Below are positions 1 to 64,000 of a stretch of 64,000 nucleotides of DNA, in pieces. Origin of the DNA: a virus; the IMG/VR virus record IMGVR_UViG_3300025530_000002. The stretch is one strand, 5' to 3'. Under the pieces are notes generated by a model. The model saw only the letters and a program-made list of their open reading frames with translations. It searched no databases and was not told where the DNA came from. How positions within the stretch are numbered: the stretch's first letter is position 1; every line of letters begins with the position of its first letter. Made by a program: the position numbers and the translations under genes.

Positions 1-224
1 CGCTCCACCAGCGCCTCTTCCACGATTGCGGACCGCTGTTGCGCGGCGGCGAGGGCTGCTCTTGCGCGCTCGATGACTTTTGGTCTCTCCTCCATCTCAA
101 GACACGTCTCCAGCGCCTCGCACAGCGCCTCGACCTTGGTCTGTAGCGCCTCGGCTGCGGCATAGGCGGCGCGCGCCGCCTGTTCACTCGACTGGAAGCT
201 AATTCGCCAAGATTCGTAGCTCAC
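1..224 (-). CDS. hypothetical coiled-coil protein, partial (3' end runs off the window)
   Basis: GTG at 222-224 overlaps the TGA (221-223) of the upstream gene. Reads VSYESWRISFQSSEQAARAAYAAAEALQTKVEAL... with no stop down to position 1. Absent from the ORF track because it is truncated. Confidence 0.4.
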   Translation of the reverse strand, partial: MSYESWRISFQSSEQAARAAYAAAEALQTKVEALCEALETCLEMEERPKVIERARAALAAAQQRSAIVEEALVE

Positions 225-499
225 TTCCGTTCCTCCTGTTCCAGCGCAGCACGGGCCTTGGCAAACACTTCCTCGTCGTACATGCCGGACTTGCTGAACA
301 CGTCCACCAGCTCCCGCAATGCTTCCGCCAGTCGCTCGGCGCGTTCTTCGGCCCACAGGCGTTCGCGCTCGCTTTGCTCTGCGTATCGCTCCGACCTCTC
401 CACCTCCGCCTTCAGCGCCGCAATCTCGGCGGCCTGTGCGGCGATGAGATGGGCGACGTTCCCCGAAGGCAGCGGCGACAAATCAGTCTTGGTGGTCAT
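221..499 (-). CDS. small coiled-coil protein, MTT..LPLP paralog family (Ea22-like)
   Basis: 92-aa ORF. N-terminus MTTKTDLSPLP resembles three other genes in the window. Heptad-rich A/E/R sequence. ATGA overlap with the upstream small ORF. Confidence 0.7.
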   Translation of the reverse strand: MTTKTDLSPLPSGNVAHLIAAQAAEIAALKAEVERSERYAEQSERERLWAEERAERLAEALRELVDVFSKSGMYDEEVFAKARAALEQEERK

Positions 500-666
500 G
501 TGAGTTCCCTTCGCAAAGTGTTCAGCAGCATCTCATCTGCCTTCAGGCAAATGTCCCTGTATTCGTCGTGAGCCTTCTGTGCGCGCTCGATCCTCTCCGC
601 ATCTCCGCTAAGGCGGGCCTGCCCAAGCTCTGCCGCAAGCTGCATAAGCGTCGCAAAGCTAGCCAC
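496..666 (-). CDS. small hypothetical protein (56 aa)
   Basis: Hand-translated as VASFATLMQLAAELGQARLSGDAERIERAQKAHDEYRDICLKADEMLLNTLRRELT. Its TGA overlaps the ATG of the next gene (ATGA). Below the track size cutoff. Start could be GTG 666 or ATG 645. Confidence 0.35.
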   Translation of the reverse strand: MASFATLMQLAAELGQARLSGDAERIERAQKAHDEYRDICLKADEMLLNTLRRELT

Positions 667-671
667 GACCC

Positions 672-1739
672 TCACGGCTTCGGCTCCTGGTGCTTGGTGG
701 CGAGGGGATCAGCGCCGGCATAAACCGCGCTCGGCGCGTCAGGCCACTCGCGGCGCAGGGTGTCAAAGTCGCCCTCGTTCCATAGGCGCAGGAACGCCCT
801 ACCCTCCGGGTCGTTCAGGGCGAACTGGATCGCTGCCACGGCTGCGGCCTGCTTGCAGTAAGGGCAGCCGATAGGGTTCAAGCCATCGTCGAGCCAGCTG
901 CAGCCGCAGTTGTCGCAGAAGGTGATTGCGGAACGGGTCGTCTGCCGCAGCAGGGCTACTGCGGTGTCGGCGCGCTCAAGCTCTTTGCGCCACCGGGCTT
1001 CCAGGACGTCAATTCCTTTACGGGCGTCCGGCCCGAACAGCTCCTTCAGAACCTCGGACCAGTACGCAGACCCCGGCGCCCACCGGACGGCGCTGGCACC
1101 ATCATCCCGCAGTCGCTCCACCTCCGCCCGCAGCCGCTCGACCTCGGTGCGCAGGTTGTCGGCTTCGGCTTGGGCTGCGCGCGCTTTGGCGCCGTTGCTC
1201 ATCGCTTGCTGAAGATGCTGCTCGGCCTCCGCCCGCAGCGCCTCGATCTTGTCGGTGGAGTCACGAACAGTGTCCTCCAATCGGGTTCGCAAGGCGTCGA
1301 TCTCGGCCTGTAGCGATGCTACGGCGCGGGCGACGTTGGCGCGGGCGTAGTCGTGCATACGGTCAACGAGCATTACGCCCTTGTCGCACTCAAAGTCATC
1401 AGCGGGGATGGTGTAGTTGCTCATCCACTTCGGCAGCGGCAGCAGATCAGTCTCGGTGGTCATGGCTGGCTCCTGGTAATCGGTGGTGGGGGCTGCGGGC
1501 TGCGAAGCGGCGTGTTTCGGATACCGACAACACTCGCGCACCTCGTCCAGCTTGCCCCAGACGCGCAGCACTTCCTCGCTGATGAGCACGTAGCCTTCCG
1601 GCGGCGTGTACCGTGCGATAACAGCCCGAGCGAAGGCGTTGGCCCTTTCGACCACGCCCTCGGCTCCCGTTCCGTACTCATAGATGTGGTCCAGCAGACT
1701 GTCGAACTCGGGCATCCCGACGACGTTGACATCACTCAC
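672..1739 (-). CDS. coiled-coil protein with C-terminal Cys cluster; apparent fusion of two paralog modules
   Basis: 355-aa ORF with a GTG start overlapping the upstream TGA. An internal MTTETDLLPLP...DYARANVARAVASLQAEIDAL module begins at 1463 and is preceded by AGGAG. C-terminus has CDNCGC...CPYC. Confidence 0.75.
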   Translation of the reverse strand: MSDVNVVGMPEFDSLLDHIYEYGTGAEGVVERANAFARAVIARYTPPEGYVLISEEVLRVWGKLDEVRECCRYPKHAASQPAAPTTDYQEPAMTTETDLLPLPKWMSNYTIPADDFECDKGVMLVDRMHDYARANVARAVASLQAEIDALRTRLEDTVRDSTDKIEALRAEAEQHLQQAMSNGAKARAAQAEADNLRTEVERLRAEVERLRDDGASAVRWAPGSAYWSEVLKELFGPDARKGIDVLEARWRKELERADTAVALLRQTTRSAITFCDNCGCSWLDDGLNPIGCPYCKQAAAVAAIQFALNDPEGRAFLRLWNEGDFDTLRREWPDAPSAVYAGADPLATKHQEPKP

Positions 1740-2167
1740 TTCCCTTCCCCCTTCGCCAGCGCGGCTTTGGCCGCCTCATGCGCTCGCATCGGCGTTTCAG
1801 GATCGAAACCCAAGCGCCGATACGTGTCCGCTGATGGAATCCAATTAACCAACACTTTCAGCGCTTCACGCAGCGCATCCCGTTCTTCCACCAGCGTCTG
1901 GACGGTGTCGGGATCGCACGCGGCGATGAGGGCAGCGTTGGCGCGGGCGTTGGGTAGCGCCTGAAGGCGCGCGCCGAATCCAATATAGTCGTCTGGCGTG
2001 ACATCCTCGTACAGCGTGCAGATGATAGGATCGTTCCAGCGGCAGCCCTCGTTTTCCGGCAGGGCGACCGTCACGTAAGGGTAGCTGTCGCCATCGATCA
2101 CGCGCCTTGGGCCGGACGTCGGCCCCATCGCCAACGCCTGGCGGATGTTCGCGTAGGGATCAGTCAT
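1736..2167 (-). CDS. hypothetical protein, C-terminal module paralogous to 63093..63398
   Basis: Internal ATG at 2165-2167 (MTDPYANIRQ...) sits in an ATGACTGA overlap with the upstream stop, with AAGGAG 7 nt upstream. C-terminus LVNWIPSADTYRRLGFDPETPMRAHEAAKAAL matches LVSWIPSADVYRHLGFSPEAPMRAFERARALL. Confidence 0.7.
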   Translation of the reverse strand: MTDPYANIRQALAMGPTSGPRRVIDGDSYPYVTVALPENEGCRWNDPIICTLYEDVTPDDYIGFGARLQALPNARANAALIAACDPDTVQTLVEERDALREALKVLVNWIPSADTYRRLGFDPETPMRAHEAAKAALAKGEGK

Positions 2168-2582
2168 CGCTGCTCTCCTTCGCCAGTGCAGCTTTGATCT
2201 TTCGCCGCATACCCCAGTACGAGCACGTGCACACTCCGACCGAGTGGTCGCACGTGTCAATCTCCTCATCGAGCCAATCCAGCTCGTTGTCGGCGTCCTT
2301 CAGCGCCTCGCGCAGCGTCTCGTTCTCGGCCTTCAGCGATACCAGTGCCTCCCGCAGCGCGTCTCGTTCCAGCACGATGGCCTGCGCAGCCTTGATCGAC
2401 TCGTAGTCGCCATGGACGAACAAGTTCCCGCCACCGGAGCCGACGCCCATCGTCACAGCGGTCATGGGCTGCAACCTCTCCACCTCCGCCGCCAGCCGTT
2501 CGACCTGCCTAACGGCGCACTCGTAGTGCCTCGGGCCCCAGCTCCAGCAGTCGTCGGCGTGGGCGTTTTGGTGGTCAGTCAT
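2160..2582 (-). CDS. hypothetical protein, CWxWGPRHYECA paralog family
   Basis: 140 aa. N-terminus MTDHQNAHADDCWSWGPRHYECAVRQVERLAAEVERL is paralogous to 4232..4546. ATGACTGA junction. Confidence 0.75.
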   Translation of the reverse strand: MTDHQNAHADDCWSWGPRHYECAVRQVERLAAEVERLQPMTAVTMGVGSGGGNLFVHGDYESIKAAQAIVLERDALREALVSLKAENETLREALKDADNELDWLDEEIDTCDHSVGVCTCSYWGMRRKIKAALAKESSDD

Positions 2583-2835
2583 TGCTCAGTCCTCTCAGTT
2601 CCAGCCGTGACTTCACGGCAGCGGCGATCTGGGCTGCAACTGCTTCTCGGCATTCGTTGCAGACTTCTTTGTATTCGATCACTGAACTCTGCCAATTTCT
2701 GTTCGTGCTCACTTCACCCATCGGGTTGCTGCACGGGAGGTAGACTTTCAGGTACAGACCAACAGCTTGAAGATACCATTTCGTCTCCTCTACCCGCGCA
2801 TGACACAAGTCGCAGACAAACACGTTCTCTCTCAT
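2575..2835 (-). CDS. small zinc-ribbon-like protein (CxxC...CxxC)
   Basis: Internal ATG 2833-2835 (MRENVFVCDLCHARVEE...CNECREAV) in an ATGA overlap with the DUF551-like gene. AAGGAGAGCAGC lies upstream. Confidence 0.65.
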   Translation of the reverse strand: MRENVFVCDLCHARVEETKWYLQAVGLYLKVYLPCSNPMGEVSTNRNWQSSVIEYKEVCNECREAVAAQIAAAVKSRLELRGLSND

Positions 2836-3029
2836 TGCTGCTCTCCTTTGGGTGCTGGTGGCGCTGGGCGTTTTCCCTTCGGCATCCAGTGCGTGTAGTA
2901 CGGCGCGTCTGCCCGAGAGAAATGGACGCTGCTTACGTCTGCAAACACTTTGTCGTACACCCACACGGTGCCAGATTCATCCGCATCGTCTACGGTTGGC
3001 CTGCGGTCGGTCATACGAATCCAATTCAT
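2832..3029 (-). CDS. DUF551-like small protein
   Basis: 65 aa. The pattern WIRMTDRRP...VWVYD...YYTHWMPKGKRPAPP is typical of DUF551 phage proteins. Confidence 0.7.
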   Translation of the reverse strand: MNWIRMTDRRPTVDDADESGTVWVYDKVFADVSSVHFSRADAPYYTHWMPKGKRPAPPAPKGEQQ

Positions 3030-3111
3030 ATCGTCGCGGCCTACTCCTCGGTGTGCCCGGCGCGCACTCGTGCCTCTTTGATCTGCTCGGGGATTGGTTG
3101 CTCTGCGGTGC

Positions 3112-3534
3112 TTATCGCTTCTGATCCTTCATCTTTCGCCTCGATTGCTGGGCGAACGCGCTTAACAGCTGGTAGGAAATGCGCTGGATGCTGTACGCCT
3201 CGAATTCGTCGCTGGGTGACTTCTCGCCGATGTCCTCGCAAAACGCTTGCCACACGTGCACGGCCTCGTGGACCAGCAGGGCGGCTACGTCAACGGGAGA
3301 GCGCCGGCTAACGTCTCCTAAGCAAACGACCGCGACCAAGCCGTGATCTTGGTTCTCCAGCAGATGAGTGGTCGCGTCGGCGCGCTTGCCCACCCAAGGA
3401 CGCCGCTGATGGGCCGGAACCTTGAGGTAGTCCAGCACCGCGTGGTAGTCCTTCTCTGTGGTGCACAGGCACAGATACGGGCCGATGATCAGAGAACGGT
3501 CCAGCCAAGGAACTGATCTAGCCTTGCGCTTCAA
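3112..3534 (-). CDS. small HExxH (zincin-like) putative metallopeptidase
   Basis: 140 aa. HEAVH is encoded at 3256-3270 (LLVHEAVHVWQAFCEDIGEKSPSDEFEAYS). No family could be assigned by eye. Confidence 0.7.
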   Translation of the reverse strand: MKRKARSVPWLDRSLIIGPYLCLCTTEKDYHAVLDYLKVPAHQRRPWVGKRADATTHLLENQDHGLVAVVCLGDVSRRSPVDVAALLVHEAVHVWQAFCEDIGEKSPSDEFEAYSIQRISYQLLSAFAQQSRRKMKDQKR

Positions 3535-3550
3535 GTCTGCTCCTCAAAGA

Positions 3551-3886
3551 TCACGGTAAGGCACGCACCTTCGCAAGCGTGCGTTCCGCCAATTCAACCG
3601 CTTCGTCTGTAGGCAATGGGGCTTCATCGTCAAAACCCCGACAGCGCCCATGTGCGTACCACTCCAACGACTGGGCTACTTTTTTCAGCGCCTCTTCCAG
3701 CCGCTCGGCACGGGCCTCGGCTTCGCCGTGTAGTTCCGCCTGTGCGGTGGCAACGCGCTTCCACTCAGCCACCTCCGCCCGCAGCGCTTCGAGTGTGGCG
3801 GCAGCTTCGGAGAGCAGCGAGAAGTCACCGTTCCCGAGTTCATCGGAACCCTCAAAGGCGCGTAGCCGTTCAATCAGGTCAGCCAT
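3551..3886 (-). CDS. coiled-coil protein, M(A/N)DLIERLRA paralog family
   Basis: Internal ATG 3884-3886 (MADLIERLRAFEG...) in an ATGGCTGA overlap with the upstream stop, with a GGAGGGGG RBS. Paralogous N-terminus at 4810..5184. Confidence 0.7.
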   Translation of the reverse strand: MADLIERLRAFEGSDELGNGDFSLLSEAAATLEALRAEVAEWKRVATAQAELHGEAEARAERLEEALKKVAQSLEWYAHGRCRGFDDEAPLPTDEAVELAERTLAKVRALP

Positions 3887-4235
3887 TTCCCCCTCCGTTT
3901 GCCGCTGCGATGGCGGCATCTCCGCACATCGTTGGATCTGACATATCCTCGCGCAGGGCCTCGTCCAGCGGCATGTGAGTAACTCCCAGCCACCCCAGGT
4001 ACTTGATGGCACAGCGCCTCATAGCCTCGTTTTCGCGTGCAAGCGCATCCCTCTCCGCCAGCAGCTCGCACAGGGCGGCGCGATGCTTGTCTATGCTCTC
4101 GTACATGGCTAGCTCGAAGCGGCGGTCCTCGTCCGTATGGCAGCCGAACCCCCTTTTGGCCTGAGTCGCGCCCAGCAGACGTGCCGCCTCCACCAGTTCG
4201 TCCAGCTCCCGCAGCACTTCGATGTTCGTGTTCAT
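3879..4235 (-). CDS. hypothetical protein
   Basis: 118-aa ORF with balanced composition. Start overlaps the stop of 4232..4546. Confidence 0.7.
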   Translation of the reverse strand: MNTNIEVLRELDELVEAARLLGATQAKRGFGCHTDEDRRFELAMYESIDKHRAALCELLAERDALARENEAMRRCAIKYLGWLGVTHMPLDEALREDMSDPTMCGDAAIAAANGGGNG

Positions 4236-4546
4236 GGCTCGGCTCCCTCGCCCAATCGCTCGCGCAGGGCAGGAATGAGTTCCTTGCGCTCATCCGCATT
4301 GGTGCCGCAGCGAAGTTCTAAAGCTTCCAGCGCCTGCCGCAGCAGGGCTTCATCGCGCTGTTCGCGTTCTTCCAGTTCCCGCAGCGCCTCCGCCAGTCGC
4401 GCGGCGCGGGCTTCGGCTTCGGCCTTTGCGGCGGAAACGCGCTCCCACTCGGCCACCAGCAGCCTGATTTCCTCGATCGCGCACTCGTAGTGCCTCGGGC
4501 CCCAGCCCCAGCAGCTGGGGGCATGCGTGATCTGGCGGTCAGTCAC
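4232..4546 (-). CDS. hypothetical protein, CWxWGPRHYECA paralog family
   Basis: 104 aa, GTG start. MTDRQITHAPSCWGWGPRHYECAIEEIRLL. GTGACTGA junction preceded by AAGGAGAGCAGC. Confidence 0.75.
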   Translation of the reverse strand: MTDRQITHAPSCWGWGPRHYECAIEEIRLLVAEWERVSAAKAEAEARAARLAEALRELEEREQRDEALLRQALEALELRCGTNADERKELIPALRERLGEGAEP

Positions 4547-4817
4547 TGCTGCTCTCCTTTTTTCTGTGGCTGTGGTTCACAAAGCCCCAGATTCCGCGCG
4601 GTTTGTTGCTATCCTCATAGCCCTCGCAAGAGGGGCAAAGCGGCGCTCCGCAAACGAACTGACCGGCATAGCTGCATTCATGGTCGGCTTGATTCCCGCA
4701 CACACAGCACTTTTTCTGGAGGTGCGTATCGCAGAAATCTCCTTGACTTGTGGCTGCGTTGCACCGCCCGACCCAAGCGACGACAAATTTGCATTTGTTT
4801 TCGTGTCGGTCAGTCAC
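4539..4817 (-). CDS. Cys-rich (zinc-binding?) small protein
   Basis: Internal GTG 4815-4817 in a GTGACTGA overlap. VTDRHENKCKFVVAWVGRCNAATSQGDFCDTHLQKKCCVCGNQADHECSYAGQFVCGAPLCPSCEG. The track ORF's N-terminal extension overlaps the upstream gene. Confidence 0.65.
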   Translation of the reverse strand: MTDRHENKCKFVVAWVGRCNAATSQGDFCDTHLQKKCCVCGNQADHECSYAGQFVCGAPLCPSCEGYEDSNKPRGIWGFVNHSHRKKESSSD

Positions 4818-5184
4818 CCTTTGCCCTCCAGTCTGGAACCGCCATCCACGCCACGATGTCGTCCCGGTCCACATCACGGAAATCCCGACCCCACTCGGCA
4901 GGCCAAGAATTGGTGGTCTTGGCGTACCACATACCGACCTCGACGTTGTCCTTACTGTCGCGGGCCACGTACAGCCCTTCGGTGACAGGGTCTTCGCCTT
5001 CTTGCCAACCGCAGGCGTCCATAGCGAAGTCAACACCTTCCTTCCACGCTTTGTCGACAGCTTTTCGCAGCGTGGCCATCTCTTCCCGCGCCGCTTCGAG
5101 CGCGTCGGCGGCTTCTTCCGCAACGGAAACGTCGGAGTGTTCGTACCGAGCCAGTGCCCGCAGCCTCTCGATCAAGTCGTTCAT
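4810..5184 (-). CDS. coiled-coil N-terminus plus DUF551-like C-terminus
   Basis: Internal ATG 5182-5184 (MNDLIERLRALARYEH...). C-terminus ...DIVAWMAVPDWRAKGD resembles DUF551. Confidence 0.7.
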   Translation of the reverse strand: MNDLIERLRALARYEHSDVSVAEEAADALEAAREEMATLRKAVDKAWKEGVDFAMDACGWQEGEDPVTEGLYVARDSKDNVEVGMWYAKTTNSWPAEWGRDFRDVDRDDIVAWMAVPDWRAKGD

Positions 5185-5186
5185 GT

Positions 5187-5384
5187 TCAGTCCCGACTCC
5201 TGTTGCTCCAAAAAACAAGCCCCCAGCAGCAACCTCCGACGAAACACGCGGCGAAAACTGCGAACCACACTCCACGATCAAGCCCGGCAACCAGGCTAGC
5301 GAACGTCATGAAGGTGGCTACAGGGACTCCAGGGTGGTCTCTCAGGCGCTGCCAGTAAGTACGGCGAATTTCGCGGTCAGCCAC
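5187..5384 (-). CDS. small membrane protein (2 predicted TM segments)
   Basis: 65 aa, GTG start in a GTGGCTGA overlap. Hydrophobic stretches VATFMTFASLVAGL and VWFAVFAACFVGGCCWGLVFW. Confidence 0.55.
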   Translation of the reverse strand: MADREIRRTYWQRLRDHPGVPVATFMTFASLVAGLDRGVWFAVFAACFVGGCCWGLVFWSNRSRD

Positions 5385-5652
5385 TCTTCGCCGCTCCGTT
5401 GTCGACGCCGATCTGGAAAGGCGTCTTGATCGGCAGGTCTTTGATCGCCTCGTATATGTGCGTCGCGGTCTCCATGTCGCCGCACACCAGAAAGAAAGGG
5501 ATGTCGAAGCAGTGCCATTTGCCGGGCTGAATGTTCGACGCGACAGCCTGCTGCCGCGGCTTCATGTACTCGACAAGCTCAGGCGGAAAAGTCACGCCTG
5601 CGCGGCGCTGGATGTCCTCGACACTCAGGTTTCCAAGATAGATGCAGCTCAC
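5377..5652 (-). CDS. hypothetical protein
   Basis: 91 aa, GTG start with AGGAGG 8 nt upstream. Balanced composition. Confidence 0.7.
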   Translation of the reverse strand: MSCIYLGNLSVEDIQRRAGVTFPPELVEYMKPRQQAVASNIQPGKWHCFDIPFFLVCGDMETATHIYEAIKDLPIKTPFQIGVDNGAAKSG

Positions 5653-5676
5653 CCTTCATCCCTCCTAAACGTGTTT

Positions 5677-5717
5677 AAAAAACCTCCTCGTCCCCAGGGG
5701 AGAAGAGACGAGGAGGA
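5677..5717 (-). terminator. rho-independent terminator
   Basis: On the minus strand: CCTCCTCGTC (loop) GACGAGGAGG followed by TTTTTT. The 10-bp stem is at 5683-5692 / 5708-5717 and the T-run at 5677-5682. Confidence 0.6.
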
Positions 5718-5765
5718 CCCTTTCTCCCGGGCTGGGGGTGCGCCCGGGACCACTGGGCCAGTGGA

Positions 5766-6095
5766 TCAGTTGGCCTGGCGAATGATACGCGCGGGCGCCA
5801 TCGCCTTGGCGACGATGTCGCGCGCTGCGGCCTCGATCTCGACGAGCGACGGCATGTCGTCGTCCCTGCCGAAAGCTCGGCCGATCCAGATGCCCAGCGG
5901 CTCGGCCACCTCATACGCCCAGACGCCCGGCCATTCGCCCTGTATTTCCTCGTACAGGCGGGCCAGCACTCGCGCGGTATCTTCCAACACCAACGCACGT
6001 TCAACAGACAGCGCCGTGGCGCGGCCAGTCTCGGCTGCCCCTTGCGTCCAACCACACACCAGTAGGGCGAAGTCTGCGGGGTCATAATCGGTCAT
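5766..6095 (-). CDS. hypothetical protein
   Basis: 109-aa ORF (MTDYDPADFALL...) with a GGAGA RBS. Confidence 0.7.
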   Translation of the reverse strand: MTDYDPADFALLVCGWTQGAAETGRATALSVERALVLEDTARVLARLYEEIQGEWPGVWAYEVAEPLGIWIGRAFGRDDDMPSLVEIEAAARDIVAKAMAPARIIRQAN

Positions 6096-6116
6096 GTTGG
6101 ATCTCCTCTGGATCGG

Positions 6117-6398
6117 TCAGGCGCCGTGCGCGAGGGCCCCGGCCACCAGCAAGGCTTCTGCGAACCTGTAGTAGCGTCGGGCCTCCGTGAGCGTCCTGAA
6201 GGTCTCCCAGAAGCGCCTGACCTTCTTCTCGTGGTCGTACGCCCGCACGTGGTAGACGCTATGCCGATACAACAGCGTGACTTGGACGGAGCCGTAATAC
6301 TTCTCCTCCATGTACCCGCAGGCCAAGGCGTACGGGGTGAGCCACCCGTCTTTCGTGTAGAACCTCGGGTGCGTCAGATGGCGCGGATCAACCTTCAT
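6117..6398 (-). CDS. hypothetical protein
   Basis: 93-aa ORF, Y/H/R-rich but non-repetitive. Confidence 0.7.
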   Translation of the reverse strand: MKVDPRHLTHPRFYTKDGWLTPYALACGYMEEKYYGSVQVTLLYRHSVYHVRAYDHEKKVRRFWETFRTLTEARRYYRFAEALLVAGALAHGA

Positions 6399-6401
6399 GG
6401 T

Positions 6402-7307
6402 TCAGTAGTGCTCCGCTTCGGCTCGGGTGATGTAAAAGTGGATGCCCGACGCGCACTCCTGGCGCCAGTCGTCCTCGAACCGGTCCGCCACGACGCGCTC
6501 GCCTACGCGGTATGTGGTCTTGCCGTCGTGCAGACTGATGCCGACCTCACCGCCGATGACCTCAAGCACGTCCGCGAACTCGGCCCGGCACTTGCGCCCG
6601 AACGCGTGGGACCGCTTCGCGTCAGCAGGAATGCGCAGCTTGACGAGCACGCCATCCTGGCACTTCTTCCATCCGATCAGATCACCGTCTGGAAGGATTC
6701 GGGTCCTGGCAAAGGCCAGTTCGGTAAGATCGACTTTGGCCAGGTGTGCTTCGGACAGGTCCGCGCCGATGAGGTCCGCATTGTCCAGGCGCGCTCCGGT
6801 CAGGTCCGCATTGCGTAGGACTGCGCCGGACAGCCTCGCGCGAGACAGGTTTGCGCCGCGCAGATCCGCGTGAGGCAGGTCTGCGCCGCGCAGGTTCGCA
6901 TCAAACAGGCGTGCGTCACGCAGGTCTGCGTAGGGCAGACTCGCTCCGACCAAAACTGCGTAAGACAGGTTTGCGCCGTACAAGTTCGCGCGCATCAGAG
7001 ACGCGCGGGGCAGGTACGCGCCGTGCAGGCTTGCGTAAGACAGGTTCGCATTGTCCAGAATTGCGCGAGACAGGTTTGCGCCGCACAGGTCTGCGTCTAC
7101 CAGGTTCGCGCCGTCCAGGTTCGCGTGGGACAGGTTCGCGCTGCACAGGTATGCTTCGGCCAGAGCCTCGCCATTCGGGTCTACGTTGTACGCGCATTGG
7201 ACTGCGTACCCGAGCTGCTCGCCGTAGCTTTTCCTGGCGATCTCTGCAGGCAGTTCACACTCGAACTGGACTTTGCCGTTCCATCGATTCATGATTGCGA
7301 ATTTCAT
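6402..7307 (-). CDS. pentapeptide-repeat protein with a globular C-terminal domain (DUF5758-like)
   Basis: 301 aa. About 30 consecutive A(D/N)LxX pentapeptides (ANLSHANLDGANLVDADLCGANLSRA...). C-terminus ...GWKKC...GIHFYITRAEAEHY resembles the domain often fused to phage pentapeptide proteins. Confidence 0.9.
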   Translation of the reverse strand: MKFAIMNRWNGKVQFECELPAEIARKSYGEQLGYAVQCAYNVDPNGEALAEAYLCSANLSHANLDGANLVDADLCGANLSRAILDNANLSYASLHGAYLPRASLMRANLYGANLSYAVLVGASLPYADLRDARLFDANLRGADLPHADLRGANLSRARLSGAVLRNADLTGARLDNADLIGADLSEAHLAKVDLTELAFARTRILPDGDLIGWKKCQDGVLVKLRIPADAKRSHAFGRKCRAEFADVLEVIGGEVGISLHDGKTTYRVGERVVADRFEDDWRQECASGIHFYITRAEAEHY

Positions 7308-7322
7308 GGCCTGACCTTTTGC

Positions 7323-7661
7323 TTACGGGATGATCTCCAGGCGCCAACCTGTGCAGCACGCCCGCAGCTGCTCATACACCTCGTGCGACACGTTGATGCA
7401 CCCATCGGTGACGGGCGGGCGCTTCGTTCGCTGCAGCAGCTGTTCACGCGCAGGGCTGGGCGGACGATGAATGGCGAACACGCCGCCTCTGCCATCGCGG
7501 GCGAACTCCAGCACATCGCCCCCGTACTGAGGCGCAGACACCTCCAGACGGCGGAGCTGAAACGCGCCGTGCGGTGTATCAGGTCCGACGAGCGCCGGGT
7601 GGCACATGCCGGCAAAGCACAGTAGAGCTTCGCTGAGTAGGACGTGGATCGTCGTGCTCAT
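7323..7661 (-). CDS. small secreted protein with an L,D-transpeptidase (YkuD/Tlde1-like) motif
   Basis: Internal ATG 7659-7661. Signal-like N-terminus MSTTIHVLLSEALLCFAGMC. FAIH...TDGCINVSHEVYEQL resembles the H...(S/T)xGC(I/V) catalytic motif. The start is uncertain. Confidence 0.55.
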   Translation of the reverse strand: MSTTIHVLLSEALLCFAGMCHPALVGPDTPHGAFQLRRLEVSAPQYGGDVLEFARDGRGGVFAIHRPPSPAREQLLQRTKRPPVTDGCINVSHEVYEQLRACCTGWRLEIIP

Positions 7662-7778
7662 GCGGGGCTTCCAGATAGGTGGTGGGCGGCGCCCTGCTGC
7701 TCGGGGCAGGCATCTGGGGAGAGACGCAGCAGGACGCCGCTTTGGCGTCTCACGACGCGACGGAGCCACCCCTCCGCG

Positions 7779-8753
7779 TTAACCTCGAATGTCCAGCTCC
7801 GGAGCGGACTGCAGCGGCAGCTCGCACTCCTGCAGCTGGATGCGCAGGATGGTGCGCTGCACCGAGCTACCCGAGCTGGCGCCGGCCTGGCCCCAGTCGC
7901 CGCCGGTCTTGCCGCCGCCCAGGCCCAGCGCACGGCTGGCAGCCACGCCGTTGACCGAGGCGAAGGTGACCACCTGGTGGCCGAACACGTGGGTCACGCC
8001 CTGCGGGTCGGTCCAGTACCGGTACGGCTCATCGGCCGGCACCAGCTCATCGTCCACGCCCAGGTCGATGGTCGAGCGCTTGACCAGGCCGACATAGGTA
8101 CCAGTGACCCGCTCCTGGCGCTTGGCCTGACGGGGGCCGCACACGCCGCGGTCCACCACGAGGGTCGGACCGGCCACCAGGGCCGGCGCGGCGGTCTGGA
8201 TCGTGGGCAGGTACAGCGCCTGCGCCTCGTAGTGGGTCGAGCTGCGATCGGACGCATCGACCGCCACCTGGCTGTTGCCGGCGTTGCTGGTGCTGGCGTC
8301 CGCGTGCCCGCCGGCGCTCACCGACGAGCTGGTGGTGTCACCGATCGACTGGCCCTGCGTCGCAGCCGCCCCGGAGACGCTGGCCGAGTTGCCGGAGTCG
8401 TTGATGCCCTGCGACTGGCCCTGCTTGGCCGCAGCACCGGAGACACTGGCCGAGTTGCCGGAGTCGTTGATGCCCTGCGACTGGCCCTGCGCCTGGCCCT
8501 GCTTGGCCGAGGCATCGCCGCCGGTGGCGTAGCCGACGCCCAGACCGAGGCCGGCACCGATCGCACCGGCCGAGGCGTTGGCGTTGTTGTCGCCGCCGCT
8601 CGGCGGGGCCGGCTCTTCCTGCGCCGGAGGCGGGTTGCAGTTCGGCCACTTGCCGCCGAACTCGCACTTGTTGGTGTTGCCTGCCACCGCCGGCAGGGCC
8701 ATGCCCACACCGATCAGCAGCGCCATCAGCTGCTTGTTGAAGTTCAGAGTCAT
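7779..8753 (-). CDS. secreted protein with a G/S/A/Q-rich repeat region
   Basis: 324 aa. Signal peptide MTLNFNKQLMALLIGVGMALPAVAG. Duplicated KQGQSQGINDSGNSASVSGAAA. Globular C-terminal half. Confidence 0.75.
   Translation of the reverse strand: MTLNFNKQLMALLIGVGMALPAVAGNTNKCEFGGKWPNCNPPPAQEEPAPPSGGDNNANASAGAIGAGLGLGVGYATGGDASAKQGQAQGQSQGINDSGNSASVSGAAAKQGQSQGINDSGNSASVSGAAATQGQSIGDTTSSSVSAGGHADASTSNAGNSQVAVDASDRSSTHYEAQALYLPTIQTAAPALVAGPTLVVDRGVCGPRQAKRQERVTGTYVGLVKRSTIDLGVDDELVPADEPYRYWTDPQGVTHVFGHQVVTFASVNGVAASRALGLGGGKTGGDWGQAGASSGSSVQRTILRIQLQECELPLQSAPELDIRG
8371..8502. repeat. tandem duplication (66-nt period) inside the secreted-protein gene
   Basis: The 54-nt cores at 8371-8424 and 8437-8490 differ at one position. 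Confidence 0.85.
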
Positions 8754-8776
8754 TGCTGTTTATCTCCCAGGGATGG

Positions 8777-8817
8777 AAAAAACAACGGACCGCGCCCCCC
8801 TGTGAAAGCGCGGTCCG
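8777..8817 (-). terminator. rho-independent terminator
   Basis: Minus strand: CGGACCGCGC (loop) GCGCGGTCCG followed by TTGTTTTTT. Stem at 8786-8795 / 8808-8817. Confidence 0.65.
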
Positions 8818-8840
8818 CCGAGAAAACCTGTGGAACGTGC

Positions 8841-9206
8841 TCAGTTGAGCTTGTCTTTGTCCTGCGTCTTCTGCAGCTGCGCAAGCAGCGCGCTCTGGTC
8901 GACGTAGGCGTAACCGATCAGCATGTTGGCCAGTGCATCGAGGAGGTTGTAGACCGCCTTCGCATCGGCGAACTCGATCGTGAGCTTCACATCGCCAGAA
9001 GGCAGCGGGAGCGTGACCTCAAGGATGGGCGCCAGCTTGTCCGGCTCGTAGGTGTTGATGGTCGCGCCCGACTGGAACTTGCTCGCGCCCGTGATGACCA
9101 GGTAACCGTCGGAGTCGACGTGTCGGGGTTCGCATGTGGCGCCCTTCATCACCTTGTCGATGAGTTCGCGCAGGCGCTCGCGCATGTCGTCAGAATCGTT
9201 GCTCAT
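8841..9206 (-). CDS. hypothetical protein
   Basis: 121-aa ORF. ATGA overlap with the primase-helicase stop. Confidence 0.7.
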   Translation of the reverse strand: MSNDSDDMRERLRELIDKVMKGATCEPRHVDSDGYLVITGASKFQSGATINTYEPDKLAPILEVTLPLPSGDVKLTIEFADAKAVYNLLDALANMLIGYAYVDQSALLAQLQKTQDKDKLN

Positions 9207-11644
9207 TGCTTGGCTCCAAATTTGACCACGTTGTCTCTACGTGCCTCGGACAACTGTTCGACCAGCTCTTTGAACTCATCGTCCGGTGCTGTCCACGGGC
9301 CCATCTTGAACCCGTATACGGTGCGCCCAGCGCGACGGCTGTAGTGCGGCGCCGGATCGGCGAAGTCGTAGCGGCGTAGCATCTTGCGGAAGGCCGCCTG
9401 GCTCTCGACCGCCTTGGGGTCCTGCATGACCACCCGGAACAGCACGTACAGGTCGTTGTACCCAGCCACGGTGAGCGAGTTGTCCAGCATGCCGCGCAGC
9501 AGATCGTCGTACTCGGAGATAGGCAGGATGCCGCCCATGCCGACCTTGATCTGGGCGGCTGTGGGGCGCGCGGCGAGGAAGAAGTTGGTATCGCCCTGGC
9601 GAATGGCCATTGCGATGGCGTCGGGCATGCCGTGAGTTGCCTCGAACAGCTTCTTCTTGGCTTCGTTCTCCAGCGGGTTGTGCAGCCACTCTTCGTTGAC
9701 GATCAGGCTGCCCAGCAGCTTGGCCAGTTCAGGCAGCTCCAGGCCCTGCTGGATCACCGACACTTCGTGCGGCGTGGGCAGGAACCGTTCTTCCTGACGC
9801 GGGGCTACGTTCCAACGACGGTCACCGGGACTGAGCAACAACGGACGACGAACGTTGGACGCCACGATGAAGTTGGCCGTGTTCGGGACCGACTCTTCGA
9901 CCCGGTACTTCTGGTTGATGATGATCTTCGGCTCGGTGATCCAGTTACGCAGCCGCGACATCACTTCGACGGGGTCCATCGTCTTGGACATGTTGGCCTC
10001 GTCGATCATCACCATCAGCTTGCCTTCCAGCAGGCTGTTGAAGTTGCCTGCCAGGTCTTTCATCATGACCTGGACGCAATGGTCACGACCGAACAGCGGC
10101 TGCAGCACGTGCTCGAAGAGCATGCCTTTACCGGTGCCTTCGGTGCCGTGCAGCAGCCAAGCCGTGCCGGGCTTCTTGCGCGTCTGGAAGATGTACGCCA
10201 CCCAGTTCAGAAAGCGCCGGATCGAGTCCTTGTCGCCTGCGAACACGCTCATCATCAGCTTGCCCAGCACCGGGCAGTTCTGTCCCAGCACGTTCAGACA
10301 TTCGGACGGGTCGAGCGTTCGCGCGATGCCGCTGAACTCCTTCATGAACTCGGTCCGTGCGAACAGGTTGATCACGGGGTAACCCTCTTCGTAACGGATG
10401 TCAGACGTGACGTCGTAGATCAGGTCGTAGTGCGGCAGGGTCGGTTTGGCGATGGCGCCCATCTGGGCCAGCCAGGCGTAGGCCGCTTCGGTGGTCGATT
10501 TGTCCACACGCAGCCGGTCGCTGACCCGATCGTAGGTGCCGATGTAGACGTTCGAGCCTCGGTTGGTCGCATAGAACGCCAGCACCTCCGTGCTCTCCGA
10601 CAGCGACGACAGCGCGCGCTGTGCCCGCGGCGCGGCTGCGACCAGCTTCTCGTACAGCTTGGGCGCCACCAGATTGGTGTGCATGAAGGGCTCGCCCTTG
10701 AAGTTGCCGATCACGTTCGGCCGCTTCAGGTCGATGTAGTACGCCATCGAGTCACCGCCGTTCACGTTGAACCGCAGGTGCCCCGACGGCGAGACCCGGA
10801 TGTCCGAGATGACGATCTCACCCGCGCCGCCCAGGTCCGTGTAGAACTCCTGCCCGCCGATCACGCGTGTCTCCAGCTGCAGCGCGGGCAAGCCCAACTC
10901 ATCGCGCAGCTTGTTGACGTGCTCTCGCAGCACCGTGGAGTCCACTTTGGTGAAGTGTGGGATGGTCAGAGCCCGCACGTCCCCCGGGTAGAATCGCACC
11001 GCCTCGCTGAGCGGTGGAGCAAAGCCGACACAACGAGGCGGTGCGATGTAGATCAACTTGGCCGGTGAACTGACCGAAGTATCCAGTGGGTAGGACAACG
11101 CGCGCTGTGAGTCGGTCAGCCGGATCTCGTCACGTAGCGCAGGCTGCGTCCAATTCAGGTACAGCAGCCAGTCACGCAGTACTTCGGTCGAGACCGGCTG
11201 GGTCAGCTTCATGAATATATGTGCCGACAGCTTCGTCGCATGTGGATGGAAGCAGCTGGCCGAGAGCTGGATGACCATGTCCACGTCGTGGGTGATCGGC
11301 GGCAGGTACTTCTCCACCGCCTCCAACGCCCCTTCGAACGTCGGCGGACAGTCGACCTTGTCGAAGTCGAAGCAGATCCACTCGTGATCGGCCGTCATCA
11401 CGGTACGCCCTGCGCGCGACTCATCCACGAGCGGCGCGTCAAGCTCGCCCTTCAACAGACACCAGCCTCGACGACCGTAGTGGTCCACGGCCCGGGCGAA
11501 CGCGCGCATGTCCTGAGCGTCCACCGCCTCCGAGGTCATCTTCGAGACCATCGGATAACTGGTGACGGTGTACTCGCCGGTCCTGGGGGAAAAAGCGATG
11601 GTCTTCGTCAGCGGGATGCTGGCCGACAAGAACGTGAGGAGCAT
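9203..11644 (-). CDS. bifunctional primase-polymerase (AEP) / SF3 helicase (D5/P4-type, DUF5906-like)
   Basis: 813 aa. AEP-like motifs ICFDFDK, SAHIFMK and YPLDTSV. Walker A LLHGTEGTGKGMLF. Walker B LMVMIDEA. Confidence 0.9.
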   Translation of the reverse strand: MLLTFLSASIPLTKTIAFSPRTGEYTVTSYPMVSKMTSEAVDAQDMRAFARAVDHYGRRGWCLLKGELDAPLVDESRAGRTVMTADHEWICFDFDKVDCPPTFEGALEAVEKYLPPITHDVDMVIQLSASCFHPHATKLSAHIFMKLTQPVSTEVLRDWLLYLNWTQPALRDEIRLTDSQRALSYPLDTSVSSPAKLIYIAPPRCVGFAPPLSEAVRFYPGDVRALTIPHFTKVDSTVLREHVNKLRDELGLPALQLETRVIGGQEFYTDLGGAGEIVISDIRVSPSGHLRFNVNGGDSMAYYIDLKRPNVIGNFKGEPFMHTNLVAPKLYEKLVAAAPRAQRALSSLSESTEVLAFYATNRGSNVYIGTYDRVSDRLRVDKSTTEAAYAWLAQMGAIAKPTLPHYDLIYDVTSDIRYEEGYPVINLFARTEFMKEFSGIARTLDPSECLNVLGQNCPVLGKLMMSVFAGDKDSIRRFLNWVAYIFQTRKKPGTAWLLHGTEGTGKGMLFEHVLQPLFGRDHCVQVMMKDLAGNFNSLLEGKLMVMIDEANMSKTMDPVEVMSRLRNWITEPKIIINQKYRVEESVPNTANFIVASNVRRPLLLSPGDRRWNVAPRQEERFLPTPHEVSVIQQGLELPELAKLLGSLIVNEEWLHNPLENEAKKKLFEATHGMPDAIAMAIRQGDTNFFLAARPTAAQIKVGMGGILPISEYDDLLRGMLDNSLTVAGYNDLYVLFRVVMQDPKAVESQAAFRKMLRRYDFADPAPHYSRRAGRTVYGFKMGPWTAPDDEFKELVEQLSEARRDNVVKFGAKQ

Positions 11645-11746
11645 ACTGACCCTGATAACGTGGGTCCGCCATCGGCGGGGATGCGACCGCTGCTGATGCT
11701 ATGCCCAAGCGACGGGAGCGTCAAGACTACGCCAAAAGTCCCCTGG

Positions 11747-11926
11747 TCAGGTGCCGTACCTGCACCAGTATCCGATCAGCAGGAGACTCACACCGGCCAG
11801 ATACAGCCCGGCGATGCCGAGCATCTTCTTCAGCGCGGTGTTGCGTCGTGGCGGTCGTCCTGTGCAGTACGTGATCGAGTCGTAGACCGCACGGGCCAGC
11901 ATCCGTTCTGCGAGCTTCTCGTTCAT
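11747..11926 (-). CDS. small membrane protein (59 aa)
   Basis: Hand-translated as MNEKLAERMLARAVYDSITYCTGRPPRRNTALKKMLGIAGLYLAGVSLLLIGYWCRYGT. ATGA overlap with the upstream stop. One residue below the track cutoff. Confidence 0.45.
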   Translation of the reverse strand: MNEKLAERMLARAVYDSITYCTGRPPRRNTALKKMLGIAGLYLAGVSLLLIGYWCRYGT

Positions 11927-12186
11927 GCTGATCTCCTGCTCTTGAGGTTGTTCCAGGTCAGCGGCTGGTCTGCTTCACGCAGGCTCTTCAGTCGTCCTTG
12001 GATCGTGGACAGGGACAGCCCCAGGCGCTCAGCGATCTGGCGCGAAGTCAGGTACTCTCCTTCGACGTGGTAGGTGTATTTGCGCGCGTACGCGCGTCCA
12101 CCACGGGGGCTGTACCAACCACTGAGGCGAGGATCGCCGGGCTCCAGACGCAGCCCTTGTCCATTGCGACGTGGAGTTTCAGTCAC
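11923..12186 (-). CDS. HTH DNA-binding protein
   Basis: 87 aa, GTG start in a GTGACTGA overlap. LTSRQIAERLGLSLSTIQGRLKSL looks like a helix-turn-helix. Confidence 0.7.
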   Translation of the reverse strand: MTETPRRNGQGLRLEPGDPRLSGWYSPRGGRAYARKYTYHVEGEYLTSRQIAERLGLSLSTIQGRLKSLREADQPLTWNNLKSRRSA

Positions 12187-12304
12187 GACGACGATCCAAC
12201 TTCCTGCACAGGAGCATCACGGACAGCACGAGGATGCCCAGGAGGTAGATCCCCAGCACCACCGCGACGATGCACAACAGGCTATGCGTCAAGGTCTGCC
12301 ACAC
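12179..12304 (-). CDS. possible 41-aa single-TM peptide
   Basis: VWQTLTHSLLCIVAVVLGIYLLGILVLSVMLLCRKLDRRRD. Its stop lies in the GTGACTGA junction with the next gene. The start codon is uncertain. Confidence 0.3.
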   Translation of the reverse strand: MWQTLTHSLLCIVAVVLGIYLLGILVLSVMLLCRKLDRRRD

Positions 12305-12551
12305 GGTAGAACTCCCGCTTGAAGAACCAACGCGGCACGACGAGCAGGGGAATGTTGCTCGTGTTGTGCGCCGCTTGCAGCATGATGTTGCCATCACGCG
12401 CGCCGACCACGCGCCAGGCCAGAGGCGGGTTGTGTATGGACCATCGGTACGCCCAGTAATGCCGCAGAATACGACGCGTGTCGTACCAGGTGTAGACGTG
12501 CCAGGCGCCAAGGGCGACGAGCGTAGCGAAAAGCAGGGTCAGCCACATCAT
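12282..12551 (-). CDS. small membrane protein
   Basis: 89 aa. N-terminal TM segment MMWLTLLFATLVALGAWHVY. ATGA overlap with the upstream stop. Confidence 0.6.
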   Translation of the reverse strand: MMWLTLLFATLVALGAWHVYTWYDTRRILRHYWAYRWSIHNPPLAWRVVGARDGNIMLQAAHNTSNIPLLVVPRWFFKREFYRVADLDA

Positions 12552-13135
12552 TCTTGCTGCTCCATGTAACGACGGCGGATGTAGTTGAAGTACCGGTACA
12601 TCGTGGCCCGGGATATCGGGTTCACGTCACCGTAGAGCTGGTTGTAGGCCGCTTCGAATCGCCGCAGGGTCAATTCCTGCTGCTCCAACAATGGGAGCAG
12701 GCGCTCGTACAACGTGTTGAGCATTTCGTACGTCACCCGACGGGGGCGGCCGGGGCGGCTGGGCGGAGTCATGCTGCGCAAGAGCCTGGCGACAGTGTGA
12801 TCCGCCACAGGGTACCCGAGCAGCTTCTCCACTTCGTAGCGCACCTCGACGGTGTGCAAGGGACGAGCGGCGGTCGAAGGACGTCGACGAAGTGCCTGGA
12901 TCGCCGATTGAAGGGCTTCGGGCGGCACTGGCCCGCCACTGCCGGGGGCGCCTCGACGTCCTCGGTGCAGCTGCAGCTGGTCCTGCAGGCCCAGGGCCTG
13001 TACTGCCTTGCGCGCCAGATAGCGCGTGACACCGGCGTGCCGCGCCAATGCGCCCAGGGTGCGGTGGCCTTGGGCGTAGGCGGCTTCTACGGCTTTGATA
13101 GCTGAATGCAGCTTGACTTTCTTGATGCGAGGCAT
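12548..13135 (-). CDS. DNA-binding protein with two HTH-like segments; first gene after the non-coding hub
   Basis: 195 aa. RTLGALARHAGVTRYLARKAV and ISRATMYRYFNYIRR resemble HTH motifs. Confidence 0.8.
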   Translation of the reverse strand: MPRIKKVKLHSAIKAVEAAYAQGHRTLGALARHAGVTRYLARKAVQALGLQDQLQLHRGRRGAPGSGGPVPPEALQSAIQALRRRPSTAARPLHTVEVRYEVEKLLGYPVADHTVARLLRSMTPPSRPGRPRRVTYEMLNTLYERLLPLLEQQELTLRRFEAAYNQLYGDVNPISRATMYRYFNYIRRRYMEQQE

Positions 13136-13182
13136 TGACGGATTGGGTCAGGTTGTGGCTGGAGGGACGAGCATAGCGCGGC

Positions 13183-13212
13183 GTTATTGAGTGTTTCAAT
13201 ACTTGGTGTCAA
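13183..13212 (-). promoter_or_regulatory. candidate sigma70-type promoter for the 12548..13135 operon
   Basis: Minus strand TTGACA (13207-13212), an 18-nt spacer, then AATAAC (13183-13188). About 45 nt upstream of the ATG. Confidence 0.3.
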
Positions 13213-13315
13213 CGGTGTTGCCATGGGCGGGAATTGGTGACTCTTATGTCGACCGAAACCCTTGGCGCACAAGGCTTTGGGGCTTGTTCAAAACTAAATG
13301 TAAAACTTATGTTAA

Positions 13316-13341
13316 GGGGTACCTGGTGGGGGATGTACCCC
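13316..13341. other. inverted repeat GGGGTAC-N12-GTACCCC
   Basis: 7-bp arms at 13316-13322 and 13335-13341. Confidence 0.6.
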
Positions 13342-13352
13342 GGGGTGCGGAC

Positions 13353-13380
13353 GACGGGCGACGGGCGACGGATGTCGTAA
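13353..13380. repeat. short heptamer tandem array
   Basis: GACGGGC GACGGGC GACGGAT GTCGTAA. Confidence 0.7.
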
Positions 13381-13640
13381 GTAGTTGATAGTTCGTCGTG
13401 CGCAAGGAATTCGAATTTCTTCGTGCAGTCTCAAAAGTAAGGGCCAGAAATTCGTTTGAGGGTGCTCTCTCCCTAACTCCTTATTTCTTATACTCTTTCT
13501 TCTTCAGTTCTTAGACTTAGGAAGAAAAAGTATGGGGAAAGAAGCGTTATTAAATAGTGGCGTAGTAAATAACAGCGCCTGGGAAGAAAGGTTCTGGAAA
13601 ATTACTTTTAACATTTGGCGGGACCTGAACGCCGGCTGAC
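13381..13640. other. AT-rich non-coding island
   Basis: Hand count gives 71 G+C in 180 nt over 13441-13620 (~39%). Flanking coding DNA is clearly above 60%. Confidence 0.8.
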
Positions 13641-13682
13641 TTCTTGGGCGTCCGCCTGGTCCCCTTCCTGGCCTCGCTGCCC

Positions 13683-13850
13683 GTCGCACTTCGCCTTGGT
13701 CACGACGCACGTCGCACTGGTCACGTCGTACGTCGCACTCATCACTGGTCACGACGCACTTCGCACGACGCACGACGCACGCCGCACGACGCACTGGTCA
13801 CGTCGCACTCATCACCACGTACGGCGCACGACGCACGTCGTACGTCGCGC
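13683..13850. repeat. 24-unit degenerate heptanucleotide tandem array, consensus G(A/T)CGCAC
   Basis: Parses without gaps into 24 7-mers: GTCGCAC x4, GACGCAC x6, TGGTCAC x4, TCATCAC x2, GTCGTAC x2, plus six single variants. GCAC occurs 13 times, always at offsets that are multiples of 7. Confidence 0.9.
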
Positions 13851-13883
13851 TTTTCATCGCCTGCCACGTGTCCCGTTGCGACG

Positions 13884-13913
13884 AAAAAAGGGACCGCCCT
13901 CGCGGACGGTCCC
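13884..13913 (-). terminator. rho-independent terminator after the 335-aa gene
   Basis: Minus strand: GGGACCG (10-nt loop) CGGTCCC followed by TTTTTT. Confidence 0.7.
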
Positions 13914-13927
13914 TCGAAGTACATCAA

Positions 13928-14935
13928 TCAGCGCTGGACGCGGTGCACACGCGGCTGCTTGAGCGAAGCCGCGACGATCGCAGCCGCAGCCGCCTGCGCC
14001 TTGGCCAGCGCGCGCAGCCGCTCCTCACGCCGGCGCTGCTGCGACGCACGACGTGCGACTTCCGCAGCATCCAGTGCCGTCATGGCGTCGGTGATCGGCG
14101 TGAACGTGCCGTCCCAGTTCTGCGTGTTTGCGTACGGCATCTGGCGCTCGCTGGGCCAGCCCACCGACTCCAGCTGGTACTGGAACAGCAGCCGCACGTC
14201 CTCCAGCGCGCGCACGACCGCTTCGGTCAGCTCGTCCGAGCCGTACTTCTCGCGCATGTACTGCAGCTCGATCTCACGCCGCAGCTCGTAGCCCTGCTCG
14301 TCGCGCATGAAGTCATCGAACTCCTTCTCGCGCGTGTCCTCGCAGCTGAGCACCTGGTCGTCCACGACCCGGCCCAGCGCCTCTTCGATGTACGTGGAGG
14401 ACACGTAGCGCTCGAAGAACGCATGCACCGTGGCTTCGTCGCTGTACGCGTCCATGCCCTCGGCCGCGCGGTAGTCCAGGTTGGCGAAGAACACGCAGTT
14501 CTTCAGGACGCGGTAGAGGACGCGGTACAGCTGACCGGGCACGTCGAGCGTCGGGGTGGCGCTCACGACCGCCTGCACGAGGGTCGCCAGGTCGTTGTCG
14601 CACGCCCGCACCAGCGCGGCCAGCTGCTGCGCTTCCTCGCGCGCGTCGGGGTCCTGCAGCCCGCGCCCGTCGTTGCGGGAGAGCGAGTCCAGCGCGCGAT
14701 CAATCAGGGACCACGAGCCCGGCGCCAGCTCCAGCGTCTGCAGCGCCTCGCTGGCCCGCCGCATGGTCTCCTCTTCGGTCAGCGGCGTCTCCAGGTCGTC
14801 GAACGAGGTGTCCGCGGCCTGCGCGGTCGGCTCGGGCGTGACCTCGCGGTACTCGTCCGTCAGCTCACGGCCGATGGCGGTGTTGGTGTCGATGCCCAGC
14901 GACTTCTTGATGCGCTGCGTGATCGAGGTGTTCAT
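13928..14935 (-). CDS. hypothetical protein
   Basis: 335-aa acidic ORF with an AAGGAGA RBS. No motif recognised. Confidence 0.8.
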   Translation of the reverse strand: MNTSITQRIKKSLGIDTNTAIGRELTDEYREVTPEPTAQAADTSFDDLETPLTEEETMRRASEALQTLELAPGSWSLIDRALDSLSRNDGRGLQDPDAREEAQQLAALVRACDNDLATLVQAVVSATPTLDVPGQLYRVLYRVLKNCVFFANLDYRAAEGMDAYSDEATVHAFFERYVSSTYIEEALGRVVDDQVLSCEDTREKEFDDFMRDEQGYELRREIELQYMREKYGSDELTEAVVRALEDVRLLFQYQLESVGWPSERQMPYANTQNWDGTFTPITDAMTALDAAEVARRASQQRRREERLRALAKAQAAAAAIVAASLKQPRVHRVQR

Positions 14936-14954
14936 CTCTGTGTCTCCTTGTGTC

Positions 14955-14982
14955 GTTGAACGTTGAACGTTGAACGTTGTAC
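14955..14982. repeat. heptamer tandem repeat (GTTGAAC)x3 plus GTTGTAC in a 5' leader
   Basis: Four units, 20-47 nt upstream of the 14935 start. Produces AACGTT palindromes every 7 nt. Confidence 0.85.
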
Positions 14983-15039
14983 TGCGTCACTTGGCCGGGG
15001 GCACCTCGTCCGGCCTGCCCTTCCTGGTTGTACTACCGC

Positions 15040-15270
15040 TCACGTGAGGCCACGCTTGCGGTTGATCTCGCGGGCGCGGTGCATGATCTCCTGCACGTCC
15101 TGCACCAGCGCGGCGTGCTGCTCCGGCGAGAGGTCATCCATCTCGCGCAGGCGTCGCTGCAGCACCGCCAGCCCGTCTGCGTAGAGCCGGGCGTCGTACT
15201 CCAGCCGCACTTCACGTGCGAACTGCCGCGCGTAATGCCCGAGCTTCTTAATCCGTCGCACGTCGAACAT
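15040..15270 (-). CDS. hypothetical protein
   Basis: 76-aa helical ORF. Confidence 0.7.
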   Translation of the reverse strand: MFDVRRIKKLGHYARQFAREVRLEYDARLYADGLAVLQRRLREMDDLSPEQHAALVQDVQEIMHRAREINRKRGLT

Positions 15271-15445
15271 TGGTCAGAACCTCCATCTGTTCGGGACTGA
15301 ATCCGGCGATCTCGCCCAACATCTGCGGCAACTGGGAGAGGTCACCGGTGAAACTGGCCTGCGGCAAGTGCAGCTCGTACACGCACTGGCCGCGGTCGTC
15401 CGTGATCACCACATCAAGTTGCTTCGTCGCAAAGTGCACACGCAT
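15248..15445 (-). CDS. hypothetical protein (65 aa)
   Basis: Internal ATG 15443-15445 (MRVHFATKQLDVVITDD...) with AGGAG 8 nt upstream. The longer track ORF would run across the upstream membrane gene. Confidence 0.6.
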   Translation of the reverse strand: MRVHFATKQLDVVITDDRGQCVYELHLPQASFTGDLSQLPQMLGEIAGFSPEQMEVLTNVRRATD

Positions 15446-15480
15446 GTTCGTGCTCCTATGGTCAAGGACACCCTCATCGC

Positions 15481-15509
15481 TGCGCCCGAGGAGCGCAGCG
15501 ACGAGGGCC
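15481..15509. repeat. 29-nt intergenic element, copy A
   Basis: TGCGCCCGAGGAGCGCAGCGACGAGGGCC, identical to 17023-17051. In this copy it sits within a 9-bp-stem hairpin, TCGCTGCGC/GCGCAGCGA. Confidence 0.85.
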
Positions 15510-15521
15510 TTCAGCGCGCGC

Positions 15522-15827
15522 TCAACGGGCGACACGCGTGAGCACGCCGGCGTATCGCACCCAGCGCCAGTCGCTGAACGAGAAGCGCTCGTAGCCGAAC
15601 AGCCAGCGGTAGACACGGAACGACAGCGAGAACAGGATGCCGGCAGCCTCTGCCTGCAGCAGGCCGAGGGTCGAGGTGCCGAGGAACACCCACAAGATGG
15701 TGCCGTGGATGAGGAAGTCCAGCACCATGGCGTAGCCCATCAGGCGGCGCACGCTGCGCGGGGAGAAGTGCGAGCACAACAAGGCCATGGAACCGAACGT
15801 GATGATGGCGGCGAGAATCCAGCTCAT
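15522..15827 (-). CDS. membrane protein (about 3 TM segments)
   Basis: 101 aa. MSWILAAIITFGSMALLCSHF..., VLDFLIHGTILWVFLGTSTLGLL. Confidence 0.75.
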   Translation of the reverse strand: MSWILAAIITFGSMALLCSHFSPRSVRRLMGYAMVLDFLIHGTILWVFLGTSTLGLLQAEAAGILFSLSFRVYRWLFGYERFSFSDWRWVRYAGVLTRVAR

Positions 15828-15967
15828 TCCAGATACTCCGGATAGTCAGACAACCACGTCGTCACAACGAACGCGGCAACGAAGGCGAGTGCAGCACCCA
15901 CTGCCCCCCAGCGAGGGAGGGCAGCGAGCGCAGCCAGGGCAGCGATGATCAGCGCAGCGTACGGCAT
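15824..15967 (-). CDS. possible 47-aa two-TM peptide
   Basis: Hand-translated as MPYAALIIAALAALAALPRWGAVGAALAFVAAFVVTTWLSDYPEYLE. ATGA overlap with the next gene. Confidence 0.4.
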   Translation of the reverse strand: MPYAALIIAALAALAALPRWGAVGAALAFVAAFVVTTWLSDYPEYLE

Positions 15968-16218
15968 GTCGAACTCCACTTCGGGTGGAAGATGCGCTTC
16001 CAGAACACGGGGCGGATGAAGCCGGCGAGTTCGATATGCTCGGCGTGCTGAAGCGCGCGGTCATACGACGAGAACACGTGGTCGAGCTGGAGCCCGAGCT
16101 TCGGACTCCAGCGCACACGCAGCACGTAGCCCGTCGCGTCAGCGCGAGGCACGACGTGCGGCGTACGACCATGCAGGAACCACCGCGTGTGGTCATCGAG
16201 GAGAGGCACTTGACGCAT
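15949..16218 (-). CDS. hypothetical protein
   Basis: 89-aa ORF. The RBS AAGGAG spans the upstream TAA. Confidence 0.7.
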   Translation of the reverse strand: MRQVPLLDDHTRWFLHGRTPHVVPRADATGYVLRVRWSPKLGLQLDHVFSSYDRALQHAEHIELAGFIRPVFWKRIFHPKWSSTCRTLR

Positions 16219-16221
16219 GGG

Positions 16222-16413
16222 TTACTCCTTCAGCAGGTCGTCGAGGCGGACAGGGCGGGGCTCGGGGGCCGCGCACAAGGCATCTATCTCGCGCCAGTAC
16301 TCCTTGAGGTACTCGTCGCAGTACGCCCGGCCAGCAGGCGACAGCTCGTGGTACCTGGCCTCGCCATTCATCCACGCGTTGAACTCCACCAGCACGACAT
16401 CGATCTCGGTCAC
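16222..16413 (-). CDS. hypothetical protein
   Basis: 63 aa, GTG start, GGAGA RBS. Confidence 0.65.
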   Translation of the reverse strand: MTEIDVVLVEFNAWMNGEARYHELSPAGRAYCDEYLKEYWREIDALCAAPEPRPVRLDDLLKE

Positions 16414-16433
16414 GACACTAATCTCCAGTCAAC

Positions 16434-16449
16434 GTAGCGACATCGCTAC
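16434..16449. promoter_or_regulatory. 16-bp palindrome GTAGCGA-CA-TCGCTAC (operator-like)
   Basis: Perfect 7-bp arms, 21 nt upstream of the 16413 start. Confidence 0.5.
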
Positions 16450-16463
16450 ACACCTATCGATGA

Positions 16464-16488
16464 GCCCTTCGCGCGAAGCGCGAAGGGC
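16464..16488. other. strong GC hairpin (11-bp stem)
   Basis: GCCCTTCGCGC-GAA-GCGCGAAGGGC. No clear U-run follows on either strand. Confidence 0.6.
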
Positions 16489-16517
16489 CTGGTGTTTGAG
16501 GGACAGGAAGGCGGGGC

Positions 16518-16721
16518 TCACGCCCGCACCTCCGGCTTGACGACGCGCACGTACCAGTAGCGCTTGGACCTGCCGAGCTTGAACTTGGCCACGAGCCCAC
16601 ACTGCGCGCAGCCGTGCGCAAACTTCGCAGCATCGGACTGCGAGCCGACACGCACGATGCGCAGGTTCTTCTCACGACGCACGACGGTGTGCGGGATGAG
16701 GGACAGGAACGCGTAACTCAC
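16518..16721 (-). CDS. small basic protein
   Basis: Internal GTG 16719-16721 (VSYAFLSLIPHTVVRREKN...) with GGAGGTG 5 nt upstream. 67 aa. Confidence 0.6.
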   Translation of the reverse strand: MSYAFLSLIPHTVVRREKNLRIVRVGSQSDAAKFAHGCAQCGLVAKFKLGRSKRYWYVRVVKPEVRA

Positions 16722-16746
16722 GACAGCACCTCCAAGGTCGACGGGC

Positions 16747-16776
16747 AAAAAGAAAAGCCCCGGCAAGCGCCGGGGC
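16747..16776 (-). terminator. rho-independent terminator
   Basis: Minus strand: GCCCCGGC-GCTT-GCCGGGGC followed by TTTTCTTTTT. Confidence 0.75.
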
Positions 16777-16785
16777 GATGGGAGG

Positions 16786-16974
16786 TCAGAACAGGTCGGT
16801 CACAACGCCGATGACAGAGGCGGTGGCAGCGCCGACACCGGCCGCAACGCCCGCAGTGCGCAGGGTCTCCTTGTTGCGCGAGACCGTACGACGCATCTTC
16901 GTGTAGGCCTGCTGAGCCTTCGCAGCCAGCATCTGGGCCGAGGTCTGGACGGGGGCCTTACGCTTCTTGGCCAT
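16786..16974 (-). CDS. small basic protein with a hydrophobic C-terminus
   Basis: Internal ATG 16972-16974 (MAKKRKAPVQTSAQ...AGVAAGVGAATASVIGVVTDLF) with an AGGAG RBS. First leftward gene from the divergent region. Confidence 0.6.
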   Translation of the reverse strand: MAKKRKAPVQTSAQMLAAKAQQAYTKMRRTVSRNKETLRTAGVAAGVGAATASVIGVVTDLF

Positions 16975-17022
16975 GTTCGCAACTCCTGGTTGAGCCAGCG
17001 GAATTACTGGCATACGCATAGA

Positions 17023-17051
17023 TGCGCCCGAGGAGCGCAGCGACGAGGGCC
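17023..17051. repeat. 29-nt intergenic element, copy B
   Basis: Identical to 15481-15509. Lies in the divergent control region. Confidence 0.85.
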
Positions 17052-17140
17052 CGGGGGATATGGAGTTCCTTCGGAGATCGCGGGAACGCAAAAGCGATCG
17101 GCCACGGTGGGCTGAGCGTTACCCGGGGGTAGGGGGACCC

Positions 17141-17488
17141 ATGTCGCAAGGAGCCTTGTTTTCCTGGACGCAGTTGGGGTACTATTCCCCCATGCCCAGT
17201 CCTGCCCAAACCAAGTACCGCGTCCGTCGCCGCATGTCGTCCAAAGGACCACGCTCTGCGCGCGCACTACTGCGCTCGTACCTCCGCGAACGTGGGGTGC
17301 TGATCAAAGAGCTGGCCACCGAAGCCTGGGGTGTGAAGGAGCGCACAGGTTTCGAGATCTTCTCCAAGCCCGACCGGCCGCTGGCCGCTGACTACGTCGA
17401 GGCGGCGATCAAATACCTGAACCTGTCGAACGAGGAAGCCCATGAGCTGCGAATCCGAGCCCTCCGTGAAGCCGGCTGGGGCGTCTGA
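17141..17488 (+). CDS. XRE/Cro-like HTH regulator
   Basis: LRSYLRERGVLIKELATEAWGVKERTGFEIFSKPDRPLAADYVEAAIKYLNL fits an HTH_XRE layout. The start is uncertain (17060, 17141, 17192 or 17234). Confidence 0.6.
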   Translation: MSQGALFSWTQLGYYSPMPSPAQTKYRVRRRMSSKGPRSARALLRSYLRERGVLIKELATEAWGVKERTGFEIFSKPDRPLAADYVEAAIKYLNLSNEEAHELRIRALREAGWGV

Positions 17489-17669
17489 GCCCGCCGTCCA
17501 GCTGATCGTCGATCCAGCGACCGGCACGCACTACTACGTCCCGCGCCCGTTGTTCCAGGACGCCGTCCTGGCCTGGGGCGCCCGGCAGCCGTTCGTAGAC
17601 TTCGTTCTGGCGCTGGCGGACCGTCGCCAGGTGCCCGTCCAGCTGGGTCTTCCACTCGCTGTTGTTTGA
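17442..17669 (+). CDS. hypothetical protein
   Basis: 75-aa ORF with high third-position GC by inspection. Its 5' end overlaps the regulator, so the start is uncertain. Confidence 0.5.
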   Translation: MSCESEPSVKPAGASEPAVQLIVDPATGTHYYVPRPLFQDAVLAWGARQPFVDFVLALADRRQVPVQLGLPLAVV

Positions 17670-17752
17670 CGCTATCTTCCCCTCGTCGGCTCCGTCCGTC
17701 AGTCTATGCAGCCACGCCTTCCTTCTTCGTATCCGGTTCCTAGGAGGGAGAG

Positions 17753-18061
17753 ATGACGAACGAGCGACCGGCCTATGGCCACGGCACTGCTGAGCGCTGG
17801 ATCACCAGTGCCGTGGCTGTCATTTTGGTCTCTCTTGGCGGCTGGTTCGCCCGTGAGCAGTCGCAGGCGATCAAAGAACAGGCCATCAAGTTCGACGAGC
17901 TGAAAGACCGGTTCATCCGGGTCGAGTCCAAGGTGGAGTCCGTCCACCTGGCCCTGGTCGACATCCCGAACATCAAGATGGAGCTGGTCCGCATGGACCT
18001 GCGCCTGCAGCAGCTTGAGGCCAACAAGCGCGCCAACGAGCGCCGGGAGAGCGAGCGATGA
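17753..18061 (+). CDS. membrane-anchored coiled-coil protein (lysis-associated by position)
   Basis: 102 aa. AGGAGGGAG RBS. TM segment WITSAVAVILVSLGGWFA followed by a coiled coil. Confidence 0.7.
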   Translation: MTNERPAYGHGTAERWITSAVAVILVSLGGWFAREQSQAIKEQAIKFDELKDRFIRVESKVESVHLALVDIPNIKMELVRMDLRLQQLEANKRANERRESER

Positions 18062-18300
18062 AGAAGATCAGGCAGTGGCTGGAAGACCGGCTGATTCCGG
18101 ACTGGAAACAGGCGTGGCGGTACCGGTCCACGCAGTTCCTGGCCCTGATTTTCCTCATGCCGGACGTGTTCAACGCCCTGGCGACCTACGGCGTGCTCGA
18201 TCATCTCCCCACGCCCGCCGTGGCCACCATCAAGGTGCTGGCGGCGGCAGGGCTGTTCGGGCGTGTGTACAGGCAGAACCGTGAGCGGAAGGGTGCATAA
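18058..18300 (+). CDS. putative holin (2 TM segments)
   Basis: 80 aa. ATGA overlap. MKKIRQWLEDRLIPDWKQAWRYRSTQFLALIFLMPDVF...ATIKVLAAAGLFGRVYRQ resembles holins of high-GC proteobacterial phages. Confidence 0.65.
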   Translation: MKKIRQWLEDRLIPDWKQAWRYRSTQFLALIFLMPDVFNALATYGVLDHLPTPAVATIKVLAAAGLFGRVYRQNRERKGA

Positions 18301-18339
18301 AGCGGGGATCAAGGTCTTGCAGCGCCTGGAGCGTCAGAG

Positions 18340-18918
18340 ATGGCATCAAAGCCGCGTCTGTCCGAAGCCGATTTCGCCCGAGCCGCGCTACAGCTTGGGG
18401 TTGACGTTGCCGCGGTCAAAGCCGTTACCGAAGTCGAGGCCCCCGGCGGCGGTTTCCTCGCCGACGGACGTCCCACGATCCTCTTCGAGCGGCACATCTT
18501 CGACCGTGAAACCGGTGGTCGGTACCGGTCCCATGTTCCGGATCTGAGTCACCCCACTCCGGGCGGGTACGGGCGCGTCAGTGAGCAGCACGAGCGCCTG
18601 GCCCGGGCTGCGGCGCTCGACCGTACGGCGGCGCTGCGGAGCTGCTCCTGGGGGCGTTTCCAGATCATGGGGTTCAACCACGCGCTGGCCGGCCACCCGA
18701 CCCTGCAGGGGTTCGTCAACGCCATGTACCGGTCCGAAGGCGCCCAGCTGGACGCCTTCGTGGCCCTGCTCAAGAACCAGCCAGCCATTGCCAAGGCCCT
18801 GCGTGCGCGGGACTGGGCAGGCTTCGCACGTTTGTACAACGGCCCTGCCTACGCCAAGAACAAGTACGATACGAAGCTGGCAGCCGCGTACGCGAAACAC
18901 CTACGATCGACGGGGTAA
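18340..18918 (+). CDS. endolysin, N-acetylmuramidase (DUF3380) family
   Basis: 192 aa. Signature CSWGRFQIMGFNH, FLADGRPTILFERH and YNGPAYAKNKYDTKL. Confidence 0.9.
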   Translation: MASKPRLSEADFARAALQLGVDVAAVKAVTEVEAPGGGFLADGRPTILFERHIFDRETGGRYRSHVPDLSHPTPGGYGRVSEQHERLARAAALDRTAALRSCSWGRFQIMGFNHALAGHPTLQGFVNAMYRSEGAQLDAFVALLKNQPAIAKALRARDWAGFARLYNGPAYAKNKYDTKLAAAYAKHLRSTG

Positions 18919-18921
18919 GCC

Positions 18922-19323
18922 ATGCTGACGCGTATCGGGATTGTTTTTGCAGCGCTCCTGGCGCTTCTGGCTGGGGTCCAGACCTTGCGGCTGTACTCGA
19001 CACGGGCGGAGCTGGAGGCGCTGCGCGCCGGACAGGCGCTGTGTGCCGAGGTCAACCAGCAGCAGACCAGGAAGATCGCCGAACTGGCCGCCTTGAACAA
19101 CGCGCTGGTGGCCAGGAACGCAGCCGACCTGGCCAAAGCCCAGGAAGCGGCGTCCGAATACTTGTTGCTGGAGGCCGAGTATGAAGCACTTGCCAAGGAA
19201 AACGAGCGCCTGCGCGAGCAACAGGCCACACACGATCCGGCCATGGCGTCATGGCTGTCTGCTGGCATGGACCACCGTGTGGCTTGCAGCCTGTGGCGCA
19301 ACCCAGCCCATTGTGCGGACTGA
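18922..19323 (+). CDS. i-spanin (Rz-like)
   Basis: 133 aa. N-terminal TM segment IGIVFAALLALLAGV followed by a periplasmic coiled coil. Directly follows the endolysin. Confidence 0.75.
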   Translation: MLTRIGIVFAALLALLAGVQTLRLYSTRAELEALRAGQALCAEVNQQQTRKIAELAALNNALVARNAADLAKAQEAASEYLLLEAEYEALAKENERLREQQATHDPAMASWLSAGMDHRVACSLWRNPAHCAD

Positions 19324-19555
19324 GGTCGTCGAGACCCGTGTCCCGGTCTACGTGCCCCTCGATCCGGCCCTGACGGCCGACCTGCCCGAGCCTGCGCCCC
19401 CGGCCTGGCGCTGTCAGGACGGCGCGGGTCGGCCGTCAGTGTGCAACCGCGACCACGTGAACTACACCGAAGCCCTGCGTACGTGGGGCAGGAAACTGCG
19501 TGCGAAGCTCGAACGTGTCCGAGAACTCCAACCACCCCCTGCAGAACGCCCTTGA
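19181..19555 (+). CDS. o-spanin (Rz1-like lipoprotein), overlapping the i-spanin
   Basis: Lipobox LAAC in ...LLAWTTVWLAACGATQP. Pro-rich mature part. GGAGG 6 nt upstream of ATG 19181. The signal region is unusually long. Confidence 0.65.
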   Translation: MKHLPRKTSACASNRPHTIRPWRHGCLLAWTTVWLAACGATQPIVRTEVVETRVPVYVPLDPALTADLPEPAPPAWRCQDGAGRPSVCNRDHVNYTEALRTWGRKLRAKLERVRELQPPPAERP

Positions 19556-19742
19556 GGCGCAATTCCCGCAACTGAGTGGCAAAATCCAGGTGCAGGACTT
19601 CACCGAGCGGATTTTCGTCACCCTGGACCTGCCCGAGAAAGGCAAGACGACACTGTCTACGCCCCATACCGTGAACGCTGCGGTCGAGCCGTGGCAATAT
19701 TGGCTGGCCCGGTTCAGCGAACAGATTCGTCGGAGGCTCTGA
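19500..19742 (+). CDS. hypothetical protein
   Basis: 80-aa ORF with a GTG start that overlaps the o-spanin end. The start is uncertain. Confidence 0.45.
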   Translation: MRSSNVSENSNHPLQNALEAQFPQLSGKIQVQDFTERIFVTLDLPEKGKTTLSTPHTVNAAVEPWQYWLARFSEQIRRRL

Positions 19743-19744
19743 TC

Positions 19745-20113
19745 ATGGCGTTCCGTCCTGCATACATCACCCTGCACATCTACCAGGGGCAGACCTTCGA
19801 CGATGAAGTCAATTTCAAGGACGCCAACGGCGATCCGCTCGACTTCACCGACCTGGAGGCCCGTATGCAGGTGCGGCGGGCGGTCCAGGACGACGAGGTG
19901 CTGCTGGAGCTGTCCACCGAGGACGGCACCATCGAGCCTCTGGATGAGACCGGAACCGTGAAGTTCGCCGTAGATGCCGACATTACGGCGAATTTGCCGA
20001 CAGATAACGTCCTGCAGACCTGGGTGTACGACCTGGAGCTGTACGGGGCGGGCCGGGTGACCCGGCTGATGGAGGGGTCCGTGGTCGTGTACCCCGAGGT
20101 GACGCGTGACTGA
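19745..20113 (+). CDS. virion-associated beta-rich protein (fibre module by position)
   Basis: Internal ATG 19745 (MAFRPAYITLHIYQGQTFDDEVNFKDANGDPLDFTDLEARMQVRR...). 122 aa. Confidence 0.7.
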   Translation: MAFRPAYITLHIYQGQTFDDEVNFKDANGDPLDFTDLEARMQVRRAVQDDEVLLELSTEDGTIEPLDETGTVKFAVDADITANLPTDNVLQTWVYDLELYGAGRVTRLMEGSVVVYPEVTRD

Positions 20114-20678
20114 GGTCATTCGGGACTCCCGTTGCGCCGTCCAGACCGTCGTCCAGCGCGCGCCGGTCGTCGTGACGGTGCCCGTGACGGCCCGCAAGAC
20201 AGTCTCCAAGCCCACTGAGACGGTCGTCAAGACTGTCCTGCCGGTGGAGACGACCAAAATCCTGCGTGAGCGGGTGTATCACGTGGACCGGGGCCCGCCA
20301 GGACCGCCTGGTCCGCCGGGTCCGCCCGGTCCTGCAGGCGGCACGGCCATTGAACTGCCTGCAGGTGAGGTGATCCATGGGCTGCGGGCGGTGCGAGCCA
20401 CCGCCGGGGCGCTGTACCACCCCCTGTTGGCCGATCCGGACCACGCCGAGCAGGTCATCGGCATCGCGCTGCAGGCCGGCACCGGTGTCCTGCAGGTCCA
20501 GGTCAGCGGGCTGCTGACCGAGTCCAGTTGGGCCTGGCAGCCTGGGTTGGTGTATTGCGGGGACGGCGGAGTGCTGACACAATCCCCACCTGTGACGGGA
20601 TGGTTGCTGGCCGTTGGCCGCGCGATCGCCGCAGATACCATTGAGATCGACATCGACACAGCCGTTTACCGGGGGTAA
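20106..20678 (+). CDS. collagen-like-repeat tail fibre protein
   Basis: 190 aa, GTG start in a GTGACTGA overlap. GPPGPPGPPGPPGPAG is encoded at 20292-20339. Confidence 0.8.
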   Translation: MTEVIRDSRCAVQTVVQRAPVVVTVPVTARKTVSKPTETVVKTVLPVETTKILRERVYHVDRGPPGPPGPPGPPGPAGGTAIELPAGEVIHGLRAVRATAGALYHPLLADPDHAEQVIGIALQAGTGVLQVQVSGLLTESSWAWQPGLVYCGDGGVLTQSPPVTGWLLAVGRAIAADTIEIDIDTAVYRG

Positions 20679-20681
20679 CCC

Positions 20682-21200
20682 ATGGCCGCCAAGCCGCTGC
20701 ACCTGATCAACAACCGCATCACCGAGGTCGAGGCGAACGTTATCTCGCAGGGCGCCACCGACGCCGGGAAGCTGGTGGCGCTGGACGCCTCGGGCAAGCT
20801 CGACGTGTCGCTGCTGCCCACCGGCATCGGCGCCGACGTGGCCGTCATCGAGGCCAGCGAGAGCCTGGCGGCGGGGGACTTCGTCAACATCTACGACGAC
20901 AGCGGCACGGCCAAGGTGCGCAAGGCGGACGCCTCGGACCCGGGCAAGCAGGCCCACGGGTTCGTGCTCAGCGCGGTGTCCGCCAGCGCCAACGCGACGG
21001 TGTACTTCGAAGGGGCGAACACCCAGCTGTCGGCGCTGACCCCGGGCACCACCTACGCGCTGGATCACAACACTCCGGGTGACGTGGTGGCGCTGGCCTC
21101 GGCGACGACCACGCCGGGGCACATCCTGCAGGTGGTCGGGGTGGCGGTGAGCGCCACTACCATCAACGTGGAGCTGGCCAAGCCGATCGTGCGCGGGTGA
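20682..21200 (+). CDS. tail-fibre-like protein
   Basis: 172 aa. The N-terminus ...GKLVALDASGKLDVSLLP is a motif common in phage fibre proteins. Confidence 0.7.
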   Translation: MAAKPLHLINNRITEVEANVISQGATDAGKLVALDASGKLDVSLLPTGIGADVAVIEASESLAAGDFVNIYDDSGTAKVRKADASDPGKQAHGFVLSAVSASANATVYFEGANTQLSALTPGTTYALDHNTPGDVVALASATTTPGHILQVVGVAVSATTINVELAKPIVRG

Positions 21201-21231
21201 CGCCGGCCCCTGCGCGGACAGGAGGGCAGCC

Positions 21232-21360
21232 ATGGCGCAGACAGTGAAGTACCGTTACCGCAGTGCCGTCACCGGGCGGTTCGTGAAGGCATGGTACGCC
21301 GCCCGGTACCCCCGCAAGACGGTCCGCGAGCGAGTCAAACCGCTGCAGAAGAAGACGTGA
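21232..21360 (+). CDS. small basic protein (42 aa)
   Basis: MAQTVKYRYRSAVTGRFVKAWYAARYPRKTVRERVKPLQKKT. GGAGGG 5 nt upstream. The YRSAxTGRFV motif recurs in small phage proteins. Confidence 0.5.
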   Translation: MAQTVKYRYRSAVTGRFVKAWYAARYPRKTVRERVKPLQKKT

Positions 21361-21833
21361 ACCCCGAGATCCGCCAGCAGATGACGGTGTGCGGCCTGGA
21401 CGAGGCCGAACAGGCGCTGCTGTACCACGTCGAGGTCCTGCGCCTGCCGGTCAAGCGCGCGGCCGAGGTGGCCGGCGTGTCCAACGGCTATGAGGTCATG
21501 CAGCGCCCGCACGTGGTGGCTGCGCGCGAGCGCCTGCGCGTAGCCCTGCGCGAGCGGGTCGAGATCACCCGTGAGGACGTGATCGCCGGACTGAAGAAGG
21601 CCATCGACCAGGCGGAGATCCTGGCAGACCCGACCGCCCAGATCGCCGGCTGGCGCGAGATCGCCAAGCTGCTGGGCTACGACAAGACGCCCAACGTCAA
21701 TATCCACATCCAGGGCAGCCTGGAGCAGATCCGGCAGCAGTACCGGCAGATGCCGCTGGACCAGCTGATGGCCGAGGCGGGCATGGACGGGGTGATCGAC
21801 GCGGACTTCGTGAAGGTGCACGATGGCAGTTGA
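21357..21833 (+). CDS. terS: terminase small subunit
   Basis: GTG in a GTGA overlap. HTH-like LPVKRAAEVAGVS, then ...DVIAGLKKAIDQAEILADPTAQIAGWREIAKLLGY. Lies immediately upstream of TerL. The start could be 21381. Confidence 0.65.
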   Translation: MNPEIRQQMTVCGLDEAEQALLYHVEVLRLPVKRAAEVAGVSNGYEVMQRPHVVAARERLRVALRERVEITREDVIAGLKKAIDQAEILADPTAQIAGWREIAKLLGYDKTPNVNIHIQGSLEQIRQQYRQMPLDQLMAEAGMDGVIDADFVKVHDGS

Positions 21834-23664
21834 AGCGCAGTGCCCCGGATGCAAGCGGCTGCTGCCGCTCAAGCAGTTCCCGGTCCTGGACAAGGGGCCG
21901 CCGGTGCGCCTGTATGACTTCTGCACCGAGTGCATCGACCAGTTCGGCCTGGTGCACCTGTACCAGACCTACAGCGAAGGGGTCGATCCGCTCACCCGGC
22001 GCATGATGCTGCAGGATCGCAAGGCCGCCGAGCTGGACCGGCAGCGGGTGGAGCACGCTCGACTGGTCGAGGAGGCCCGCCGCGAGGCCGCCCAGCGTGA
22101 GCTGTGCCGGCGCGCGCTGTTGCCGTTCATCAAGCGGTTTTTCCCCGACTACGAGGCCGGCTGGGTGCACCAGGACATCTGCCGCCGCCTGGAGCGGTTC
22201 GTGCGCGACGTGGAGGCGAAGAAGTCGCCTCGATTGATCCTGACCATGCCGCCCCGGCACGGCAAGTCGACCATCGTCTCGGACATGTTCCCGTCCTGGG
22301 TGTTCGGACTGCACCCGGAGTGGGAGCTGATCGCGGCCAGCTACGCGGTGTCCCTGCCGGTCAGGTTCAGCCGCAACATACGCGACCGTATCCGCGATCC
22401 GAAATACCGGGCCGTGTTCGAGGACACCGAGCTGCGCGCCGACGCCCAGGGCGTGGAAGAGTGGCGGCTGACCCGCGGCGGCGGTTACCGCGCGGCCGGC
22501 GTAGGCGGCGGCATCACCGGTACGGGCGCGCATATCCTGCTGGTCGACGACCCGGTCAAGGACTGGTCCGAGGTCAAGTCCGAGCTGGTCCGCGAGAACG
22601 TGCGCAGCTGGTTCAACACGGCCGCGTACTCCCGTCTGGCCCCTGGCGGCGGGGTGCTGCTGGTCATGACCCGCTGGCACGACGACGACCTGGTCGGCAG
22701 CGTGCTGACGCAGATGCGCGAGCAGATCGACGCCGGCTGCGCCCCCGAGGAGATCGACAACTGGGAGCTGATCAACTACCCGGCCATCGCTACGGGTGAC
22801 GAGTACCTGATGCCGGACGGCTCGATCCAGGTGGACCCGCCAGAGGCCAGCCTGGCCGGCGCGCGGCTGCTGCGCCGACGTGGCGAAGCCCTGCATCCGG
22901 AGCGCTACGACCTGGGCAAGCTGATGCGGATCAAGCACCGCTACAGCCCGCACGAGTGGGCGGCGCTGTACCAGCAGAACCCGGTGCCGGACGACGGGGC
23001 TTTCTTCAGCAAGGACATGTTCCGGCACTACGCCTACCTGCCGGGGATGCGCGAGGAGTACACCTACATCACCGCCTGGGACGTGGCCATCGGCGAGCAG
23101 CGGCGCAACGACTGGACGGTCGGCGTGGTCTGCGCGGTCAACGCCGCCGGCGACATGTACGTGGTGGACATGGTGCGCGGGCGGTACGGCACCTACGACC
23201 TGGTGCAGGCCGTGGTCAACATGATCGAGCAGTACGACTGCGCGGTGTTCGGCATGGAGCACGGCCAGATCAAGATGACCCTGTGGCCGCTGATCCTGGA
23301 CGAGATCCGGCGCCGGCGCCTGGCCTGCTCGATCAACGACGACCTCAAGCCGATCACGGACAAGGAGACCCGTGCCACGCCGCTGCGCGGCCTGATGCAG
23401 CAGGGCCGGGTGTACTTCCCGCTGGCCTCGCACCGGCCGTGGGTGGAACGGGCCATCGAGGAGATGCTCCGGTTCCCCACGGGCAAACATGATGATATCG
23501 TCGATGCGCTTGCCTGGGCGGCTCGGATGTACCGCGCAGCGCCGCGTCCGCAGACGGCAGTGAATGAGGCGGCCCGCCGCGTGGTCAGTTGGCGCGAGCG
23601 GATTCACGAGTTCCCGGGGGTCGACGGTCTCGGCAGCTCGGGCGGTTCGTACATGGCGTACTGA
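21823..23664 (+). CDS. terL: terminase large subunit
   Basis: 613 aa. Walker A PPRHGKST. Walker B ILLVDDPVKD. Nuclease-domain-like C-terminus. About 100-aa N-terminal CxxC...CxxC extension. Confidence 0.92.
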   Translation: MAVEAQCPGCKRLLPLKQFPVLDKGPPVRLYDFCTECIDQFGLVHLYQTYSEGVDPLTRRMMLQDRKAAELDRQRVEHARLVEEARREAAQRELCRRALLPFIKRFFPDYEAGWVHQDICRRLERFVRDVEAKKSPRLILTMPPRHGKSTIVSDMFPSWVFGLHPEWELIAASYAVSLPVRFSRNIRDRIRDPKYRAVFEDTELRADAQGVEEWRLTRGGGYRAAGVGGGITGTGAHILLVDDPVKDWSEVKSELVRENVRSWFNTAAYSRLAPGGGVLLVMTRWHDDDLVGSVLTQMREQIDAGCAPEEIDNWELINYPAIATGDEYLMPDGSIQVDPPEASLAGARLLRRRGEALHPERYDLGKLMRIKHRYSPHEWAALYQQNPVPDDGAFFSKDMFRHYAYLPGMREEYTYITAWDVAIGEQRRNDWTVGVVCAVNAAGDMYVVDMVRGRYGTYDLVQAVVNMIEQYDCAVFGMEHGQIKMTLWPLILDEIRRRRLACSINDDLKPITDKETRATPLRGLMQQGRVYFPLASHRPWVERAIEEMLRFPTGKHDDIVDALAWAARMYRAAPRPQTAVNEAARRVVSWRERIHEFPGVDGLGSSGGSYMAY

Positions 23665-23665
23665 T

Positions 23666-25777
23666 ATGAGCGAGCGCGAAAAGGCAGAAGAAACGTATCG
23701 CATCTACCGGTACGACCGGGAGAACGGCCACGAGCAGTACATACGGCGTGCCGAGGAGGCGCACCGGTACTACGCCTCGCAGCAGTGGTCGGAAGAGGAT
23801 GCGGCAAGGCGGCGGCAGGAAGAGCGGCCGATGGTGACGGTCAACGAGATCTTCGAGACCGTCAACGCCATCTCCGGCGAGCTGTCGCAGCTGTCGACCG
23901 ATGTGGCGTTCCAGGCCGACGTGGGCGGGGACCCCGCTACGGCGGACATCCTCAACAAGATGTCCGAGTATGTCGATCGACAGAACAAGCTGTACATCCA
24001 CGACGACCGGGTGCGCCGTGACGGCCTGCTGACCGGCCGCGGGTTCTACGAGATTCGGGTCGAGTTCGATGACAACCTGCAGGGCAACATCAGGATTCGT
24101 TCGCGCCGCCCGCAGAACGTGATCCTGCCTGCTGACCTCGAAGAGGCCGACCCCTCGACCTGGTCGCGCGTGTGCACGACCGACATCCTGAGCTTGCAGG
24201 ATGTGGAAGAGCTGTTCGGCGACTCGGTGGCCCGCGAACTGCGCGGGATGCCCTTGCCTGACTTCTACGACGCCGAGGACAAGAACCTGGCTTCGGTGCT
24301 CGGGTACAACTCGATGTACCGCGAGATGGGGCACTTCGACGAGGAAACGAATCCATTCATCCGCAAGTACCGCATGATCTCCATGCAGTACCAGGAGCTG
24401 AAGTGGAAGGACTTCTTCGTCGACGTGGACACCGGCGACATGGCCGAAATCCCGGAGAACTGGCCGCGCGAGAAGGTCGAGTACGCCATCCAGACGCTGG
24501 GGCTGGCCACCACGCGCAAGAAGGCCAAGACGGTCCGCTGGCGGGTGGTGCTCAACGACCTGGTCGTCCACGACGAGGACAGCCCCTACAAGTTCTACAC
24601 GATCGTGCCGTACTTCCCGTTCCTGTTGGACGGGGCGACGCTGTCGCTGTTTGACGTGCTCAAGGGGCCGCAGGACCTGCTGAACAAGTCCCTGTCCGAG
24701 GAGATCCACATTCTGACTTCCGTGGCCGCCAGCGGCTGGAAGGTCAAGGAAGGTTCGCTGCGCAACATGACGCCGCGCGAGCTGGAGACCCGCGGCGCCC
24801 GCAACGGCCTGGTGATGGTCCTGGAGGACATCGGCGACGCCGAGAAAATCCAGGGCAACAGCGCGCCGTCCGGCTTCCAGGACTTGTCGGCGCGCGCCCA
24901 GCAGTGGACCAAGCAGCTGGCCGGCCTGACCCCGTCAATGCAGGGCGCCCAGCGCGCGGATGCGTCCGGCAAGGGCATCCAGCTGCAGCTCAACCGTGCG
25001 CCGGTGAACCTGTCTACGGCCCTGACCGCGTTCCATTTCACCAAGCACCTGCTGGCCGAGCGCAAGCTGAACCTGTTCCAGACGTACTACACCGAGACCC
25101 GGTTCATGCGGGTCCAGCATGGTCGTTACGGGCACACCGAGGAGATCGGGATCAACATTCCGACCGTCGACGGGTACCTGCACGACATCACCTCGGGCAA
25201 CTACTACGTCGACACCGTGCCGGTGACCAGCCGGCTGCAGGCCGAGGAGTACGCGTTCGACGAGCTGGTCAGGCTCAAGGAGCTGGGCCTGCAGGTGCCG
25301 AACCGGCTGTTCATCGAGGCCAGCTCGATCAACGCCAAGCCCGACGCGGCGGCGGCCCTGCGCGAGGCCAACAGTGGCGAACTCAGCCCCGAGGAGCAGA
25401 TGGCCCGGCAGCTGGAGCTGCAGAAGATGCAGCTGGAGGTCGAGGCCGAGGCGGCCGACGTGGAGAACAAGCGCGCCCAGACCGTCCTGGCGCTGGGTCG
25501 CGCCCGTCGCGCTGCAGCCGACGCGCAGACTCCCGCCGCCCGGCTGGCTGTGGACGCCAATCGGCAGCGTCTGGAGGCCGAGCGCGACGCTCGCGCCGCC
25601 GACCTGGCGCGGCGCAAGCACGAGGCCGACGTGGCGCTGCAGCTCACTGAAATGGAGCACAGGATGGAACTGGAGCGGGAACGCATCCAGGCCAGCAAGG
25701 AAGCCGCACGCGCGGCGGCGAAAGCCGAGCCGCCGGCAGACAACACCCCCAGTAAGCAGCCACGCCAGAGGAAGTAA
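23666..25777 (+). CDS. portal protein
   Basis: Internal ATG 23666 lies 2 nt after the TerL stop. 703 aa. Long C-terminal coiled coil. Position is TerL-portal-scaffold-capsid. Confidence 0.88.
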   Translation: MSEREKAEETYRIYRYDRENGHEQYIRRAEEAHRYYASQQWSEEDAARRRQEERPMVTVNEIFETVNAISGELSQLSTDVAFQADVGGDPATADILNKMSEYVDRQNKLYIHDDRVRRDGLLTGRGFYEIRVEFDDNLQGNIRIRSRRPQNVILPADLEEADPSTWSRVCTTDILSLQDVEELFGDSVARELRGMPLPDFYDAEDKNLASVLGYNSMYREMGHFDEETNPFIRKYRMISMQYQELKWKDFFVDVDTGDMAEIPENWPREKVEYAIQTLGLATTRKKAKTVRWRVVLNDLVVHDEDSPYKFYTIVPYFPFLLDGATLSLFDVLKGPQDLLNKSLSEEIHILTSVAASGWKVKEGSLRNMTPRELETRGARNGLVMVLEDIGDAEKIQGNSAPSGFQDLSARAQQWTKQLAGLTPSMQGAQRADASGKGIQLQLNRAPVNLSTALTAFHFTKHLLAERKLNLFQTYYTETRFMRVQHGRYGHTEEIGINIPTVDGYLHDITSGNYYVDTVPVTSRLQAEEYAFDELVRLKELGLQVPNRLFIEASSINAKPDAAAALREANSGELSPEEQMARQLELQKMQLEVEAEAADVENKRAQTVLALGRARRAAADAQTPAARLAVDANRQRLEAERDARAADLARRKHEADVALQLTEMEHRMELERERIQASKEAARAAAKAEPPADNTPSKQPRQRK

Positions 25778-25780
25778 ACC

Positions 25781-26896
25781 ATGAACCGAGACCTTGATCC
25801 GCAGGCGTATCCGAACGAGCGGAGTGCCGAAGACCTGACCGACCGCGGGGACGATTTCACCCCCGAGGAGGACCAGGACACGGAAGACACCCAGGACGCG
25901 GGCGAGGCCAAGAAGGCGCCGCTCAAGAAGGACGATGCGCCGTCCAGGAAGAAGTCTTCGCGGGCGTCCGATGATGAGGACGAAGACGAGGACGACGAGG
26001 ACGAAGACGAGGACGAAGACGAGGACGAAGACGAGGACGACGAGGACGACGAGGACGACGAGGACGACGAGGACGAAGACGAGGACGACGAGGACGACGA
26101 GGACGACAAGCCCAAGAAGGGCGCCAAGAAGGCGCACAAGGGCGGCGCCACGGTCCCGTTGTCGGTCCTCAAGCGCGCGCAGCAGCGCCGGCGCGAGGCA
26201 GAGGCCCGTGCCAAGGAGCTGGAGTCGCGGCTGCGCAGCATCGAGGAGTCCAAGTCCGAGCGCCAGAAGGAGCAGCTGGACCGCCTCAACAAACAGATCG
26301 ACGAGCTGTACGACAAGATCGAGGAGGCGCGCGCCGAGGGCGACACCAAGGCCGCGGCCAAGCTGCAGCGCGAGCTGGACAACCTGCGCGACAAGCTGAC
26401 CTCCTCGCAGGCGGCGGCTTTGGCGGCCCGGCGCGCGCTGGAGACCCAGCAGACCCTGGCCTACAACGCCCTGGTCGCTGAGCTGGAGGCGATCGACCCG
26501 CGTTTTGATGAGGAGTCGGAGGAGTACGACGAGGACCTGGTCGAGCGCGTGGACGACCTGACCCAGGGCTTCGAAGCCCGGGGCATGCCGCCGGCGGACG
26601 CCCTGCGCAAGGCCCTGCGCTACATCCTGGGCAAGGACCCGTTCAAGGAAAGCCGGCGCCTGGCCCGGGACCTGCGGCGCCGCGCCGAGGAGGAAGAGGA
26701 AGCGCGGAAGAAGCGCCTGCCGCCGCGCAAGACCGACGTCAAGCGGAACCTGGACGCCAAGCGCAAGCAGCCGCCTGATGAGCCGGACGCCCGCAAGGAG
26801 CAGCCCAGCCGGATCGACCCGCGGCGGCTGTCGGATGAGGACTTTGACAAGCTGCCGAAGTCCAAGCTGCGGGAACTGCGCGGGGACTTCTTCTAA
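25781..26896 (+). CDS. scaffolding protein with a 46-residue D/E tract
   Basis: 371 aa, highly charged and helical, lying between the portal and capsid genes. Confidence 0.8.
   Translation: MNRDLDPQAYPNERSAEDLTDRGDDFTPEEDQDTEDTQDAGEAKKAPLKKDDAPSRKKSSRASDDEDEDEDDEDEDEDEDEDEDEDDEDDEDDEDDEDEDEDDEDDEDDKPKKGAKKAHKGGATVPLSVLKRAQQRRREAEARAKELESRLRSIEESKSERQKEQLDRLNKQIDELYDKIEEARAEGDTKAAAKLQRELDNLRDKLTSSQAAALAARRALETQQTLAYNALVAELEAIDPRFDEESEEYDEDLVERVDDLTQGFEARGMPPADALRKALRYILGKDPFKESRRLARDLRRRAEEEEEARKKRLPPRKTDVKRNLDAKRKQPPDEPDARKEQPSRIDPRRLSDEDFDKLPKSKLRELRGDFF
25970..26107 (+). repeat. GAC/GAG/GAA trinucleotide tract encoding 46 consecutive D/E residues
   Basis: DDEDEDEDDEDEDEDEDEDEDEDDEDDEDDEDDEDEDEDDEDDEDD. 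Confidence 0.9.
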
Positions 26897-26945
26897 CAGG
26901 CTTGCATCTGCAATGAACTTCGTGTAAGTTCGCCCTCAAGGTGGT

Positions 26946-26968
26946 CGGGCGTCACCCCCCGACGCCCG
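26946..26968 (+). other. hairpin in the scaffold-capsid intergenic leader
   Basis: CGGGCGTC-ACCCCCC-GACGCCCG, followed by a weakly T-rich stretch. A second stem GCGAGG/CCTCGC lies about 20 nt downstream. Confidence 0.4.
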
Positions 26969-27101
26969 GCCGCCTTCTCCTTCGTTTGCGAGGCACGAAA
27001 GCCCTCGCCGCCCACGAGCAGCGTCATCCGCTCGCCTCGATGGCCCTTGCGATAACGGGCGCGGACAAGCAGATCAGCAGACCACTTCGAGGTAAGCCAC
27101 C

Positions 27102-28229
27102 ATGGCAATGACTAACTTCGGCCGCCTCACTGAGGAGCAGGCCACTGTTTGGGCGCGCGACGTGTGGCGCGAGGCCCGCCAGACGTCCTTCTATCTGTCC
27201 AACTTCGCTGGCGACAGCAAGGACGCGATGCTGCATCGCATCACCGAGCTGCGCGCGGTGAAGGGTCAGGCGCGTGCTGTGATCACCCTCGTGCCGGATC
27301 TGGAAGGCGACGGCGTTGTCGGCGACAACCAGCTGGAGGGCAACGAGGAGGCCATCCGGGCGTTCGATCAGGTCATCGAGTTCGACCAGATCCGTCACGC
27401 CAACCGCCACGAGGGCGTCATGGCCGACATGCGCACGGTCGTGCGGTTCCGCGAGACCTCCCGCGACGTTCTGGCCTACTGGCTGGCGCAGCGCATCGAC
27501 GAGCAGATCGCCCTGGCGCTGTCGGGCGTCAGCTTCGCCTACCGCATCAACGGCGCCCCGCGTGTGGGTTCGCAGTGGACCCAGCTGGCCTATGCCGGCT
27601 ACATCACGCCGCCGTCGGCCAACAGGCACTTCCGCTGGGACAGCGCGAGCCACACCCTGGCGTCGGGCTCGACCTCCTCGGTCACGGCCAGCGACACCCC
27701 GTCCTGGGAGATGCTGGTCGAGATCAAGGCCAAGATGTCGGAGCTGGGCATCCGCCCGGTGCGCGCCGAAGGCGGCTACGAGATGTACAACGTGTTCATG
27801 CACTCTCGTGGCATCGCCAAGCTGAAGAAGGACCCGGACTTCCTGAACGCGTGGACCCACGCCCAGAAGCAGGGCGACGGCAACCCGCTGTTCCGTGGCA
27901 CCCGCAAGGGCGGTCGTCAGGGCTTCTTCATCGACGGCCTGAACATCATGGAGTACGAGAACGTCTTCAACACCACCGGTCTGGCCCCGGGCAGCAAGTG
28001 GGGTGCGGCCGGCGACGTTGAGGGCCAGCGCGTCCTGGTGTGCGGCGCCCAGGCCCTGGGCATCGCCGACATCGGCCTGCCGCGCTGGGTGGAGAAGGAG
28101 TTCGACTACGACGCCAGCCCGGGCATCGCCATCGCCAAGCTGTTCGGCCTGCTCAAGCCGGTTTGGCCGTCCAGCCGCACCGGTACGAAGGAAGACTTCG
28201 GCGTGGTCGTGGTCGATACCGCGATCTGA
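27102..28229 (+). CDS. major capsid protein (N4 gp56 / DUF4043-like)
   Basis: 375 aa. N-terminus NFGRLTEEQATVWARDVWREARQTSFYLSNFAGDSKDAMLHRITEL...LEGDGVVGDNQLEGNEEA matches my memory of the N4-type coat family. Confidence 0.88.
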   Translation: MAMTNFGRLTEEQATVWARDVWREARQTSFYLSNFAGDSKDAMLHRITELRAVKGQARAVITLVPDLEGDGVVGDNQLEGNEEAIRAFDQVIEFDQIRHANRHEGVMADMRTVVRFRETSRDVLAYWLAQRIDEQIALALSGVSFAYRINGAPRVGSQWTQLAYAGYITPPSANRHFRWDSASHTLASGSTSSVTASDTPSWEMLVEIKAKMSELGIRPVRAEGGYEMYNVFMHSRGIAKLKKDPDFLNAWTHAQKQGDGNPLFRGTRKGGRQGFFIDGLNIMEYENVFNTTGLAPGSKWGAAGDVEGQRVLVCGAQALGIADIGLPRWVEKEFDYDASPGIAIAKLFGLLKPVWPSSRTGTKEDFGVVVVDTAI

Positions 28230-28247
28230 CCCGGGGAGGAGACCATC

Positions 28248-28643
28248 ATGGCAAACTACTACATCAATTCCCGCCAGTATGAGCGGTCGGCCGTGGCCGT
28301 CATCGATGGCAGCCTCTCGCAGGGCACCAGGATGCTGCTGCCGCCGGGCGCGGTGGTCACGGGCGGCGGCTACACCGTCGCGGCCGCCGTCGGCGGCACC
28401 ACGCCCACGCTGACGCTGGTCGACAACGCAAGCTCGCCGCACACGTACCTGAACGCGGTGTCGGTGGCTTCGCCGGCGTCCGGCGCCCTGGCCAACAACA
28501 CCGTCGGCCGCTACTACGCGGCCGGTGCGGAGCTGACCTTCAGCCTGGGCGGCACGCCGACCGCGGGCTCCGGCAAGGTGCTGGTGTGGGTCAACTACAT
28601 CGTCGAGCAGACCTCCGACGAACTGTACGGTCGGTCCGGTTGA
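28248..28643 (+). CDS. possible head decoration/accessory protein
   Basis: 131-aa G/A/T-rich ORF directly after the capsid gene. GGAGGAG RBS. Confidence 0.65.
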   Translation: MANYYINSRQYERSAVAVIDGSLSQGTRMLLPPGAVVTGGGYTVAAAVGGTTPTLTLVDNASSPHTYLNAVSVASPASGALANNTVGRYYAAGAELTFSLGGTPTAGSGKVLVWVNYIVEQTSDELYGRSG

Positions 28644-28673
28644 GGTAACCTGGCGTGGCTGCTAGGCTTGGGG

Positions 28674-28702
28674 GCGGGGGAGAACTCCCCCGCTCCTTCT
28701 TG
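28674..28702 (+). terminator. candidate terminator/attenuator after the capsid module
   Basis: GCGGGGGAG-AA-CTCCCCCGC followed by TCCTTCTTG. Confidence 0.5.
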
Positions 28703-28734
28703 CCGAACAAACTCCCTGCCAAGGACCTCAAACC

Positions 28735-29352
28735 ATGCCTGTGATGATGGTGTCTCCGCGCGATTACACGCTCCGCACGACTTCGGGGCACGTGATCGCG
28801 TTCAAGGCCAACGTGCCGCAGCTCGTGCCTGACGTCGTCGTGTCCGACGCCATGGCCGTGAACATCCTGCCCTGCGAGGGCAAAGCGGTTGACAACGATC
28901 GCCCGGCTGACGGCGTGGTCAAGATGCCGGCGCTCCCGTCCACGCTGCGTGATGCGCTGGTGCTGACGGTGATCGATCAGCTGGTGCGCGAGAACGACAC
29001 GGCCAACTTCAACGCCGGCGGTCAGCCGAAGCTGGCTGTGGTCAACGAGCTGACGGGCGTGCGTCTGAGCAGCGGCGAGCTGTCCAAGTACTGGGACCGC
29101 TACCGCGAGATCAAGTACAACAACGAATCGCTGCCCACCCACAAGCACCTGTCGCTGGTGATGGAGCTGCAGTCGCTGACCACCCGCAAGCAGCTGATCG
29201 AGTTCGCCCGCGATATCCGGTTCCCGACGCGTGAAGTGGAGCGGCAGCCGTCGGTGAAGGATGCCAAGGCGCTCCTGCTCAACGCCGTCCTGAACTATCA
29301 CGAGCCGCTGGCGTCCGTCGAGGAAGCCAAGGCTGACGGCAAGGAGTCGTGA
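28735..29352 (+). CDS. virion structural protein
   Basis: 205-aa ORF within the morphogenesis block. Confidence 0.75.
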   Translation: MPVMMVSPRDYTLRTTSGHVIAFKANVPQLVPDVVVSDAMAVNILPCEGKAVDNDRPADGVVKMPALPSTLRDALVLTVIDQLVRENDTANFNAGGQPKLAVVNELTGVRLSSGELSKYWDRYREIKYNNESLPTHKHLSLVMELQSLTTRKQLIEFARDIRFPTREVERQPSVKDAKALLLNAVLNYHEPLASVEEAKADGKES

Positions 29353-30059
29353 TGCCGTACACCGTCGACGATCTGATCAGGCAGTTCCGTAGCGACGTTT
29401 ACGACCGCCCGGACGTCGACGGTGAAGGCAACCCTCGTGACACCCTGTGGTCGCACGAGGACGTCATGCACTACCTGCGCACGGCCTTGTCGCAGTGGGC
29501 GAAGGACACCCTGGCCGTGCGCTACAACGTGACGCTCGATGTGGCCCCCGGAAAAGCCCGGTACTACGCCGGCCGCGAGATCATCGAGATCGCCCGGGCC
29601 GCCCTGGTGCTCGGGTCCGACCCCGCCGCCCGTCCGCGCCCGCTGGCACAGTTCAACCTGGGGGATGCCTGCTACGCAGACGACTACGGCATGGTCTACC
29701 TGACCACCTACGACATCGAGAACCGACAAGGGGTGCCCCGGGCGATCACGCGCGACTACGACCCGACGTACCTGCGGCTGTTTCCGATCCCCACCGAGGC
29801 GGGGTTTCTGCACCTGAACCTGGTGGTGTACCCGCCCCTGGCCGAGTGCGGGATGCCGCTGCCGTCGGACAACATGCAGGACATCCACCTGCTCCTGCTG
29901 TACATGAAGCATCTGGCCTACGCCAAGCAGGACGCCGACGTGCAAGATCTGTCCCGCTCGGCGGAGTATCTGCAGCAGTACCGCGCTCTGGTGCGCGAGC
30001 GCATGTACACGCTGGACCGTGAGCGGCGCGGCGGAGGCATCATTCGACCCCGGTGGTGA
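29349..30059 (+). CDS. virion structural protein (possible head-tail adaptor by position)
   Basis: 236-aa ORF. Start GTG 29349 or ATG 29352, overlapping the upstream TGA. Confidence 0.78.
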   Translation: MMPYTVDDLIRQFRSDVYDRPDVDGEGNPRDTLWSHEDVMHYLRTALSQWAKDTLAVRYNVTLDVAPGKARYYAGREIIEIARAALVLGSDPAARPRPLAQFNLGDACYADDYGMVYLTTYDIENRQGVPRAITRDYDPTYLRLFPIPTEAGFLHLNLVVYPPLAECGMPLPSDNMQDIHLLLLYMKHLAYAKQDADVQDLSRSAEYLQQYRALVRERMYTLDRERRGGGIIRPRW

Positions 30060-30062
30060 GTC

Positions 30063-31346
30063 ATGGCCATCCCAACCGACCGCGACCTGATACAGCTGGG
30101 ACCGTGGCCCCGCGGAGCAAACAACCTCGCGCCGGAAACCGGCGTGCCCCTCGGGTCGTTCCGGCGCGGTGTGAACGTCGATGTGAGCGACGGTGGCACG
30201 GTGAGTCGCCGCCAGGGGTACACGCGGGTCATCGCGGTGGACGAGCCTCATGATCTGTTCGGCTACGGCGACCGAGGCTTCTTCGTCTCCGGGAGCACCC
30301 TGTACGGGTTCGAGGTGGTGAACGGGCAGCTTACGGCGCCGATCCCGCTGTACGATCAGATCCGCCCCGATGCCCGCATCGCCCACTGTCTGGTCGATCC
30401 GGACATCTTCGTGTCGGACGGCGAGGTGACCTTGCGCATTTCGCCCAGCAACACGGTCGCCCCCTGGACGGTGGCCGCCGGCCCGATGCCTGTCCTGACG
30501 ACGGGCAACGCCGGCTCCCTGACGGCGGGGGTCTATCACGTGGCGGTGGCGCTGAAGGCGCCGACCGGCGAGGAGGGGCCGCTCGGCCCGCTGGCCAAGG
30601 CCGAGGTGCCCGACAACGGCAGCCTGACGGTCAACTTGCCGGCGCTGGCGCCTGGGATGCGTTACGCGGTCTACATGACCAAGCCCAACGGCACCGAGCT
30701 GCTGCACCTGGTCACGGCCCCGAGCGCCACGATCAACGTGTACAAACAGCACCAGGGCCGGCGTCCGCCGACCGAAGACACCGACCCCCTGCCGGCAGGG
30801 CACTTCGCCCTGCTGTGGAAGGGCCGACTGCTGGTGGCCAAGGACAACTACGTCTTCTGGTCCGAACCGATGCAGTACGGCCTGACCCGGCTGGCCTACA
30901 ACTACCTGGTGTTGGCCGAGCCGGTGACCATGTTGGCGGCAGTCGAGACGGCCGACGGGTTCTTCATCGGGCAGGGCTCGCGGACGTACCTGGCCCAGGG
31001 CGCCGACCCGGCCGACGCCACCTTGCGCGAGGTCTACCCGGCCGGCGTAGTGGCCGGTACGCTGCAGTATGTGCCTGGGGCACGCTTGCCGATGGAGGTC
31101 CCGCCGACCGAGCGGTGCCCGATGTGGACCTCCACGTCGGGGGTGTTCTGTGTCGGTCTGCCGGACGGCTCGGTGCTGCCCCTGACCGAGACCCGCTATG
31201 CGGCGGCCATCGCCAGCGAAGGCGCCGCGTTGTTCGTGCAAAACGCCGGCAAGAACCGGTATATTGCAACCCTGCGAGATCCGTCCGAAAATGGGTTCGT
31301 CCTGTCCGACTCGTTCTCGGCAGAGGTGATCCGAAACGGCAACTGA
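30063..31346 (+). CDS. virion structural protein
   Basis: 427-aa beta-rich ORF. Confidence 0.8.
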   Translation: MAIPTDRDLIQLGPWPRGANNLAPETGVPLGSFRRGVNVDVSDGGTVSRRQGYTRVIAVDEPHDLFGYGDRGFFVSGSTLYGFEVVNGQLTAPIPLYDQIRPDARIAHCLVDPDIFVSDGEVTLRISPSNTVAPWTVAAGPMPVLTTGNAGSLTAGVYHVAVALKAPTGEEGPLGPLAKAEVPDNGSLTVNLPALAPGMRYAVYMTKPNGTELLHLVTAPSATINVYKQHQGRRPPTEDTDPLPAGHFALLWKGRLLVAKDNYVFWSEPMQYGLTRLAYNYLVLAEPVTMLAAVETADGFFIGQGSRTYLAQGADPADATLREVYPAGVVAGTLQYVPGARLPMEVPPTERCPMWTSTSGVFCVGLPDGSVLPLTETRYAAAIASEGAALFVQNAGKNRYIATLRDPSENGFVLSDSFSAEVIRNGN

Positions 31347-31356
31347 GGGCCCGCCC

Positions 31357-31932
31357 ATGTTCCTGAAGCTACTGAGCCACCTCCGCAGCCGCCTGAGCAA
31401 CCTGCTCTTCCACGAGTCGTATGGCTTCTGCGTGGTCGATCCGGCAGGTCGTGTGGTGACCCCGCGGGGGTACGATCGAGACGGCTATCTTTGGACGCCC
31501 AACCGAGTGGTCGACCAGGGGCTGAACTACGCGCTCAACGCGGCGCTGCGCGCGGACGGCGTGATCAGCGCCTGGTACCTGGCGCCGTTTGCCGGCAATG
31601 TCACGCCGAACGCGTCAGTCACGGCGAGCAATTTCGCTTCGACCCTGACCGAGTTCACCAACTACGATGAGCCCAACCGCGTGGCGTGGGTGCCGGACGG
31701 CGCCGCAACTGCCGGCGTGATCGTGAACAACACCACCCCGGCGGTGTTCACGATCGGCAGCGGTCCGCAGGACAGCATCTACGGCGCGGGGCTGCTGTCG
31801 GCCCAGGCCAAGGGCGCCACTACGGGCGTGTGCTTCTCGGCCGGTCGCCTGCAGGGCGGCTCGGGCCTGCTGAATCTGCAGGAAGGCTACGAAGTCCGCC
31901 TGAAGTACCGCATCACCGCATCGTCGTCGTGA
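31357..31932 (+). CDS. virion structural protein
   Basis: 191-aa ORF. Confidence 0.75.
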   Translation: MFLKLLSHLRSRLSNLLFHESYGFCVVDPAGRVVTPRGYDRDGYLWTPNRVVDQGLNYALNAALRADGVISAWYLAPFAGNVTPNASVTASNFASTLTEFTNYDEPNRVAWVPDGAATAGVIVNNTTPAVFTIGSGPQDSIYGAGLLSAQAKGATTGVCFSAGRLQGGSGLLNLQEGYEVRLKYRITASSS

Positions 31933-31933
31933 C

Positions 31934-33883
31934 GTGAGCTACACCGATCCGCTGCGGATCTACCTGCACGGAGACAAGGAGAAGGCCAAGCAGTTCGTCC
32001 GTGAGGCGCGCCGCTTGGCCTTCTTGCTGCTCCGGCAGACCACCGAGTCCGGGGCGACGACGGCGCGCCGCCGGTGGCAGTCTGCGGACGGCACTACGGT
32101 GGAGGTCATCATCATCCCCGGCCAGGTGACGGCCATCATCACGGCTCCGTCGGTCGGCAAGAAGGCCGAGCGCAAGTTCGAGGACTTCGTTGTCTGGGCG
32201 CGCACCCAGGCCCTGCCGGACGGTATCGACCCGGACCATCCGCAGCAGATCCTGCGTCCGGCCTGGAAGACGTTCTTCTACGACGACCAGATCCCGCTGT
32301 ACGCGGATTTCGGCCGGCCCAAGGGCACATATCGGCTCAACCCGGACGGCACCGCGCTGTTCCCGGACGGCATCACCCACGCTGGCAACATCGACTGGCG
32401 TGGGCCGAACAAAGAGCGGCTGAGCTGGTACGGGCCGATTTCCCGTTACTGGTACGACGCCTGGCGTCAACCTTCGGCCCAATACGGCAAGTTCGTCTTC
32501 CACCTGGGGCAGGTGCTGTTGGACGTGGCGCAGTTCCAGATCGACAACGAGGAGGTCTGGGACGAGCAGCTGGTGCTCGGGGCATGTGTGCGCGAGCACG
32601 AGGACGGCCGGTGGCTGTACGTGGTCCTGGCGGACATCCCCGACCAGGTGACCCCGGTGGTCTCGCTGGAGCCCAGAGAAATATACTTTTCCCAGAACTA
32701 CCCCTTGGGCGACATCATCCACGCGGTGCGGCGCATTCGACTGACCCGCGACACGGACACCCAGGAGGCGCAGAAGTGGCGGCTGTTTGGCGGTTCGCAG
32801 CTGCTCTGGCGGGCGAGCATCCCCCGCGCCTGTTCGCCCTGGATGTTCAGTCCGGACGGGCGCACGGCCTACACCGTGGCCCAGGATGCCACGCCGTTTT
32901 GTGTGTTCACCGACCTGCTGTCCGAGGAGCTTTTTTCCGCCCCGCCAGCCAGTTCGGAGCTGTACCGCATCCAGATCGCGGAGGACGGTACGGTCTCGGG
33001 CGAGGGCTGGTCAACCAGCATCCCGGCCGGCGCCGGCGAGGCCGTCGTGGCCATGGACTTCGCCGCCGACGGGGCCGAGCTGCCGGTCTATCTGGGGCGC
33101 GGGCCGGTGGAGCAGTCGCCCCACGGGATCTACTTGCGGGTAGGGGGCACCCGATTCCCGCTGTACTTCAAGACCAACCCACCCTCCGGCGACTTCACCG
33201 ACAGCAGCGCACAATGCGCCATCGTACTGTTCGACGCGCGCGAGCGCTTTCTGGTGACCCGGCGCCTGCAGCGCTCGTGGAACCGCCAGGTCCAGCCCAG
33301 CACGGTGCACGCGGGAACGTTCGTGGAGATCTACTGCAACGGGCAGTACCAGCGTGAGCTGGTCGGCGAGGAGCAAGGCCCCGGAACCGGGGCTGCGCGC
33401 TTTGATCGGGCAGTCGGGGCACTGGAGTCGACGGCGACGGAGCCGGTCGGGCCGCTGTGCTGGCTATGGATGATGATCGTCCAAAGTACGCCCGTGCAAA
33501 ACTGGCTGCATCGGACCGGGCTGACCGCGAGCAACCAGGACGTGCCGTTCGCCAAGGCGGACGTGTTCGGACAGTGGGGATTTGGAGGGCCGGCTGGCGC
33601 CGACTCCATCCCGATCGCCGACGATGCCGTGGACGGGTTCTTCAACACCCGGACCGACGCCCATGGCCACCGTTCACCCGCCGCCGGGGCCGCCGTGGAC
33701 GGGGTCTACGTGCTGTCGATCTACCACCCGCTGGCCATATACGGGGACCAGTACGGGCGCGCGGACGAAAGCTACCACGCAGTATCCGGCAGCGATCTTC
33801 GGGCATTGACGGGTGTACAGGGCGCCAAAGAGCGCTATCATCCCATCTGGGTTTTGGGCCAGCCTATCGGTGGAGAAGCCTGA
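31934..33883 (+). CDS. large virion structural protein (tail/nozzle candidate)
   Basis: 649 aa. GTG start 1 nt after the upstream stop. Confidence 0.8.
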   Translation: MSYTDPLRIYLHGDKEKAKQFVREARRLAFLLLRQTTESGATTARRRWQSADGTTVEVIIIPGQVTAIITAPSVGKKAERKFEDFVVWARTQALPDGIDPDHPQQILRPAWKTFFYDDQIPLYADFGRPKGTYRLNPDGTALFPDGITHAGNIDWRGPNKERLSWYGPISRYWYDAWRQPSAQYGKFVFHLGQVLLDVAQFQIDNEEVWDEQLVLGACVREHEDGRWLYVVLADIPDQVTPVVSLEPREIYFSQNYPLGDIIHAVRRIRLTRDTDTQEAQKWRLFGGSQLLWRASIPRACSPWMFSPDGRTAYTVAQDATPFCVFTDLLSEELFSAPPASSELYRIQIAEDGTVSGEGWSTSIPAGAGEAVVAMDFAADGAELPVYLGRGPVEQSPHGIYLRVGGTRFPLYFKTNPPSGDFTDSSAQCAIVLFDARERFLVTRRLQRSWNRQVQPSTVHAGTFVEIYCNGQYQRELVGEEQGPGTGAARFDRAVGALESTATEPVGPLCWLWMMIVQSTPVQNWLHRTGLTASNQDVPFAKADVFGQWGFGGPAGADSIPIADDAVDGFFNTRTDAHGHRSPAAGAAVDGVYVLSIYHPLAIYGDQYGRADESYHAVSGSDLRALTGVQGAKERYHPIWVLGQPIGGEA

Positions 33884-34353
33884 TGGCGACGCTGACCTCT
33901 ACGGGCTACCGAACGGCGATTCTGGGCGGTACCGCGTTTGTCGACATCTTCAAGTACGGGTGCATCGAGGTGCGCACCGGGCCGCAGCCGGCCACGGCAG
34001 ACGACGCCGCCACCGGCACCCTGATCGCGCGCATCACCGCCAACGGGGGCGCCTGGACGGCCGGCTCGCCCACCAACGGCCTGCGCTTCCTCCAGGACGG
34101 GCCGCGCATCGTCAACGATCCGGTCGAGCCGTGGGTGCTCAAAGGTGAGGCTACCGGCGAGGCCGGCTGGTTCCGCCTGGTGGGCAACACGCCCGACGAT
34201 GGGCAGTTCTCGCTGACTGCCCCGCGCATCGACGGTACGATCGGACTGCTGTCCGACACGACCGACATCCAGCTGTTCCTGCCGACGGTCTCGATCACCC
34301 CTGCCACTTCCATCGTCGTACCGTACTGGTGGTACGGCCTCCCGCCACTGTGA
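33883..34353 (+). CDS. virion protein, 156-aa tandem paralog A
   Basis: Internal ATG 33883 overlaps the upstream TGA (TGATG). Motifs GEAGWFRLVG and RIDGTIG. Confidence 0.75.
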   Translation: MATLTSTGYRTAILGGTAFVDIFKYGCIEVRTGPQPATADDAATGTLIARITANGGAWTAGSPTNGLRFLQDGPRIVNDPVEPWVLKGEATGEAGWFRLVGNTPDDGQFSLTAPRIDGTIGLLSDTTDIQLFLPTVSITPATSIVVPYWWYGLPPL

Positions 34354-34362
34354 GGTACTGCT

Positions 34363-34833
34363 ATGTCCATCACTGCCACTCTTGCCACCGCTGCGCTGCT
34401 GGAAATCAAGAACGCGCTGGACGGCGGCTTCCTGTACATCTATGCCGGGCCGGTGCCTGCTGACGCGACCGAGGCGCTGGACATGGTGTCGAGTCACACC
34501 GAGCTGGTGGTGCTCTCGGTGGACGGCGACGGCGTGACCGGTTTGACGTTCGACTCGCCGGTCGGTAGCACGCTGCCCAAGAGTTCGGGCGAGGTCTGGA
34601 AGGGCACCATTGCTTTCGACGGCGCCGAGGCCGCCGAGACCGATCTGACGCCGACCTTCTTCCGCTTCTGTGCCGCCGGCGACGATGGCCGCGGTGACGG
34701 CACCGGACTGGTGCGTATCCAAGGCTCGGTCGGCGGCCCGACCTCGGGCGCGCAGATGGTGCTGGGAACGGCCACGCTGACGTCCGGCAACGAGCAGGTC
34801 GTTTCGATCTTCAACGTGACCCTGACTGGCTGA
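34363..34833 (+). CDS. virion protein, 156-aa tandem paralog B
   Basis: Same length and same motif order as A (FFRFCAAGDDG, RIQGSVGG). Confidence 0.75.
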   Translation: MSITATLATAALLEIKNALDGGFLYIYAGPVPADATEALDMVSSHTELVVLSVDGDGVTGLTFDSPVGSTLPKSSGEVWKGTIAFDGAEAAETDLTPTFFRFCAAGDDGRGDGTGLVRIQGSVGGPTSGAQMVLGTATLTSGNEQVVSIFNVTLTG

Positions 34834-34834
34834 G

Positions 34835-35614
34835 ATGCTGCTCAAGCCGCCCGAGAGCATTTACCACCCCGGCACTCCGGGCACCGCCGGCACCCCGGAG
34901 CAGCCGGCGATCCCCGAGCGCACGGTGTGTGGCTACGTGGGCGGGGTGACCGAGACGGTGCGCATCTGCAGCACTGTGCGCCTGTGGGCGCCGGCCTCCG
35001 GCATCTGGAGTGTAGCGTTGCCGCCAGGCACAGAGTGGTACACGTACGGCGAGGAGAACGGCCGCGCTTACGTGGACTGCTACGTGTGCCGCACCGAGAC
35101 CCGATACACGGTGCCGCCCACGTACTCCTGCGTGACGTATCCGGCGGTGCCGTACAGGCCGGCCACTCCGCCGACGCCGCCGACGCCGCCCTGGGTCGAG
35201 AGCCGTCCGCGCTTCGGTTGGGACGCCGGTGCCAACAGCCGGCAGGAGCTGGATGGGGACGTGTTCGTGCGGTTCACGCAGCCGGTCGTCGTGGGGGTGG
35301 TGACCGGGTTCACCCACAACCCCGATGCGGTACCCGACCCGACCCGCATCTCGCACGGGTTCTACTTCTACACCGACGCCGAACGCGGGCAGTCGTACGT
35401 GCAGGTGTATGAAGCGGGTATCACCCGCGGCGGGCGGATGGTGCACTACCCGGAGGACGAGTTCCGCATCCAGCGGGTCAAAGGCGAAGTGTCGTATTGG
35501 TGTGGCGGCGAGCGCGTGTACACATCCGCGACCCCCAGCACGGGGCCGGTGCGGGTGGGTACCAGCCTGTTCGCCACGGGCGACCAGGTCCCGACTGCGA
35601 AGGTCAGAGTATGA
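34835..35614 (+). CDS. virion structural protein
   Basis: 259-aa ORF with a PTPPTPP linker. Confidence 0.75.
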   Translation: MLLKPPESIYHPGTPGTAGTPEQPAIPERTVCGYVGGVTETVRICSTVRLWAPASGIWSVALPPGTEWYTYGEENGRAYVDCYVCRTETRYTVPPTYSCVTYPAVPYRPATPPTPPTPPWVESRPRFGWDAGANSRQELDGDVFVRFTQPVVVGVVTGFTHNPDAVPDPTRISHGFYFYTDAERGQSYVQVYEAGITRGGRMVHYPEDEFRIQRVKGEVSYWCGGERVYTSATPSTGPVRVGTSLFATGDQVPTAKVRV

Positions 35615-37077
35615 GCATCGAGTTCGCCCCGCTCGACACAGCGCAGTACGACGGGTCGGCGTGGCTCACGTTCCGGCTGAAGGTCCAGGCCCTGTACGAT
35701 GTGCCGGCGGGCTCTGGCGTCTGTACGGTGCCCCTGACCCTGGGTCTGTTGGCGCAGGGTGATTCGCAGGGACAGGCGGAAGATCCGAACATCCCCGGCG
35801 CCGCCCTGGTGACGCTTTCGCTGGGGGTGCAGGCCCAGGGGCATACGGTGGCAGACGGCGCGGCCGACGTGACGCTGTCCGTGGGGACGTTCAGCACCGA
35901 CGGGGTCTTCGCCAACGTGCCGCTGCGGCTGGGCGTCAACGCCTGGGCGCCGCCTCCGGACGGGTACCCGTACTTCTTCTTGAGCGAGGCGCCGCCCTGG
36001 ATGTACGGCACGGGCGGGGCCTGGTACACCGACATGGAAGAAGGGCTGCGGCTGGGCGCCGACGTCGACACTGTGGTGGTCGCGCTGGTCCAGTCGATCT
36101 TGCAGCTGGAAGCGGCGCCGTTGCCGCTGATGATCTTCGCCGAGACGGTCCAGGACAACCTGGTCATGCGCGAGGCGGTGTCGTTGATCTTCGCCCGGGA
36201 GGTGCTGTCCGACATCACCCTGGCGTCCGACACCGAAACGCTGTTGACCCAGGTTGTGGCGGTGGTCGACCAGCTGTTGCTGCAGGACGAGTACCTGCCC
36301 GTGCAAAGTGCGCTGGTGACGGTGCTGGCGGCGCTGGCCCTGCGCGACACCGCCGTGCCGGTGCTGCAGCAGGAGGTCCAAGCCGCCCTGGCCCTGGACG
36401 AGGAGGTGACTCGCGCCCTGCTGGCGGCGGTCGAGGTCATCTCGGATCTGGCGCTGGCTGACGAGGCCCCGCACTCGGCGGTGATGTTCGCCCTGGCGGC
36501 GTCTGACATGGAGCTGCTGTCCCAGGTCGAGCGCAACCTGGTCGCGCTGGTCGAGCTGCTGGACAACCTGGAGCTGGGTGTTCGGCTGCGGGTCGGCAAA
36601 GAAGTTTACGCCGGCTACGTGGTCAATCTGGCGCGCGGGGCCGTGACCGAGTACGAGAACTACAACTTCAACTCGCTGGCCATGATCGGCGGCAAGCCGT
36701 TCGGTGCCGGCGAGGAAGGCGTGTACCTGCTGCAAGGCGACGATGATGACGGTGCGCCCATCGACGCCTATGTGCGCACCGGCGCCCTGAACTTCGGTTC
36801 GCTGACCAAGGTCCTGAATGGCTACATCGGCGTGAAAGCGGACGGCACGGTGCTGATGAAGGTCATCACCCGTGACGGCGGCGTGAAGAAGGAAAACTGG
36901 TACCGCATGAAACGGCGTCCGACTGGCGAAACTGTCGAGACCCGCTTCGACATCGCCAAGGGCCTGACCAGCACCTACTGGCAGTGGGAGCTGGCCAACG
37001 AGGACGGCGCATACTTTGAGCTAGACTTCGTCAAGGTCTGGCCGTTGCGCCTGACCCGTCGGTATTCCGGGAGGTAA
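35611..37077 (+). CDS. virion structural protein
   Basis: Internal ATG 35611 in an ATGA overlap. 488 aa. Confidence 0.8.
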   Translation: MSIEFAPLDTAQYDGSAWLTFRLKVQALYDVPAGSGVCTVPLTLGLLAQGDSQGQAEDPNIPGAALVTLSLGVQAQGHTVADGAADVTLSVGTFSTDGVFANVPLRLGVNAWAPPPDGYPYFFLSEAPPWMYGTGGAWYTDMEEGLRLGADVDTVVVALVQSILQLEAAPLPLMIFAETVQDNLVMREAVSLIFAREVLSDITLASDTETLLTQVVAVVDQLLLQDEYLPVQSALVTVLAALALRDTAVPVLQQEVQAALALDEEVTRALLAAVEVISDLALADEAPHSAVMFALAASDMELLSQVERNLVALVELLDNLELGVRLRVGKEVYAGYVVNLARGAVTEYENYNFNSLAMIGGKPFGAGEEGVYLLQGDDDDGAPIDAYVRTGALNFGSLTKVLNGYIGVKADGTVLMKVITRDGGVKKENWYRMKRRPTGETVETRFDIAKGLTSTYWQWELANEDGAYFELDFVKVWPLRLTRRYSGR

Positions 37078-37080
37078 TTC

Positions 37081-39027
37081 ATGGCTGTTCTTGCCCCAGG
37101 CGCGTACGTCACCCCGGCCTCGCCGCTGGTGGTCGAGCAGATGTCGCGGCTGAACAACCACGCCGACCACCTGCTGAACCGGACGGAAAACGTCGTCAAC
37201 AACATCCTGAACCTGCGGTTCAGCAACGTAGACCTGGACCCCCGGTTCCAGTTCTCGCAGGATGATCTCAACGCCCTGCTGAACCAGCTCGGCCCGCTTC
37301 CGGACGTGGAGATGGCCGACTGGACGGCCGGTCTGGACCTGTCGGCGGGCAACGAGAATTTCGTGTTCAACCCGCTGCTCCTGCAGCGCCTGCAGGAGCG
37401 CTTCGGCGACCTGCTGGAGCTGCCGCAGCCGCCGGAAGCCCCGCCGCAGCCGCCTGCGCCGCCCGACCCGGTCGACTTGCCGGACATCCTGCCGCCGCAG
37501 AAGCCGGTGCTGGAGAACTACCAGGCGCCGCAGATCGACACCAACATCCCGGTGCCGCAGTACGAGGACGCCACCGCCGAGGTGCCGTTCCCGACGCTGC
37601 GCCCGATCGAGCTGCCGCCGGTCCCCCAGATCAACCTGGATGACATCACGTTCCAGGGAGTTCCGCCTGTTTTCGAGGGAGTTCCCCCCGATATCGCGGA
37701 CTTCAGCTTCACTCCGGACACCTACACGGCGAAGTTCATCCCGCAGGTCGAGCAGGCGCTCAATCGCATGTTCGCCGGCGGCACGGGGCTGCCGCCCGAG
37801 GTCGAGGACGCGCTGTTTGAGCGCGCCCGCGAGCGCGAGGTCGAACTGGGCGAGCGCGAGGTCGACCAGATTCAGAACGAGTGGGCGGCGCGCGGGCACC
37901 GTTACCCGGCCGGGCCGATGCACCGTCGGGTGGACCTGGTGCGCAAGGAGGTCAGCTACAAGGTCAGCCAGCTCAACCGTGAACAGTTCATCGAGCACTG
38001 GCGAATCCATATCGAGCAGCTGCGTCAGGCCCTGACCACGGCCCTGGCCGCTGAGGACGTGCTGCTGCGCGTGTTCAGCCAGGCCGAGGAGCTGCGCTTC
38101 CAGGCGGCGCAGTTCCGCCTGCAGATGGCCATCCAGATTTTCAACGCGTTTGTCGCCAAGTACCAGGCGGATGCGTCGCTGTTCCAGGTCCAGGCCCAGG
38201 TGTACCGCGACCGTATCCAGGCCGAGATGGCCAAGCTGGAGGCGTTCAACGCCCAACTGCGCGGCCAGCAGCTGATCGGCGAGCTGAACATGCAGGACGT
38301 GCAGATCTTCGCCGAGCGGCTGCGCGCCCTGCAGGTCAACGTCGAGGTGTACAAGGCCCGGGTCGAGGCGTTTGCGGCCCAGCATGAGGCCCTGCGCACC
38401 CAGGTCAGCCTGTACCGGAGCCAGTTGGAGAACAATCTGCAGCTGGTCAACGTCTACGAGGCCGAAACCCGGGCCTTTGCCGAGATGGTCCGGGCCCAGA
38501 CCGCCAAGGAGGAGCGGTTCCAGACCAAGGCGGCCATCTACGGGCGGCAGATCGAGGCGTGGCGGACCCTGTACCAGGGGCTGATGGAGCAGTACAACGC
38601 CCAGCTGGAGCTGCAGCGCCTGAAGCGGGACATCTACGCGGCTGACTCCGAGCGCTTGGGCCAGTGGGCCAGCGCCGAGTCCGCGCGCATCCGGGCCCTG
38701 ACCGACAAGTACCAGGCCATTGCGACGGAGATCGGCGCACGTTCGGAGGCAGAACGCACCAAATACCAGCTGTATCTGGCGGTTGCCCAGGCCGCCCTGG
38801 AGCGGTATCGTGCGGCTGCGGACATCCTGTTGAAGAATGCCGAGGTCAACATCCAGTCCGGCCTGACGGCGCAGAGCCTGTACCTGCGGGCGCAGGAGAC
38901 TGGCGCGACCACCCTGGCCCAGCTGGCCGCCGGCATGACCAGCGCTGCGGGCATCCAGGCGTCGATCAGCGACAGCTCCGACTCCAGCATCAGCTACAAC
39001 TTCAGCGGCGAGCTTGACGTCGTATGA
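37081..39027 (+). CDS. internal virion / ejection protein candidate (long coiled coil)
   Basis: 648 aa. Pro-rich linker followed by about 350 aa of Q/A/E/R-rich helix. Confidence 0.8.
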   Translation: MAVLAPGAYVTPASPLVVEQMSRLNNHADHLLNRTENVVNNILNLRFSNVDLDPRFQFSQDDLNALLNQLGPLPDVEMADWTAGLDLSAGNENFVFNPLLLQRLQERFGDLLELPQPPEAPPQPPAPPDPVDLPDILPPQKPVLENYQAPQIDTNIPVPQYEDATAEVPFPTLRPIELPPVPQINLDDITFQGVPPVFEGVPPDIADFSFTPDTYTAKFIPQVEQALNRMFAGGTGLPPEVEDALFERAREREVELGEREVDQIQNEWAARGHRYPAGPMHRRVDLVRKEVSYKVSQLNREQFIEHWRIHIEQLRQALTTALAAEDVLLRVFSQAEELRFQAAQFRLQMAIQIFNAFVAKYQADASLFQVQAQVYRDRIQAEMAKLEAFNAQLRGQQLIGELNMQDVQIFAERLRALQVNVEVYKARVEAFAAQHEALRTQVSLYRSQLENNLQLVNVYEAETRAFAEMVRAQTAKEERFQTKAAIYGRQIEAWRTLYQGLMEQYNAQLELQRLKRDIYAADSERLGQWASAESARIRALTDKYQAIATEIGARSEAERTKYQLYLAVAQAALERYRAAADILLKNAEVNIQSGLTAQSLYLRAQETGATTLAQLAAGMTSAAGIQASISDSSDSSISYNFSGELDVV

Positions 39028-39170
39028 CCCGCCCAAACGACCGCGTCGTCTATACTCCGCTGCGCCTGCAGAACCAGGCGCGGCAGCAGAGCCGGCAGGC
39101 CCAGCTGGAGGCCCGCCGCCTGGCCCATTCCGTCCGCCCGGAGAAGAAACATGGCCGTCGACTTCCGTAG
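39024..39170 (+). CDS. small basic protein (48 aa)
   Basis: Hand-translated as MTRPNDRVVYTPLRLQNQARQQSRQAQLEARRLAHSVRPEKKHGRRLP. ATGA overlap. High third-position GC. Confidence 0.4.
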   Translation: MTRPNDRVVYTPLRLQNQARQQSRQAQLEARRLAHSVRPEKKHGRRLP

Positions 39171-39423
39171 TGCGTTCGCGGGGCGTCCGTCTTTGCGGAG
39201 GGCGCTGCAGGCTTTGGATGACTCTGGACAAGCGGCGTTCGCCGCGTCTGTGGCGGACGTGGACCCGCTCCGGTTCAAGAGCCTGTACCGCGACCGGGCG
39301 CGCCAGTTCTTGGACAGGCGGCGCGCGCTGAACCGTACGCTATTCCGAGACCAGCTGGAGCAGCAGCGGCAGCTGGAGCGCGAGGACTACCTGCGCCGTA
39401 ACTTCAATATCATGGGCGGATGA
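39151..39423 (+). CDS. hypothetical virion-module protein
   Basis: 90-aa ORF. Confidence 0.7.
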   Translation: MAVDFRSAFAGRPSLRRALQALDDSGQAAFAASVADVDPLRFKSLYRDRARQFLDRRRALNRTLFRDQLEQQRQLEREDYLRRNFNIMGG

Positions 39424-39436
39424 GATAGGGGCACGT

Positions 39437-40660
39437 ATGGCGACCGATCCGTTCAACGACAACGAGACCAAAGGCCGGCTCCGGCGCCCGGTGGACGCCA
39501 CTGCGGCGCCGCAGGGCTTCTATCCCATGACGCCGGGCGCCTTCAACACGCCCCCGCAGGCCGCGCCGACGGTGCAGCTGCGCAGCCAGCGGGATGCGGA
39601 GGCGTCGCGCCCGCAGCTCCGGCGTCCAGAGGTGCGCCTGGTCGAACCGACGCCGCCGAACTTCGAGAACGCGGGGGAGCGGCGGCGGGCCGGGGTGACC
39701 CGCATCGTACGTACTGCTCCGGGCGTGTACACGGACGACCCGTACGCCGAGGGCGAAGTCCGCTACTACGGCGCTTTGGGCGATCGCGTGGACGTGCCCC
39801 AGATGCCGTCCGGAGTGACGACCAACACCACCCCGGAGCAGTTCTACCAGGCCCAGCGCGCCTCGGCGTTCGACGTGACGACCCCCGAAGGGGCGTGGCG
39901 CGCGGCTGGCAACGCCGAACGTCAACGCCGGACTCTGGGGCGTATGCTGGCCGACCAGGCGGCTATCGCGGCCGGCCAGGACCCGAGCAACCCGCGCGGG
40001 CTTGAGTGGGTGCCGGACCCGACCAACCCGGACCGCTACACGGTCTTGTCGCGGGAGCAGCGCGAGGCGGCCGACCCTGCCTTGGCGGCCGCCCGGGCGA
40101 GGGGCCAGAGCGGTCCGGACCTGGGCGACCTGATCGCGTTTTTGCGCCTGCAGATGGACGCACAGAACAACGCGGCCAACCAGCAGCTGCGCGAGCGCGC
40201 GCTTCAGCGAATGGAGGCTGAGAGCCTGTCGCGGCGGTTCCGCGACAACCCCTCGGCGTTCGTGCGCGAGGAGCTGGGTGCGCTGCGCACGGCCGCGCCG
40301 GAAGAGCGTGCCGCGTATTTCTCGTCCCCGCGTGGGCAGTTCGTCCGTTCGCTGATCGACGACCAGGCCCGACGCGCCTACACCCGCAACGCACGCGGCG
40401 TGGCCGGCCTTTTCGCCACGCCGCCCGAGTCGGTCGCCGAGCTGCGGCGCGCCAGCCGTCTGGAACGAGCGCTCCCGTTGATGTCCCCGGCCATCGGCCT
40501 GCTGGGCGGTGCTACGCCGCTGGACTTCTTCCGGTCGCGGTACGTGACCGCCCGAGACCCGCTGCAGCGTGGCGTCTCGCTGGAGGACATGGGCCTGACT
40601 CCGGGCGATGCGTGGGTGCTGGACCTCCTGGCGGACCTGGATATCAACAGCGGACGGTGA
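39437..40660 (+). CDS. internal virion protein candidate
   Basis: 407-aa ORF with a disordered N-terminal half. Confidence 0.8.
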   Translation: MATDPFNDNETKGRLRRPVDATAAPQGFYPMTPGAFNTPPQAAPTVQLRSQRDAEASRPQLRRPEVRLVEPTPPNFENAGERRRAGVTRIVRTAPGVYTDDPYAEGEVRYYGALGDRVDVPQMPSGVTTNTTPEQFYQAQRASAFDVTTPEGAWRAAGNAERQRRTLGRMLADQAAIAAGQDPSNPRGLEWVPDPTNPDRYTVLSREQREAADPALAAARARGQSGPDLGDLIAFLRLQMDAQNNAANQQLRERALQRMEAESLSRRFRDNPSAFVREELGALRTAAPEERAAYFSSPRGQFVRSLIDDQARRAYTRNARGVAGLFATPPESVAELRRASRLERALPLMSPAIGLLGGATPLDFFRSRYVTARDPLQRGVSLEDMGLTPGDAWVLDLLADLDINSGR

Positions 40661-40664
40661 ATCG

Positions 40665-43600
40665 ATGGCCCTTCGGCGCTACGAGCCTGATTACTTGGGT
40701 ATCGCAGACCGGTATCTGCAGCGCGGCCAGCCGGAAGACGAGCTTACCGCACCCCGTCCGACCCGGCAGCCCGTCGAAGAACCGGCTGGTTTGCGCAAGG
40801 TGACGCCGGCAGAGCGCGCGGAGTGGCGCTTCCGGCGCGCCAACCGCCGCACTGGCGACACTGAGAAGGCGTTCGACCAGGGCGCGGCCAACGTCGGCGC
40901 CAGCGTCATCGCCACACGCGGTCTGGTGCGGAACCTTGTGTCGCCCGGCTCGGGTGACGAGGATCTGATTCGTTCGGTCCGCATAAACGAAAGAGCCGCC
41001 GAGTACGGCCCGCGTGTCCAGCAAATCGAGGACATCGAAAACCCGCTCGACGCGCTGGAGTACGCCCGCAACGTCGCGGTCCAGCAGGTGCCCAACGTGG
41101 CCACCATCATTGCTGGCGGCGGTATCGGCGGCGGTCTGGCGCGCGGTGCGACGGCCGTGGCGGCGCGCCAGGCGGCCAGCCGCGTCGCCCAGCGCGCTGC
41201 TGCGCGTCTAGGCGAGGAGGTCGTTTCGCGCCAGACCCGGAAGCGCGCCGCCGACGTGGCCGCCCGCGCGCTGGCCGGCCGCCGGCGTTACAACGCCGTG
41301 GCCGAAGGTGTGGGGCAGGCAGCGGCCGGTGCGGTCCTGCAGTCCGGACAGATGGCCGAGGCAGCCCTGGACGACACCCAGATCCAGGACCCGCGCCAGC
41401 GTGCGGCCATGGCGCTGACCGGCGCGGCCGTCACCGGCGCCATCGACGCGCTGCCGGTCAGCCGCCTGATGAAGCGCCTAGGCCTGTCGAGCGCCGATGA
41501 TGCGGCCAAGTTCGTGGCGCAAGGCCCGCTTGTCCAGCGCGTCACCAAGCAGGCGGCGCGGCAGGGTCTGGAAGAGGCCACCACTGAGGTCGTGCAGACC
41601 GTGGGCGAGCTGGCCACGCACAAGTGGATCAACAACAACGTCGAGCTGCTGGACGACGACGCGCTGAGCCAGTACGCCAACGCGTTCGTCGGCGGCTTCG
41701 TCGGCGGCGCCGCCTTCGGTGCGCCAGCCGGCCTGCGCGGCAGCACGTCGGATGACCGGCTGTTCGCCCGCGTGCGTGATGGACTGCGCGAGGGCTTCAA
41801 CAGCCTGCGCGAGAAGCTGCCGGGGCTGTTTGGCCAGGTTGGCGAGCCTGTGGAAGATATACAGGCGCCTCCGAATCGCGGCTCCGGTACGCGCGCCGAG
41901 GCGGAGCCCCCGCGCGGCTCCGGCACGCGAGCCGGGACGGAGACCCCGCGTGCCGAGACGGCGGCCCCGCGCGGCGAGGCGGAGACCCCGCGCGGCGAGG
42001 CGGAGACCTCGCGCGTGCGCGACACGTTCGACCGGTTCCTGAACGCCGAGCGCGCGTCGATGGAGTTCGACGAGCTGCTGGCGTCCTTGGAGGAAAAGCC
42101 CTACGACTTCCAGGAGATCGGCAACGAGGCGGTTCTGGCCGGTGCGCCGGCTGGCAAGTTCGTCAACCCGGCGCGCCTGGCGGAAGTGCGCACGAACTTC
42201 GGCCTGACCAAGTCGCAGGCGCTGATGGCCGCTGCCCTGCCGACCGAGCCGGCGATCCAGCGCATGGCTTCCGACGGCACTCTGGACGTGGCGTACCGGG
42301 CTTTCACGGGCGCGGACGTGAAGCGCTTCACGCCGGAGCAGAAGCGCCAGCTGGTCGATTACGTCAACGCGCTGCCGAAGGAACAGGCCACGATGTTCAA
42401 GCGCACCCTGGCCTTCGTCGAGGCCTTGGCGCGCCGGGGGCTGCTGGAGCGCGATGCGGACGGCAACCTGTCCGAGGCGTACATCTACGACCCGGCGACG
42501 GCCGGGCAGTTCGCGGAGGCCAGCGCAGCGGCGCAGGCCGACCCGAGCGAGCTGCAGCAGCTGGGCGAGACGGAGATCTCGCCTCAATCCGATCCGAGGA
42601 CGATCGCCCGTACGGTGCTGCGCGCAGCGCGCGGCACCAAGATCACGCAGGGGATGCCGCCGCGTGACCTGGTGATGACCGACGGGCAGGAGCGCCGTGT
42701 GCTGCAGTTCGGCGCGGCCCTGCGCGCGGCGCGCGAGGCTGATCCGGACGCCGCTCAATCAGTCGATGCCATCCAGGACGCGAACGAGAAGCTCCGCGCT
42801 CAGGTGGCCCTGGTCGACAGCTACTTGCGCGAGCAGGGGTGGCGCATCGACCTGGCTTCGGTGCGCCCTTCCGTGCGGTTCGGCGAGGGCTGGGGACTGA
42901 CCCCCGCCCTGGCCCGGCAGCTGCGCACGGACTTGGGCGAGGAGCAGGGGCGCCCGCGCTGGGAGCAGACTCCGCTGGCGCGCGCGGCGCGCGGCGAGGA
43001 AGCGATCTCGCCGGCCGAGCTGGAGCTGGCCCGGGAGCGTATCGAGCGCGAGCGCCCGCGTGCGATCGACGACGACTACGGTCAGGCCGACCGCATGGAG
43101 ATCGAACAGCTGACCGGCGATGCGGACGGCATCGAGCCCCCGCCGCGCGTGGCCCTGCCTGGCACCGGTCCGCAGTCGGGTACCTACACCATGCGCCGGG
43201 AGCCGCGTACGCCGCCGGCCGGGCCGTCTTTCACCGAGCTGTGGGAGCGTGAGCTGCGTCGCAGCGGCTTGCGCGAAGAGGACGGGCGGATCGTGCGCCG
43301 CAACGGCCGTCCGATCACGCCGGAGATGGAGGCGACGATTCGGCGCAAGGTCGAGCGCCAGCTGACCCAGCAGGGCGTGGAGCGCCTGCCGCCGAACCCG
43401 CAGGCCCAGCCGTTCGACAATGCGCGTGTCCGGGAGGCCGAGCGCCGAGGTATGCGCGACGCCTCGCTGGACACCCGAGGCGAGGATGCGGGCTTCGCGG
43501 ATAGGGCGGCGCTCGATGAAGAGCGCAAGGTCGAGCGTATCCAGACGAGCATTCTGGAGGGGCAAGAGCGCCGCCGCAACGAAGCTGCAGCCGAGCGCAA

Positions 43601-46600
43601 AGAGCGGCTGGCCGCGCGCAAATTCAAAGCGACGCCGGCCAAGCGCAAAGCGCAACCGACCGAGCGCGAAGCGCAGCTGAGCGATCGTGATGTTTCGCAG
43701 CGCGAGTTCCTCGAAAGCATCCGCAGCATGCTCCACAGCAGGGAAGAGATCGAGCGCTTCGAGGCGCGCCTGCAGCGCGTGCGCTCGCCCGCCACGCTGG
43801 TGGCGCTGCGCGACGCAATTATGGCCAATCGGGACGCGCCGTTCGCTGACACTGCGCTCGCGGCCGTCGTGGAGCGCTCGATCGCGTTGCGTGAGGCCAC
43901 TCTTGCGGCGTCTGCGCGCTCCGCGGAGGCCATCAGGGCCGGGAAAAGCCGCTTCACGATGGTCAACAGCAATGAGTACATCCGTCGGGTCGAAGCGCTG
44001 CGCAACGGCTTGAAGCAACTGGCGTCGCAGACGGACGTATACGACTTGCAGGACGTGCTCAAGATCATCGCGCGCATCACTACGTCTGAACGGCAGCGTG
44101 CGGTGGTCGACGCGCTGCTGCAGTCGCGCGCCGCCCGCGGCGTCAAAATCCGCTTCACGTACAGCTCCAAAGCGCCCAACGGCGCGTACCACCTCGGTAG
44201 CGACACGATCGAACTGGACCTCACCGACCCGCAGCCCCTGCGCATCAGCGGGCGCTCTGCGTGGTATGACGCGCTGTCAGCCATCCTGCATGAGGCGGTG
44301 CACGCGGCGACGTACAAGGGGGAGATGGCCCGCCCGCTGATGCGCAAGGAGCTGAACGACCTGCTGCTCCACGTGCGCACGGAGCTGGCGAAGCAGGGCG
44401 TGGACGTGGACTCCTGGTACGGCCTGTCCGACACCCAGGAGTTCCTGGCGGAAGCGTTCACCAACCCGCACCTGCAGGCCCTGCTGGAGTCGGTCCCGGC
44501 GGCTAACACCAACACGTTCCGCAACGCTTGGGAGCAGTTCAAGAACTGGCTTGCCCGTCTGCTGGGCTTGGCGACGGACAAGCGCGCGCAGACTGCGCTG
44601 GACGAAGTGCTCACCTTCGGACGGGTGCTCATGCAGGAAACCGCGCAGGCGCGCTTGGACACCCAGACGGACATCTACGCCGGCGCCGGGCCCAGCGTGC
44701 TCAACAGCGCCACCCTCCCAGAGGAGCCGACCGACTGGGTGGTGACCCTCAAGCCGGAGGACAAGGCTCGGCTGCTGGCGGCGTTCGAAGCCCCGAAGAT
44801 CCGCAACCAGATCGCCAGGGCGCTGCCGAAGGACATGCGCCACCTGGTGTACTCGGCCGACGCTGGCCCGTACATCCTGATCAACACCGGCGTGGCCATG
44901 TACCTGGACGGCAAGCTGGACCTGAGCAGCAAGGACCGCGGCGCGGTGCGGCGGCTGTGGGACACCATCAGCGAGGCGCTGCGCATCCCCAACGCGAACG
45001 TCTACGCCAAACAGATCCTGGCAGACATCAAATCGGGCTACCTGCAGCAGCGAGGGAAGTACTACGATGCCCGCAAGCGCGTCCTGATCCGCAACCCGGA
45101 GGACCGGATCGGCCGGATGGCGTACCGGGCGCACCGCTGGATGCAGCGTCATGTGCAGCCGGTCTACGAAGGGCTGCTGAAGAACATGCACAGCCGCCTG
45201 CGCGCCGAGGGCATCCCGGCCATGCGCGAACTGGCCACGCTGATCTCCGAACGTACGGGTGAGTTCCGCGCCGACGACCAGCAGAGCTATCGACGCCGCT
45301 GGAACCGACAGGAGACCCGGCTCCTTAACCGGCTCGCCCCCATCCTGAGCGATCTGACGCCGCGCGAGGAGCGCATCCTGGTGCGCGCGCTGCAGCGCGG
45401 CAAGCTGCCGGCGAAGTACGCCAACGACAAGCGCTACAAGGCCAAGTACAACGCCATCCGCAAGTACCTCGACGACATGTACGATTACATGACGGAGGCC
45501 GGCGTGGAGCTTGGCCGGGTGGACAACTTCTTCCCGGTCGTCATGGACGCGGACAAGGTGCAGCGCCAGCGCGATCTGTTCTTCGAGCTGCACCGGGCGC
45601 CGAACCTGGAGCGCCCGATCCGGCAGCGCTTCGCCAAGTACGCCACCGAGTACGTGCGCCGGCTGGAGGCCAAGCCGAAGCTGTCCAAGGCCGAGCGTGA
45701 CAAGCTCGACGCCATGACCCGGTACATGAACGACGTGCTCGACCCTGAGAAGGTCCCGATCGACGAGCTGATCGAAGACCTGTACCAGATGGCTATCTTT
45801 GGTGGCCGTGAGCACTACGTTGCCGGCGTCAACTTCGCCGACTCGGCCCACGTGCCGTCGTTCAGCTCGATCCAGCCGCGGACCAGCTCGTTCATCTTCA
45901 CCCACGGTACGCCTGAGCAGCGCCGGCTGTTCGCCAAGTTCCAGAAGACCAACCTGACCGGCATCCTGGTCAAGTACACCCGCCGGGCCGTGCGTCGGGC
46001 GGAGTGGGAGCGCATGGGACTGACCGACCAGATCCAGAACCTGTTCGAGCAAGCCCGTGTGCAGGGTGCGGATGACCGCCAGCTCCAGATGATGCAGGAC
46101 TACCTGAACATGGAGATGGGGGTCTACAACGACGACTGGAACCCGGTCATCAAGCGCATCCTGACCGGTATCGACACCGTCTTCGGCTCGAAGCTGGCCC
46201 AGACCGACTTCCAGAAATGGAAGGGCGCCCAGGCGGCGCTGATGACCTACAACAACCTGCGCCTGCTGCCGCTGGCGGTGGCTTCGGCGTTCGTCGATCC
46301 GCTGGCGGTGATGGTGCGTGCCGGTGGCGTGCGCGACGCGTTCGGCGCGTACCGCGACGCCCTGCGTGCGTTGCGCAACGTGGGCGGCAACGACGAGCTG
46401 CGTAAATTCGCCGAGCTGTACGGCTACATCGAGCGCGAGGGCATGGGCGACGTCCTGGCCCCGCTGTACGGCGGCACCTACGACCCGGACTCGCGTCTGG
46501 GCAAGATCAACTCGGCCTTGTTCCGGTACAACGGCCTGGAGGCGATGACCCGGTTTACCCGTCTGGCGGCGCTGGCCGCCGGCCACCGGTTCCTGATCCG

Positions 46601-47225
46601 CCACGCGTTCAACCCGGATGCGAACAGCGCTCGGTACCTGCGCGAGCTGGGCCTGACCGCCGAGGACATCCGGCTGACCAAGAACGGCAAGTTCGTGGTC
46701 CAGACGCCGAAGGTCCAGGCGGCCCTGCGGCGGTTCGTGGATGAAGCCACGGTGCGTCCGGAGCCGGGCGACCGGCCGAGCTGGCACAACGACCCGAACT
46801 TCAACCTGGCCAGCCAGTACAAAGGCTACCTGTACGCCTTCTACGAGAAGGTCATGGTCCGGGCGCTGCACGAGCTGCGGTTCGGCAACCCGGCCGTGCT
46901 CGTGCCGCTGATGATGTACCTGCCGGTCACCATGATGGGCGAGATCGCGCGCGACCTGCTGCAGGGCGACGCCGACGACAAGGACCCGGAGGACTACCTG
47001 TGGCTGGCGGTGGACCGCTCTGGTCTGCTGGGGCCGCGCGCCGGTACGATCAACGACACCGCGACCAACTTCAAGTACGGCGACGGCGTCCTCGGCACCC
47101 TGGCAGGCCCCACTGGACGTCAGCTCGCGGACGCGTACGATACCCTGACGGGCGACGAGGAGCTGTCCGACCTGCTGCTTGAGGCGCTGCCCGGGCAGGC
47201 GCTGTACAAGAAGTGGGGAGACTGA
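40665..47225 (+). CDS. giant (2186-aa) virion/ejection protein with an HExxH motif
   Basis: Internal ATG 40665 lies 4 nt after the upstream stop. Gly-rich hydrophobic segments VATIIAGGGIGGGLARGA and AFVGGFVGGAAFGAPAGL. PRGSGTRA/PRGEAET repeats. HEAVH at 44289-44303. Confidence 0.9.
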   Translation: MALRRYEPDYLGIADRYLQRGQPEDELTAPRPTRQPVEEPAGLRKVTPAERAEWRFRRANRRTGDTEKAFDQGAANVGASVIATRGLVRNLVSPGSGDEDLIRSVRINERAAEYGPRVQQIEDIENPLDALEYARNVAVQQVPNVATIIAGGGIGGGLARGATAVAARQAASRVAQRAAARLGEEVVSRQTRKRAADVAARALAGRRRYNAVAEGVGQAAAGAVLQSGQMAEAALDDTQIQDPRQRAAMALTGAAVTGAIDALPVSRLMKRLGLSSADDAAKFVAQGPLVQRVTKQAARQGLEEATTEVVQTVGELATHKWINNNVELLDDDALSQYANAFVGGFVGGAAFGAPAGLRGSTSDDRLFARVRDGLREGFNSLREKLPGLFGQVGEPVEDIQAPPNRGSGTRAEAEPPRGSGTRAGTETPRAETAAPRGEAETPRGEAETSRVRDTFDRFLNAERASMEFDELLASLEEKPYDFQEIGNEAVLAGAPAGKFVNPARLAEVRTNFGLTKSQALMAAALPTEPAIQRMASDGTLDVAYRAFTGADVKRFTPEQKRQLVDYVNALPKEQATMFKRTLAFVEALARRGLLERDADGNLSEAYIYDPATAGQFAEASAAAQADPSELQQLGETEISPQSDPRTIARTVLRAARGTKITQGMPPRDLVMTDGQERRVLQFGAALRAAREADPDAAQSVDAIQDANEKLRAQVALVDSYLREQGWRIDLASVRPSVRFGEGWGLTPALARQLRTDLGEEQGRPRWEQTPLARAARGEEAISPAELELARERIERERPRAIDDDYGQADRMEIEQLTGDADGIEPPPRVALPGTGPQSGTYTMRREPRTPPAGPSFTELWERELRRSGLREEDGRIVRRNGRPITPEMEATIRRKVERQLTQQGVERLPPNPQAQPFDNARVREAERRGMRDASLDTRGEDAGFADRAALDEERKVERIQTSILEGQERRRNEAAAERKERLAARKFKATPAKRKAQPTEREAQLSDRDVSQREFLESIRSMLHSREEIERFEARLQRVRSPATLVALRDAIMANRDAPFADTALAAVVERSIALREATLAASARSAEAIRAGKSRFTMVNSNEYIRRVEALRNGLKQLASQTDVYDLQDVLKIIARITTSERQRAVVDALLQSRAARGVKIRFTYSSKAPNGAYHLGSDTIELDLTDPQPLRISGRSAWYDALSAILHEAVHAATYKGEMARPLMRKELNDLLLHVRTELAKQGVDVDSWYGLSDTQEFLAEAFTNPHLQALLESVPAANTNTFRNAWEQFKNWLARLLGLATDKRAQTALDEVLTFGRVLMQETAQARLDTQTDIYAGAGPSVLNSATLPEEPTDWVVTLKPEDKARLLAAFEAPKIRNQIARALPKDMRHLVYSADAGPYILINTGVAMYLDGKLDLSSKDRGAVRRLWDTISEALRIPNANVYAKQILADIKSGYLQQRGKYYDARKRVLIRNPEDRIGRMAYRAHRWMQRHVQPVYEGLLKNMHSRLRAEGIPAMRELATLISERTGEFRADDQQSYRRRWNRQETRLLNRLAPILSDLTPREERILVRALQRGKLPAKYANDKRYKAKYNAIRKYLDDMYDYMTEAGVELGRVDNFFPVVMDADKVQRQRDLFFELHRAPNLERPIRQRFAKYATEYVRRLEAKPKLSKAERDKLDAMTRYMNDVLDPEKVPIDELIEDLYQMAIFGGREHYVAGVNFADSAHVPSFSSIQPRTSSFIFTHGTPEQRRLFAKFQKTNLTGILVKYTRRAVRRAEWERMGLTDQIQNLFEQARVQGADDRQLQMMQDYLNMEMGVYNDDWNPVIKRILTGIDTVFGSKLAQTDFQKWKGAQAALMTYNNLRLLPLAVASAFVDPLAVMVRAGGVRDAFGAYRDALRALRNVGGNDELRKFAELYGYIEREGMGDVLAPLYGGTYDPDSRLGKINSALFRYNGLEAMTRFTRLAALAAGHRFLIRHAFNPDANSARYLRELGLTAEDIRLTKNGKFVVQTPKVQAALRRFVDEATVRPEPGDRPSWHNDPNFNLASQYKGYLYAFYEKVMVRALHELRFGNPAVLVPLMMYLPVTMMGEIARDLLQGDADDKDPEDYLWLAVDRSGLLGPRAGTINDTATNFKYGDGVLGTLAGPTGRQLADAYDTLTGDEELSDLLLEALPGQALYKKWGD

Positions 47226-47238
47226 CGGAGACAGGGCC

Positions 47239-47427
47239 ATGAGCACGACAGAAGAGTTCCTCCACACGTACGGTATCTGCCAAGGCGAGGCCGAGTACGC
47301 CGTGACTCCGGGCGTCGCGTCCCAGATCGCCGCGACGTTCGGTCAGGAGCTGCACGAGGGTGAGCGCCTGATCCTGACCCTGCGCAACGGGCAGCAGATC
47401 GAAGTGGTTCAGTGGAAGGTGCACTGA
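47239..47427 (+). CDS. small hypothetical protein
   Basis: Internal ATG 47239 with a GGAGA RBS. 62 aa. Confidence 0.65.
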   Translation: MSTTEEFLHTYGICQGEAEYAVTPGVASQIAATFGQELHEGERLILTLRNGQQIEVVQWKVH

Positions 47428-47428
47428 C

Positions 47429-49162
47429 ATGCGTGTCCGTACACTGCGCGCGATGGTGCTCAATAGCGACTACGCCGCCGAAGGGGGCTACTGGTTCATG
47501 CGGCGGTGGAACTTCCTCGCCGACATGACGGGCAACAGCGCCGGGCTGCCAGGTGGTGAATACGGCGACTACACGCCGACGCGCATCCGATTCGACCGCT
47601 TCGAACTGACCGCACCGCCCGGCGTCGAAGTCTACGCGGATCTGGCGGTCGCCGATGTGTCGGACATTGGCGCGGCGTACAAATATAACTACTACGAGCC
47701 CCACGGCGGGGCCGTCCTCTACGCGGGGGAGTCGTGGCCGGTCAATCCGGTACCTGTCGCCTACGACAACACCGGCTGGTATGGCGCGTCGCCGTACCTG
47801 GCCGTCACTCTGGAGCTGAGCGTGTACTCCGACGACGTCGGCGCGTTGCCGTCGTGGGCGATCGCCCTTGAGTTCGACCTGACCATCGAGGTGCTTGCGT
47901 ACGGCGAATGGGTGCCGTTGGCCGACGTTCTCAGTACGCCGGGCGAAATGTATGCCTACGACACCACCGGGGTGTCTCGTCCGTTTGAGTGGCAGCTTGG
48001 CGAAGACCTGGTTGCGTCAGGCGACGTGGCGATCGACTCCAACGAGCAGGTGTGTTTCTGGACCGACCTGGTCTTCGTCCAGCAGTACTGCGAAGACTCC
48101 GGCGGCGAGACGCTCTTCGGCACCTTGACGGTAGACACTTCGGAGTCGGTGGGCGCGGCCAGGGCGTACCTGTCCGACGGCAACTGGGCCGACCCAGACT
48201 TCCTCGGCAGTCTGCCTGACCCGGGCGACTTCCCGCCGGTCGACCTGCGCTACACCTCGGTCAATCTGGCCGACCTGGACTACTACACCATCTACGGTAT
48301 CTACGGCACTGAGCTGCAAGTAGGCAACGTTACCTACGGCGGCGGGGCGTTCTATTCGAGTACGACGCTGTCGGGCATCTCGGAAAACAACAACCCTGGC
48401 AGGTTCGTGTACAGCTTTAGGGGCGACGCCCCCTGGAATCAGCACGACGCGCTGCTCCAACAGCTGTTCGTGCAGACGGACAGCCTGTATGTCCTGCTCG
48501 ACGCTCGTCCAATCGAGCGCGACTTTACAGTCACGTACTACGGCGCCGACCTGCTCAGCAATGAACCGGCGGGCGCTCAGCATTACTCCGCTGGCGTGAC
48601 GTTTAGAGGCTATACGTCGGTCGGCGATGAGCTGGTGTACAACAATTCCACCGTGGTTGTGCGAACGCCGGACGCGTATCGTTACACCACTATGGGGGCC
48701 ATATACTACAATTATCTAGACATCGAGGTCCGTATCACCGGCGCCGCTAGTACAGCGACACAGTACTCGTTCACGGCGAACATGTGGCTGCGCTATCCGT
48801 CCCCGACGCCGGTTATCGGCACGGTGGAAAACCTGTTTTTCTACGACGCGGACATCTTCGGCGACCCGGGTACGACAGTCCCGCCCGAAGAGACGCGGAT
48901 GTACGAACCCGGGGAGCTGGAGGTGGTCTACATCCCAGACCCCGGCGTCGTACTCGACGACAACGACTACCCGCCGCGTGTCGGGTACTGCGTCCGGGTG
49001 GCGTCGCAGACGTTCCTCGATAGGCTGGCGGACGGCGACGCTAGCTATGCGGATCTGCTCTTCAACACGAGCAGCGAGCGCTGGCTGTACGGGACCTTGA
49101 AGATCAACGGACAGCCCCGTGGCATCATCCGGATCGTCAGGTACGGCGGCGGCGACGGCTGA
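47429..49162 (+). CDS. Y/D/G-rich large protein (receptor-binding/tailspike candidate)
   Basis: 577-aa ORF. GC is locally lower: 61 of 120 by hand count in 48601-48720. Confidence 0.8.
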   Translation: MRVRTLRAMVLNSDYAAEGGYWFMRRWNFLADMTGNSAGLPGGEYGDYTPTRIRFDRFELTAPPGVEVYADLAVADVSDIGAAYKYNYYEPHGGAVLYAGESWPVNPVPVAYDNTGWYGASPYLAVTLELSVYSDDVGALPSWAIALEFDLTIEVLAYGEWVPLADVLSTPGEMYAYDTTGVSRPFEWQLGEDLVASGDVAIDSNEQVCFWTDLVFVQQYCEDSGGETLFGTLTVDTSESVGAARAYLSDGNWADPDFLGSLPDPGDFPPVDLRYTSVNLADLDYYTIYGIYGTELQVGNVTYGGGAFYSSTTLSGISENNNPGRFVYSFRGDAPWNQHDALLQQLFVQTDSLYVLLDARPIERDFTVTYYGADLLSNEPAGAQHYSAGVTFRGYTSVGDELVYNNSTVVVRTPDAYRYTTMGAIYYNYLDIEVRITGAASTATQYSFTANMWLRYPSPTPVIGTVENLFFYDADIFGDPGTTVPPEETRMYEPGELEVVYIPDPGVVLDDNDYPPRVGYCVRVASQTFLDRLADGDASYADLLFNTSSERWLYGTLKINGQPRGIIRIVRYGGGDG

Positions 49163-49223
49163 TACTATACCCCCGTCGCCGGGGCCAGGCGACACACCAC
49201 AACGTCAACTAGAGAGGTGCGAT

Positions 49224-49451
49224 ATGGCCAAGCTGAAGTCCATCAACAAGTATGCCTCGGCTCCGCTGGCGCCGAACCCCCTGCCGGCCGGCGCCCTGAT
49301 GCTGGTCGAGATCGACGGCAACGTGTACCGCATCGATCCGTCCGCGGTCGGCGGCGCCGCGCTGCCGGACTGGGTGGCCAACATGCCGACCGAGGCGGGC
49401 GACTCGGGCACCGTCTACAACGACAACGGTGTGCTGAAGGTCAGCCCCTGA
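49224..49451 (+). CDS. small hypothetical protein
   Basis: Internal ATG 49224 with a GAGAGGTG RBS. 75 aa. Confidence 0.65.
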   Translation: MAKLKSINKYASAPLAPNPLPAGALMLVEIDGNVYRIDPSAVGGAALPDWVANMPTEAGDSGTVYNDNGVLKVSP

Positions 49452-49482
49452 GTTCTACCCGACCGTTCGCGTTGCGAGCCTT

Positions 49483-49509
49483 GCCCCCGCAAAACGCGGG
49501 GGCTTTTTT
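49483..49509 (+). terminator. rho-independent terminator ending the rightward block
   Basis: GCCCCCGC-AAAAC-GCGGGGGC followed by TTTTTT. Lies between convergent genes. Confidence 0.85.
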
Positions 49510-49534
49510 CAGAGCACGTCAGGTGGAACCGGTA

Positions 49535-49975
49535 TTAGACCCCAGTACCGAAGTAGAACACGTAGTCGCCGGTCAGGGTGATCTGCGTGACGCCGTCGGT
49601 GACGACGACGGTGAACGAACCCGAGATGACGGTGTTGCGCCCGGTGGCGCTCACGGTGACCGTCAGTCCACTGTGGGAGATCGTGGCACCTCCGGTGACG
49701 GTGCGCGACACGATGCTGTAGCTGCCAGTGCCGCCAGAACAATTCACGGTGGCGCTACGGCTGACGCCCCCCGTCGTGGTATGCGGCCAGCTACCAACCA
49801 GCGTACTCGGCACCAGCGATGCTTGGAACGGGGCGTTGGTCGGCCATACCTTAACCCACGCGCCGCCTTGGCGGGTGTAGATGCTCTGCGGTGAGATCCA
49901 TCCGCCGCCTTGGCGGACGCGAATAGCGGATGGGGAGACTGGCTGACCTCCCCACTTAACCTTGAAATCTGCCAT
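49535..49975 (-). CDS. tail fibre-associated protein
   Basis: 146-aa T/S/G-rich beta-type ORF, downstream of the fibre gene. Confidence 0.75.
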   Translation of the reverse strand: MADFKVKWGGQPVSPSAIRVRQGGGWISPQSIYTRQGGAWVKVWPTNAPFQASLVPSTLVGSWPHTTTGGVSRSATVNCSGGTGSYSIVSRTVTGGATISHSGLTVTVSATGRNTVISGSFTVVVTDGVTQITLTGDYVFYFGTGV

Positions 49976-49978
49976 AGC

Positions 49979-51064
49979 TTACGGTTGAATCCAGATGTCG
50001 CCGTCCACGGCCGCCGCGCCTGGGTCGCCCGCCTGGACGAAGATGCGGGGCTGCCGGCGGCGGTTGAGGCGGTTGTTCGCGTCGCCCAGCCAGATTTCGC
50101 CGTTCGCGCGGAGCTGCACGCCACCTATATTGCCGTCGGTGCCGATGTACAGGGACTCGTTGCCGTCGTGGATCAGGTTGACGTGCGAGTATCCGTGGCG
50201 GTGCAGCGTGATGACAGCCCATCCGCCGTCGTTACAGAACGACTCCACGCCGGCGCTGTTCCAGTTCGACTGGCCGTCGCGCCCGCCGCATACCGGGTTG
50301 CTCGTGTTGGTGGACACATCGCCGCCCAGTATGCGCGTGCCCTGCACAGCGCCGTTGAAGCTCGCGCCGCCCGAGTCCGCGATGAAGCGGCCGTCACTGG
50401 CGAACGTGAAGTTGTTGACGTGGCCGCTCGATGCGTTACGCACCTTGACGATGAACGAGGTGCCGTCGAAGCCCGCGATGCCCGCGCCGGAGTTGCCGTA
50501 GCTGATGTAGCCGTGGACGGGATCTTGCGCGCCGACTAAGCCGAGGGTATTGGCGATGCCTACGTCGTTGAGGGTCACGTCGTCGCCGACGTAGTACTTG
50601 GCACCCGACGCGCCCGAGTTGTTGCGGAAGGATTGAGCGTAGACAGCGCCGTCGTTTAGCACGCGGAAATTCCCGTCCGCGCCAAAGCCAAACCAGCCAT
50701 ACGGCCCACCAGCGGGACCAGTACGAATGGTAAAGCTGCCGTCGCTGTTACTCTCGTACAGATAGATTGCCTGCGAGCCAAGGGCAAGACCTCCATTGAT
50801 CGCGCAGCTGCTGGTGAACGTCTTGCCCCCCATCGTGCTCGGGAGACGCTCATCCGAAAGCGTGCCGCTGGTGATATCCGAAGCCGAATGCGTGTGTGCA
50901 GCCGGTGTGAACGTCGTCGGTTTGCCCGACACCTCGTCCCAAGTTGGCCAGCGTGTGGCGTACACCGGCACACCGGACAGCAGGCTCCAGGCGAGGGAGT
51001 CGCCGGCAGGCAGCTCGGCCAAGTTGTTGTTGGGTAGCAGAACTACGGGTTTGCGGTCGGCCAT
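49979..51064 (-). CDS. tail fibre protein
   Basis: 361 aa. The N-terminus LAELPAGDSL...KPTTFTPAAHTHSASDITSGTL is a typical fibre motif. AGGAGGG RBS. Confidence 0.85.
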   Translation of the reverse strand: MADRKPVVLLPNNNLAELPAGDSLAWSLLSGVPVYATRWPTWDEVSGKPTTFTPAAHTHSASDITSGTLSDERLPSTMGGKTFTSSCAINGGLALGSQAIYLYESNSDGSFTIRTGPAGGPYGWFGFGADGNFRVLNDGAVYAQSFRNNSGASGAKYYVGDDVTLNDVGIANTLGLVGAQDPVHGYISYGNSGAGIAGFDGTSFIVKVRNASSGHVNNFTFASDGRFIADSGGASFNGAVQGTRILGGDVSTNTSNPVCGGRDGQSNWNSAGVESFCNDGGWAVITLHRHGYSHVNLIHDGNESLYIGTDGNIGGVQLRANGEIWLGDANNRLNRRRQPRIFVQAGDPGAAAVDGDIWIQP

Positions 51065-51475
51065 GGCACCCTCCTGACTGCGGCCATAATACCTAAATTC
51101 GTCGCCGGGCGGAAAAGAGCCTAAGCCCTGAGTTACACAGTTCGGCGTTCCCGAAACCGGGCTAAAAAGACGGCGGGACCAACCGTGGAATTCAAGAGAG
51201 CCCGTGTCGTGGGCCAGCCGGCTGGGGACTGTTACCCTGTGCCCAGCATGAGGGGCAGCGGTTCTCGCAGAGCTGCGCTGCGGCCACCTCTACCTCCCGT
51301 GGCAAGGAGGGTGCGGCATTGCTCGCGCACCACGAGCGCCAGGGCTCGCGCCGCCTGGCTGGCGAATGGCGAAATCCAGTAGCCCCGTCTCGTGGGGCGG
51401 CCGCCGCATTCGCAGACCACAAGCGGGTGTGGTGAAGCCGGCGCCCACGCCGCCGGTCTGCAGGGACGAGCGCGG

Positions 51476-51712
51476 TCACAACGCTCGTCTTTTCTTGGCA
51501 ATGTCGTCGAAGATGTCACCGAACAGGTCCGCGGACTCCTCGTCTTGCAGGAGGAAGTCCGCGGCTTCGGCAATGGCGTGGAACGTGGCCACGTCACCGC
51601 CTTTGTCCGGATGATGTTCAGCCAGCAACGTCCGGCGTCGGGCCCGGATCACGGCCGGCGTGACCTCCGCCTCCGACAGATTCAGCAGCTTCAGCGCCGT
51701 CACTCGGTTCAT
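51476..51712 (-). CDS. J-domain-only protein (DnaJ-like co-chaperone domain)
   Basis: 78 aa. RRRTLLAEHHPDKGGD contains the HPD motif in a J-domain helix II/III context. Confidence 0.8.
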   Translation of the reverse strand: MNRVTALKLLNLSEAEVTPAVIRARRRTLLAEHHPDKGGDVATFHAIAEAADFLLQDEESADLFGDIFDDIAKKRRAL

Positions 51713-51720
51713 CGCCGTTC

Positions 51721-52356
51721 TCAGTGCAAAACTCTCTGGTGGTGGGCAGTCTGCGCCGCGCGCGGCGGATGTCCGTACAAGTTCTGCATCGCGCCCGCAA
51801 GCGCGTAGTCGTAGTCGTGGGCGATCATCGGGTCGACCTTGGCCGTCAGCTGCAGCTTGCCGTCGACCGTCTCGACCACCCAGAAGTACGACGCCACGTT
51901 GCGGTCCCCGTCCTCGATGTGGAGGACCAGGACTTCATCGTAGGACTCGCCCGCCATCTCGTACATCTTCTCGCGCGAAACATCGCCCCGGGTCACCTTG
52001 TGGGCGATAGCCTCCAGTTCATCCGGGTCGTCGTGCGTCAACGAACGCGCAGTGCCCAACGAAAGGACCACGACGGCCGACTGTGCATAGACGTCCGGCG
52101 CGAACTCCTTGCACCTCTGCATCGTGGCGCGAATAGATTCGGCGATGTGCTGCGGCGGAACGACGCCGGCAAGCGTCGCCAACAGCTGCGGGTCAAGCAG
52201 CGGCGCGACCGTATTGGATTCGGCGTCGTACTTGAGCACGTTGAAACGCGGGTCGGTGACGCCGATGTGACCGTGCTTGGCGTGCTGTTCATGGATAAGT
52301 TCCAGCAGGGTGTCCTTCAGGCGCTGGCAGAATGCGTCGAAATGCTCAGGGCGCAT
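51721..52356 (-). CDS. hypothetical protein
   Basis: 211-aa ORF. Confidence 0.75.
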   Translation of the reverse strand: MRPEHFDAFCQRLKDTLLELIHEQHAKHGHIGVTDPRFNVLKYDAESNTVAPLLDPQLLATLAGVVPPQHIAESIRATMQRCKEFAPDVYAQSAVVVLSLGTARSLTHDDPDELEAIAHKVTRGDVSREKMYEMAGESYDEVLVLHIEDGDRNVASYFWVVETVDGKLQLTAKVDPMIAHDYDYALAGAMQNLYGHPPRAAQTAHHQRVLH

Positions 52357-52387
52357 GGGTGTTTTCCTTCATTTGAAACGACGACGG

Positions 52388-52441
52388 CCGGCCCGGGAAG
52401 GGCCGGATGTTGAGCGAAGCAGCGTAATCAGCTGGATTACG
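52388..52441 (-). other. two intergenic hairpins
   Basis: CCGGCCC-N5-GGGCCGG (52388-52406) and CGTAATC-N5-GATTACG (52423-52441). No strong U-run follows either. Confidence 0.45.
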
Positions 52442-52484
52442 TTGAGAGCAAGCACGGCCACGGTGCGCGCCACTTTCAGACTGA

Positions 52485-52826
52485 TCAAGGGGTGCGTCCT
52501 CCGAACGGAAACGGTTTTTCGTCCGGCGCTCGTAGCGCTTCGATCCGCGCGATCAGCTCCTCGTCCGTGTAGGTCGCAGCGCAAACCGGGCACGGGATGT
52601 ATCCGCTACCGCGCAGCGGCCAGCCGGCGGGTAGCGGCACGCGCTCACGCATGTAGGACTGGGCGTAGAGGCGATCGAGGAAGAACTCGATGCAGCACTC
52701 CGGATATCCGAAACGCTGCCCCTTCCGTGTCAGGCGTTCAAGAGCCTCTTGAACAGCCGCGCGGCAATCTCGCTGACGGGCATGATGCGCGGTCGATAGA
52801 ATGCTTCGGGGTGTCGGGTCGACCAT
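52485..52826 (-). CDS. Cys-rich small protein (GYPECCIEFF...CPVC)
   Basis: The C-terminal ~85 aa are convincing. The only ATG (52824-52826) gives a 97-nt overlap with the VRR-NUC-like gene, so the start is uncertain. Confidence 0.5.
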   Translation of the reverse strand: MVDPTPRSILSTAHHARQRDCRAAVQEALERLTRKGQRFGYPECCIEFFLDRLYAQSYMRERVPLPAGWPLRGSGYIPCPVCAATYTDEELIARIEALRAPDEKPFPFGGRTP

Positions 52827-53152
52827 TCCTGCGGGCCTTCTAGGATGAATCCGTGGGCGCGGCCGTTCAATTTGAGTCCTACCACGACCACAGCGTTCCC
52901 GCCTGCGGCGTACCGCCGATCCAACCACTGGCGCTGCAGGGCGGTCGGCAAACAACGCTCCGGGAGGGTCGAGTAGAAATGGTCGTCCCGATCGAACGCC
53001 TTGTATTCGACCCACAGGTCGCGCTGGTAGTCGTAGTAGTAATCCGGCGTGCCAGCGTATGACTGCGCACCCAGCGTCATGGACTGACGATGGACCTCCT
53101 GGGGGAGGTGCCGGTGGACCGCGTCGATGAAAGCCCGTTCTTTCACGGGCAC
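52730..53152 (-). CDS. VRR-NUC-like PD-(D/E)xK nuclease
   Basis: 140 aa. GTPDYYYD...LWVEYK...LQRQWLDRRYAAGGNAVVVV fits the VRR-NUC motif order. Confidence 0.7.
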   Translation of the reverse strand: MPVKERAFIDAVHRHLPQEVHRQSMTLGAQSYAGTPDYYYDYQRDLWVEYKAFDRDDHFYSTLPERCLPTALQRQWLDRRYAAGGNAVVVVGLKLNGRAHGFILEGPQEWSTRHPEAFYRPRIMPVSEIAARLFKRLLNA

Positions 53153-53174
53153 TCATCTTACGCCGGCGCGCGGC

Positions 53175-53214
53175 AAAGAAAAACCCGAAGGGCGCTGCAC
53201 ACGCCCTTCGGGTT
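53175..53214 (-). terminator. rho-independent terminator
   Basis: Minus strand: AACCCGAAGGGCG-N7-CGCCCTTCGGGTT (13-bp stem) followed by TTTCTTTG. Confidence 0.8.
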
Positions 53215-53227
53215 GGCGTCGTCGGCT

Positions 53228-53731
53228 TCAGTGCCCCGCGAGGGCCAGCAGCTCGACCAGGCGCCCCGCCGCGGCCTTGTACTTGTCCGTCAGCGGCTGC
53301 GTCGCCTGCAGGTACTCCTTGTGCTTGGCCTTGATCTCGTCTTCCAGGCTGCGCATCAGCGCGCGCAGCCCGTCCACGTCGGTCGCAGTGGCGATGTCGT
53401 CCGGGATCGAGGCCTTGCGGCGGCCGCGGCGCGGCTTGGGCGCCTCGGCCTCGCTCTCGGCGGGGGCTGCCTCGGTACGCGGGGCTTCGTCCGCCACCAC
53501 GTAGCCGTCATCCTCGTCCGACGCCACAGCGTCGCCCAGCGCCTGGGCGGCCTGGTCGATCGGGTCGGGCTCGGGCTCCACCGGCGGCGTGGCCAGGACC
53601 GGCGAGGGCGGGCGCTGCAGCCGGCGACGCGGGCTCACGTTGGGGTCGAACGCCGCCTCGGTGGACGGCGAAGAGGCATCATCGTTCAGCGGCGCCGCAG
53701 TACGCGACGTCAGTCGGGACTTCAGAGGCAT
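53228..53731 (-). CDS. hypothetical protein, disordered acidic/Pro-rich N-terminus and helical C-terminus
   Basis: 167-aa ORF. Confidence 0.65.
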   Translation of the reverse strand: MPLKSRLTSRTAAPLNDDASSPSTEAAFDPNVSPRRRLQRPPSPVLATPPVEPEPDPIDQAAQALGDAVASDEDDGYVVADEAPRTEAAPAESEAEAPKPRRGRRKASIPDDIATATDVDGLRALMRSLEDEIKAKHKEYLQATQPLTDKYKAAAGRLVELLALAGH

Positions 53732-53745
53732 GGGTTACTCCAGGT

Positions 53746-54486
53746 TTATCGACGGGGAACAGGACGCGCGACCCGCTGCTGCGACTGGCGGGTCGGGACG
53801 TAGTTGGTCAGGTCCGGCAGCCGGCCGAGCAGCTCTTCAGCCATGTCGGCCAGCTCGAAGACCTCCGTGTAGTACGGATTGGCCTCCGGTGCGGAGAACT
53901 GCAGCGTGGTGTAGTTGCCCTTCGGCACGGCGCGGACAGTGACCAGGGTCTTGATCGGCGGCCCGTTGAACAGGCGCGCCGCCTGCAGCGCGTAGGCGTC
54001 GAACGAGCGCAACGCAGTCGGCGGGACCGACATCAGGTGCATCTCCGGCTTCTCGCCTTCGGCCAGGTGCGCCAGCTCGTCGGCCAGCACCACCGCCAGC
54101 AGCCGGGTGTTCTTGCACGCCTTGGCCTTCTCGCCGCGGGAGCCGAACTGGTTGTGCGGGCAGATGGCGCAGTTCTCGGCCTGCGGCTCGGGCGCCTCGG
54201 GCTCCGGCGCCAGGTCGGCGAGCTTGCGGGCACGCGCGAAGCACACCGGCGGGCGCGGGTTGTTGGGGTCGTAGGGGGCCGTGTAGTAGTCGTTGGCCGA
54301 ACAGAAGTCAACGACGCAGATGGTGATCTCGCTGCCCAGGTTCACGCCGCCTGCAGCGACGAAGTTGCCGGAACGATCCAGGGAGATCTTGCGCGCCTCG
54401 GGCTGGCCGACCTGCTCGCGGATCTGGGCCGCGCGGGCGGCCAGCTCCTGCTCGATGGCCATCAGGTCACGACGTTGCTGGTTCAT
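53746..54486 (-). CDS. hypothetical protein with a Cys cluster (replication/recombination module by position)
   Basis: 246 aa. CAICPHNQFGSRGEKAKACKNTRLL motif. Function not assigned. Confidence 0.75.
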   Translation of the reverse strand: MNQQRRDLMAIEQELAARAAQIREQVGQPEARKISLDRSGNFVAAGGVNLGSEITICVVDFCSANDYYTAPYDPNNPRPPVCFARARKLADLAPEPEAPEPQAENCAICPHNQFGSRGEKAKACKNTRLLAVVLADELAHLAEGEKPEMHLMSVPPTALRSFDAYALQAARLFNGPPIKTLVTVRAVPKGNYTTLQFSAPEANPYYTEVFELADMAEELLGRLPDLTNYVPTRQSQQRVARPVPRR

Positions 54487-54525
54487 AGACGTTTTCCTTT
54501 GTAACTGTGGGACGGAGTGACAGGG

Positions 54526-54915
54526 CTACTTGGAACGTTGACGGACAGAGAGCGAGCGTTTCACGAAGGCCGCGGTGCCCGGAGGCGGTTCGCCGCCGCG
54601 GTCTTCCACCAGCTCACGCCAGACTGACGTCATCAAGCGGCGCTGAAACAGGTCCAGGCGCTTGTGGCGCAGGACGAACTGCTCCAACGCCGCCCAGTCC
54701 TGAATACGGGGGACTTGTTCGAACTTCGCCTCGCAAACAAGTCCACCCGCCGCCAGCATAGTGGTTCCCTGTTCGTCCATCAACTGCTCGATCGCTTCTA
54801 CGATCGAGTCTCGCTCGCGCTTGAGATCACGGAGAACGCCGTTCGCGTGATCAATCTTGTTCTCGATGGCCTCCAGCGCTTGCAGCAACTGGGCGGCATT
54901 GGGGCGGTCGCTCAT
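54526..54915 (-). CDS. coiled-coil protein, Gp157-like architecture (tentative)
   Basis: 129 aa. N-terminal coiled coil. The C-terminus ...PGTAAFVKRSLSVRQ resembles siphovirus Gp157-type proteins as I recall them. Confidence 0.65.
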   Translation of the reverse strand: MSDRPNAAQLLQALEAIENKIDHANGVLRDLKRERDSIVEAIEQLMDEQGTTMLAAGGLVCEAKFEQVPRIQDWAALEQFVLRHKRLDLFQRRLMTSVWRELVEDRGGEPPPGTAAFVKRSLSVRQRSK

Positions 54916-55082
54916 TGCACGGTCACCTTGAAGACTTCGTCCAGCGCCGGGTTGACCTCGTCGGGCGAGTACCCCAGCTTGAGCAATTCGGCTTCCAGGA
55001 CCGGGCGCAGCAGCGGCTTGCCCGGCAGGTCCCTCACACTGGCGGTCAGGTAGTCGATGGTTTCTCGGATCGGACTCATCAT
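54912..55082 (-). CDS. small hypothetical protein (56 aa)
   Basis: Hand-translated as MMSPIRETIDYLTASVRDLPGKPLLRPVLEAELLKLGYSPDEVNPALDEVFKVTVQ. ATGA overlaps at both ends. Confidence 0.45.
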   Translation of the reverse strand: MMSPIRETIDYLTASVRDLPGKPLLRPVLEAELLKLGYSPDEVNPALDEVFKVTVQ

Positions 55083-55261
55083 AGAAGTTTCCTCAGGTGG
55101 TCAGGGTGGATGCGCACCCGCTCTTGTGGAACTGCGTCCTTGTATCCCTTCAACGCGTCTTCGCGTCCGCGCTCGTACGCGCGAACCGCTACTCGTTGCA
55201 GCAGCTCGTGGAGCAGGTCACTTCGCAACAGGATGTTGTACTTCGTGTTCCGGATGACCAT
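55079..55261 (-). CDS. small hypothetical protein (60 aa)
   Basis: ORF with reasonable third-position GC. Lies directly after the polymerase gene. Confidence 0.5.
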   Translation of the reverse strand: MVIRNTKYNILLRSDLLHELLQRVAVRAYERGREDALKGYKDAVPQERVRIHPDHLRKLL

Positions 55262-55264
55262 CGC

Positions 55265-57127
55265 TCACACCTTGTCGTAGACCGCGCTGACGTCAACGCT
55301 CGCGTTCAAGGGCAGGCCCTGGGACCATTCCTCCGGCGTCGACATGATGCGCTTCACCGCGGCGGCCACCTCCTCGGCGGTCTCCTCGTAGGTCACCAGC
55401 ACCATCTCGTCATGCGTGGTCGAAGCTACAACCACGTCATGCGGGATGGTGTCGATGCAGCGCAACATCTGTTGCTTCAGCAGCACACAAGAAAGCGCTT
55501 GCGCGATGTTTTCCAGCAGGTATCCGCCCCATACTTTGACGGGGCCGTTCTTGCTCACATAGTGCAGCTCTCCATTGTCAGCATCGACGTACACGCGCGG
55601 GTACTTCATGTACGTCCCGTTCGGCAGGTGGATGTACCCGTTGCCGTTGAGGTAGTCGAAGCCGACCGGGCCCAGCTCGATCTGCTGCCCGCTGAGCCAG
55701 GACAGCTTCGCCGCCTCGCCCAGCCGGGTCCACAGCCGCGTGATCGGCCAGCGCGCCTGGCGCCACTTGGCCACCAGTTCTTTGGCCTCTGCCACTGACA
55801 TGTCGATCGCCGGGCCGAGGTTGCCCAGACGGAACACGTTGGACACCTTCACGCCGCCCGCGCCGTACTGACACGACAGCGACAGGACCTTGCCTACGAA
55901 ACGCTCGTCCGGGTGGTCGTCTTTGTTGACGGGGAACCCGTACACGCCCGAGGCGTTCACGGAGTACACGTCCTCGCCCTCGGCGAACGCCGTCAGCAGC
56001 TCCTGGTCATCGGCCAGCCAGGCCACCAGCCGGGCCTCGATCTGGCTGGCGTCGGCGATGACCAGGTTGCAGCCTTCCGGTGCGGCGAGCGCCGTGCGCA
56101 GTGCGGCGCCCTCGCCACGACGGGCCATGTTCTGCCAGTTCACCGAGTCGCCACCGGACCAGCGTCCGGTGCGGGCGCCCCAGTAGTTGTAGTACATGGG
56201 CGTGGGTAGGCCGACGCGCCGCAGCAGACGTTGGCTGCGGGTCTCGATCAGCGTGCTTTTTGCCGTCAGGCGGGCTTCGACCGCAGCGACCACCCTCGGG
56301 TCGGGATGCCGCAGCAGCGCTTTGAATTCCAGATCGGTCTTCGCAAACGCGTACGTCGGCTGCCCGGTGCGCGGGCTGATCTTCACTGGCGGTTCGACAC
56401 CCAGGGAGCGGAGATAGTCAGCGAACTTTTGGGCACTCCCCAGGACCGTCAGATCTACTCCCGCCGCCTGCACTGCAGCGGCGCGTCGGCCTACCTCACG
56501 CCCATGAACCTCGCGCAAGCGGGCCTCGTCCAGGTGCAGGACCGGCTCGCAATACATCCGCATGGTCAGGTCGATGATCCGCAGCTCGTCCTCCGGGACG
56601 TGCTTGACCATCTTCTCGAAGATGCCTCGCGTGAGTCGAGCGTCGTCTTCGTTGTATTCCAGCAGCAACTGGAGCAGGTCCTTGGGGATATCCTTGTACC
56701 GCAGCCCCTTCACCTGCTCCAGGGCCTGCGCCTTGACCTTGCCTGCGAACCCGTAGCGCTGACTGACAGCGTCCAGGCTGTGCGACACGTCCACACCGAA
56801 CAGCATCCGCGACATGGACTGGGTGTCCAGCCAGAACACCGGGTGCAGGTCGTAGTGGTGGGTCAGGATCAGGCCGTCGAACTGCGCATGATGCGCGCAG
56901 AACGCCGTCTCATTCCAGTTGATACTGCGCAGCAAGGGACCCACGTCCGGGCCGGCGGCGACCTTGGGGACATCCCAGGTGCTGTGCCACACCGCGACCG
57001 AGATCGCTTCGAACAGCTCATGACGGATGTAGTCCGTCATCGACAGGCTCTTGTTGCGCAGGGAGTACTCCGAGTCGTAGTACGTCTCGAAGTCGACGAC
57101 ACAGTAGTGACTGAAGGGCAGTGGCAT
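55265..57127 (-). CDS. family A DNA polymerase with 3'-5' exonuclease domain
   Basis: Internal ATG 57125-57127 (MPLPFSHYCVVDFETYY = Exo I). Motif A VIADASQIEARLVAW. Motif B RFVGKVLSLSCQYGAG. Motif C STTHDEMV. Confidence 0.92.
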   Translation of the reverse strand: MPLPFSHYCVVDFETYYDSEYSLRNKSLSMTDYIRHELFEAISVAVWHSTWDVPKVAAGPDVGPLLRSINWNETAFCAHHAQFDGLILTHHYDLHPVFWLDTQSMSRMLFGVDVSHSLDAVSQRYGFAGKVKAQALEQVKGLRYKDIPKDLLQLLLEYNEDDARLTRGIFEKMVKHVPEDELRIIDLTMRMYCEPVLHLDEARLREVHGREVGRRAAAVQAAGVDLTVLGSAQKFADYLRSLGVEPPVKISPRTGQPTYAFAKTDLEFKALLRHPDPRVVAAVEARLTAKSTLIETRSQRLLRRVGLPTPMYYNYWGARTGRWSGGDSVNWQNMARRGEGAALRTALAAPEGCNLVIADASQIEARLVAWLADDQELLTAFAEGEDVYSVNASGVYGFPVNKDDHPDERFVGKVLSLSCQYGAGGVKVSNVFRLGNLGPAIDMSVAEAKELVAKWRQARWPITRLWTRLGEAAKLSWLSGQQIELGPVGFDYLNGNGYIHLPNGTYMKYPRVYVDADNGELHYVSKNGPVKVWGGYLLENIAQALSCVLLKQQMLRCIDTIPHDVVVASTTHDEMVLVTYEETAEEVAAAVKRIMSTPEEWSQGLPLNASVDVSAVYDKV

Positions 57128-57183
57128 GTTGTACGTGCAGTGGGGTAGAAGTCCATACACCCTACTGGCGGACGCCTGCGCTG

Positions 57184-57948
57184 TCAACTGCCGTACGGCC
57201 CGCCTTCCACGAGGATGACGAAGTAGGCCATGACGCAATCGGCGCCATCTTCGTGCGGCTCGATGTCACGGAACACGAGCCTGTCACCTTTCTTCGCAGG
57301 CCGAATGTCACGGCGGATTGCCGCGTAGACCTTCCGCGTCAGCTCATCCGCGAGCTTTTCTTCCTCCGGTCGCACCATGTCGCCTTGCAGCAGCCGCGCG
57401 TAGTCATCGTGGCCACCAATGGCGCCTTGCCGCACTTCATCTTCCAGCGCGCGTCGAACGCTGGCGAAAGACTGGCGGTAGGCCGGGATGCAGAGCCAGG
57501 GGCGCGAATCGCCGCGGAAATAGTCCGGCAGACACGTGTCAACGTGAACGATAGAAACGCGCAAACCGCGCGGCTCACTTTCAACGATCATGCAATGTTG
57601 CTCGTAGCAGTCCAGGGCGTCAGAATCGAACGTGCCGGCCTCGCGCCACTGCGCCACCTTGCGGCGCCAGTCGAACGGAGATCGGAGCGATGGCGCGGGA
57701 ATGTTTAGCAGGAACGCGGCCTCTTCGCGCGACGGTGCGCGGATCGTTTGGATGTCACCGTCGCGGTCGCGCGCGCAGTACAGGGGCGCGCCGATCCCCC
57801 AATACGCGCCGCCGTCGTCATACCCGCCCGAATCGAGCTTCACCTTGAACAAATGAACCGTGCCCCGTGTCGTGTCCAGGTCCGGCGCGTTACGCCGACC
57901 CATCGGGGCGCCGTAGGTGCAGCTTACGTCTTCGAATTGCTTGCCCAT
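57184..57948 (-). CDS. conserved-looking hypothetical protein (YGAPMGR / GGYDDGGAYWG motifs)
   Basis: Internal ATG 57946-57948. 254 aa. Confidence 0.75.
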   Translation of the reverse strand: MGKQFEDVSCTYGAPMGRRNAPDLDTTRGTVHLFKVKLDSGGYDDGGAYWGIGAPLYCARDRDGDIQTIRAPSREEAAFLLNIPAPSLRSPFDWRRKVAQWREAGTFDSDALDCYEQHCMIVESEPRGLRVSIVHVDTCLPDYFRGDSRPWLCIPAYRQSFASVRRALEDEVRQGAIGGHDDYARLLQGDMVRPEEEKLADELTRKVYAAIRRDIRPAKKGDRLVFRDIEPHEDGADCVMAYFVILVEGGPYGS

Positions 57949-57950
57949 GG

Positions 57951-58502
57951 TCAACCCTTCCTGACTTGTACGCGTTTGGCGCCGTGCTCGATGTACGTGG
58001 CATCGCCCACCTGCTCCGCGATGTGCCTGGCCAGCTCCTGCGCCAATTCGGCGATGTAGTCGTCGGCGTTCGATTCGACCCCGCCGATGGCCTCGCGCAA
58101 CCAGGTCTCGTCGCCGTCCGTGTCCAACAGCGTGACGACAACGAGCACGTACGACCATTCGTCATTGCACCATGCGCGCAAATACTGGAAATCGGATTCG
58201 ACGGCGGCCGCGGCGATCTCTCCGGCGGTCGGCTCACGCCCCAGCCGGGCTACCAACGCCGCGCGGGCATCGGGGCTAATCCCCCAGCCGTCGCGCTTGG
58301 CGATGCGCGTGGCCTCGGCCACGTCGTAGTAGCGATAGCAGCCGCGATCAGACCACAGCACGCGCTCGCCGGGTAGCTTGCTGCGTGTGGTCCAGTCGCT
58401 GACGGGGCCGTGCCCGCAGTCCACTTCCCAAGGCGCGCCGTGCAAATCGTCGGGTTCCACGCTGACAGAAAACGTGAGGCCGCTGATCGTGATGTTGTCC
58501 AT
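57951..58502 (-). CDS. hypothetical protein
   Basis: Internal ATG 58500-58502 (MDNITISGLTFSVSVEPDDLHGAPWEVDCGHGPV...). 183 aa. Confidence 0.75.
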   Translation of the reverse strand: MDNITISGLTFSVSVEPDDLHGAPWEVDCGHGPVSDWTTRSKLPGERVLWSDRGCYRYYDVAEATRIAKRDGWGISPDARAALVARLGREPTAGEIAAAAVESDFQYLRAWCNDEWSYVLVVVTLLDTDGDETWLREAIGGVESNADDYIAELAQELARHIAEQVGDATYIEHGAKRVQVRKG

Positions 58503-58522
58503 GATCAAGTCCTGGCAGCGTA

Positions 58523-58723
58523 TCACTTCAGCCAATAATTGGGGTCGAGCTTGGCCGCTCGCTGGTCCGCGAGGCGGTTGAGTTTGGCGGCGTGCTGGCG
58601 CGCGTTGTGCGCGTTCTTGTGGCTGCTGATGACTTCTTTCACGTCGTTGGTGTGCCAGCTGCACAAAACGACGTCTGTGTAGCCCGGCCAGCCGCGGCGC
58701 GTGGTGTAGTAATAGTCACGCAT
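58523..58723 (-). CDS. small hypothetical protein
   Basis: Internal ATG 58721-58723 (MRDYYYTTRRGWPGY...) in an ATGCGTGA overlap. 66 aa. Confidence 0.55.
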   Translation of the reverse strand: MRDYYYTTRRGWPGYTDVVLCSWHTNDVKEVISSHKNAHNARQHAAKLNRLADQRAAKLDPNYWLK

Positions 58724-59018
58724 TGGCAACACTCTTGGGTCGGAGGGGAACAACGTCGAGGGCGATGAATGCCACTGGGCCGCCATCACCAATGGGGGTG
58801 ACGTTGAACTGACCCTCGAAGTGGATCACGTCGCCCAGATCGGTGTCGACTTCCTGGTCTACGAACTCCTGACAGTAGCGGTCGAGCGTGCCGCTGTCAG
58901 TCCATGTGATGACGATGATCTCGCCATGTTCCGGGTGGTCCTCCGTCCAGAAGTCGACGAGTTCCGACTGGTTCAAGGGGAGGACGAAATAGCGGTTGAG
59001 AATCTCGGAGAGCTTCAT
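58716..59018 (-). CDS. hypothetical protein
   Basis: Internal ATG 59016-59018 (MKLSEILNRYFVLPLNQ...). ATGA overlap. 100 aa. Confidence 0.7.
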   Translation of the reverse strand: MKLSEILNRYFVLPLNQSELVDFWTEDHPEHGEIIVITWTDSGTLDRYCQEFVDQEVDTDLGDVIHFEGQFNVTPIGDGGPVAFIALDVVPLRPKSVANA

Positions 59019-59332
59019 GGGTTGGTTTCCTCTGGTCTGACTTTCTCCCCGGTCGGCTCGATGGTGAAGTCGTGCCAACAGATGCGACCGGCACGGGTGT
59101 AGATGCGGTCACGCGGCACCGCGTCAGCGGCCTGGACGTACACAACCTCACCGGTCCGGAATCCGTGCGGCCCGATCCGGCCCGCCTTCCAGCCCGGCCC
59201 CCGGCCGGTGATGCGGCAGGCGGCCCAAAGGACGCCGTTGTCGCGGTAGACGACTCGAACAACGGCGGGGGCGTACCCGTGCAGGCGAACAGCGGCTCCC
59301 TTGCGGCAAACGGTATGGCGGGTTTTGGTCAT
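59015..59332 (-). CDS. hypothetical protein
   Basis: Internal ATG 59330-59332 (MTKTRHTVCRKG...) with a GAGGAGA RBS. 105 aa. Confidence 0.7.
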   Translation of the reverse strand: MTKTRHTVCRKGAAVRLHGYAPAVVRVVYRDNGVLWAACRITGRGPGWKAGRIGPHGFRTGEVVYVQAADAVPRDRIYTRAGRICWHDFTIEPTGEKVRPEETNP

Positions 59333-59349
59333 GGTCTCCTCTTGATTGG

Positions 59350-59631
59350 TCAGGCACCATGCGCGATGGCCTTGGCAAGCGAGCGGGCGGTGGCCTCGGT
59401 GTCGCAGTCGGCCCGCCAGTCCCACCAGCCGTCCTCCGGCGCGTACTTCGAGGTCCGCCACTCGTAAACGGACCAGAACTCGGCAGACGCGGCGCTCCAT
59501 GCAGGCTCGACGATGCCGTCGTCGCGCTCCACTCGTGGACCGTAGGAGGCCGCTGCGGCAGGGCCTTGCACGAGCACGTCGGGGGCGGGAGGCTGGCGCG
59601 GTGCTACGGAGGTTGCGGCGTTTTTGGTCAT
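59350..59631 (-). CDS. hypothetical protein (W-rich)
   Basis: 93-aa ORF. Confidence 0.65.
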   Translation of the reverse strand: MTKNAATSVAPRQPPAPDVLVQGPAAAASYGPRVERDDGIVEPAWSAASAEFWSVYEWRTSKYAPEDGWWDWRADCDTEATARSLAKAIAHGA

Positions 59632-59643
59632 GGTCCGGTCTTC

Positions 59644-60237
59644 TCACGCGCTGAAAAAGTGCATCTGGCCGTCGGCGCCGTACTCGGCCCACCAGCCGTC
59701 GGTCTTCAGGTCGCGGGCGTAGGCGGCGTAGTCAAAGTAGTACTGCAGGTGCTCGGGCACCTCGGCCAGCGCGCCGGTTTCCTCCAGCAGCCGCGCGGCG
59801 AAGTCCTCCCAACTCTCGGCGGTTCCGTAGTAGGCGTCCTCAAAACCCTCGACCGAGCCGGTGCTGTCCAGCCAAACGCGCATGGCCTCGCCGTGCTTTG
59901 AGATGGCTTCGGCCACCTCGATCAGCCGCTCGATGCTGGGGTATTCGCCGAGGTTCGGGAAATCATCGTAGTCGTGAACCGCCCACTCCTCGGCGCTCGG
60001 CACCTTGCCGGTGCTCCCGCAACGAAGACAGCCATCGGCCTTGTGGGGATCACGATTCGCGTTGCCGGTGCCGTCGCACTCGGGGCAGTCCACTTCGACG
60101 TTCGGACACGGCGACCGTCGCAGCATGTCCGCGATCTTCTCGCGGAGGTCGTCAGCATCCAGGCCGTCCAGGTCGATCCACTCGCCATGCAGGATGCCGG
60201 CGTTGTATGAAGCAAGACACGCGATGTACACGCGCAT
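59644..60237 (-). CDS. ardA: antirestriction protein ArdA with an inserted CxxCxGxG zinc finger
   Basis: MRVYIACLASYNAGILHGEWIDL, EEWAVHDYDDF and LLEETGALAEVPEHLQYYFDYAAYARDL align by eye with Tn916 ArdA. Insertion CPECDGTGNANRDPHKADGCLRCGSTG at 60007-60087. Confidence 0.9.
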   Translation of the reverse strand: MRVYIACLASYNAGILHGEWIDLDGLDADDLREKIADMLRRSPCPNVEVDCPECDGTGNANRDPHKADGCLRCGSTGKVPSAEEWAVHDYDDFPNLGEYPSIERLIEVAEAISKHGEAMRVWLDSTGSVEGFEDAYYGTAESWEDFAARLLEETGALAEVPEHLQYYFDYAAYARDLKTDGWWAEYGADGQMHFFSA

Positions 60238-60272
60238 GGGATAGTCTCCGTTGGTCTTTCACTTGCGCCGCT

Positions 60273-61643
60273 TCACTTCTTGTACTCCTTGATCAATTCA
60301 AGGAAGTCACCCATCTTCTGGGAGCGGCTGTTGAGCTTGTCGTAGACCGGCTCTTCCACCGTGCCGCGCGCGCACACCAGCAGCAGGTTCGTGGCCTGGG
60401 TCTGACCGCCGCGGTACACCCGGTGCTTGATCTGCTTGAGCACGTCAGCCTCGTAGATCGGTGAACTGACGATCGCTGTCGTGCCGCGGGTCAGGGTCAG
60501 GCCATGGGCGCCCGTACGCGGGTGCATGAGCAGCGTGCGGTACTTGCCGTCCTGGTAGGCCTTGACGATGTCCGCGCGTTCCCGGTCCTTGGTGTCGCCA
60601 TCCAGGACGGCGAAAGAGATCCCTGCGCGGTCGAAGTACTCCGACAACAGGTCGCGCTGGTGCTTCCAGTTGAAGAACGTCAGGCTGTGCTCACGCTCCA
60701 GCACCAGCTCGGTGATCAGCTCGTACCGGAACGGGTCGACCACCTCGTACTCGTTCGGCCCGTAGTACACCGCGCCAGAGCACAGCTGCAGGAGCTTGTT
60801 GCGCACTTGCGCAGCGTGCACGGCGGTGATGTCGTGCTGCTCCAGCTGCAAGATCGACGTGCGCTCCAGCTCGTCGTACATCTTGCGCAGCTTGTTGGAC
60901 AGCGGGAAGTACTTCATGTCGACGTGGTTCTCGGGCACGTCGCGCATCACTTCCTCGAACGTGTGCCGCACCGTGACGTCACGGAGCAGGTGCATGGCCA
61001 CGTCGTGAGCGTCCGGGCGGTCCTCCCAACGCACGTGGTTGGCCATGGGGCCGACCTGGCGAGCGACCTGGACGGCGTTGCGCCACCGCGTCCAGGACCG
61101 CCCCAGCCGCTCGCCCCGGTCGATGATCATCATCGGCGTGTGCAGTTCGGTCACACTGATCGGGCACGGCGTGCCTGACAGCCCGAAACGCCAGTCGAAG
61201 TGCGGCGACAGCTTGACCGCCATCTTCGAGCGCTGGCTGACCGGGTGCTTGTACCCGGTCACCTCGTCGATGATCAGGTGGTCGAACTCCGACAGCAGCT
61301 GGGCCAGCTCGCGGGGCTTGAGCTTGGCCAGATCCCGAACGCCGTCCAGGTTCATGATCACGATGTCGGTATCGACGGCGAAGGCCGCGAGCCGGTTCCG
61401 GGCGTCCGCAATGGAGTAGGTCAGATGCGGGAAGAACCGCTCAATGTCGCTGCCCCAGGCACTTTGCATCAGCGTCTTGGGACACAGCACCAGACAACGA
61501 CCGGCAGAGGGGCGCTGGTTGTAGATGTACAGGTGTGTCAGCGTCTTGCCGGTGCCGGGGTCGGACATGTCGTACCCGATCCGGGTCCGGGAGAACTTCT
61601 CGTACGTGTACTCTTGATGCTTCCAGAGCTTGGGCTGAGACAT
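60273..61643 (-). CDS. SNF2-family (SF2) helicase
   Basis: 456 aa. Motif I DPGTGKT. Motif II LIIDEVTGYKH. C-terminal helicase lobe ...LLMHPRTGAHGLTLTRG. Confidence 0.9.
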   Translation of the reverse strand: MSQPKLWKHQEYTYEKFSRTRIGYDMSDPGTGKTLTHLYIYNQRPSAGRCLVLCPKTLMQSAWGSDIERFFPHLTYSIADARNRLAAFAVDTDIVIMNLDGVRDLAKLKPRELAQLLSEFDHLIIDEVTGYKHPVSQRSKMAVKLSPHFDWRFGLSGTPCPISVTELHTPMMIIDRGERLGRSWTRWRNAVQVARQVGPMANHVRWEDRPDAHDVAMHLLRDVTVRHTFEEVMRDVPENHVDMKYFPLSNKLRKMYDELERTSILQLEQHDITAVHAAQVRNKLLQLCSGAVYYGPNEYEVVDPFRYELITELVLEREHSLTFFNWKHQRDLLSEYFDRAGISFAVLDGDTKDRERADIVKAYQDGKYRTLLMHPRTGAHGLTLTRGTTAIVSSPIYEADVLKQIKHRVYRGGQTQATNLLLVCARGTVEEPVYDKLNSRSQKMGDFLELIKEYKK

Positions 61644-61666
61644 AGGGCGTCCGTACTGCGGTCAAG

Positions 61667-61909
61667 TTACGATGGGCACCGCAACCGCGAAAGGATGAAG
61701 TCTTTGTTGTTGAGGAACAGCAGCAGCGCCTGAGTCAGCGGATCGCCGGACTCGAAGTACATCTCGTACTCTTCGCCTTTGATCACTGCGATCAGCTTGC
61801 CGTCCTTCACGAACCAGCCGGCGTTCGGCACCTTGGACAGGTACTGCTCCATTTGCTTCGCAAGATCGTCGACGATGTTGTTCACGATCGTTTGGTAACG
61901 ATTGGCCAT
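61667..61909 (-). CDS. hypothetical protein
   Basis: Internal ATG 61907-61909 (MANRYQTIVNNIVDDLAKQ...). TGATG overlap. 80 aa. Confidence 0.6.
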   Translation of the reverse strand: MANRYQTIVNNIVDDLAKQMEQYLSKVPNAGWFVKDGKLIAVIKGEEYEMYFESGDPLTQALLLFLNNKDFILSRLRCPS

Positions 61910-62331
61910 CAGAACCTCGGCAACATACCCTCGTAGCTGTGGTCGAACTCCGCCGGCAGATGCAACAGCCGCGCGCGCAGCCGGGCTTTGATCCAGTCCT
62001 CCAGCACCAGCTGCTTGTAGCGCTGGCAGTGGGTAAGGAACTCGGACAGCTCGATCACGGCGTTCTGTAGCGACTGCGCTATGTACATCTCGTACAGCCC
62101 CAGGTTGTCCGCGTCCTTGCCGGTCAGCGTCTCCTGCGCGGCCTGCTCGGCGGCCAGCAGCCGCTCGGTCAGGTACTCGCCCGCCCACTCCATGATGTCC
62201 TTGGGCGGCAGCTGCCCGGCACGCAGGCTGGATGCGCTCATGGCGAGCAGGGCGTCGGCCGCTGCGCGCGTCAGCCGCTGCAGCGTCTGCGCGTTGCGCG
62301 GCTGGAAGTCGTGTACGGAAGATTCGGTCAT
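61909..62331 (-). CDS. hypothetical protein
   Basis: Internal ATG 62329-62331 (MTESSVHDFQPRN...). 140 aa. The longer track start would overlap the nuclease gene. Confidence 0.65.
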   Translation of the reverse strand: MTESSVHDFQPRNAQTLQRLTRAAADALLAMSASSLRAGQLPPKDIMEWAGEYLTERLLAAEQAAQETLTGKDADNLGLYEMYIAQSLQNAVIELSEFLTHCQRYKQLVLEDWIKARLRARLLHLPAEFDHSYEGMLPRF

Positions 62332-62339
62332 GGTGTCTC

Positions 62340-63023
62340 CTAGCAGGCCGCTACAGGGCACGCGCCGCTACCCCTGCTGCTGAAGGGGCAGAAGCGGCAG
62401 TTGTCAACGCTCGGGCGAGGGCGGAAGGTCTTGTCGTTGAACATGACATCGACCTCCGCGTCCCAATTGGCGAGCGCTTTCTCCAACTGGGCCTCGGTGA
62501 ACGTGATGGTCCACACGTCCTTCTTGTCCAGGTAGTACAGCTCGTTGATGTACTCCGGCATGCCGGGATACACCCGCCAGGCCGCCACGCTGTACAGCTC
62601 CATCTGCTTGAAGTGGAAATATTCGTTGCCGTACCGGCGACCGGTCTTCCAGTCACCGGTAAGCACGAATCCGTCCTGCTCGGCCACCACCAGCACGTCC
62701 TGGGTCAGCTGCAGCCAATGGCCCTCGTACGTCGGGTGCTGCAGCCACCGGTTGTTCAGGTACATAGGGACTTCGGCCTGCGCGCCACGTTCGACGAGCG
62801 CCGCGACGATGTCACTGAAGTCCTTGGCGAACGCCGGCACTTCCGTCTCCTGGAGCACTGCCGCGCGCATCTGGTCGTGTACGCGGATGCCGCGCTGTCG
62901 GGCCTCTTCGGACTTCGGGTCCGGCGGCGGCTCGGGACAACGCTCGATGTACTTCAGCTTCACCGCCATCGGGCACTGCTTGTACATCTTCCACTTCTTG
63001 AAGCTCCAATGAGGGGCGAGCAT
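62340..63023 (-). CDS. PD-(D/E)xK nuclease, Cas4/RecB-like with a Cys cluster
   Basis: 227 aa. One N-terminal Cys (YKQCP) plus a C-terminal CRFCPFSSRGSGAC, the arrangement of Cas4-type Fe-S nucleases. DWKTGRRY...FKQMELY core. Confidence 0.8.
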   Translation of the reverse strand: MLAPHWSFKKWKMYKQCPMAVKLKYIERCPEPPPDPKSEEARQRGIRVHDQMRAAVLQETEVPAFAKDFSDIVAALVERGAQAEVPMYLNNRWLQHPTYEGHWLQLTQDVLVVAEQDGFVLTGDWKTGRRYGNEYFHFKQMELYSVAAWRVYPGMPEYINELYYLDKKDVWTITFTEAQLEKALANWDAEVDVMFNDKTFRPRPSVDNCRFCPFSSRGSGACPVAAC

Positions 63024-63092
63024 CAGAACACGGTCTCCATGTAGGTTCTGGTGGAATTGTACCCCAGCAGCGACGGCTGTGTCACTTGTCGT

Positions 63093-63398
63093 TCATGGCT
63101 TGCCCTCCTTCCTTCGCAGTAGGGCGCGGGCACGCTCAAACGCTCGCATCGGTGCTTCAGGACTGAAGCCTAGGTGCCGATACACGTCTGCCGATGGAAT
63201 CCAACTGACCAGTTCTGCCAGCGCTTCCCGCAATGCCTTGACCTCGGCCTGCAGCGGGGCGACAGCGTGGGCGATGTTGGCGCGGGCGTAGTCCTTCATC
63301 TGATCGGGGCTGTAAGGACCATAGCGCTTTTCCCAAAGCCCTTCATCGTCAACGTAGTCCTCCGCGGGAAGCGGCAGCAGCTCAACCTCGGTGGTCAT
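63093..63398 (-). CDS. coiled-coil protein, MTT..LPLP / YARANIAHA paralog family
   Basis: Internal ATG 63396-63398 (MTTEVELLPLPAEDY...MKDYARANIAHAVAPLQAEVKAL). ATGA overlap. AGGAG RBS. Confidence 0.7.
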   Translation of the reverse strand: MTTEVELLPLPAEDYVDDEGLWEKRYGPYSPDQMKDYARANIAHAVAPLQAEVKALREALAELVSWIPSADVYRHLGFSPEAPMRAFERARALLRRKEGKP

Positions 63399-63973
63399 GT
63401 CGTTGGCTCCTGGTGCTGGGTGGCGTGGGCGGCGGCCAGCAGGTCGTACATCATCTCCGCCCACATCATTTTGGTCGCCCGATCCGCTTTGTCCCATTGG
63501 ACGTACCAGTGCCGACAGGCGCGCTCCACCATCGCCTCATCCACGACTGCGGGCCGCTGATTATGCTGTTCCTCGAAGTAGGTGCTCAGTGCGACGTGCA
63601 TGTCCACGTCATCTTCGAGGTATTCGATCACCTGGGCGGGTGTGGCGCGCTTCAGTGCGTAGCCAAGCTCGGTAGCGGTGATGCCGGTGGTCTGTCCTGC
63701 GCTTGGCACTGCGGACTCCTGGTCGCGCAGCAGGTACTCCCTGGCCGCAGCAAACGCATCTGCGCCCGTGCGAATCGTCACGGTCGTGTCACCGTCTCCT
63801 TCAACGATGCGGTCAAGGATTCGGTTCAGCCTCTCGATCTCGGCTTGTAGCGTGGCGGTGGCGTGGGCGATGTTAGCGCGGGCGTAGTCCTCCATCTGAT
63901 CGTAGCTCCACGCTTGATACATCCCAATGGCCTCGGGCTTCGGCATCGGCAGCAACTCAACCTCGGTGGTCAT
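63395..63973 (-). CDS. coiled-coil protein, MTT..LPMP / YARANIAHA paralog family
   Basis: Internal ATG 63971-63973 (MTTEVELLPMPKPEA...MEDYARANIAHATATLQAEIERL) with a GGAGG RBS. The upstream gene's TGA overlaps it (ATGA). Confidence 0.7.
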   Translation of the reverse strand: MTTEVELLPMPKPEAIGMYQAWSYDQMEDYARANIAHATATLQAEIERLNRILDRIVEGDGDTTVTIRTGADAFAAAREYLLRDQESAVPSAGQTTGITATELGYALKRATPAQVIEYLEDDVDMHVALSTYFEEQHNQRPAVVDEAMVERACRHWYVQWDKADRATKMMWAEMMYDLLAAAHATQHQEPTT

Positions 63974-64000
63974 TTCCCGTCCCTCCACGCGATCAGCGCC

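What the first reader, a model, noticed from the sequence alone, without database searches (positions are those of the whole stretch)
13136..13927. 790-bp non-coding hub: phased 24-unit heptamer array, ~39% GC island and a second heptamer array between a terminator and a TTGACA promoter
Region 13683-13850 parses without gaps into 24 consecutive 7-mers. In order they are GTCGCAC TTCGCCT TGGTCAC GACGCAC GTCGCAC TGGTCAC GTCGTAC GTCGCAC TCATCAC TGGTCAC GACGCAC TTCGCAC GACGCAC GACGCAC GCCGCAC GACGCAC TGGTCAC GTCGCAC TCATCAC CACGTAC GGCGCAC GACGCAC GTCGTAC GTCGCGC. GCAC occurs 13 times, and every spacing between copies is a multiple of 7. The TGGTCAC subunits are spaced 21, 28 and 49 nt apart. A 7-nt period cannot be coding, so the long ORFs the track draws across this region are artefacts. 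A shorter array (GACGGGC GACGGGC GACGGAT GTCGTAA, 13353-13380) lies on the other side of an AT-rich island, where I counted 71 G+C in 180 nt over 13441-13620. A 7-bp inverted repeat sits at 13316-13341. The locus begins right after a good terminator (13884-13913). It ends at a TTGACA-N18-AATAAC promoter candidate that drives an HTH protein and, further on, the PrimPol-helicase. I see three readings of this layout. (a) It is a replication origin, with iterons plus an unwinding element. (b) It is the physical genome terminus or concatemer-processing region; as I recall, T7 carries arrays of short (~7-bp) repeats next to its terminal repetition. (c) It is a binding or titration array for the adjacent HTH protein. 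I know of no described heptamer array of this length and regularity in a phage of this gene content.
Basis: partly seen in the sequence, partly recalled or inferred. Interest (0 to 1): 0.78.

Follow-up and report, generated by a model that had tools for sequence, protein, structure and literature searches.

The report
Hypervariable heptamer array at putative origin
A virulent-looking 64-kb phage carries, between its early genes and its replication genes, a non-coding region in which inverted 7-base repeats flank the genome's only AT-rich island; this looks like a replication origin, and in this lineage one repeat has grown into a tandem array whose copy number (about 11, 24 or 29) differs between otherwise 96-98% identical phages.

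Summary
Positions 13683-13850 hold 24 gap-free heptamers. Lag-7 identity is 0.60 against 0.28±0.05 in simulations, the highest value in the window.

Nine independent assemblies carry the identical region, so it is not an assembly artefact.

In near relatives the flanks are 96-98% identical and have no indels, yet the array spans 99, 190 or 225 nt between fixed anchors. All three lengths are 1 mod 7. The array is therefore a non-coding heptamer VNTR.

Six more distant lineages lack the array. They keep a single TGGTGACGT box after the terminator, an AT-rich island, and 2-4 inverted CGTCGNN heptads 309-328 nt further on.

The window's short array is inverted relative to the main array, not direct. 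The AT island is the least stable duplex in the 64 kb (z=5.8).

Best reading (about 0.45): an iteron-plus-unwinding-element origin served by the PrimPol/SF3 helicase, resembling SaPI origins, with the 24-unit array a lineage-specific amplification of the distal iteron. An operator or titration array, or a functionless minisatellite, remains possible. A genome terminus is unlikely. Nothing functional was tested.

The parts
13928..14935 (-). Last gene of the early leftward operon. It encodes a 335-aa all-helical protein of unknown function and always lies directly upstream of the non-coding region in relatives.
   Evidence: GC3 is 0.92. There is no Pfam, PHROG or NCBIfam hit. The AF2 model has pLDDT 86 and no PDB fold match. 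Synteny holds in L021, L024, L038, L039 and L041.
13888..13915 (-). Intrinsic terminator of the early operon.
   Evidence: 12-bp stem with 8 GC pairs, a 4-nt loop and a T-run. A terminator sits at the same place in all relatives.
13683..13850 (-). Main heptamer array of 24 contiguous units. On the gene strand the units read CGWCGTG, ACCAGTG and ATGAGTG. It is a hypervariable VNTR and points towards the AT island.
   Evidence: establish the array. Alleles span 99, 190 and 225 nt between identical flanks. The array is absent from the distant lineages.
13414..13613 (.). AT-rich island and candidate DNA unwinding element.
   Evidence: It is the only strongly AT-rich stretch in the window, with a minimum of 31% GC in 80 nt. 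It is the least stable 200-bp duplex of the window, z 5.8. AT-rich islands are kept in all relatives. No conserved ORF lies in it and there is no Rfam hit.
13474..13549 (.). Imperfect 35-nt-arm palindrome at the centre of the AT island.
   Evidence: repeat I1, 71% complementary. The DNA fold gives -9.6 kcal/mol, z -2.5.
13351..13380 (+). Short proximal heptamer array, CGACGGG x2-3 then degenerate. It is inverted relative to the main array and conserved as (CGTCGNN)2-4 in relatives.
   Evidence: with the alignment.
13316..13341 (.). 7-bp inverted repeat GGGGTAC/GTACCCC.
   Evidence: Read. It folds no better than shuffles. Relatives have a different hairpin at the same place, CCGTAC..GTACGG in L021.
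13286..13294 (-). GTTTTGAAC box with the palindromic core GTTYTGAAC. In relatives this box occurs twice per intergenic region.
   Evidence: Read. Its function was not tested.
13170..13212 (-). Two overlapping sigma-70-like promoter candidates for the HTH/replication operon.
   Evidence: One search gives TTGAAA-N18-TATGCT. TTGACA-N18-AATAAC was read. L021 and L039 have TTGACG-N17-TTTAAT at the homologous place.
12548..13135 (-). 195-aa protein with two HTH domains (HTH_32; resembles the N-terminus of IS630 transposases / a paired domain). It is the first gene after the region.
   Evidence: Pfam; NCBIfam; AF2 and Foldseek. Orthologues follow the region in all lineages but are only 23-33% identical.
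9203..11644 (-). 813-aa PrimPol-type primase fused to an SF3 (P4/D5/NrS-1-type) helicase. It is the candidate initiator and lies 1.5 kb downstream in the same operon.
   Evidence: DUF5906 and VapE; primase PHROGs; NrS-1 helicase domain 6K9C, E 8e-29; P4-family primase_Cterm, sub-threshold.

Best explanation
The 790-nt region is the conserved non-coding control region between the early operon and the replication operon of a roughly 64.3-kb virulent-type phage.

Its conserved core has three elements:
- a heptamer box G(T/C)GACGT just after the early terminator;
- about 310-330 nt that include the genome's only AT-rich, easily melted island;
- 2-4 heptamers of the same family in inverted orientation.

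I read this core as the phage replication origin. The heptamers would be iterons that position an initiator on both sides of the unwinding element. The most likely initiator is the PrimPol/SF3 helicase encoded 1.5 kb downstream, possibly helped by the adjacent HTH proteins. The helicase would load in both directions, as proposed for SaPI Rep helicases.

The 24-unit array is a lineage-specific tandem amplification of the distal iteron. It grows and shrinks in whole 7-nt units, and in 21- and 49-nt blocks, by slippage or unequal recombination, so near-identical phages carry about 11, 24 or 29 units. It is non-coding and is not needed for the core function. It may add initiator-binding capacity.

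Shown here: anatomy, periodicity, inverted orientation, hypervariability with the phase kept, absence of the array and conservation of the core in relatives, and lowest duplex stability.

Inferred: protein binding, the identity of the binder, and replication initiation at this site.
For: - Periodicity is far beyond chance and unique in the window.
- The region is identical in 9 independent assemblies.
- Alleles of 99, 190 and 225 nt, all 1 mod 7, lie between flanks that are 96-98% identical. The remaining 537 nt of the region has no indel.
- The short array is inverted relative to the main array, and both point at the AT island.
- In L021, L024, L038 and L039 there is one GGYGACG box, with inverted CGTCGNN x2-4 lying 309-328 nt further on. 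In the window, the distance from the end of the array to the short array is about 313 nt.
- The TGGTGACGT box is also present in L041 and L023.
- The commonest array unit, GCGACGT, differs by 1 nt from the conserved box GTGACGT and equals a proximal unit of L038.
- The AT island is the only strongly AT-rich stretch and the least stable duplex of the window, z 5.8.
- The operon downstream encodes a PrimPol/SF3 helicase related to the NrS-1 and P4 families.
- SaPI origins have 6-12 short iterons in two oppositely oriented sets around an AT-rich centre and are served by self-loading Rep helicases (PMC9371898).
- No conserved ORF, tRNA or Rfam family lies in the region.
Against: - No replication, binding or marker-frequency data exist.
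- GC skew gives no origin signal.
- No winged-helix or origin-binding domain was detectable in the helicase C-terminus.
- The region lies upstream of the operon, not directly after the helicase gene as in SaPIs.
- The distance between the iteron sets (about 310 nt) is much larger than in SaPIs.
- The array is dispensable in relatives and its units are heterogeneous (11 types among 24). This fits a neutral minisatellite as well as a functional pad.
- The same layout (binding sites upstream of a promoter whose first gene is an HTH protein) also fits a purely transcriptional control region.
Confidence: 0.45

Rival explanations
1. The region is a transcriptional control region. The heptamers are operators, or a titration pad, for a phage DNA-binding protein that times expression of the replication operon. 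Candidates are the 195-aa bipartite HTH protein, the 87-aa wHTH protein, or an early protein. The array would then buffer or sequester that regulator, in the way contiguous 7-bp heptads bind omega in pSM19035.
For: - An HTH gene is the first gene after the region in every lineage.
- Promoter candidates lie at the proximal end.
- Palindromic GTTYTGAAC boxes occur twice per region in relatives.
- Contiguous heptad arrays bound one dimer per heptad are an established device (PMC9499535).
Against: - The array lies 470-680 nt upstream of the promoter candidates and just downstream of a terminator.
- A control region does not need 560-830 nt or the genome's only AT island.
- HTH orthologues are only 23-33% identical while the boxes are conserved.
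- No RHH or ParA-type partner was found among the neighbouring genes.
Confidence: 0.25
2. The 24-unit array has no function of its own. It is a neutral minisatellite that arose by slippage from a short repeat next to a functional core (origin or control region) and drifts in length.
For: - The array is absent in all six more distant lineages, which keep the rest of the region.
- Length and unit order differ greatly between 96-98% identical genomes.
- The same genome holds a second small heptamer VNTR, (CAACGTT)n at 14954-14979, which differs by one unit between the same relatives.
- L030 contains one 8-nt unit, so the phase is not absolutely kept.
Against: - There is no indel in 168 nt despite about 40% divergence between units.
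- GTG is kept at 21-23 of 24 units.
- The units stay in the family of the conserved box.
- The end of the array keeps the ancestral distance of about 313 nt to the proximal heptads.
- Every allele retained at least 11 units.
Confidence: 0.2
3. The region is the physical genome terminus, a pac site or a concatemer-processing site. The arrays would play a role like the short repeats next to the T7 terminal repetition.
For: - Many short-read contigs end at or inside the region (L029, L032, L034, L035, L037, L022, L023).
- It is the longest non-coding stretch seen in the window.
- T7 does carry repeat arrays next to its terminal repeat.
Against: - JGI contig L016 is circular with a 67-nt overlap, and several long contigs read straight through the region.
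- The contig ends are equally explained by array polymorphism or repeated k-mers.
- TerL is nearest to phiA008, KPP25 and Aaphi23/S1249-type terminases. To my knowledge Aaphi23 packages by headful.
- The likely small-terminase gene and TerL lie 8 kb away on the other strand.
- The T7 arrays are CCTAAAG motifs at a 12-13-nt period, not contiguous heptamers.
Confidence: 0.05
4. The region encodes a structured non-coding RNA, for example a primer or regulatory RNA from the AT island. The array would be part of that transcript.
For: - Long hairpins sit at the same place in the AT island of L021 and L039 (z -4.3 and -5.5), with weaker ones in L024 and L038. Their arm sequences differ and include G-T pairs in the gene orientation.
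Against: - There is no Rfam match.
- No promoter candidate lies upstream of the array or in the island.
- A strong terminator directly precedes the array.
- The window's own counterpart hairpin is weak (z -1.7).
- RNAalifold found no consensus structure.
Confidence: 0.05

Closest known systems
SaPI/PICI replication origins (Rep/Pri-Rep self-loading helicases)
   Same: Both have short iterons (5-6 nt in SaPIs, 7 nt here) in two sets of opposite orientation around an AT-rich centre. Iteron number varies between elements. Both are served by an element-encoded primase plus helicase (PMC9371898).
   Different: SaPI origins have 6-12 iterons, an AT region of roughly 80 bp, and lie immediately downstream of rep. 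Here one side has 11-29 contiguous units and the other 3. The two sets are about 310 nt apart. The region lies 1.5 kb upstream of the helicase gene. No C-terminal winged helix was detected.
Phage P4 ori/crr bound by the alpha primase-helicase (own knowledge; Ziegelin and Lanka 1995 and Yeo et al. 2002 appear in the reference list of PMC4234260)
   Same: A primase/SF3-type helicase fusion of the P4 family recognises short (8-bp) repeated boxes in a non-coding origin. The helicase here gives a sub-threshold P4-family primase_Cterm hit.
   Different: To my knowledge the P4 boxes are octamers (TGTTCACC), few in number, and not contiguous head-to-tail. No VNTR behaviour has been described for them.
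pSM19035 parS/operator heptads bound by omega (RHH ParB)
   Same: These are contiguous 7-bp repeats without gaps, 7-10 per site and in mixed orientation, with one protein dimer per heptad. At least 4 contiguous units are needed (PMC9499535). This is the best precedent for a gap-free heptamer binding array.
   Different: The omega heptads sit at promoters, work with a ParA ATPase and an RHH protein, and have the consensus WATCACW. No RHH or ParA gene was found near the array here, and the array is far from any promoter candidate.
AAV Rep-binding element, (GCTC)n, bound by the SF3 helicase Rep68/78 (PMC11780844 appeared; details from own knowledge)
   Same: An SF3-helicase initiator uses a gap-free tandem array of a very short unit as its landing pad next to the site that is melted.
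   Different: The AAV unit is 4 nt with about 4-5 copies, the virus is eukaryotic and single-stranded, and the origin-binding domain is of the HUH type.
T7 short-repeat arrays next to the terminal repetition
   Same: Arrays of a short motif lie in a non-coding region of a virulent phage.
   Different: Tested here: T7 positions 174-340 carry CCTAAAG motifs at a 12-13-nt period beside a 160-bp terminal repeat. They are not contiguous heptamers. No terminus is evident at the window's array.
pRN1 origin (ORF904 PrimPol/SF3 helicase) and the putative origins of BPP-1-type phages
   Same: The replication protein has the same type of architecture. The origin is a non-coding element with a stem-loop that is conserved in structure but not in sequence. 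Repeats plus a stem-loop have been proposed as origins in phages with such proteins (PMC4234260).
   Different: The pRN1 origin is a 100-nt stem-loop downstream of the gene and has no iteron array. The hairpins seen here are only suggestive.

Membership tests
Iteron-type replication origin (SaPI-like, SF3-helicase served) | Cluster of short repeated initiator-binding sites (iterons). | tested here: met
   There are 24 + 3 heptamers in the window. Relatives keep 1 + 2-4 units of the same family.
Iteron-type replication origin (SaPI-like, SF3-helicase served) | AT-rich, easily melted element between or next to the iterons. | tested here: met
   The region holds the only strongly AT-rich stretch of the window and its least stable 200 bp, z 5.8. 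An AT-rich island is kept in all relatives.
Iteron-type replication origin (SaPI-like, SF3-helicase served) | [quoted passage not shown] | tested here: met
   The pattern hits the short array on the + strand and the main array on the - strand. Four distant lineages show the same inverted arrangement.
Iteron-type replication origin (SaPI-like, SF3-helicase served) | Element-encoded initiator: a helicase carrying a sequence-specific origin-binding (winged-helix) domain. | tested here: inconclusive
   A PrimPol/SF3 helicase is present. No DNA-binding domain is detectable in its C-terminal 174 aa by Pfam. Its structure was not modelled.
Iteron-type replication origin (SaPI-like, SF3-helicase served) | Origin lies immediately downstream of the rep gene. 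| tested here: not met
   The region lies 1.5 kb upstream of the helicase gene, at the head of the operon.
Iteron-type replication origin (SaPI-like, SF3-helicase served) | Replication initiates here and the initiator binds the repeats. | not testable with these tools
   This needs marker-frequency sequencing, 2D gels, or EMSA and footprinting.
omega-type heptad operator/centromere (pSM19035) | At least 4 contiguous 7-bp repeats without gaps. | tested here: met
   24 contiguous units.
omega-type heptad operator/centromere (pSM19035) | Cognate RHH protein and ParA ATPase encoded alongside. | tested here: not met
   No RHH or ParA family was found among 20 neighbouring proteins or in the precomputed Pfam lists for the contigs. 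Small proteins without hits remain.
omega-type heptad operator/centromere (pSM19035) | The array overlaps or abuts the regulated promoter. | tested here: not met
   The nearest promoter candidate lies about 470 nt from the array.
T7-type repeat arrays at the terminal repetition | The array abuts a direct terminal repeat or physical end. | tested here: inconclusive
   One contig is circular and long contigs read through the region. The window contains no terminal repeat. Read-start data were not available.
T7-type repeat arrays at the terminal repetition | Heptamer motif separated by spacers, giving a 12-13-nt period. | tested here: not met
   T7 has period 13. The window has period 7 with no spacers.
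Protein-coding tandem repeat | Alleles differ by multiples of 3 nt and keep an open frame. | tested here: not met
   Alleles differ by 91 and 35 nt. Minus-strand frames carry stops. No family hit for the ORF drawn across the array.
Known RNA family (Rfam) | Match at or above the gathering score. | tested here: not met
   There are no tRNAs.

The most novel reading that the evidence does not exclude
The array is a functional, rapidly evolving 'origin VNTR'. It would be a gap-free pad of 11-29+ heptamer iterons whose copy number tunes how much initiator is captured at, or titrated away from, the origin. That would set replication timing or strength, or create incompatibility between co-infecting strains of a virulent phage. 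Expansion and contraction of the array would then be a fast evolutionary dial on phage replication. Such a dial has not been described for phage origins.
Probability: 0.15. Interest if true: 0.7.

Novelty: new variant of a known kind. Interest (0 to 1): 0.5.

Why it matters
Origins of virulent phages that replicate with PrimPol/SF3 helicases are almost uncharted. This locus offers a concrete candidate conserved across at least seven lineages: inverted heptamers roughly 310-330 nt apart around an AT island. It can be tested directly.

The heptamer array is also a clear case of a phage VNTR. It changes by whole units between genomes that are otherwise 96-98% identical. That makes it useful as a strain marker in metagenomes. 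It also explains why short-read assemblies of this phage break at this point. If the array is functional, it would be an example of copy-number tuning at an origin.

If the origin reading is wrong, the region is still a well-defined binding-site array that can be used to identify the DNA-binding protein that recognises it.

Tried and rejected
- **Known RNA families and tRNAs.** Rfam (evalue mode on 12000-15000, gathering mode on the whole window) and tRNA search found nothing real.
- **Similar DNA in deposited phages.** blastn of the region against 50,697 phage records gave no match.
- **Small ORFs in the region.** A 35-aa ORF at 13532-13639 (+) is kept only in near relatives and has no counterpart in distant lineages. 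It was rejected as a gene.
- **ORFs across the array.** They have no family hits and are frameshifted between alleles.
- **GC skew.** It gave no origin signal.
- **335-aa neighbour.** A good AF2 model (pLDDT 86) has no PDB fold match.
- **195-aa HTH protein.** The single-sequence model (pLDDT 71) gave only non-significant paired-domain, CENP-B and mariner-like matches. There was no PDB sequence match. The homologue search returned only its own cluster.
- **Helicase C-terminus.** No DNA-binding domain was found by Pfam.
- **Searches for more relatives.** Scans of viral contigs and genome contigs with proteins, an alignment and DNA patterns gave nothing beyond L001 and L002. The metagenome DNA pattern scan re-found only L024.
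- **Phage phiR18.** It has no comparable intergenic region near its primase gene.
- **Locus L001.** Its cluster of about 12 TGTAAC sites was first taken as support for iterons. A tyrosine integrase lies two genes further on, so these could be attP arm sites. This evidence was downgraded.
- **Literature.** Searches found no described contiguous heptamer array at a phage origin and no data on termini of KPP25-type phages.
Full report
**1. Context**

The window is 64.0 kb of a phage genome of about 64.28 kb with 65% GC. JGI contig L016 bridges the window's end back to its start and is circular with a 67-nt overlap.

Genes at 672-16766 run leftward, those at 17442-49451 rightward, and those at 49979-63023 leftward. 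The genome encodes:
- TerL, portal protein and major head protein;
- a 2205-aa protein with a weak N4-type virion RNA polymerase match;
- PolA, an SNF2 helicase, ArdA and an exonuclease;
- an 813-aa PrimPol/SF3 helicase.

The nearest cultured phages are KPP25, phiR18 and phiA008. Identity to them is only 28% for the primase-helicase and 40-43% for TerL. No integrase appears in the precomputed domain lists.

The finding lies between the last early gene (335 aa, 13928-14935) and the first gene of the replication operon (195-aa HTH protein, 12548-13135). Both are on the minus strand.

**2. The observation**

The 24 heptamers have no gap. On the + strand, positions 5-7 of the unit (CAC) are kept in 21, 22 and 23 of the 24 units, while positions 1-2 vary.

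| Measure | Value | Source |
|---|---|---|
| Lag-7 identity in the array | 0.60 | |
| Same, 5000 Markov-1 simulations | 0.28 +/- 0.047, maximum 0.43 | |
| Same, 161-nt stretches window-wide | 0.26 +/- 0.04 | |
| Lag-21 identity in the array | 0.69 | |

The array is the window maximum for lag-7 identity and the short array at 13348 is second. TRF also reports 21- and 49-nt periods. The array therefore has higher-order structure: three units equal two helical turns, and there are block duplications.

The region is not an assembly artefact. The 792-nt intergenic sequence is 100% identical in nine contigs from ENA, Logan and JGI assemblies of different samples.

**3. Near relatives: a heptamer VNTR**

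The 90%-identity cluster of the 335-aa protein contains other variants, and their contigs carry other array alleles. Lengths below are measured between the same anchors...GGGACACGTGGC on one side and GCCAGGRAGGGGACCAGG... on the other.

| Source | Length between anchors | Approximate units |
|---|---|---|
| Window | 190 nt | 24 |
| L026, L027 (complete); L028, L029 (contigs stop downstream of or within the array; same sequence as far as they go) | 99 nt | 11 |
| L030, L031, L033 | 225 nt | 29 |
| L036 | fourth allele, incomplete | not known |

All three complete lengths are 1 mod 7. Unit order differs throughout. L030 contains one 8-nt unit that is compensated elsewhere.

The other 537 nt of the region has no indel at all and is 96.3-96.5% identical. 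The flanking genes are 95.6-98.2% identical.

The array therefore turns over far faster than its surroundings, and in whole units. Because 91 and 35 are not multiples of 3, any ORF across the array is frameshifted between alleles. This proves that it is non-coding.

Many short-read contigs stop 37-123 nt after the 335-aa stop codon, which is at the edge of the array (L029, L032, L034, L035, L037). Array polymorphism or repeated k-mers within samples would produce this. It does not by itself indicate a physical end.

**4. Distant relatives: the array is lineage-specific, the core is conserved**

Homologues of the 335-aa protein at 50-62% identity lie on contigs with the same layout: gene, terminator, 560-635 nt of non-coding DNA, then an HTH_32 gene. 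This holds for L021, L024, L038, L039/L040 and L041/L042. L023 breaks off inside the region.

None of these has a heptamer array. All six have the 9-mer TGGTGACGT about 50-85 nt after the stop codon. They also have an AT-rich island. Four of them have (CGTCGNN)2-4 at an exact 7-nt period, 309-328 nt beyond the box and inverted relative to it.

In the window, the pattern CGWCGKGCGWCGKG hits the short array on the + strand and the main array on the - strand. The two arrays are therefore inverted and both point at the AT island. The end of the main array lies about 313 nt from the short array, which is the ancestral spacing.

The commonest unit read in the gene direction, GCGACGT, differs by one base from the conserved box GTGACGT. 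It is identical to a proximal unit of L038.

The simplest history is that an ancestral single distal box was amplified into 11-29+ units in the window's lineage.

Other blocks shared between lineages were seen but not tested:
- GTTYTGAAC, twice per region;
- CATAAGACGTTTTTA;
- CAAnnACTTAC just before the proximal heptads.

These are visible.

**5. The AT island**

Positions 13360-13647 are the only stretch of the window below 48% GC over more than about 120 nt, with a minimum of 31% in 80 nt.

By nearest-neighbour energies, 13414-13613 is the least stable 200 bp of the window (z 5.8). The next-best stretch scores 3.4.

The island contains a 76-nt imperfect palindrome at 13474-13549 (z -2.5).

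L021 and L039 have a strong hairpin at the corresponding place, GGGGAAA...TTTCCCC (z -4.3 and -5.5). L024 and L038 have weaker ones with different arm sequences. The window's counterpart is weak. RNAalifold found no consensus structure, so this remains a lead only.

There is no conserved ORF, no Rfam family, and no promoter candidate inside the island.

**6. Mechanism**

The anatomy is: short repeats in two oppositely oriented sets, around the most easily melted DNA of the genome, at the head of the operon that encodes a primase/SF3-helicase fusion. This is the layout of an iteron-type origin.

The closest described case is the SaPI origin. It has 6-12 penta- or hexanucleotide iterons, an AT-rich centre, and at least two iterons on each side pointing in opposite directions. 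Self-loading Rep helicases are thought to load one hexamer on each side (PMC9371898).

For the related architecture of pRN1 ORF904 (PrimPol plus SF3 helicase), a structure-conserved stem-loop origin has been shown genetically. Similar elements were proposed for phages that have such proteins (PMC4234260).

I therefore propose that the heptamers are iterons for the PrimPol-helicase or for an accessory HTH protein. In this model the island is the unwinding element, and the long array is an amplified and dispensable landing pad.

This is inference. The following points weaken it:
- I found no origin-binding domain in the helicase C-terminus.
- The region is upstream of the helicase gene rather than directly after it.
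- The two iteron sets are far apart.
- GC skew is uninformative.

**7. Rival explanations**

- **Operator or titration array for the HTH protein (0.25).** This is the main rival. Gap-free heptad arrays bound one dimer per heptad are known from pSM19035 omega (PMC9499535). Against it, the array is about 470 nt from the nearest promoter candidate. The HTH orthologues have diverged to 23-33% identity while the boxes stayed the same. No RHH or ParA partner was found.
- **Functionless minisatellite (0.2).** This is compatible with loss of the array in relatives and with a second small heptamer VNTR, (CAACGTT)n at 14954-14979, which also differs by one unit between the same relatives. Against it are the kept phase, the conserved GTG, the family resemblance to the box and the preserved spacing.
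- **Physical terminus or pac site (0.05).** Circular and read-through contigs argue against it. So do the TerL relatives and the position of the terminase genes. I checked the T7 arrays directly: they are CCTAAAG motifs at a 12-13-nt period next to the 160-bp terminal repeat, not contiguous heptamers.
- **Structured RNA (0.05).** It has only the hairpins in its favour.

**8. Novelty and verdict**

I found no described gap-free heptamer array of this length at a phage origin. The underlying design, short inverted iterons around an AT-rich element served by an element-encoded helicase, is known.

I classify the locus as a new variant of a known kind. The new aspects are the 7-nt gap-free unit, the very large and hypervariable copy number on one side only, and the phage group.

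Interest is 0.5. The function is untested, and the striking array is probably an accessory rather than the essential element.

Noticed in passing
window 14954-14979: A second heptamer VNTR. It reads (CGTTGAA)x3.7 on the + strand, which is (CAACGTT)n on the gene strand, directly upstream of the ribosome-binding site of the 335-aa gene. Near relatives L026, L030 and L036 have exactly one unit fewer. Distant relatives lack it.
   Followed up: partly
window ~14985-15031 (minus strand): The conserved motif ACAACYAGGAAGGGC is followed by a hairpin whose stem changes between lineages (GGCCGG/CCGGCC, TGCGG/CCGCA, CGCGG/CCGC) while the loop ACGAKGTGCCC is kept. It lies upstream of the 335-aa gene in the window, L024, L038 and L041. 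It is unique in the window. It could be a phage-specific promoter or an RNA element.
   Followed up: partly
window 15475-15509 and 17017-17051: A 35-nt repeat, 94% identical, forms a long GC-rich hairpin (CGCTGCGC, 7-nt loop, GCGCAGCG on the minus strand). One copy lies in the divergent early promoter region and the other inside the early operon. The 2205-aa virion protein has a weak N4 vRNAP match, so these could be hairpin-type early promoters.
   Followed up: no
window 1 and 63100-64000; 1288-1872: At least four independent contigs end exactly at window position 1, inside a 123-aa gene. Families of 55-105-nt repeats (76-85% identity) link 63.1-63.9 kb with 1.3-1.9 kb, probably from paralogous small genes. 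This is a likely recurrent assembly break point and not necessarily a physical end.
   Followed up: partly
window 13532-13639 (+): A 35-aa ORF with a plausible Shine-Dalgarno sequence lies inside the AT island. Gene callers annotated it in some contigs. Near relatives keep it with one substitution each, but more distant lineages have no counterpart.
   Followed up: yes
window 13928-14935 (-): The 335-aa early protein is conserved at 50-62% identity across lineages. It gives a confident all-helical model (pLDDT 86, pTM 0.75) with no match in the PDB and no family assignment. It may be a new fold.
   Followed up: partly
L001 6795-7036 and 7597-8613: In a distant relative (30% identity in the upstream gene) the syntenic AT-rich non-coding region holds about 12 TGTAAC/GTTACA sites, three of them at a 7-8-nt period, plus (TAC)x10. 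A tyrosine integrase gene lies two genes further on, so this may be an attP region rather than an origin.
   Followed up: partly
window 6817-7154 and 6402-7307 (-): 15/30/60-nt tandem repeats lie inside a 301-aa pentapeptide-repeat protein gene in the replication-side operon.
   Followed up: no
window 11923-12186 (-): An 87-aa winged-helix protein (HTH_24, with weak RepL and MarR-type hits) is encoded two genes upstream of the primase-helicase. It is another candidate binder of the heptamers.
   Followed up: no

Follow-up and report, generated by a model that had tools for sequence, protein, structure and literature searches.

The giant protein encoded at positions 40665..47225 (plus strand, stop codon included) of the window, the 64,000-nucleotide stretch of viral DNA analysed here, is a relative of T7 gp16 with an intact zinc-protease module of known type, and does not represent a new system. 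We propose that it is a gp16-class ejectosome protein of polyvalent-type architecture with an apparently active zincin, and that it is probably shot into the host on infection. Along its 2186 aa lie an N-terminal domain (NTD), a low-complexity linker, a MID domain, a variable spacer (VAR), the C1 zincin domain and a C-terminal (CT) module.

The giant gene and its neighbours

The open reading frame is stop-free over the whole extent first predicted and is backed by 22 full-length homologues and 205 IMG/VR relatives. Its start, ATG 40665, lies 4 nt past the upstream stop (40658-40660) with GGACGG in front of it; the other possible start, ATG 40608, falls within the upstream gene, and its GC3 of 0.88 is ordinary for genes of the window. 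As originally described, the gene closes the internal-protein run and is its largest member; it lies at the structural module's end, and synteny around this point is conserved. At the nucleotide level the window resembles none of the GenBank phages, and the phage is likely a KPP25-like (Kochitakasuvirus-related) podovirus of which this would be the largest internal-core/ejection protein. The 'virion structural proteins' of KPP25 and phiR18 (Kochitakasuvirus; PHROG 30152), of ~2,000-2,100 aa, belong to the same family (E 1.8e-10 for the NTD, 5e-36 for CTa and 4e-103 for CTb) and share with the giant protein an HExxH right before the CT module, zero cysteines and the same gene position. They differ in that identity is only about 32% and confined to the C-terminal third, that MID and VAR are not common to them, and that the C1 HMM fails to recognise the KPP25-type HExxH (HESMH), which has diverged too far. 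A virion location is predicted for the giant protein from the annotations of its homologues.

Two upstream genes are candidates for partners. A 648-aa protein (37081..39027, plus strand), kept in synteny with the giant gene at 28 loci of the family and weakly matching PDB 26la_X and phiR18 gp84, may be an ejection or core protein, and a 407-aa protein (39437..40660, plus strand), for which database searches gave no match, may by its position be a further ejection protein. Similarity of the upstream proteins to gp14/gp15 was not detected. All three proteins are free of cysteine against a background of 0.7% (P about 1e-10), as are N4 gp50-52, T7 gp15/gp16 and f30 gp14-16.

The C-terminal module is of the gp16 type

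The CT module (residues 1341-2186; 44685..47222, plus strand) is all-alpha, is more strongly conserved than any other region and forms the extreme C-terminus in every family case. By hhalign, its residues ~1732-2181 (45858..47207, plus strand) match the C-terminal ~540 aa of T7 gp16; 76 family CT sequences set against 20 gp16-family sequences, T7 included, give 97.1% and E 6.4e-11 over 406 collinear columns, where thinner alignments had earlier given 64.5%. The A1 domain HMMs and the A3 profile found no match in the single sequence of T7 gp16, and family-versus-family profiles alone succeed. A Foldseek search with the AF2 model of residues 1091-2186 returned the T7 core protein 9jyy_I as best PDB match (prob 0.99) and, in BFVD, the KPP25 structural protein at 6e-25 and phiKMV-, T7- and Prado-like internal core proteins or 'internal virion protein D' at 1e-13 to 1e-6 over 800-1300 columns. 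The model is moderately good (pLDDT 72.5), and its TM-scores against gp16-class proteins lie at 0.2-0.5. Judged by profile comparison, homology with the T7 gp16 C-terminus extends over the last ~450 aa of the giant protein. The ~950 residues in which the original prediction could name no motif are in fact the best-conserved region and hold a recognisable gp16-type module, and its view that none of the roles customary for giant podoviral proteins can be seen gives way to this homology and to the resemblance of C1 and CT together to internal core proteins, from which the primary role would therefore be that of a gp16-class ejectosome subunit.

The members of this class that we compared, T7 gp16, PhiM1 gp48 (PDB 8VB2), the phiKMV-like internal core proteins and the gp16-like protein of Xanthomonas phage f30-Xaj, are likewise cysteine-free and encoded by the final, largest gene of an internal-protein run, and many gp16-class proteins carry a C1 zincin directly upstream of the helical C-terminal region, as here. 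The giant protein is about 900 aa longer, and in place of an N-terminal lytic transglycosylase it has a glycine-zipper NTD, MID and an Arg/Glu-rich spacer. Were it instead a non-ejected part of the virion exterior, such as a fibre, tail needle or decoration protein, the bare 'virion structural protein' annotation of homologues and the position of the KPP25 gene next to tail-fibre-like genes would be accommodated. We regard this as very unlikely, given its homology with gp16 and with internal ejection proteins of solved structure, the lack of cysteine, and the long disordered linkers with beta-helix, fibre and collagen-like repeats absent. Furthermore, the giant protein is missing from the PDB chains, probably of a related phage, that match virion proteins of the window, as would fit a disordered internal component.

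The C1 domain is a zincin module

The C1 domain (residues 1131-1340, ~210 aa; 44055..44684, plus strand) is a lethal-factor-like zincin module and, by homology, of the type of the polyvalent-protein MPTase and of N4 gp50 CTD-C1. Its HEAVH, located correctly from the outset at residues 1209-1213 (44289..44303, plus strand), is the sole HExxH of the protein and no chance motif, composition predicting 0.012 such occurrences; it lies on model helix 1203-1222, where H1209 and H1213 would bind Zn and E1210 would act as general base. Downstream, YGLSDTQEFLAEAF (44418..44459, plus strand) holds Y1252, E1259 and E1263; Y1252 is proposed as the catalytic Tyr and E1259 as the Glu that supplies the third Zn ligand. 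Among 196 distinct C1 domains H1209 is conserved in 100%, E1210, H1213, Y1252 and E1259 each in 99% and E1263 in 92%, making a complete and near-invariant catalytic set, H-E-x-x-H ... Y-x6-E. In the AF2 model this domain has zincin topology (pLDDT 80-90), with a three-stranded sheet ahead of HExxH and, downstream, the Glu helix (1257-1266) on which E1259 sits. The sheet, the conserved third-ligand Glu and the MPTase homology support the zincin-type motif claimed originally; the contrary possibility named with that claim was a non-catalytic context with no third ligand, whereas E1259, the proposed third ligand, is near-invariant and sits within a modelled zincin topology. The small protein at 3112-3534, cited earlier for the same pentapeptide, does share HEAVH, but the match is a generic zincin one (27 columns, probability 39%) and no evidence of a specific link; the small protein is encoded on the minus strand, which corrects the earlier description.

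C1 occurs in 3,597 protein clusters, almost all of them made up of giant phage proteins, and matches by hhalign both the HExxH domain carried by N4-like virion RNA polymerases (95%) and gp16-like internal virion proteins (98.4%, three solved ejection-protein structures included). It was Iyer, Burroughs, Anand, de Souza and Aravind who in 2017 defined the 'MPTase' of N4 vRNAP and of polyvalent proteins (PMC5512222), and C1 belongs to it via homology to the N4 domain used as those authors' seed; they also reported an HHpred match of the N4 domain to lethal factor. Anthrax lethal factor (PDB 1J7N) has the same HExxH plus Tyr/Glu, at +38/+45 (Y728/E735) against +39/+46 here, and is also a protease translocated unfolded via a narrow pore. 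Its Foldseek match to our model is weak and covers the catalytic core only (E 0.45, prob 0.21), and the giant protein, whose C1 activity is a prediction, is without the substrate-docking domains of lethal factor.

The HExxH domain might alternatively be a non-catalytic scaffold that binds metal or nothing and stabilises or nucleates refolding, within a protein structural for the core or conduit. Two cryo-EM papers on N4 vRNAP treat C1 only as a structural subdomain touching the polymerase and mention no protease activity, the N4 enzyme is reported to enter the virion without processing (PMC5512222), and T7 gp16 functions without a canonical C1, its HERLH at 559 being unmatched by the C1 HMM. 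Several gp16-class proteins are without HExxH, and the motif is therefore dispensable for ejection as such. Nevertheless we think a scaffold unlikely, since a general-base Glu and a lethal-factor-type catalytic Tyr kept at 99% each over 196 divergent domains, besides the metal ligands, are hard to explain without catalysis, and C1 behaves as a mobile module that has entered numerous giant proteins unrelated to one another. On this conservation and the model, the balance favours C1 being an active protease, and its predicted targets, the protein itself or the ejectosome on one side and host proteins on the other, are about equally likely.

The N-terminal and central regions

The NTD (residues 1-400; 40665..41864, plus strand) is helical, Ala/Gly-rich and a candidate membrane-binding module, conserved in part of the family (HMM matches in 26 family loci and phiR18; alignment A8) and modelled by AF2 as helical with low confidence. 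The two Gly-rich segments noted originally are present, the first at residues 143-167 (PNVATIIAGGGIGGGLARGATAVAA, with VATIIAGGGIGGGLARGA at 145-162; 41091..41165, plus strand) with P143 invariant, the second a glycine zipper at residues 339-357 (NAFVGGFVGGAAFGAPAGL, with AFVGGFVGGAAFGAPAGL at 340-357; 41679..41735, plus strand). In the zipper G344 and G348 are invariant in two independent alignments (A1, A8) and G352 is invariant in A1 and at least 90% conserved in A8; GxxxGxxxG by itself is not rare, 0.73 being expected from chance. The hydrophobicity of both segments is weaker than was claimed (Kyte-Doolittle 1.16-1.18, under the usual transmembrane threshold), and, because they are also poorly modelled (pLDDT <50), membrane insertion is a candidate function by analogy only, with the N4 gp50 NTD, a domain that inserts into nanodiscs (PMC13434306) and whose segments are likewise rich in Gly/Ala and weakly hydrophobic. 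The tandem-repeat-encoded PRGSGTRA / PRGEAET linker that follows (41877..42015, plus strand) also exists as predicted, except that the 21-nt unit runs to 4.3 copies at 85% (41926-42015) and not two; a 36-nt period makes 2.1 copies (41877-41950), pLDDT is <50 and length differs among homologues. The clade-specific MID domain (residues 470-760; 42072..42944, plus strand) folds in the model into two alpha/beta subdomains (pLDDT 80-89) and has no match in Pfam or PDB, and the helical, Arg/Glu-rich VAR (residues 761-1130; 42945..44054, plus strand), 330-980 aa long across homologues, has a low-complexity, TolA-like sequence as its sole match.

N4 gp50, the virion RNA polymerase of Schitoviridae, is similarly large, cysteine-free and ejected, with a Gly/Ala-rich NTD, a low-complexity linker, a homologous HExxH C1 and a large all-alpha C-terminal region, in a 'beads on a string' organisation (PMC13434306). 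The giant protein differs in being without the RNA polymerase domain, and only C1 is demonstrably common, no sequence relationship being detected between its NTD and C-terminal region and the N4 NTD and C2. The giant virion proteins of crAss-like phages proved to be polymerases, and MID, VAR and CT could in principle hide a very divergent RNA polymerase like N4 gp50 or crAss-like gp66, all the more as PHROGs gives a weak match to the N4 vRNAP family (2.5e-5) and the window's large ORFs include no further RNA polymerase gene. C1 alone accounts for that match, however, and MID is small (about 290 aa), VAR low-complexity and CT gp16-like. All six domains gave E >= 0.097 and probability below 1% against the N4-like RNAP profile, the RNAP HMM scores -0.8 bits and DxDxD is absent. 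With profile, HMM and motif tests all negative, a polymerase here is close to refuted and we hold it extremely improbable; the earlier statement that lysozyme and RNA polymerase signatures are absent was borne out by domain searches.

A model for the giant protein

A host-directed polyvalent effector was the original reading; worked out further, the zincin, perhaps with MID, would be delivered to cut defence or housekeeping proteins of the host, and both ends would serve only as packaging and delivery vehicle. Its zincin, the kinship of C1 with the polyvalent MPTase network and the swapping of central domains have held up: relatives retain both terminal modules and exchange the centre for ART-PolyVal, lysozyme, NADAR or cpYpsA/SLOG, as polyvalent proteins do, and elsewhere C1 occurs together with LPD39, LPD3, ART-PolyVal, ddrB-ParB and RadC-JAB. 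Further in its favour, the closest structurally characterised zincin, anthrax lethal factor, is a translocated host-protein protease, and C1 is optional in gp16-class proteins, as cargo would be. What did not survive is freedom from the usual podoviral role. The conserved gp16-type module, homologous to a core- and conduit-forming protein, makes the giant protein more than a vehicle and ties it to the ejectosome rather than to a free effector; this member has one recognisable enzymatic domain alone, Pfam LPD models do not match it, and N4 C1 packs against the polymerase in the autoinhibitory CTD, a non-effector role (PMC13434306). We consider a dedicated effector rather unlikely.

In the gp16-class model that we favour, the CT module would build a few copies of the giant protein into the core above the portal. 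On infection the protein would thread the tail, unfolding domain by domain, with the low-complexity linkers as the string between beads. The glycine-zipper NTD may then engage the inner membrane, and the CT module and upstream cysteine-free proteins may form the cytoplasm-proximal end of a DNA conduit, while the zincin would refold, take up Zn and cut some protein on the cytoplasmic side. The giant protein would probably be the counterpart in this phage of T7 gp16 and of N4 gp50 minus its polymerase.

Genomic setting and cysteine content

The window, with a GC content of 65%, is a phage genome segment encoding a portal (23564-25777), a major capsid protein (27102-28229) and a head-closure protein (30063-31346), along with a primase, a DNA polymerase and a helicase on the gene map. 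The protein under study, hereafter the giant, is encoded on the plus strand by 2186 codons (40665-47225) that are open throughout, its start ATG at 40665 standing 4 nt past the stop of the upstream gene with GGACGG just 5'. It is the last and largest gene of the internal-protein run and lies 3' of the portal, capsid and head-closure genes, in a gene order (526-aa protein, 648-aa protein, variable gene, giant) that synteny shows to be kept in relatives. The description of the ORF, its single HEAVH, two Gly-rich segments and repeat linker in the original prediction is accurate apart from three corrections. Direct searches returned nothing: Pfam had zero matches for the giant or six neighbour proteins, 20 kb compared by megablast with the phages in GenBank had none, and the upstream proteins gave no signal against thin gp14/gp15 alignments.

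Cysteine is absent from the giant and from the two proteins encoded consecutively before it, of 648 aa (37081-39027) and 407 aa (39437-40660), where about 23 would be expected in the three together (P(0) ~1e-10); nine other large proteins of the window contain 1-8 each, 0.7% overall. Equally free of it are 59 of 74 family giants, 15 gp16-like family sequences including f30-Xaj gp16, N4 gp50-52, T7 gp15/gp16, f30-Xaj gp14-16, and the phiR18 giant with its upstream 822-aa protein (gp86), and the N4-like virion RNA polymerases (vRNAPs) have 0-1 in ~3,500 aa. Such an absence would be the mark of passage through the oxidising periplasm in an unfolded state. The lack of cysteine in all three proteins marks 37081-47225 as an ejection-protein run, in agreement with the internal-protein run first drawn there, and may offer a cheap compositional marker for ejection proteins in unannotated phage genomes.

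The 526-aa protein (35497-37077) matches the 620-aa PDB chain 26gp_Q, named 'Structural protein' (E 2e-18), as well as entries 26la and 44nx and phiR18 gp82, and the 648-aa protein has weak matches to 26la_X (318 aa) and phiR18 gp84. As the lengths and aligned residues of these PDB chains are those of phiR18 gp82 and gp84, the PDB probably holds the virion structure of a KPP25-like phage. None of its chains matches the giant.

A family with conserved ends and a variable centre

The same layout recurs in 22 full-length homologues (97-20% identity): an N-terminal domain (NTD) of ~380 aa, a short low-complexity linker, a middle domain (MID) of ~290 aa, a spacer (VAR) of 330-980 aa, the HExxH-bearing domain C1 of ~210 aa and a C-terminal module (CT, with parts CTa and CTb) of ~840 aa. 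IMG/VR holds 205 relatives, most on 60-70 kb contigs. A global MAFFT alignment of 68 giants carried so much noise that not even the comparison of C1 with C1 stayed significant; domain HMMs and L-INS-i alignments made domain by domain were used in its place. When the domain HMMs were run on the giant ORFs of 79 relative loci (Z = 1e6), matches were found for CTb in 78, CTa in 52, NTD in 26, C1 in 9, MID in 3 and VAR in 1, and CT was always at the extreme C-terminus; the ends of the family are thus conserved and its centre is variable.

The cultured relatives are the Pseudomonas phages KPP25, phiR18 and CRPAP1904 (Kochitakasuvirus; host P. aeruginosa), whose 'virion structural protein' of ~2,000-2,100 aa has NTD (1.8e-10), CTa (5e-36) and CTb (4e-103) in common with the giant but carries HESMH directly before CT, too divergent for the C1 model. 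These matches put the giant in PHROG 30152, the family of KPP25-type virion structural proteins.

Among 19 other family giants searched with Pfam, one each had an ART-PolyVal, a phage lysozyme, a cpYpsA/SLOG and a NADAR domain, and such cargo domains (in L101, L054 and other loci; alignment A6) sit in the variable centre. A 3536-aa C1-bearing protein (P0056) combines ART-PolyVal with NADAR, an ADP-ribosyltransferase and a possible ADP-ribose-processing partner. In the giant itself, Pfam and PHROGs searches leave the zincin as the one recognisable enzymatic domain, and no Pfam LPD model matches. The proteins closest to it by structure in BFVD go under the name 'Large polyvalent protein associated domain-containing'. 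The giant would fit the phage-type polyvalent-protein architecture by virtue of its C1 zincin and of the domain swapping in its family, and the polyvalent context originally proposed is supported by the homology of C1 to the zincin-like domain (MPTase) of polyvalent proteins as well as by this swapping.

The C-terminal module is related to T7 gp16

The C-terminal ~950 residues had been thought to hold no nameable motif and the usual roles of giant podoviral proteins had been judged not evident; in fact the last ~850 residues are the best conserved part of the giant and form a gp16-like module, a relationship that had been missed. With the AF2 model of residues 1091-2186 (pLDDT 72.5), the best Foldseek match in the PDB was the T7 core protein 9jyy_I (E 1.5e-3, prob 0.99, 823 columns). 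In BFVD the same residues matched the KPP25 structural protein at 6e-25 and the internal core or 'internal virion protein D' of phiKMV-, T7-, Prado- and VP2-like phages at 1e-13 to 1e-6, these core-protein matches extending over 800-1300 columns at TM 0.2-0.5. At the sequence level T7 gp16 as a single sequence was matched neither by the profile of alignment A3 nor by the domain HMMs of alignment A1, and the first profile-profile test of CT against gp16 gave 64.5%. A search seeded with T7 and f30 gp16 gave close T7 relatives only, and the gp16 family was gathered by a separate protein search. When hhalign compared 76 CT sequences of the family with 20 of the gp16 family, T7 among them, the match reached 97.1% (E 6.4e-11) over 406 collinear columns, mapping residues ~1732-2181 of the giant onto ~764-1300 of T7 gp16. 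Profile and model comparison together place the giant, by its C-terminus, among the gp16-class ejection proteins. In T7 the internal core contains gp16 as a tetrameric ring; the protein is ejected and gets as far as the cytoplasm (PMC11784390). The giant is a candidate for packaging in the virion core, in about 4 copies, and for ejection into the cell, to which the virion structural protein annotation of its homologue and the absence of cysteine point indirectly.

As first noted, no lysozyme, transglycosylase or RNA-polymerase signature is present. Pfam found no lysozyme or transglycosylase in the giant, including no N-terminal lytic transglycosylase at E <= 0.1. The gp16-like relatives of f30-Xaj carry PF01464. 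This domain is not universal in the gp16 class; in T7 the lytic transglycosylase domain of gp16 is dispensable under standard conditions. A cryptic RNA polymerase within the giant was rejected on the profile and HMM results, all its domains scoring E >= 0.097 against an N4-like RNAP profile and the RNAP HMM giving -0.8 bits; there is also no DxDxD motif. We also considered the giant as the scaffold of N4 gp50, the N4 vRNAP, minus its polymerase. C1 is common to both, and it alone: the giant's NTD against the N4 NTD gave E 0.028 (prob 1.8%), and its CT against N4 C2 gave E >= 0.078, or 0.18 with broader alignments; neither relationship could be detected even with re-aligned families. We rejected this reading.

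The largest non-structural proteins of the window are a primase-like protein of 813 aa, a DNA polymerase of 657 aa and a helicase of 456 aa, and minus-strand early genes flank the plus-strand structural block on both sides. With no candidate phage RNA polymerase gene among the large ORFs of the window, the phage presumably relies on the host polymerase.

The HExxH domain is a zincin-like module of a type known from ejected proteins

HEAVH occurs once only in the giant (residues 1209-1213, nt 44289-44303), against 0.012 expected from composition, and lies on a model helix (1203-1222) with pLDDT ~85. Within the AF2 model (pLDDT 80-90), C1 consists of a three-stranded sheet (model residues 71-77, 82-86 and 91-97) just before the HExxH helix, followed by a helix (1257-1266) bearing E1259. 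Across 196 distinct domains the proposed catalytic set is intact, with H1209 conserved in 100%, E1210, H1213, Y1252 and E1259 in 99% each, and E1263 in 92%; distant homologues keep the second His as HExGH. Conservation and secondary structure make E1259 the candidate third metal ligand, and the non-catalytic context lacking such a ligand, which had been named as speaking against a zincin, was not found in sequence or predicted secondary structure. In anthrax lethal factor (LF), zinc is held by His686, His690 and Glu735, with Glu687 serving as general base and Tyr728 indispensable (PMC5668564, PMC3496994); the distances from the second His to the Tyr and the Glu are +38 and +45 in LF, compared with +39 and +46 in the giant. 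LF is also among the Foldseek matches of the giant's C1-CT model, and was an HHpred match reported for the N4 domain (PMC5512222).

Pfam on C1 alone gave no match. PHROGs and tblastn tied residues ~1127-1333 to an N4-like vRNAP as well as 'internal virion proteins with endolysin domain'. Iyer et al. in 2017 assigned aa 2130-2448 of N4 gp50 to a zincin-like metallopeptidase, also fused independently into other giants (PMC5512222), and the 2026 N4 cryo-EM paper delimits CTD-C1 at residues 2124-2375, noting the HExxH without a function (PMC13434306). Our C1 profile matches the vRNAP of Vibrio phage PG11 (95.3%, E 2e-8; HMM E 3.5e-12), a 12-sequence Schitoviridae C1 alignment (94.8%, E 5e-8) in which 10 of the 12 have HE[LMV]xHA, and the C1 of the gp16-like family (98.4%, E 5e-15). 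A profile search of PDB sequences retrieved 23sg gp10, 9sfn 'internal virion protein' and the PhiM1 tetrameric ejection protein gp48 (8vb2), ejection proteins of solved structure that all have HE(A/L)xHA(A/K)T. HMMER run exhaustively over 1.84 billion cluster representatives detected C1 in 3,597 proteins at E <= 1e-3 and in 975 at E <= 1e-10, nearly all of 1,200-5,650 aa; those tested carry LPD39, LPD3, ddrB-ParB, ART-PolyVal, NADAR or RadC-JAB domains. These comparisons, with the predicted fold, identify the giant's HExxH domain as a genuine zincin-type domain of a known sort. The zincin motif first noticed is thereby upheld, the predicted catalytic set being 99-100% conserved and the domain homologous to that of ejected proteins. 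We regard it as fairly probable that C1 is a catalytically active protease, and its target may be either the giant itself or the ejectosome, in processing, or a host protein, as in the effector role first suggested; the original interpretation is thus supported in part.

T7 gp16 (L104:3596-7549) has HERLH at residue 559 (SDIHERLHGTDQ), which the C1 HMM fails to recognise, and the gp16-like proteins P0191-P0195 and P0197 are without any HExxH; together these suggest that members of the gp16 class have acquired C1, dropped it or let it decay. Two distant vRNAP-like giants of 3131 and 3975 aa (IMG/VR loci L022 and L023, found with the N4/PG11 vRNAP alignment) have no HExxH where the 10 other Schitoviridae have theirs. 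The 140-aa early-region protein at 3112-3534 does contain the same pentapeptide, in LLVHEAVHVWQ, as first reported, but its gene is on the minus strand. It belongs to PHROG 882 (no function known), has no Pfam match, and matches the C1 profile over 27 columns around the motif only (prob 39%); most likely this is a small zincin-like protein in its own right and no relative of C1.

The N-terminal half, linker and spacer

Both Gly-rich segments are present, and the GxxxGxxxG of the second has G344 and G348 invariant and G352 invariant or nearly so. The segments are weakly hydrophobic (hydropathy 1.16-1.18) and modelled at pLDDT <50. The NTD segments of N4 insert into nanodiscs (PMC13434306) and have a similar composition with a hydropathy of 0.9-1.5, a likeness that is one of analogy and not homology. 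Foldseek of the N-terminal half against the PDB gave nothing under E 0.5, and an NTD profile search of a 5.8-billion-protein set gave three fragments only, its prefilter probably being swamped by Ala/Gly-rich words. The linker is encoded by a repeat of 36-nt period (41877-41950, 2.1 copies) and one of 21-nt period (41926-42015, 4.3 copies), the latter unit thus present in about four copies and not twice in tandem as first stated. The Arg/Glu-rich spacer (42945-44054, residues 761-1130), which varies three-fold in length across homologues and is conceivably a distance-setting element, matches at low complexity the long helical domain with which TolA spans the periplasm (PDB 9kpz, E 0.014).

A proposed model for the giant during ejection

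We propose a model in which the giant would be built into the core through CT and then threaded down the tail like a row of beads, with the repeat linker and the Arg/Glu spacer as the string between them. The NTD would engage the membrane and the refolded zincin would act on the cytoplasmic side, a placement made by analogy with N4, whose polymerase and CTD have to be in the cytoplasm. In its widest form, that C1 is an active protease injected with the DNA by thousands of podoviruses, acting from the cytoplasmic side on the ejectosome or on host defence, we consider the proposal unlikely. C1 would then be interchangeable among gp16-type proteins, N4-type virion polymerases and KPP25-type giants, and would take the ejectosome apart and reseal it once the DNA is in, or cut host defence proteins. 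The giant, without polymerase or lysozyme, would be the minimal form of membrane anchor, protease and gp16 conduit, and the N4 polymerase could stem from the insertion of an RNAP into an ejection protein already bearing C1.

The HExxH of ejected proteins was predicted in 2017, was seen in the 2026 structure of the N4 vRNAP, and can be read in the sequences of three ejection proteins whose structures are solved; the giant's family offers C1 without polymerase or lysozyme and with an almost perfectly conserved catalytic set. KPP25, phiR18 and CRPAP1904 have the end modules of the family with a divergent HExxH, and may not report on C1 itself. Finally, the sequence link between CT and T7 gp16 extends the gp16 class to abundant uncultivated podoviruses of ~60-70 kb.
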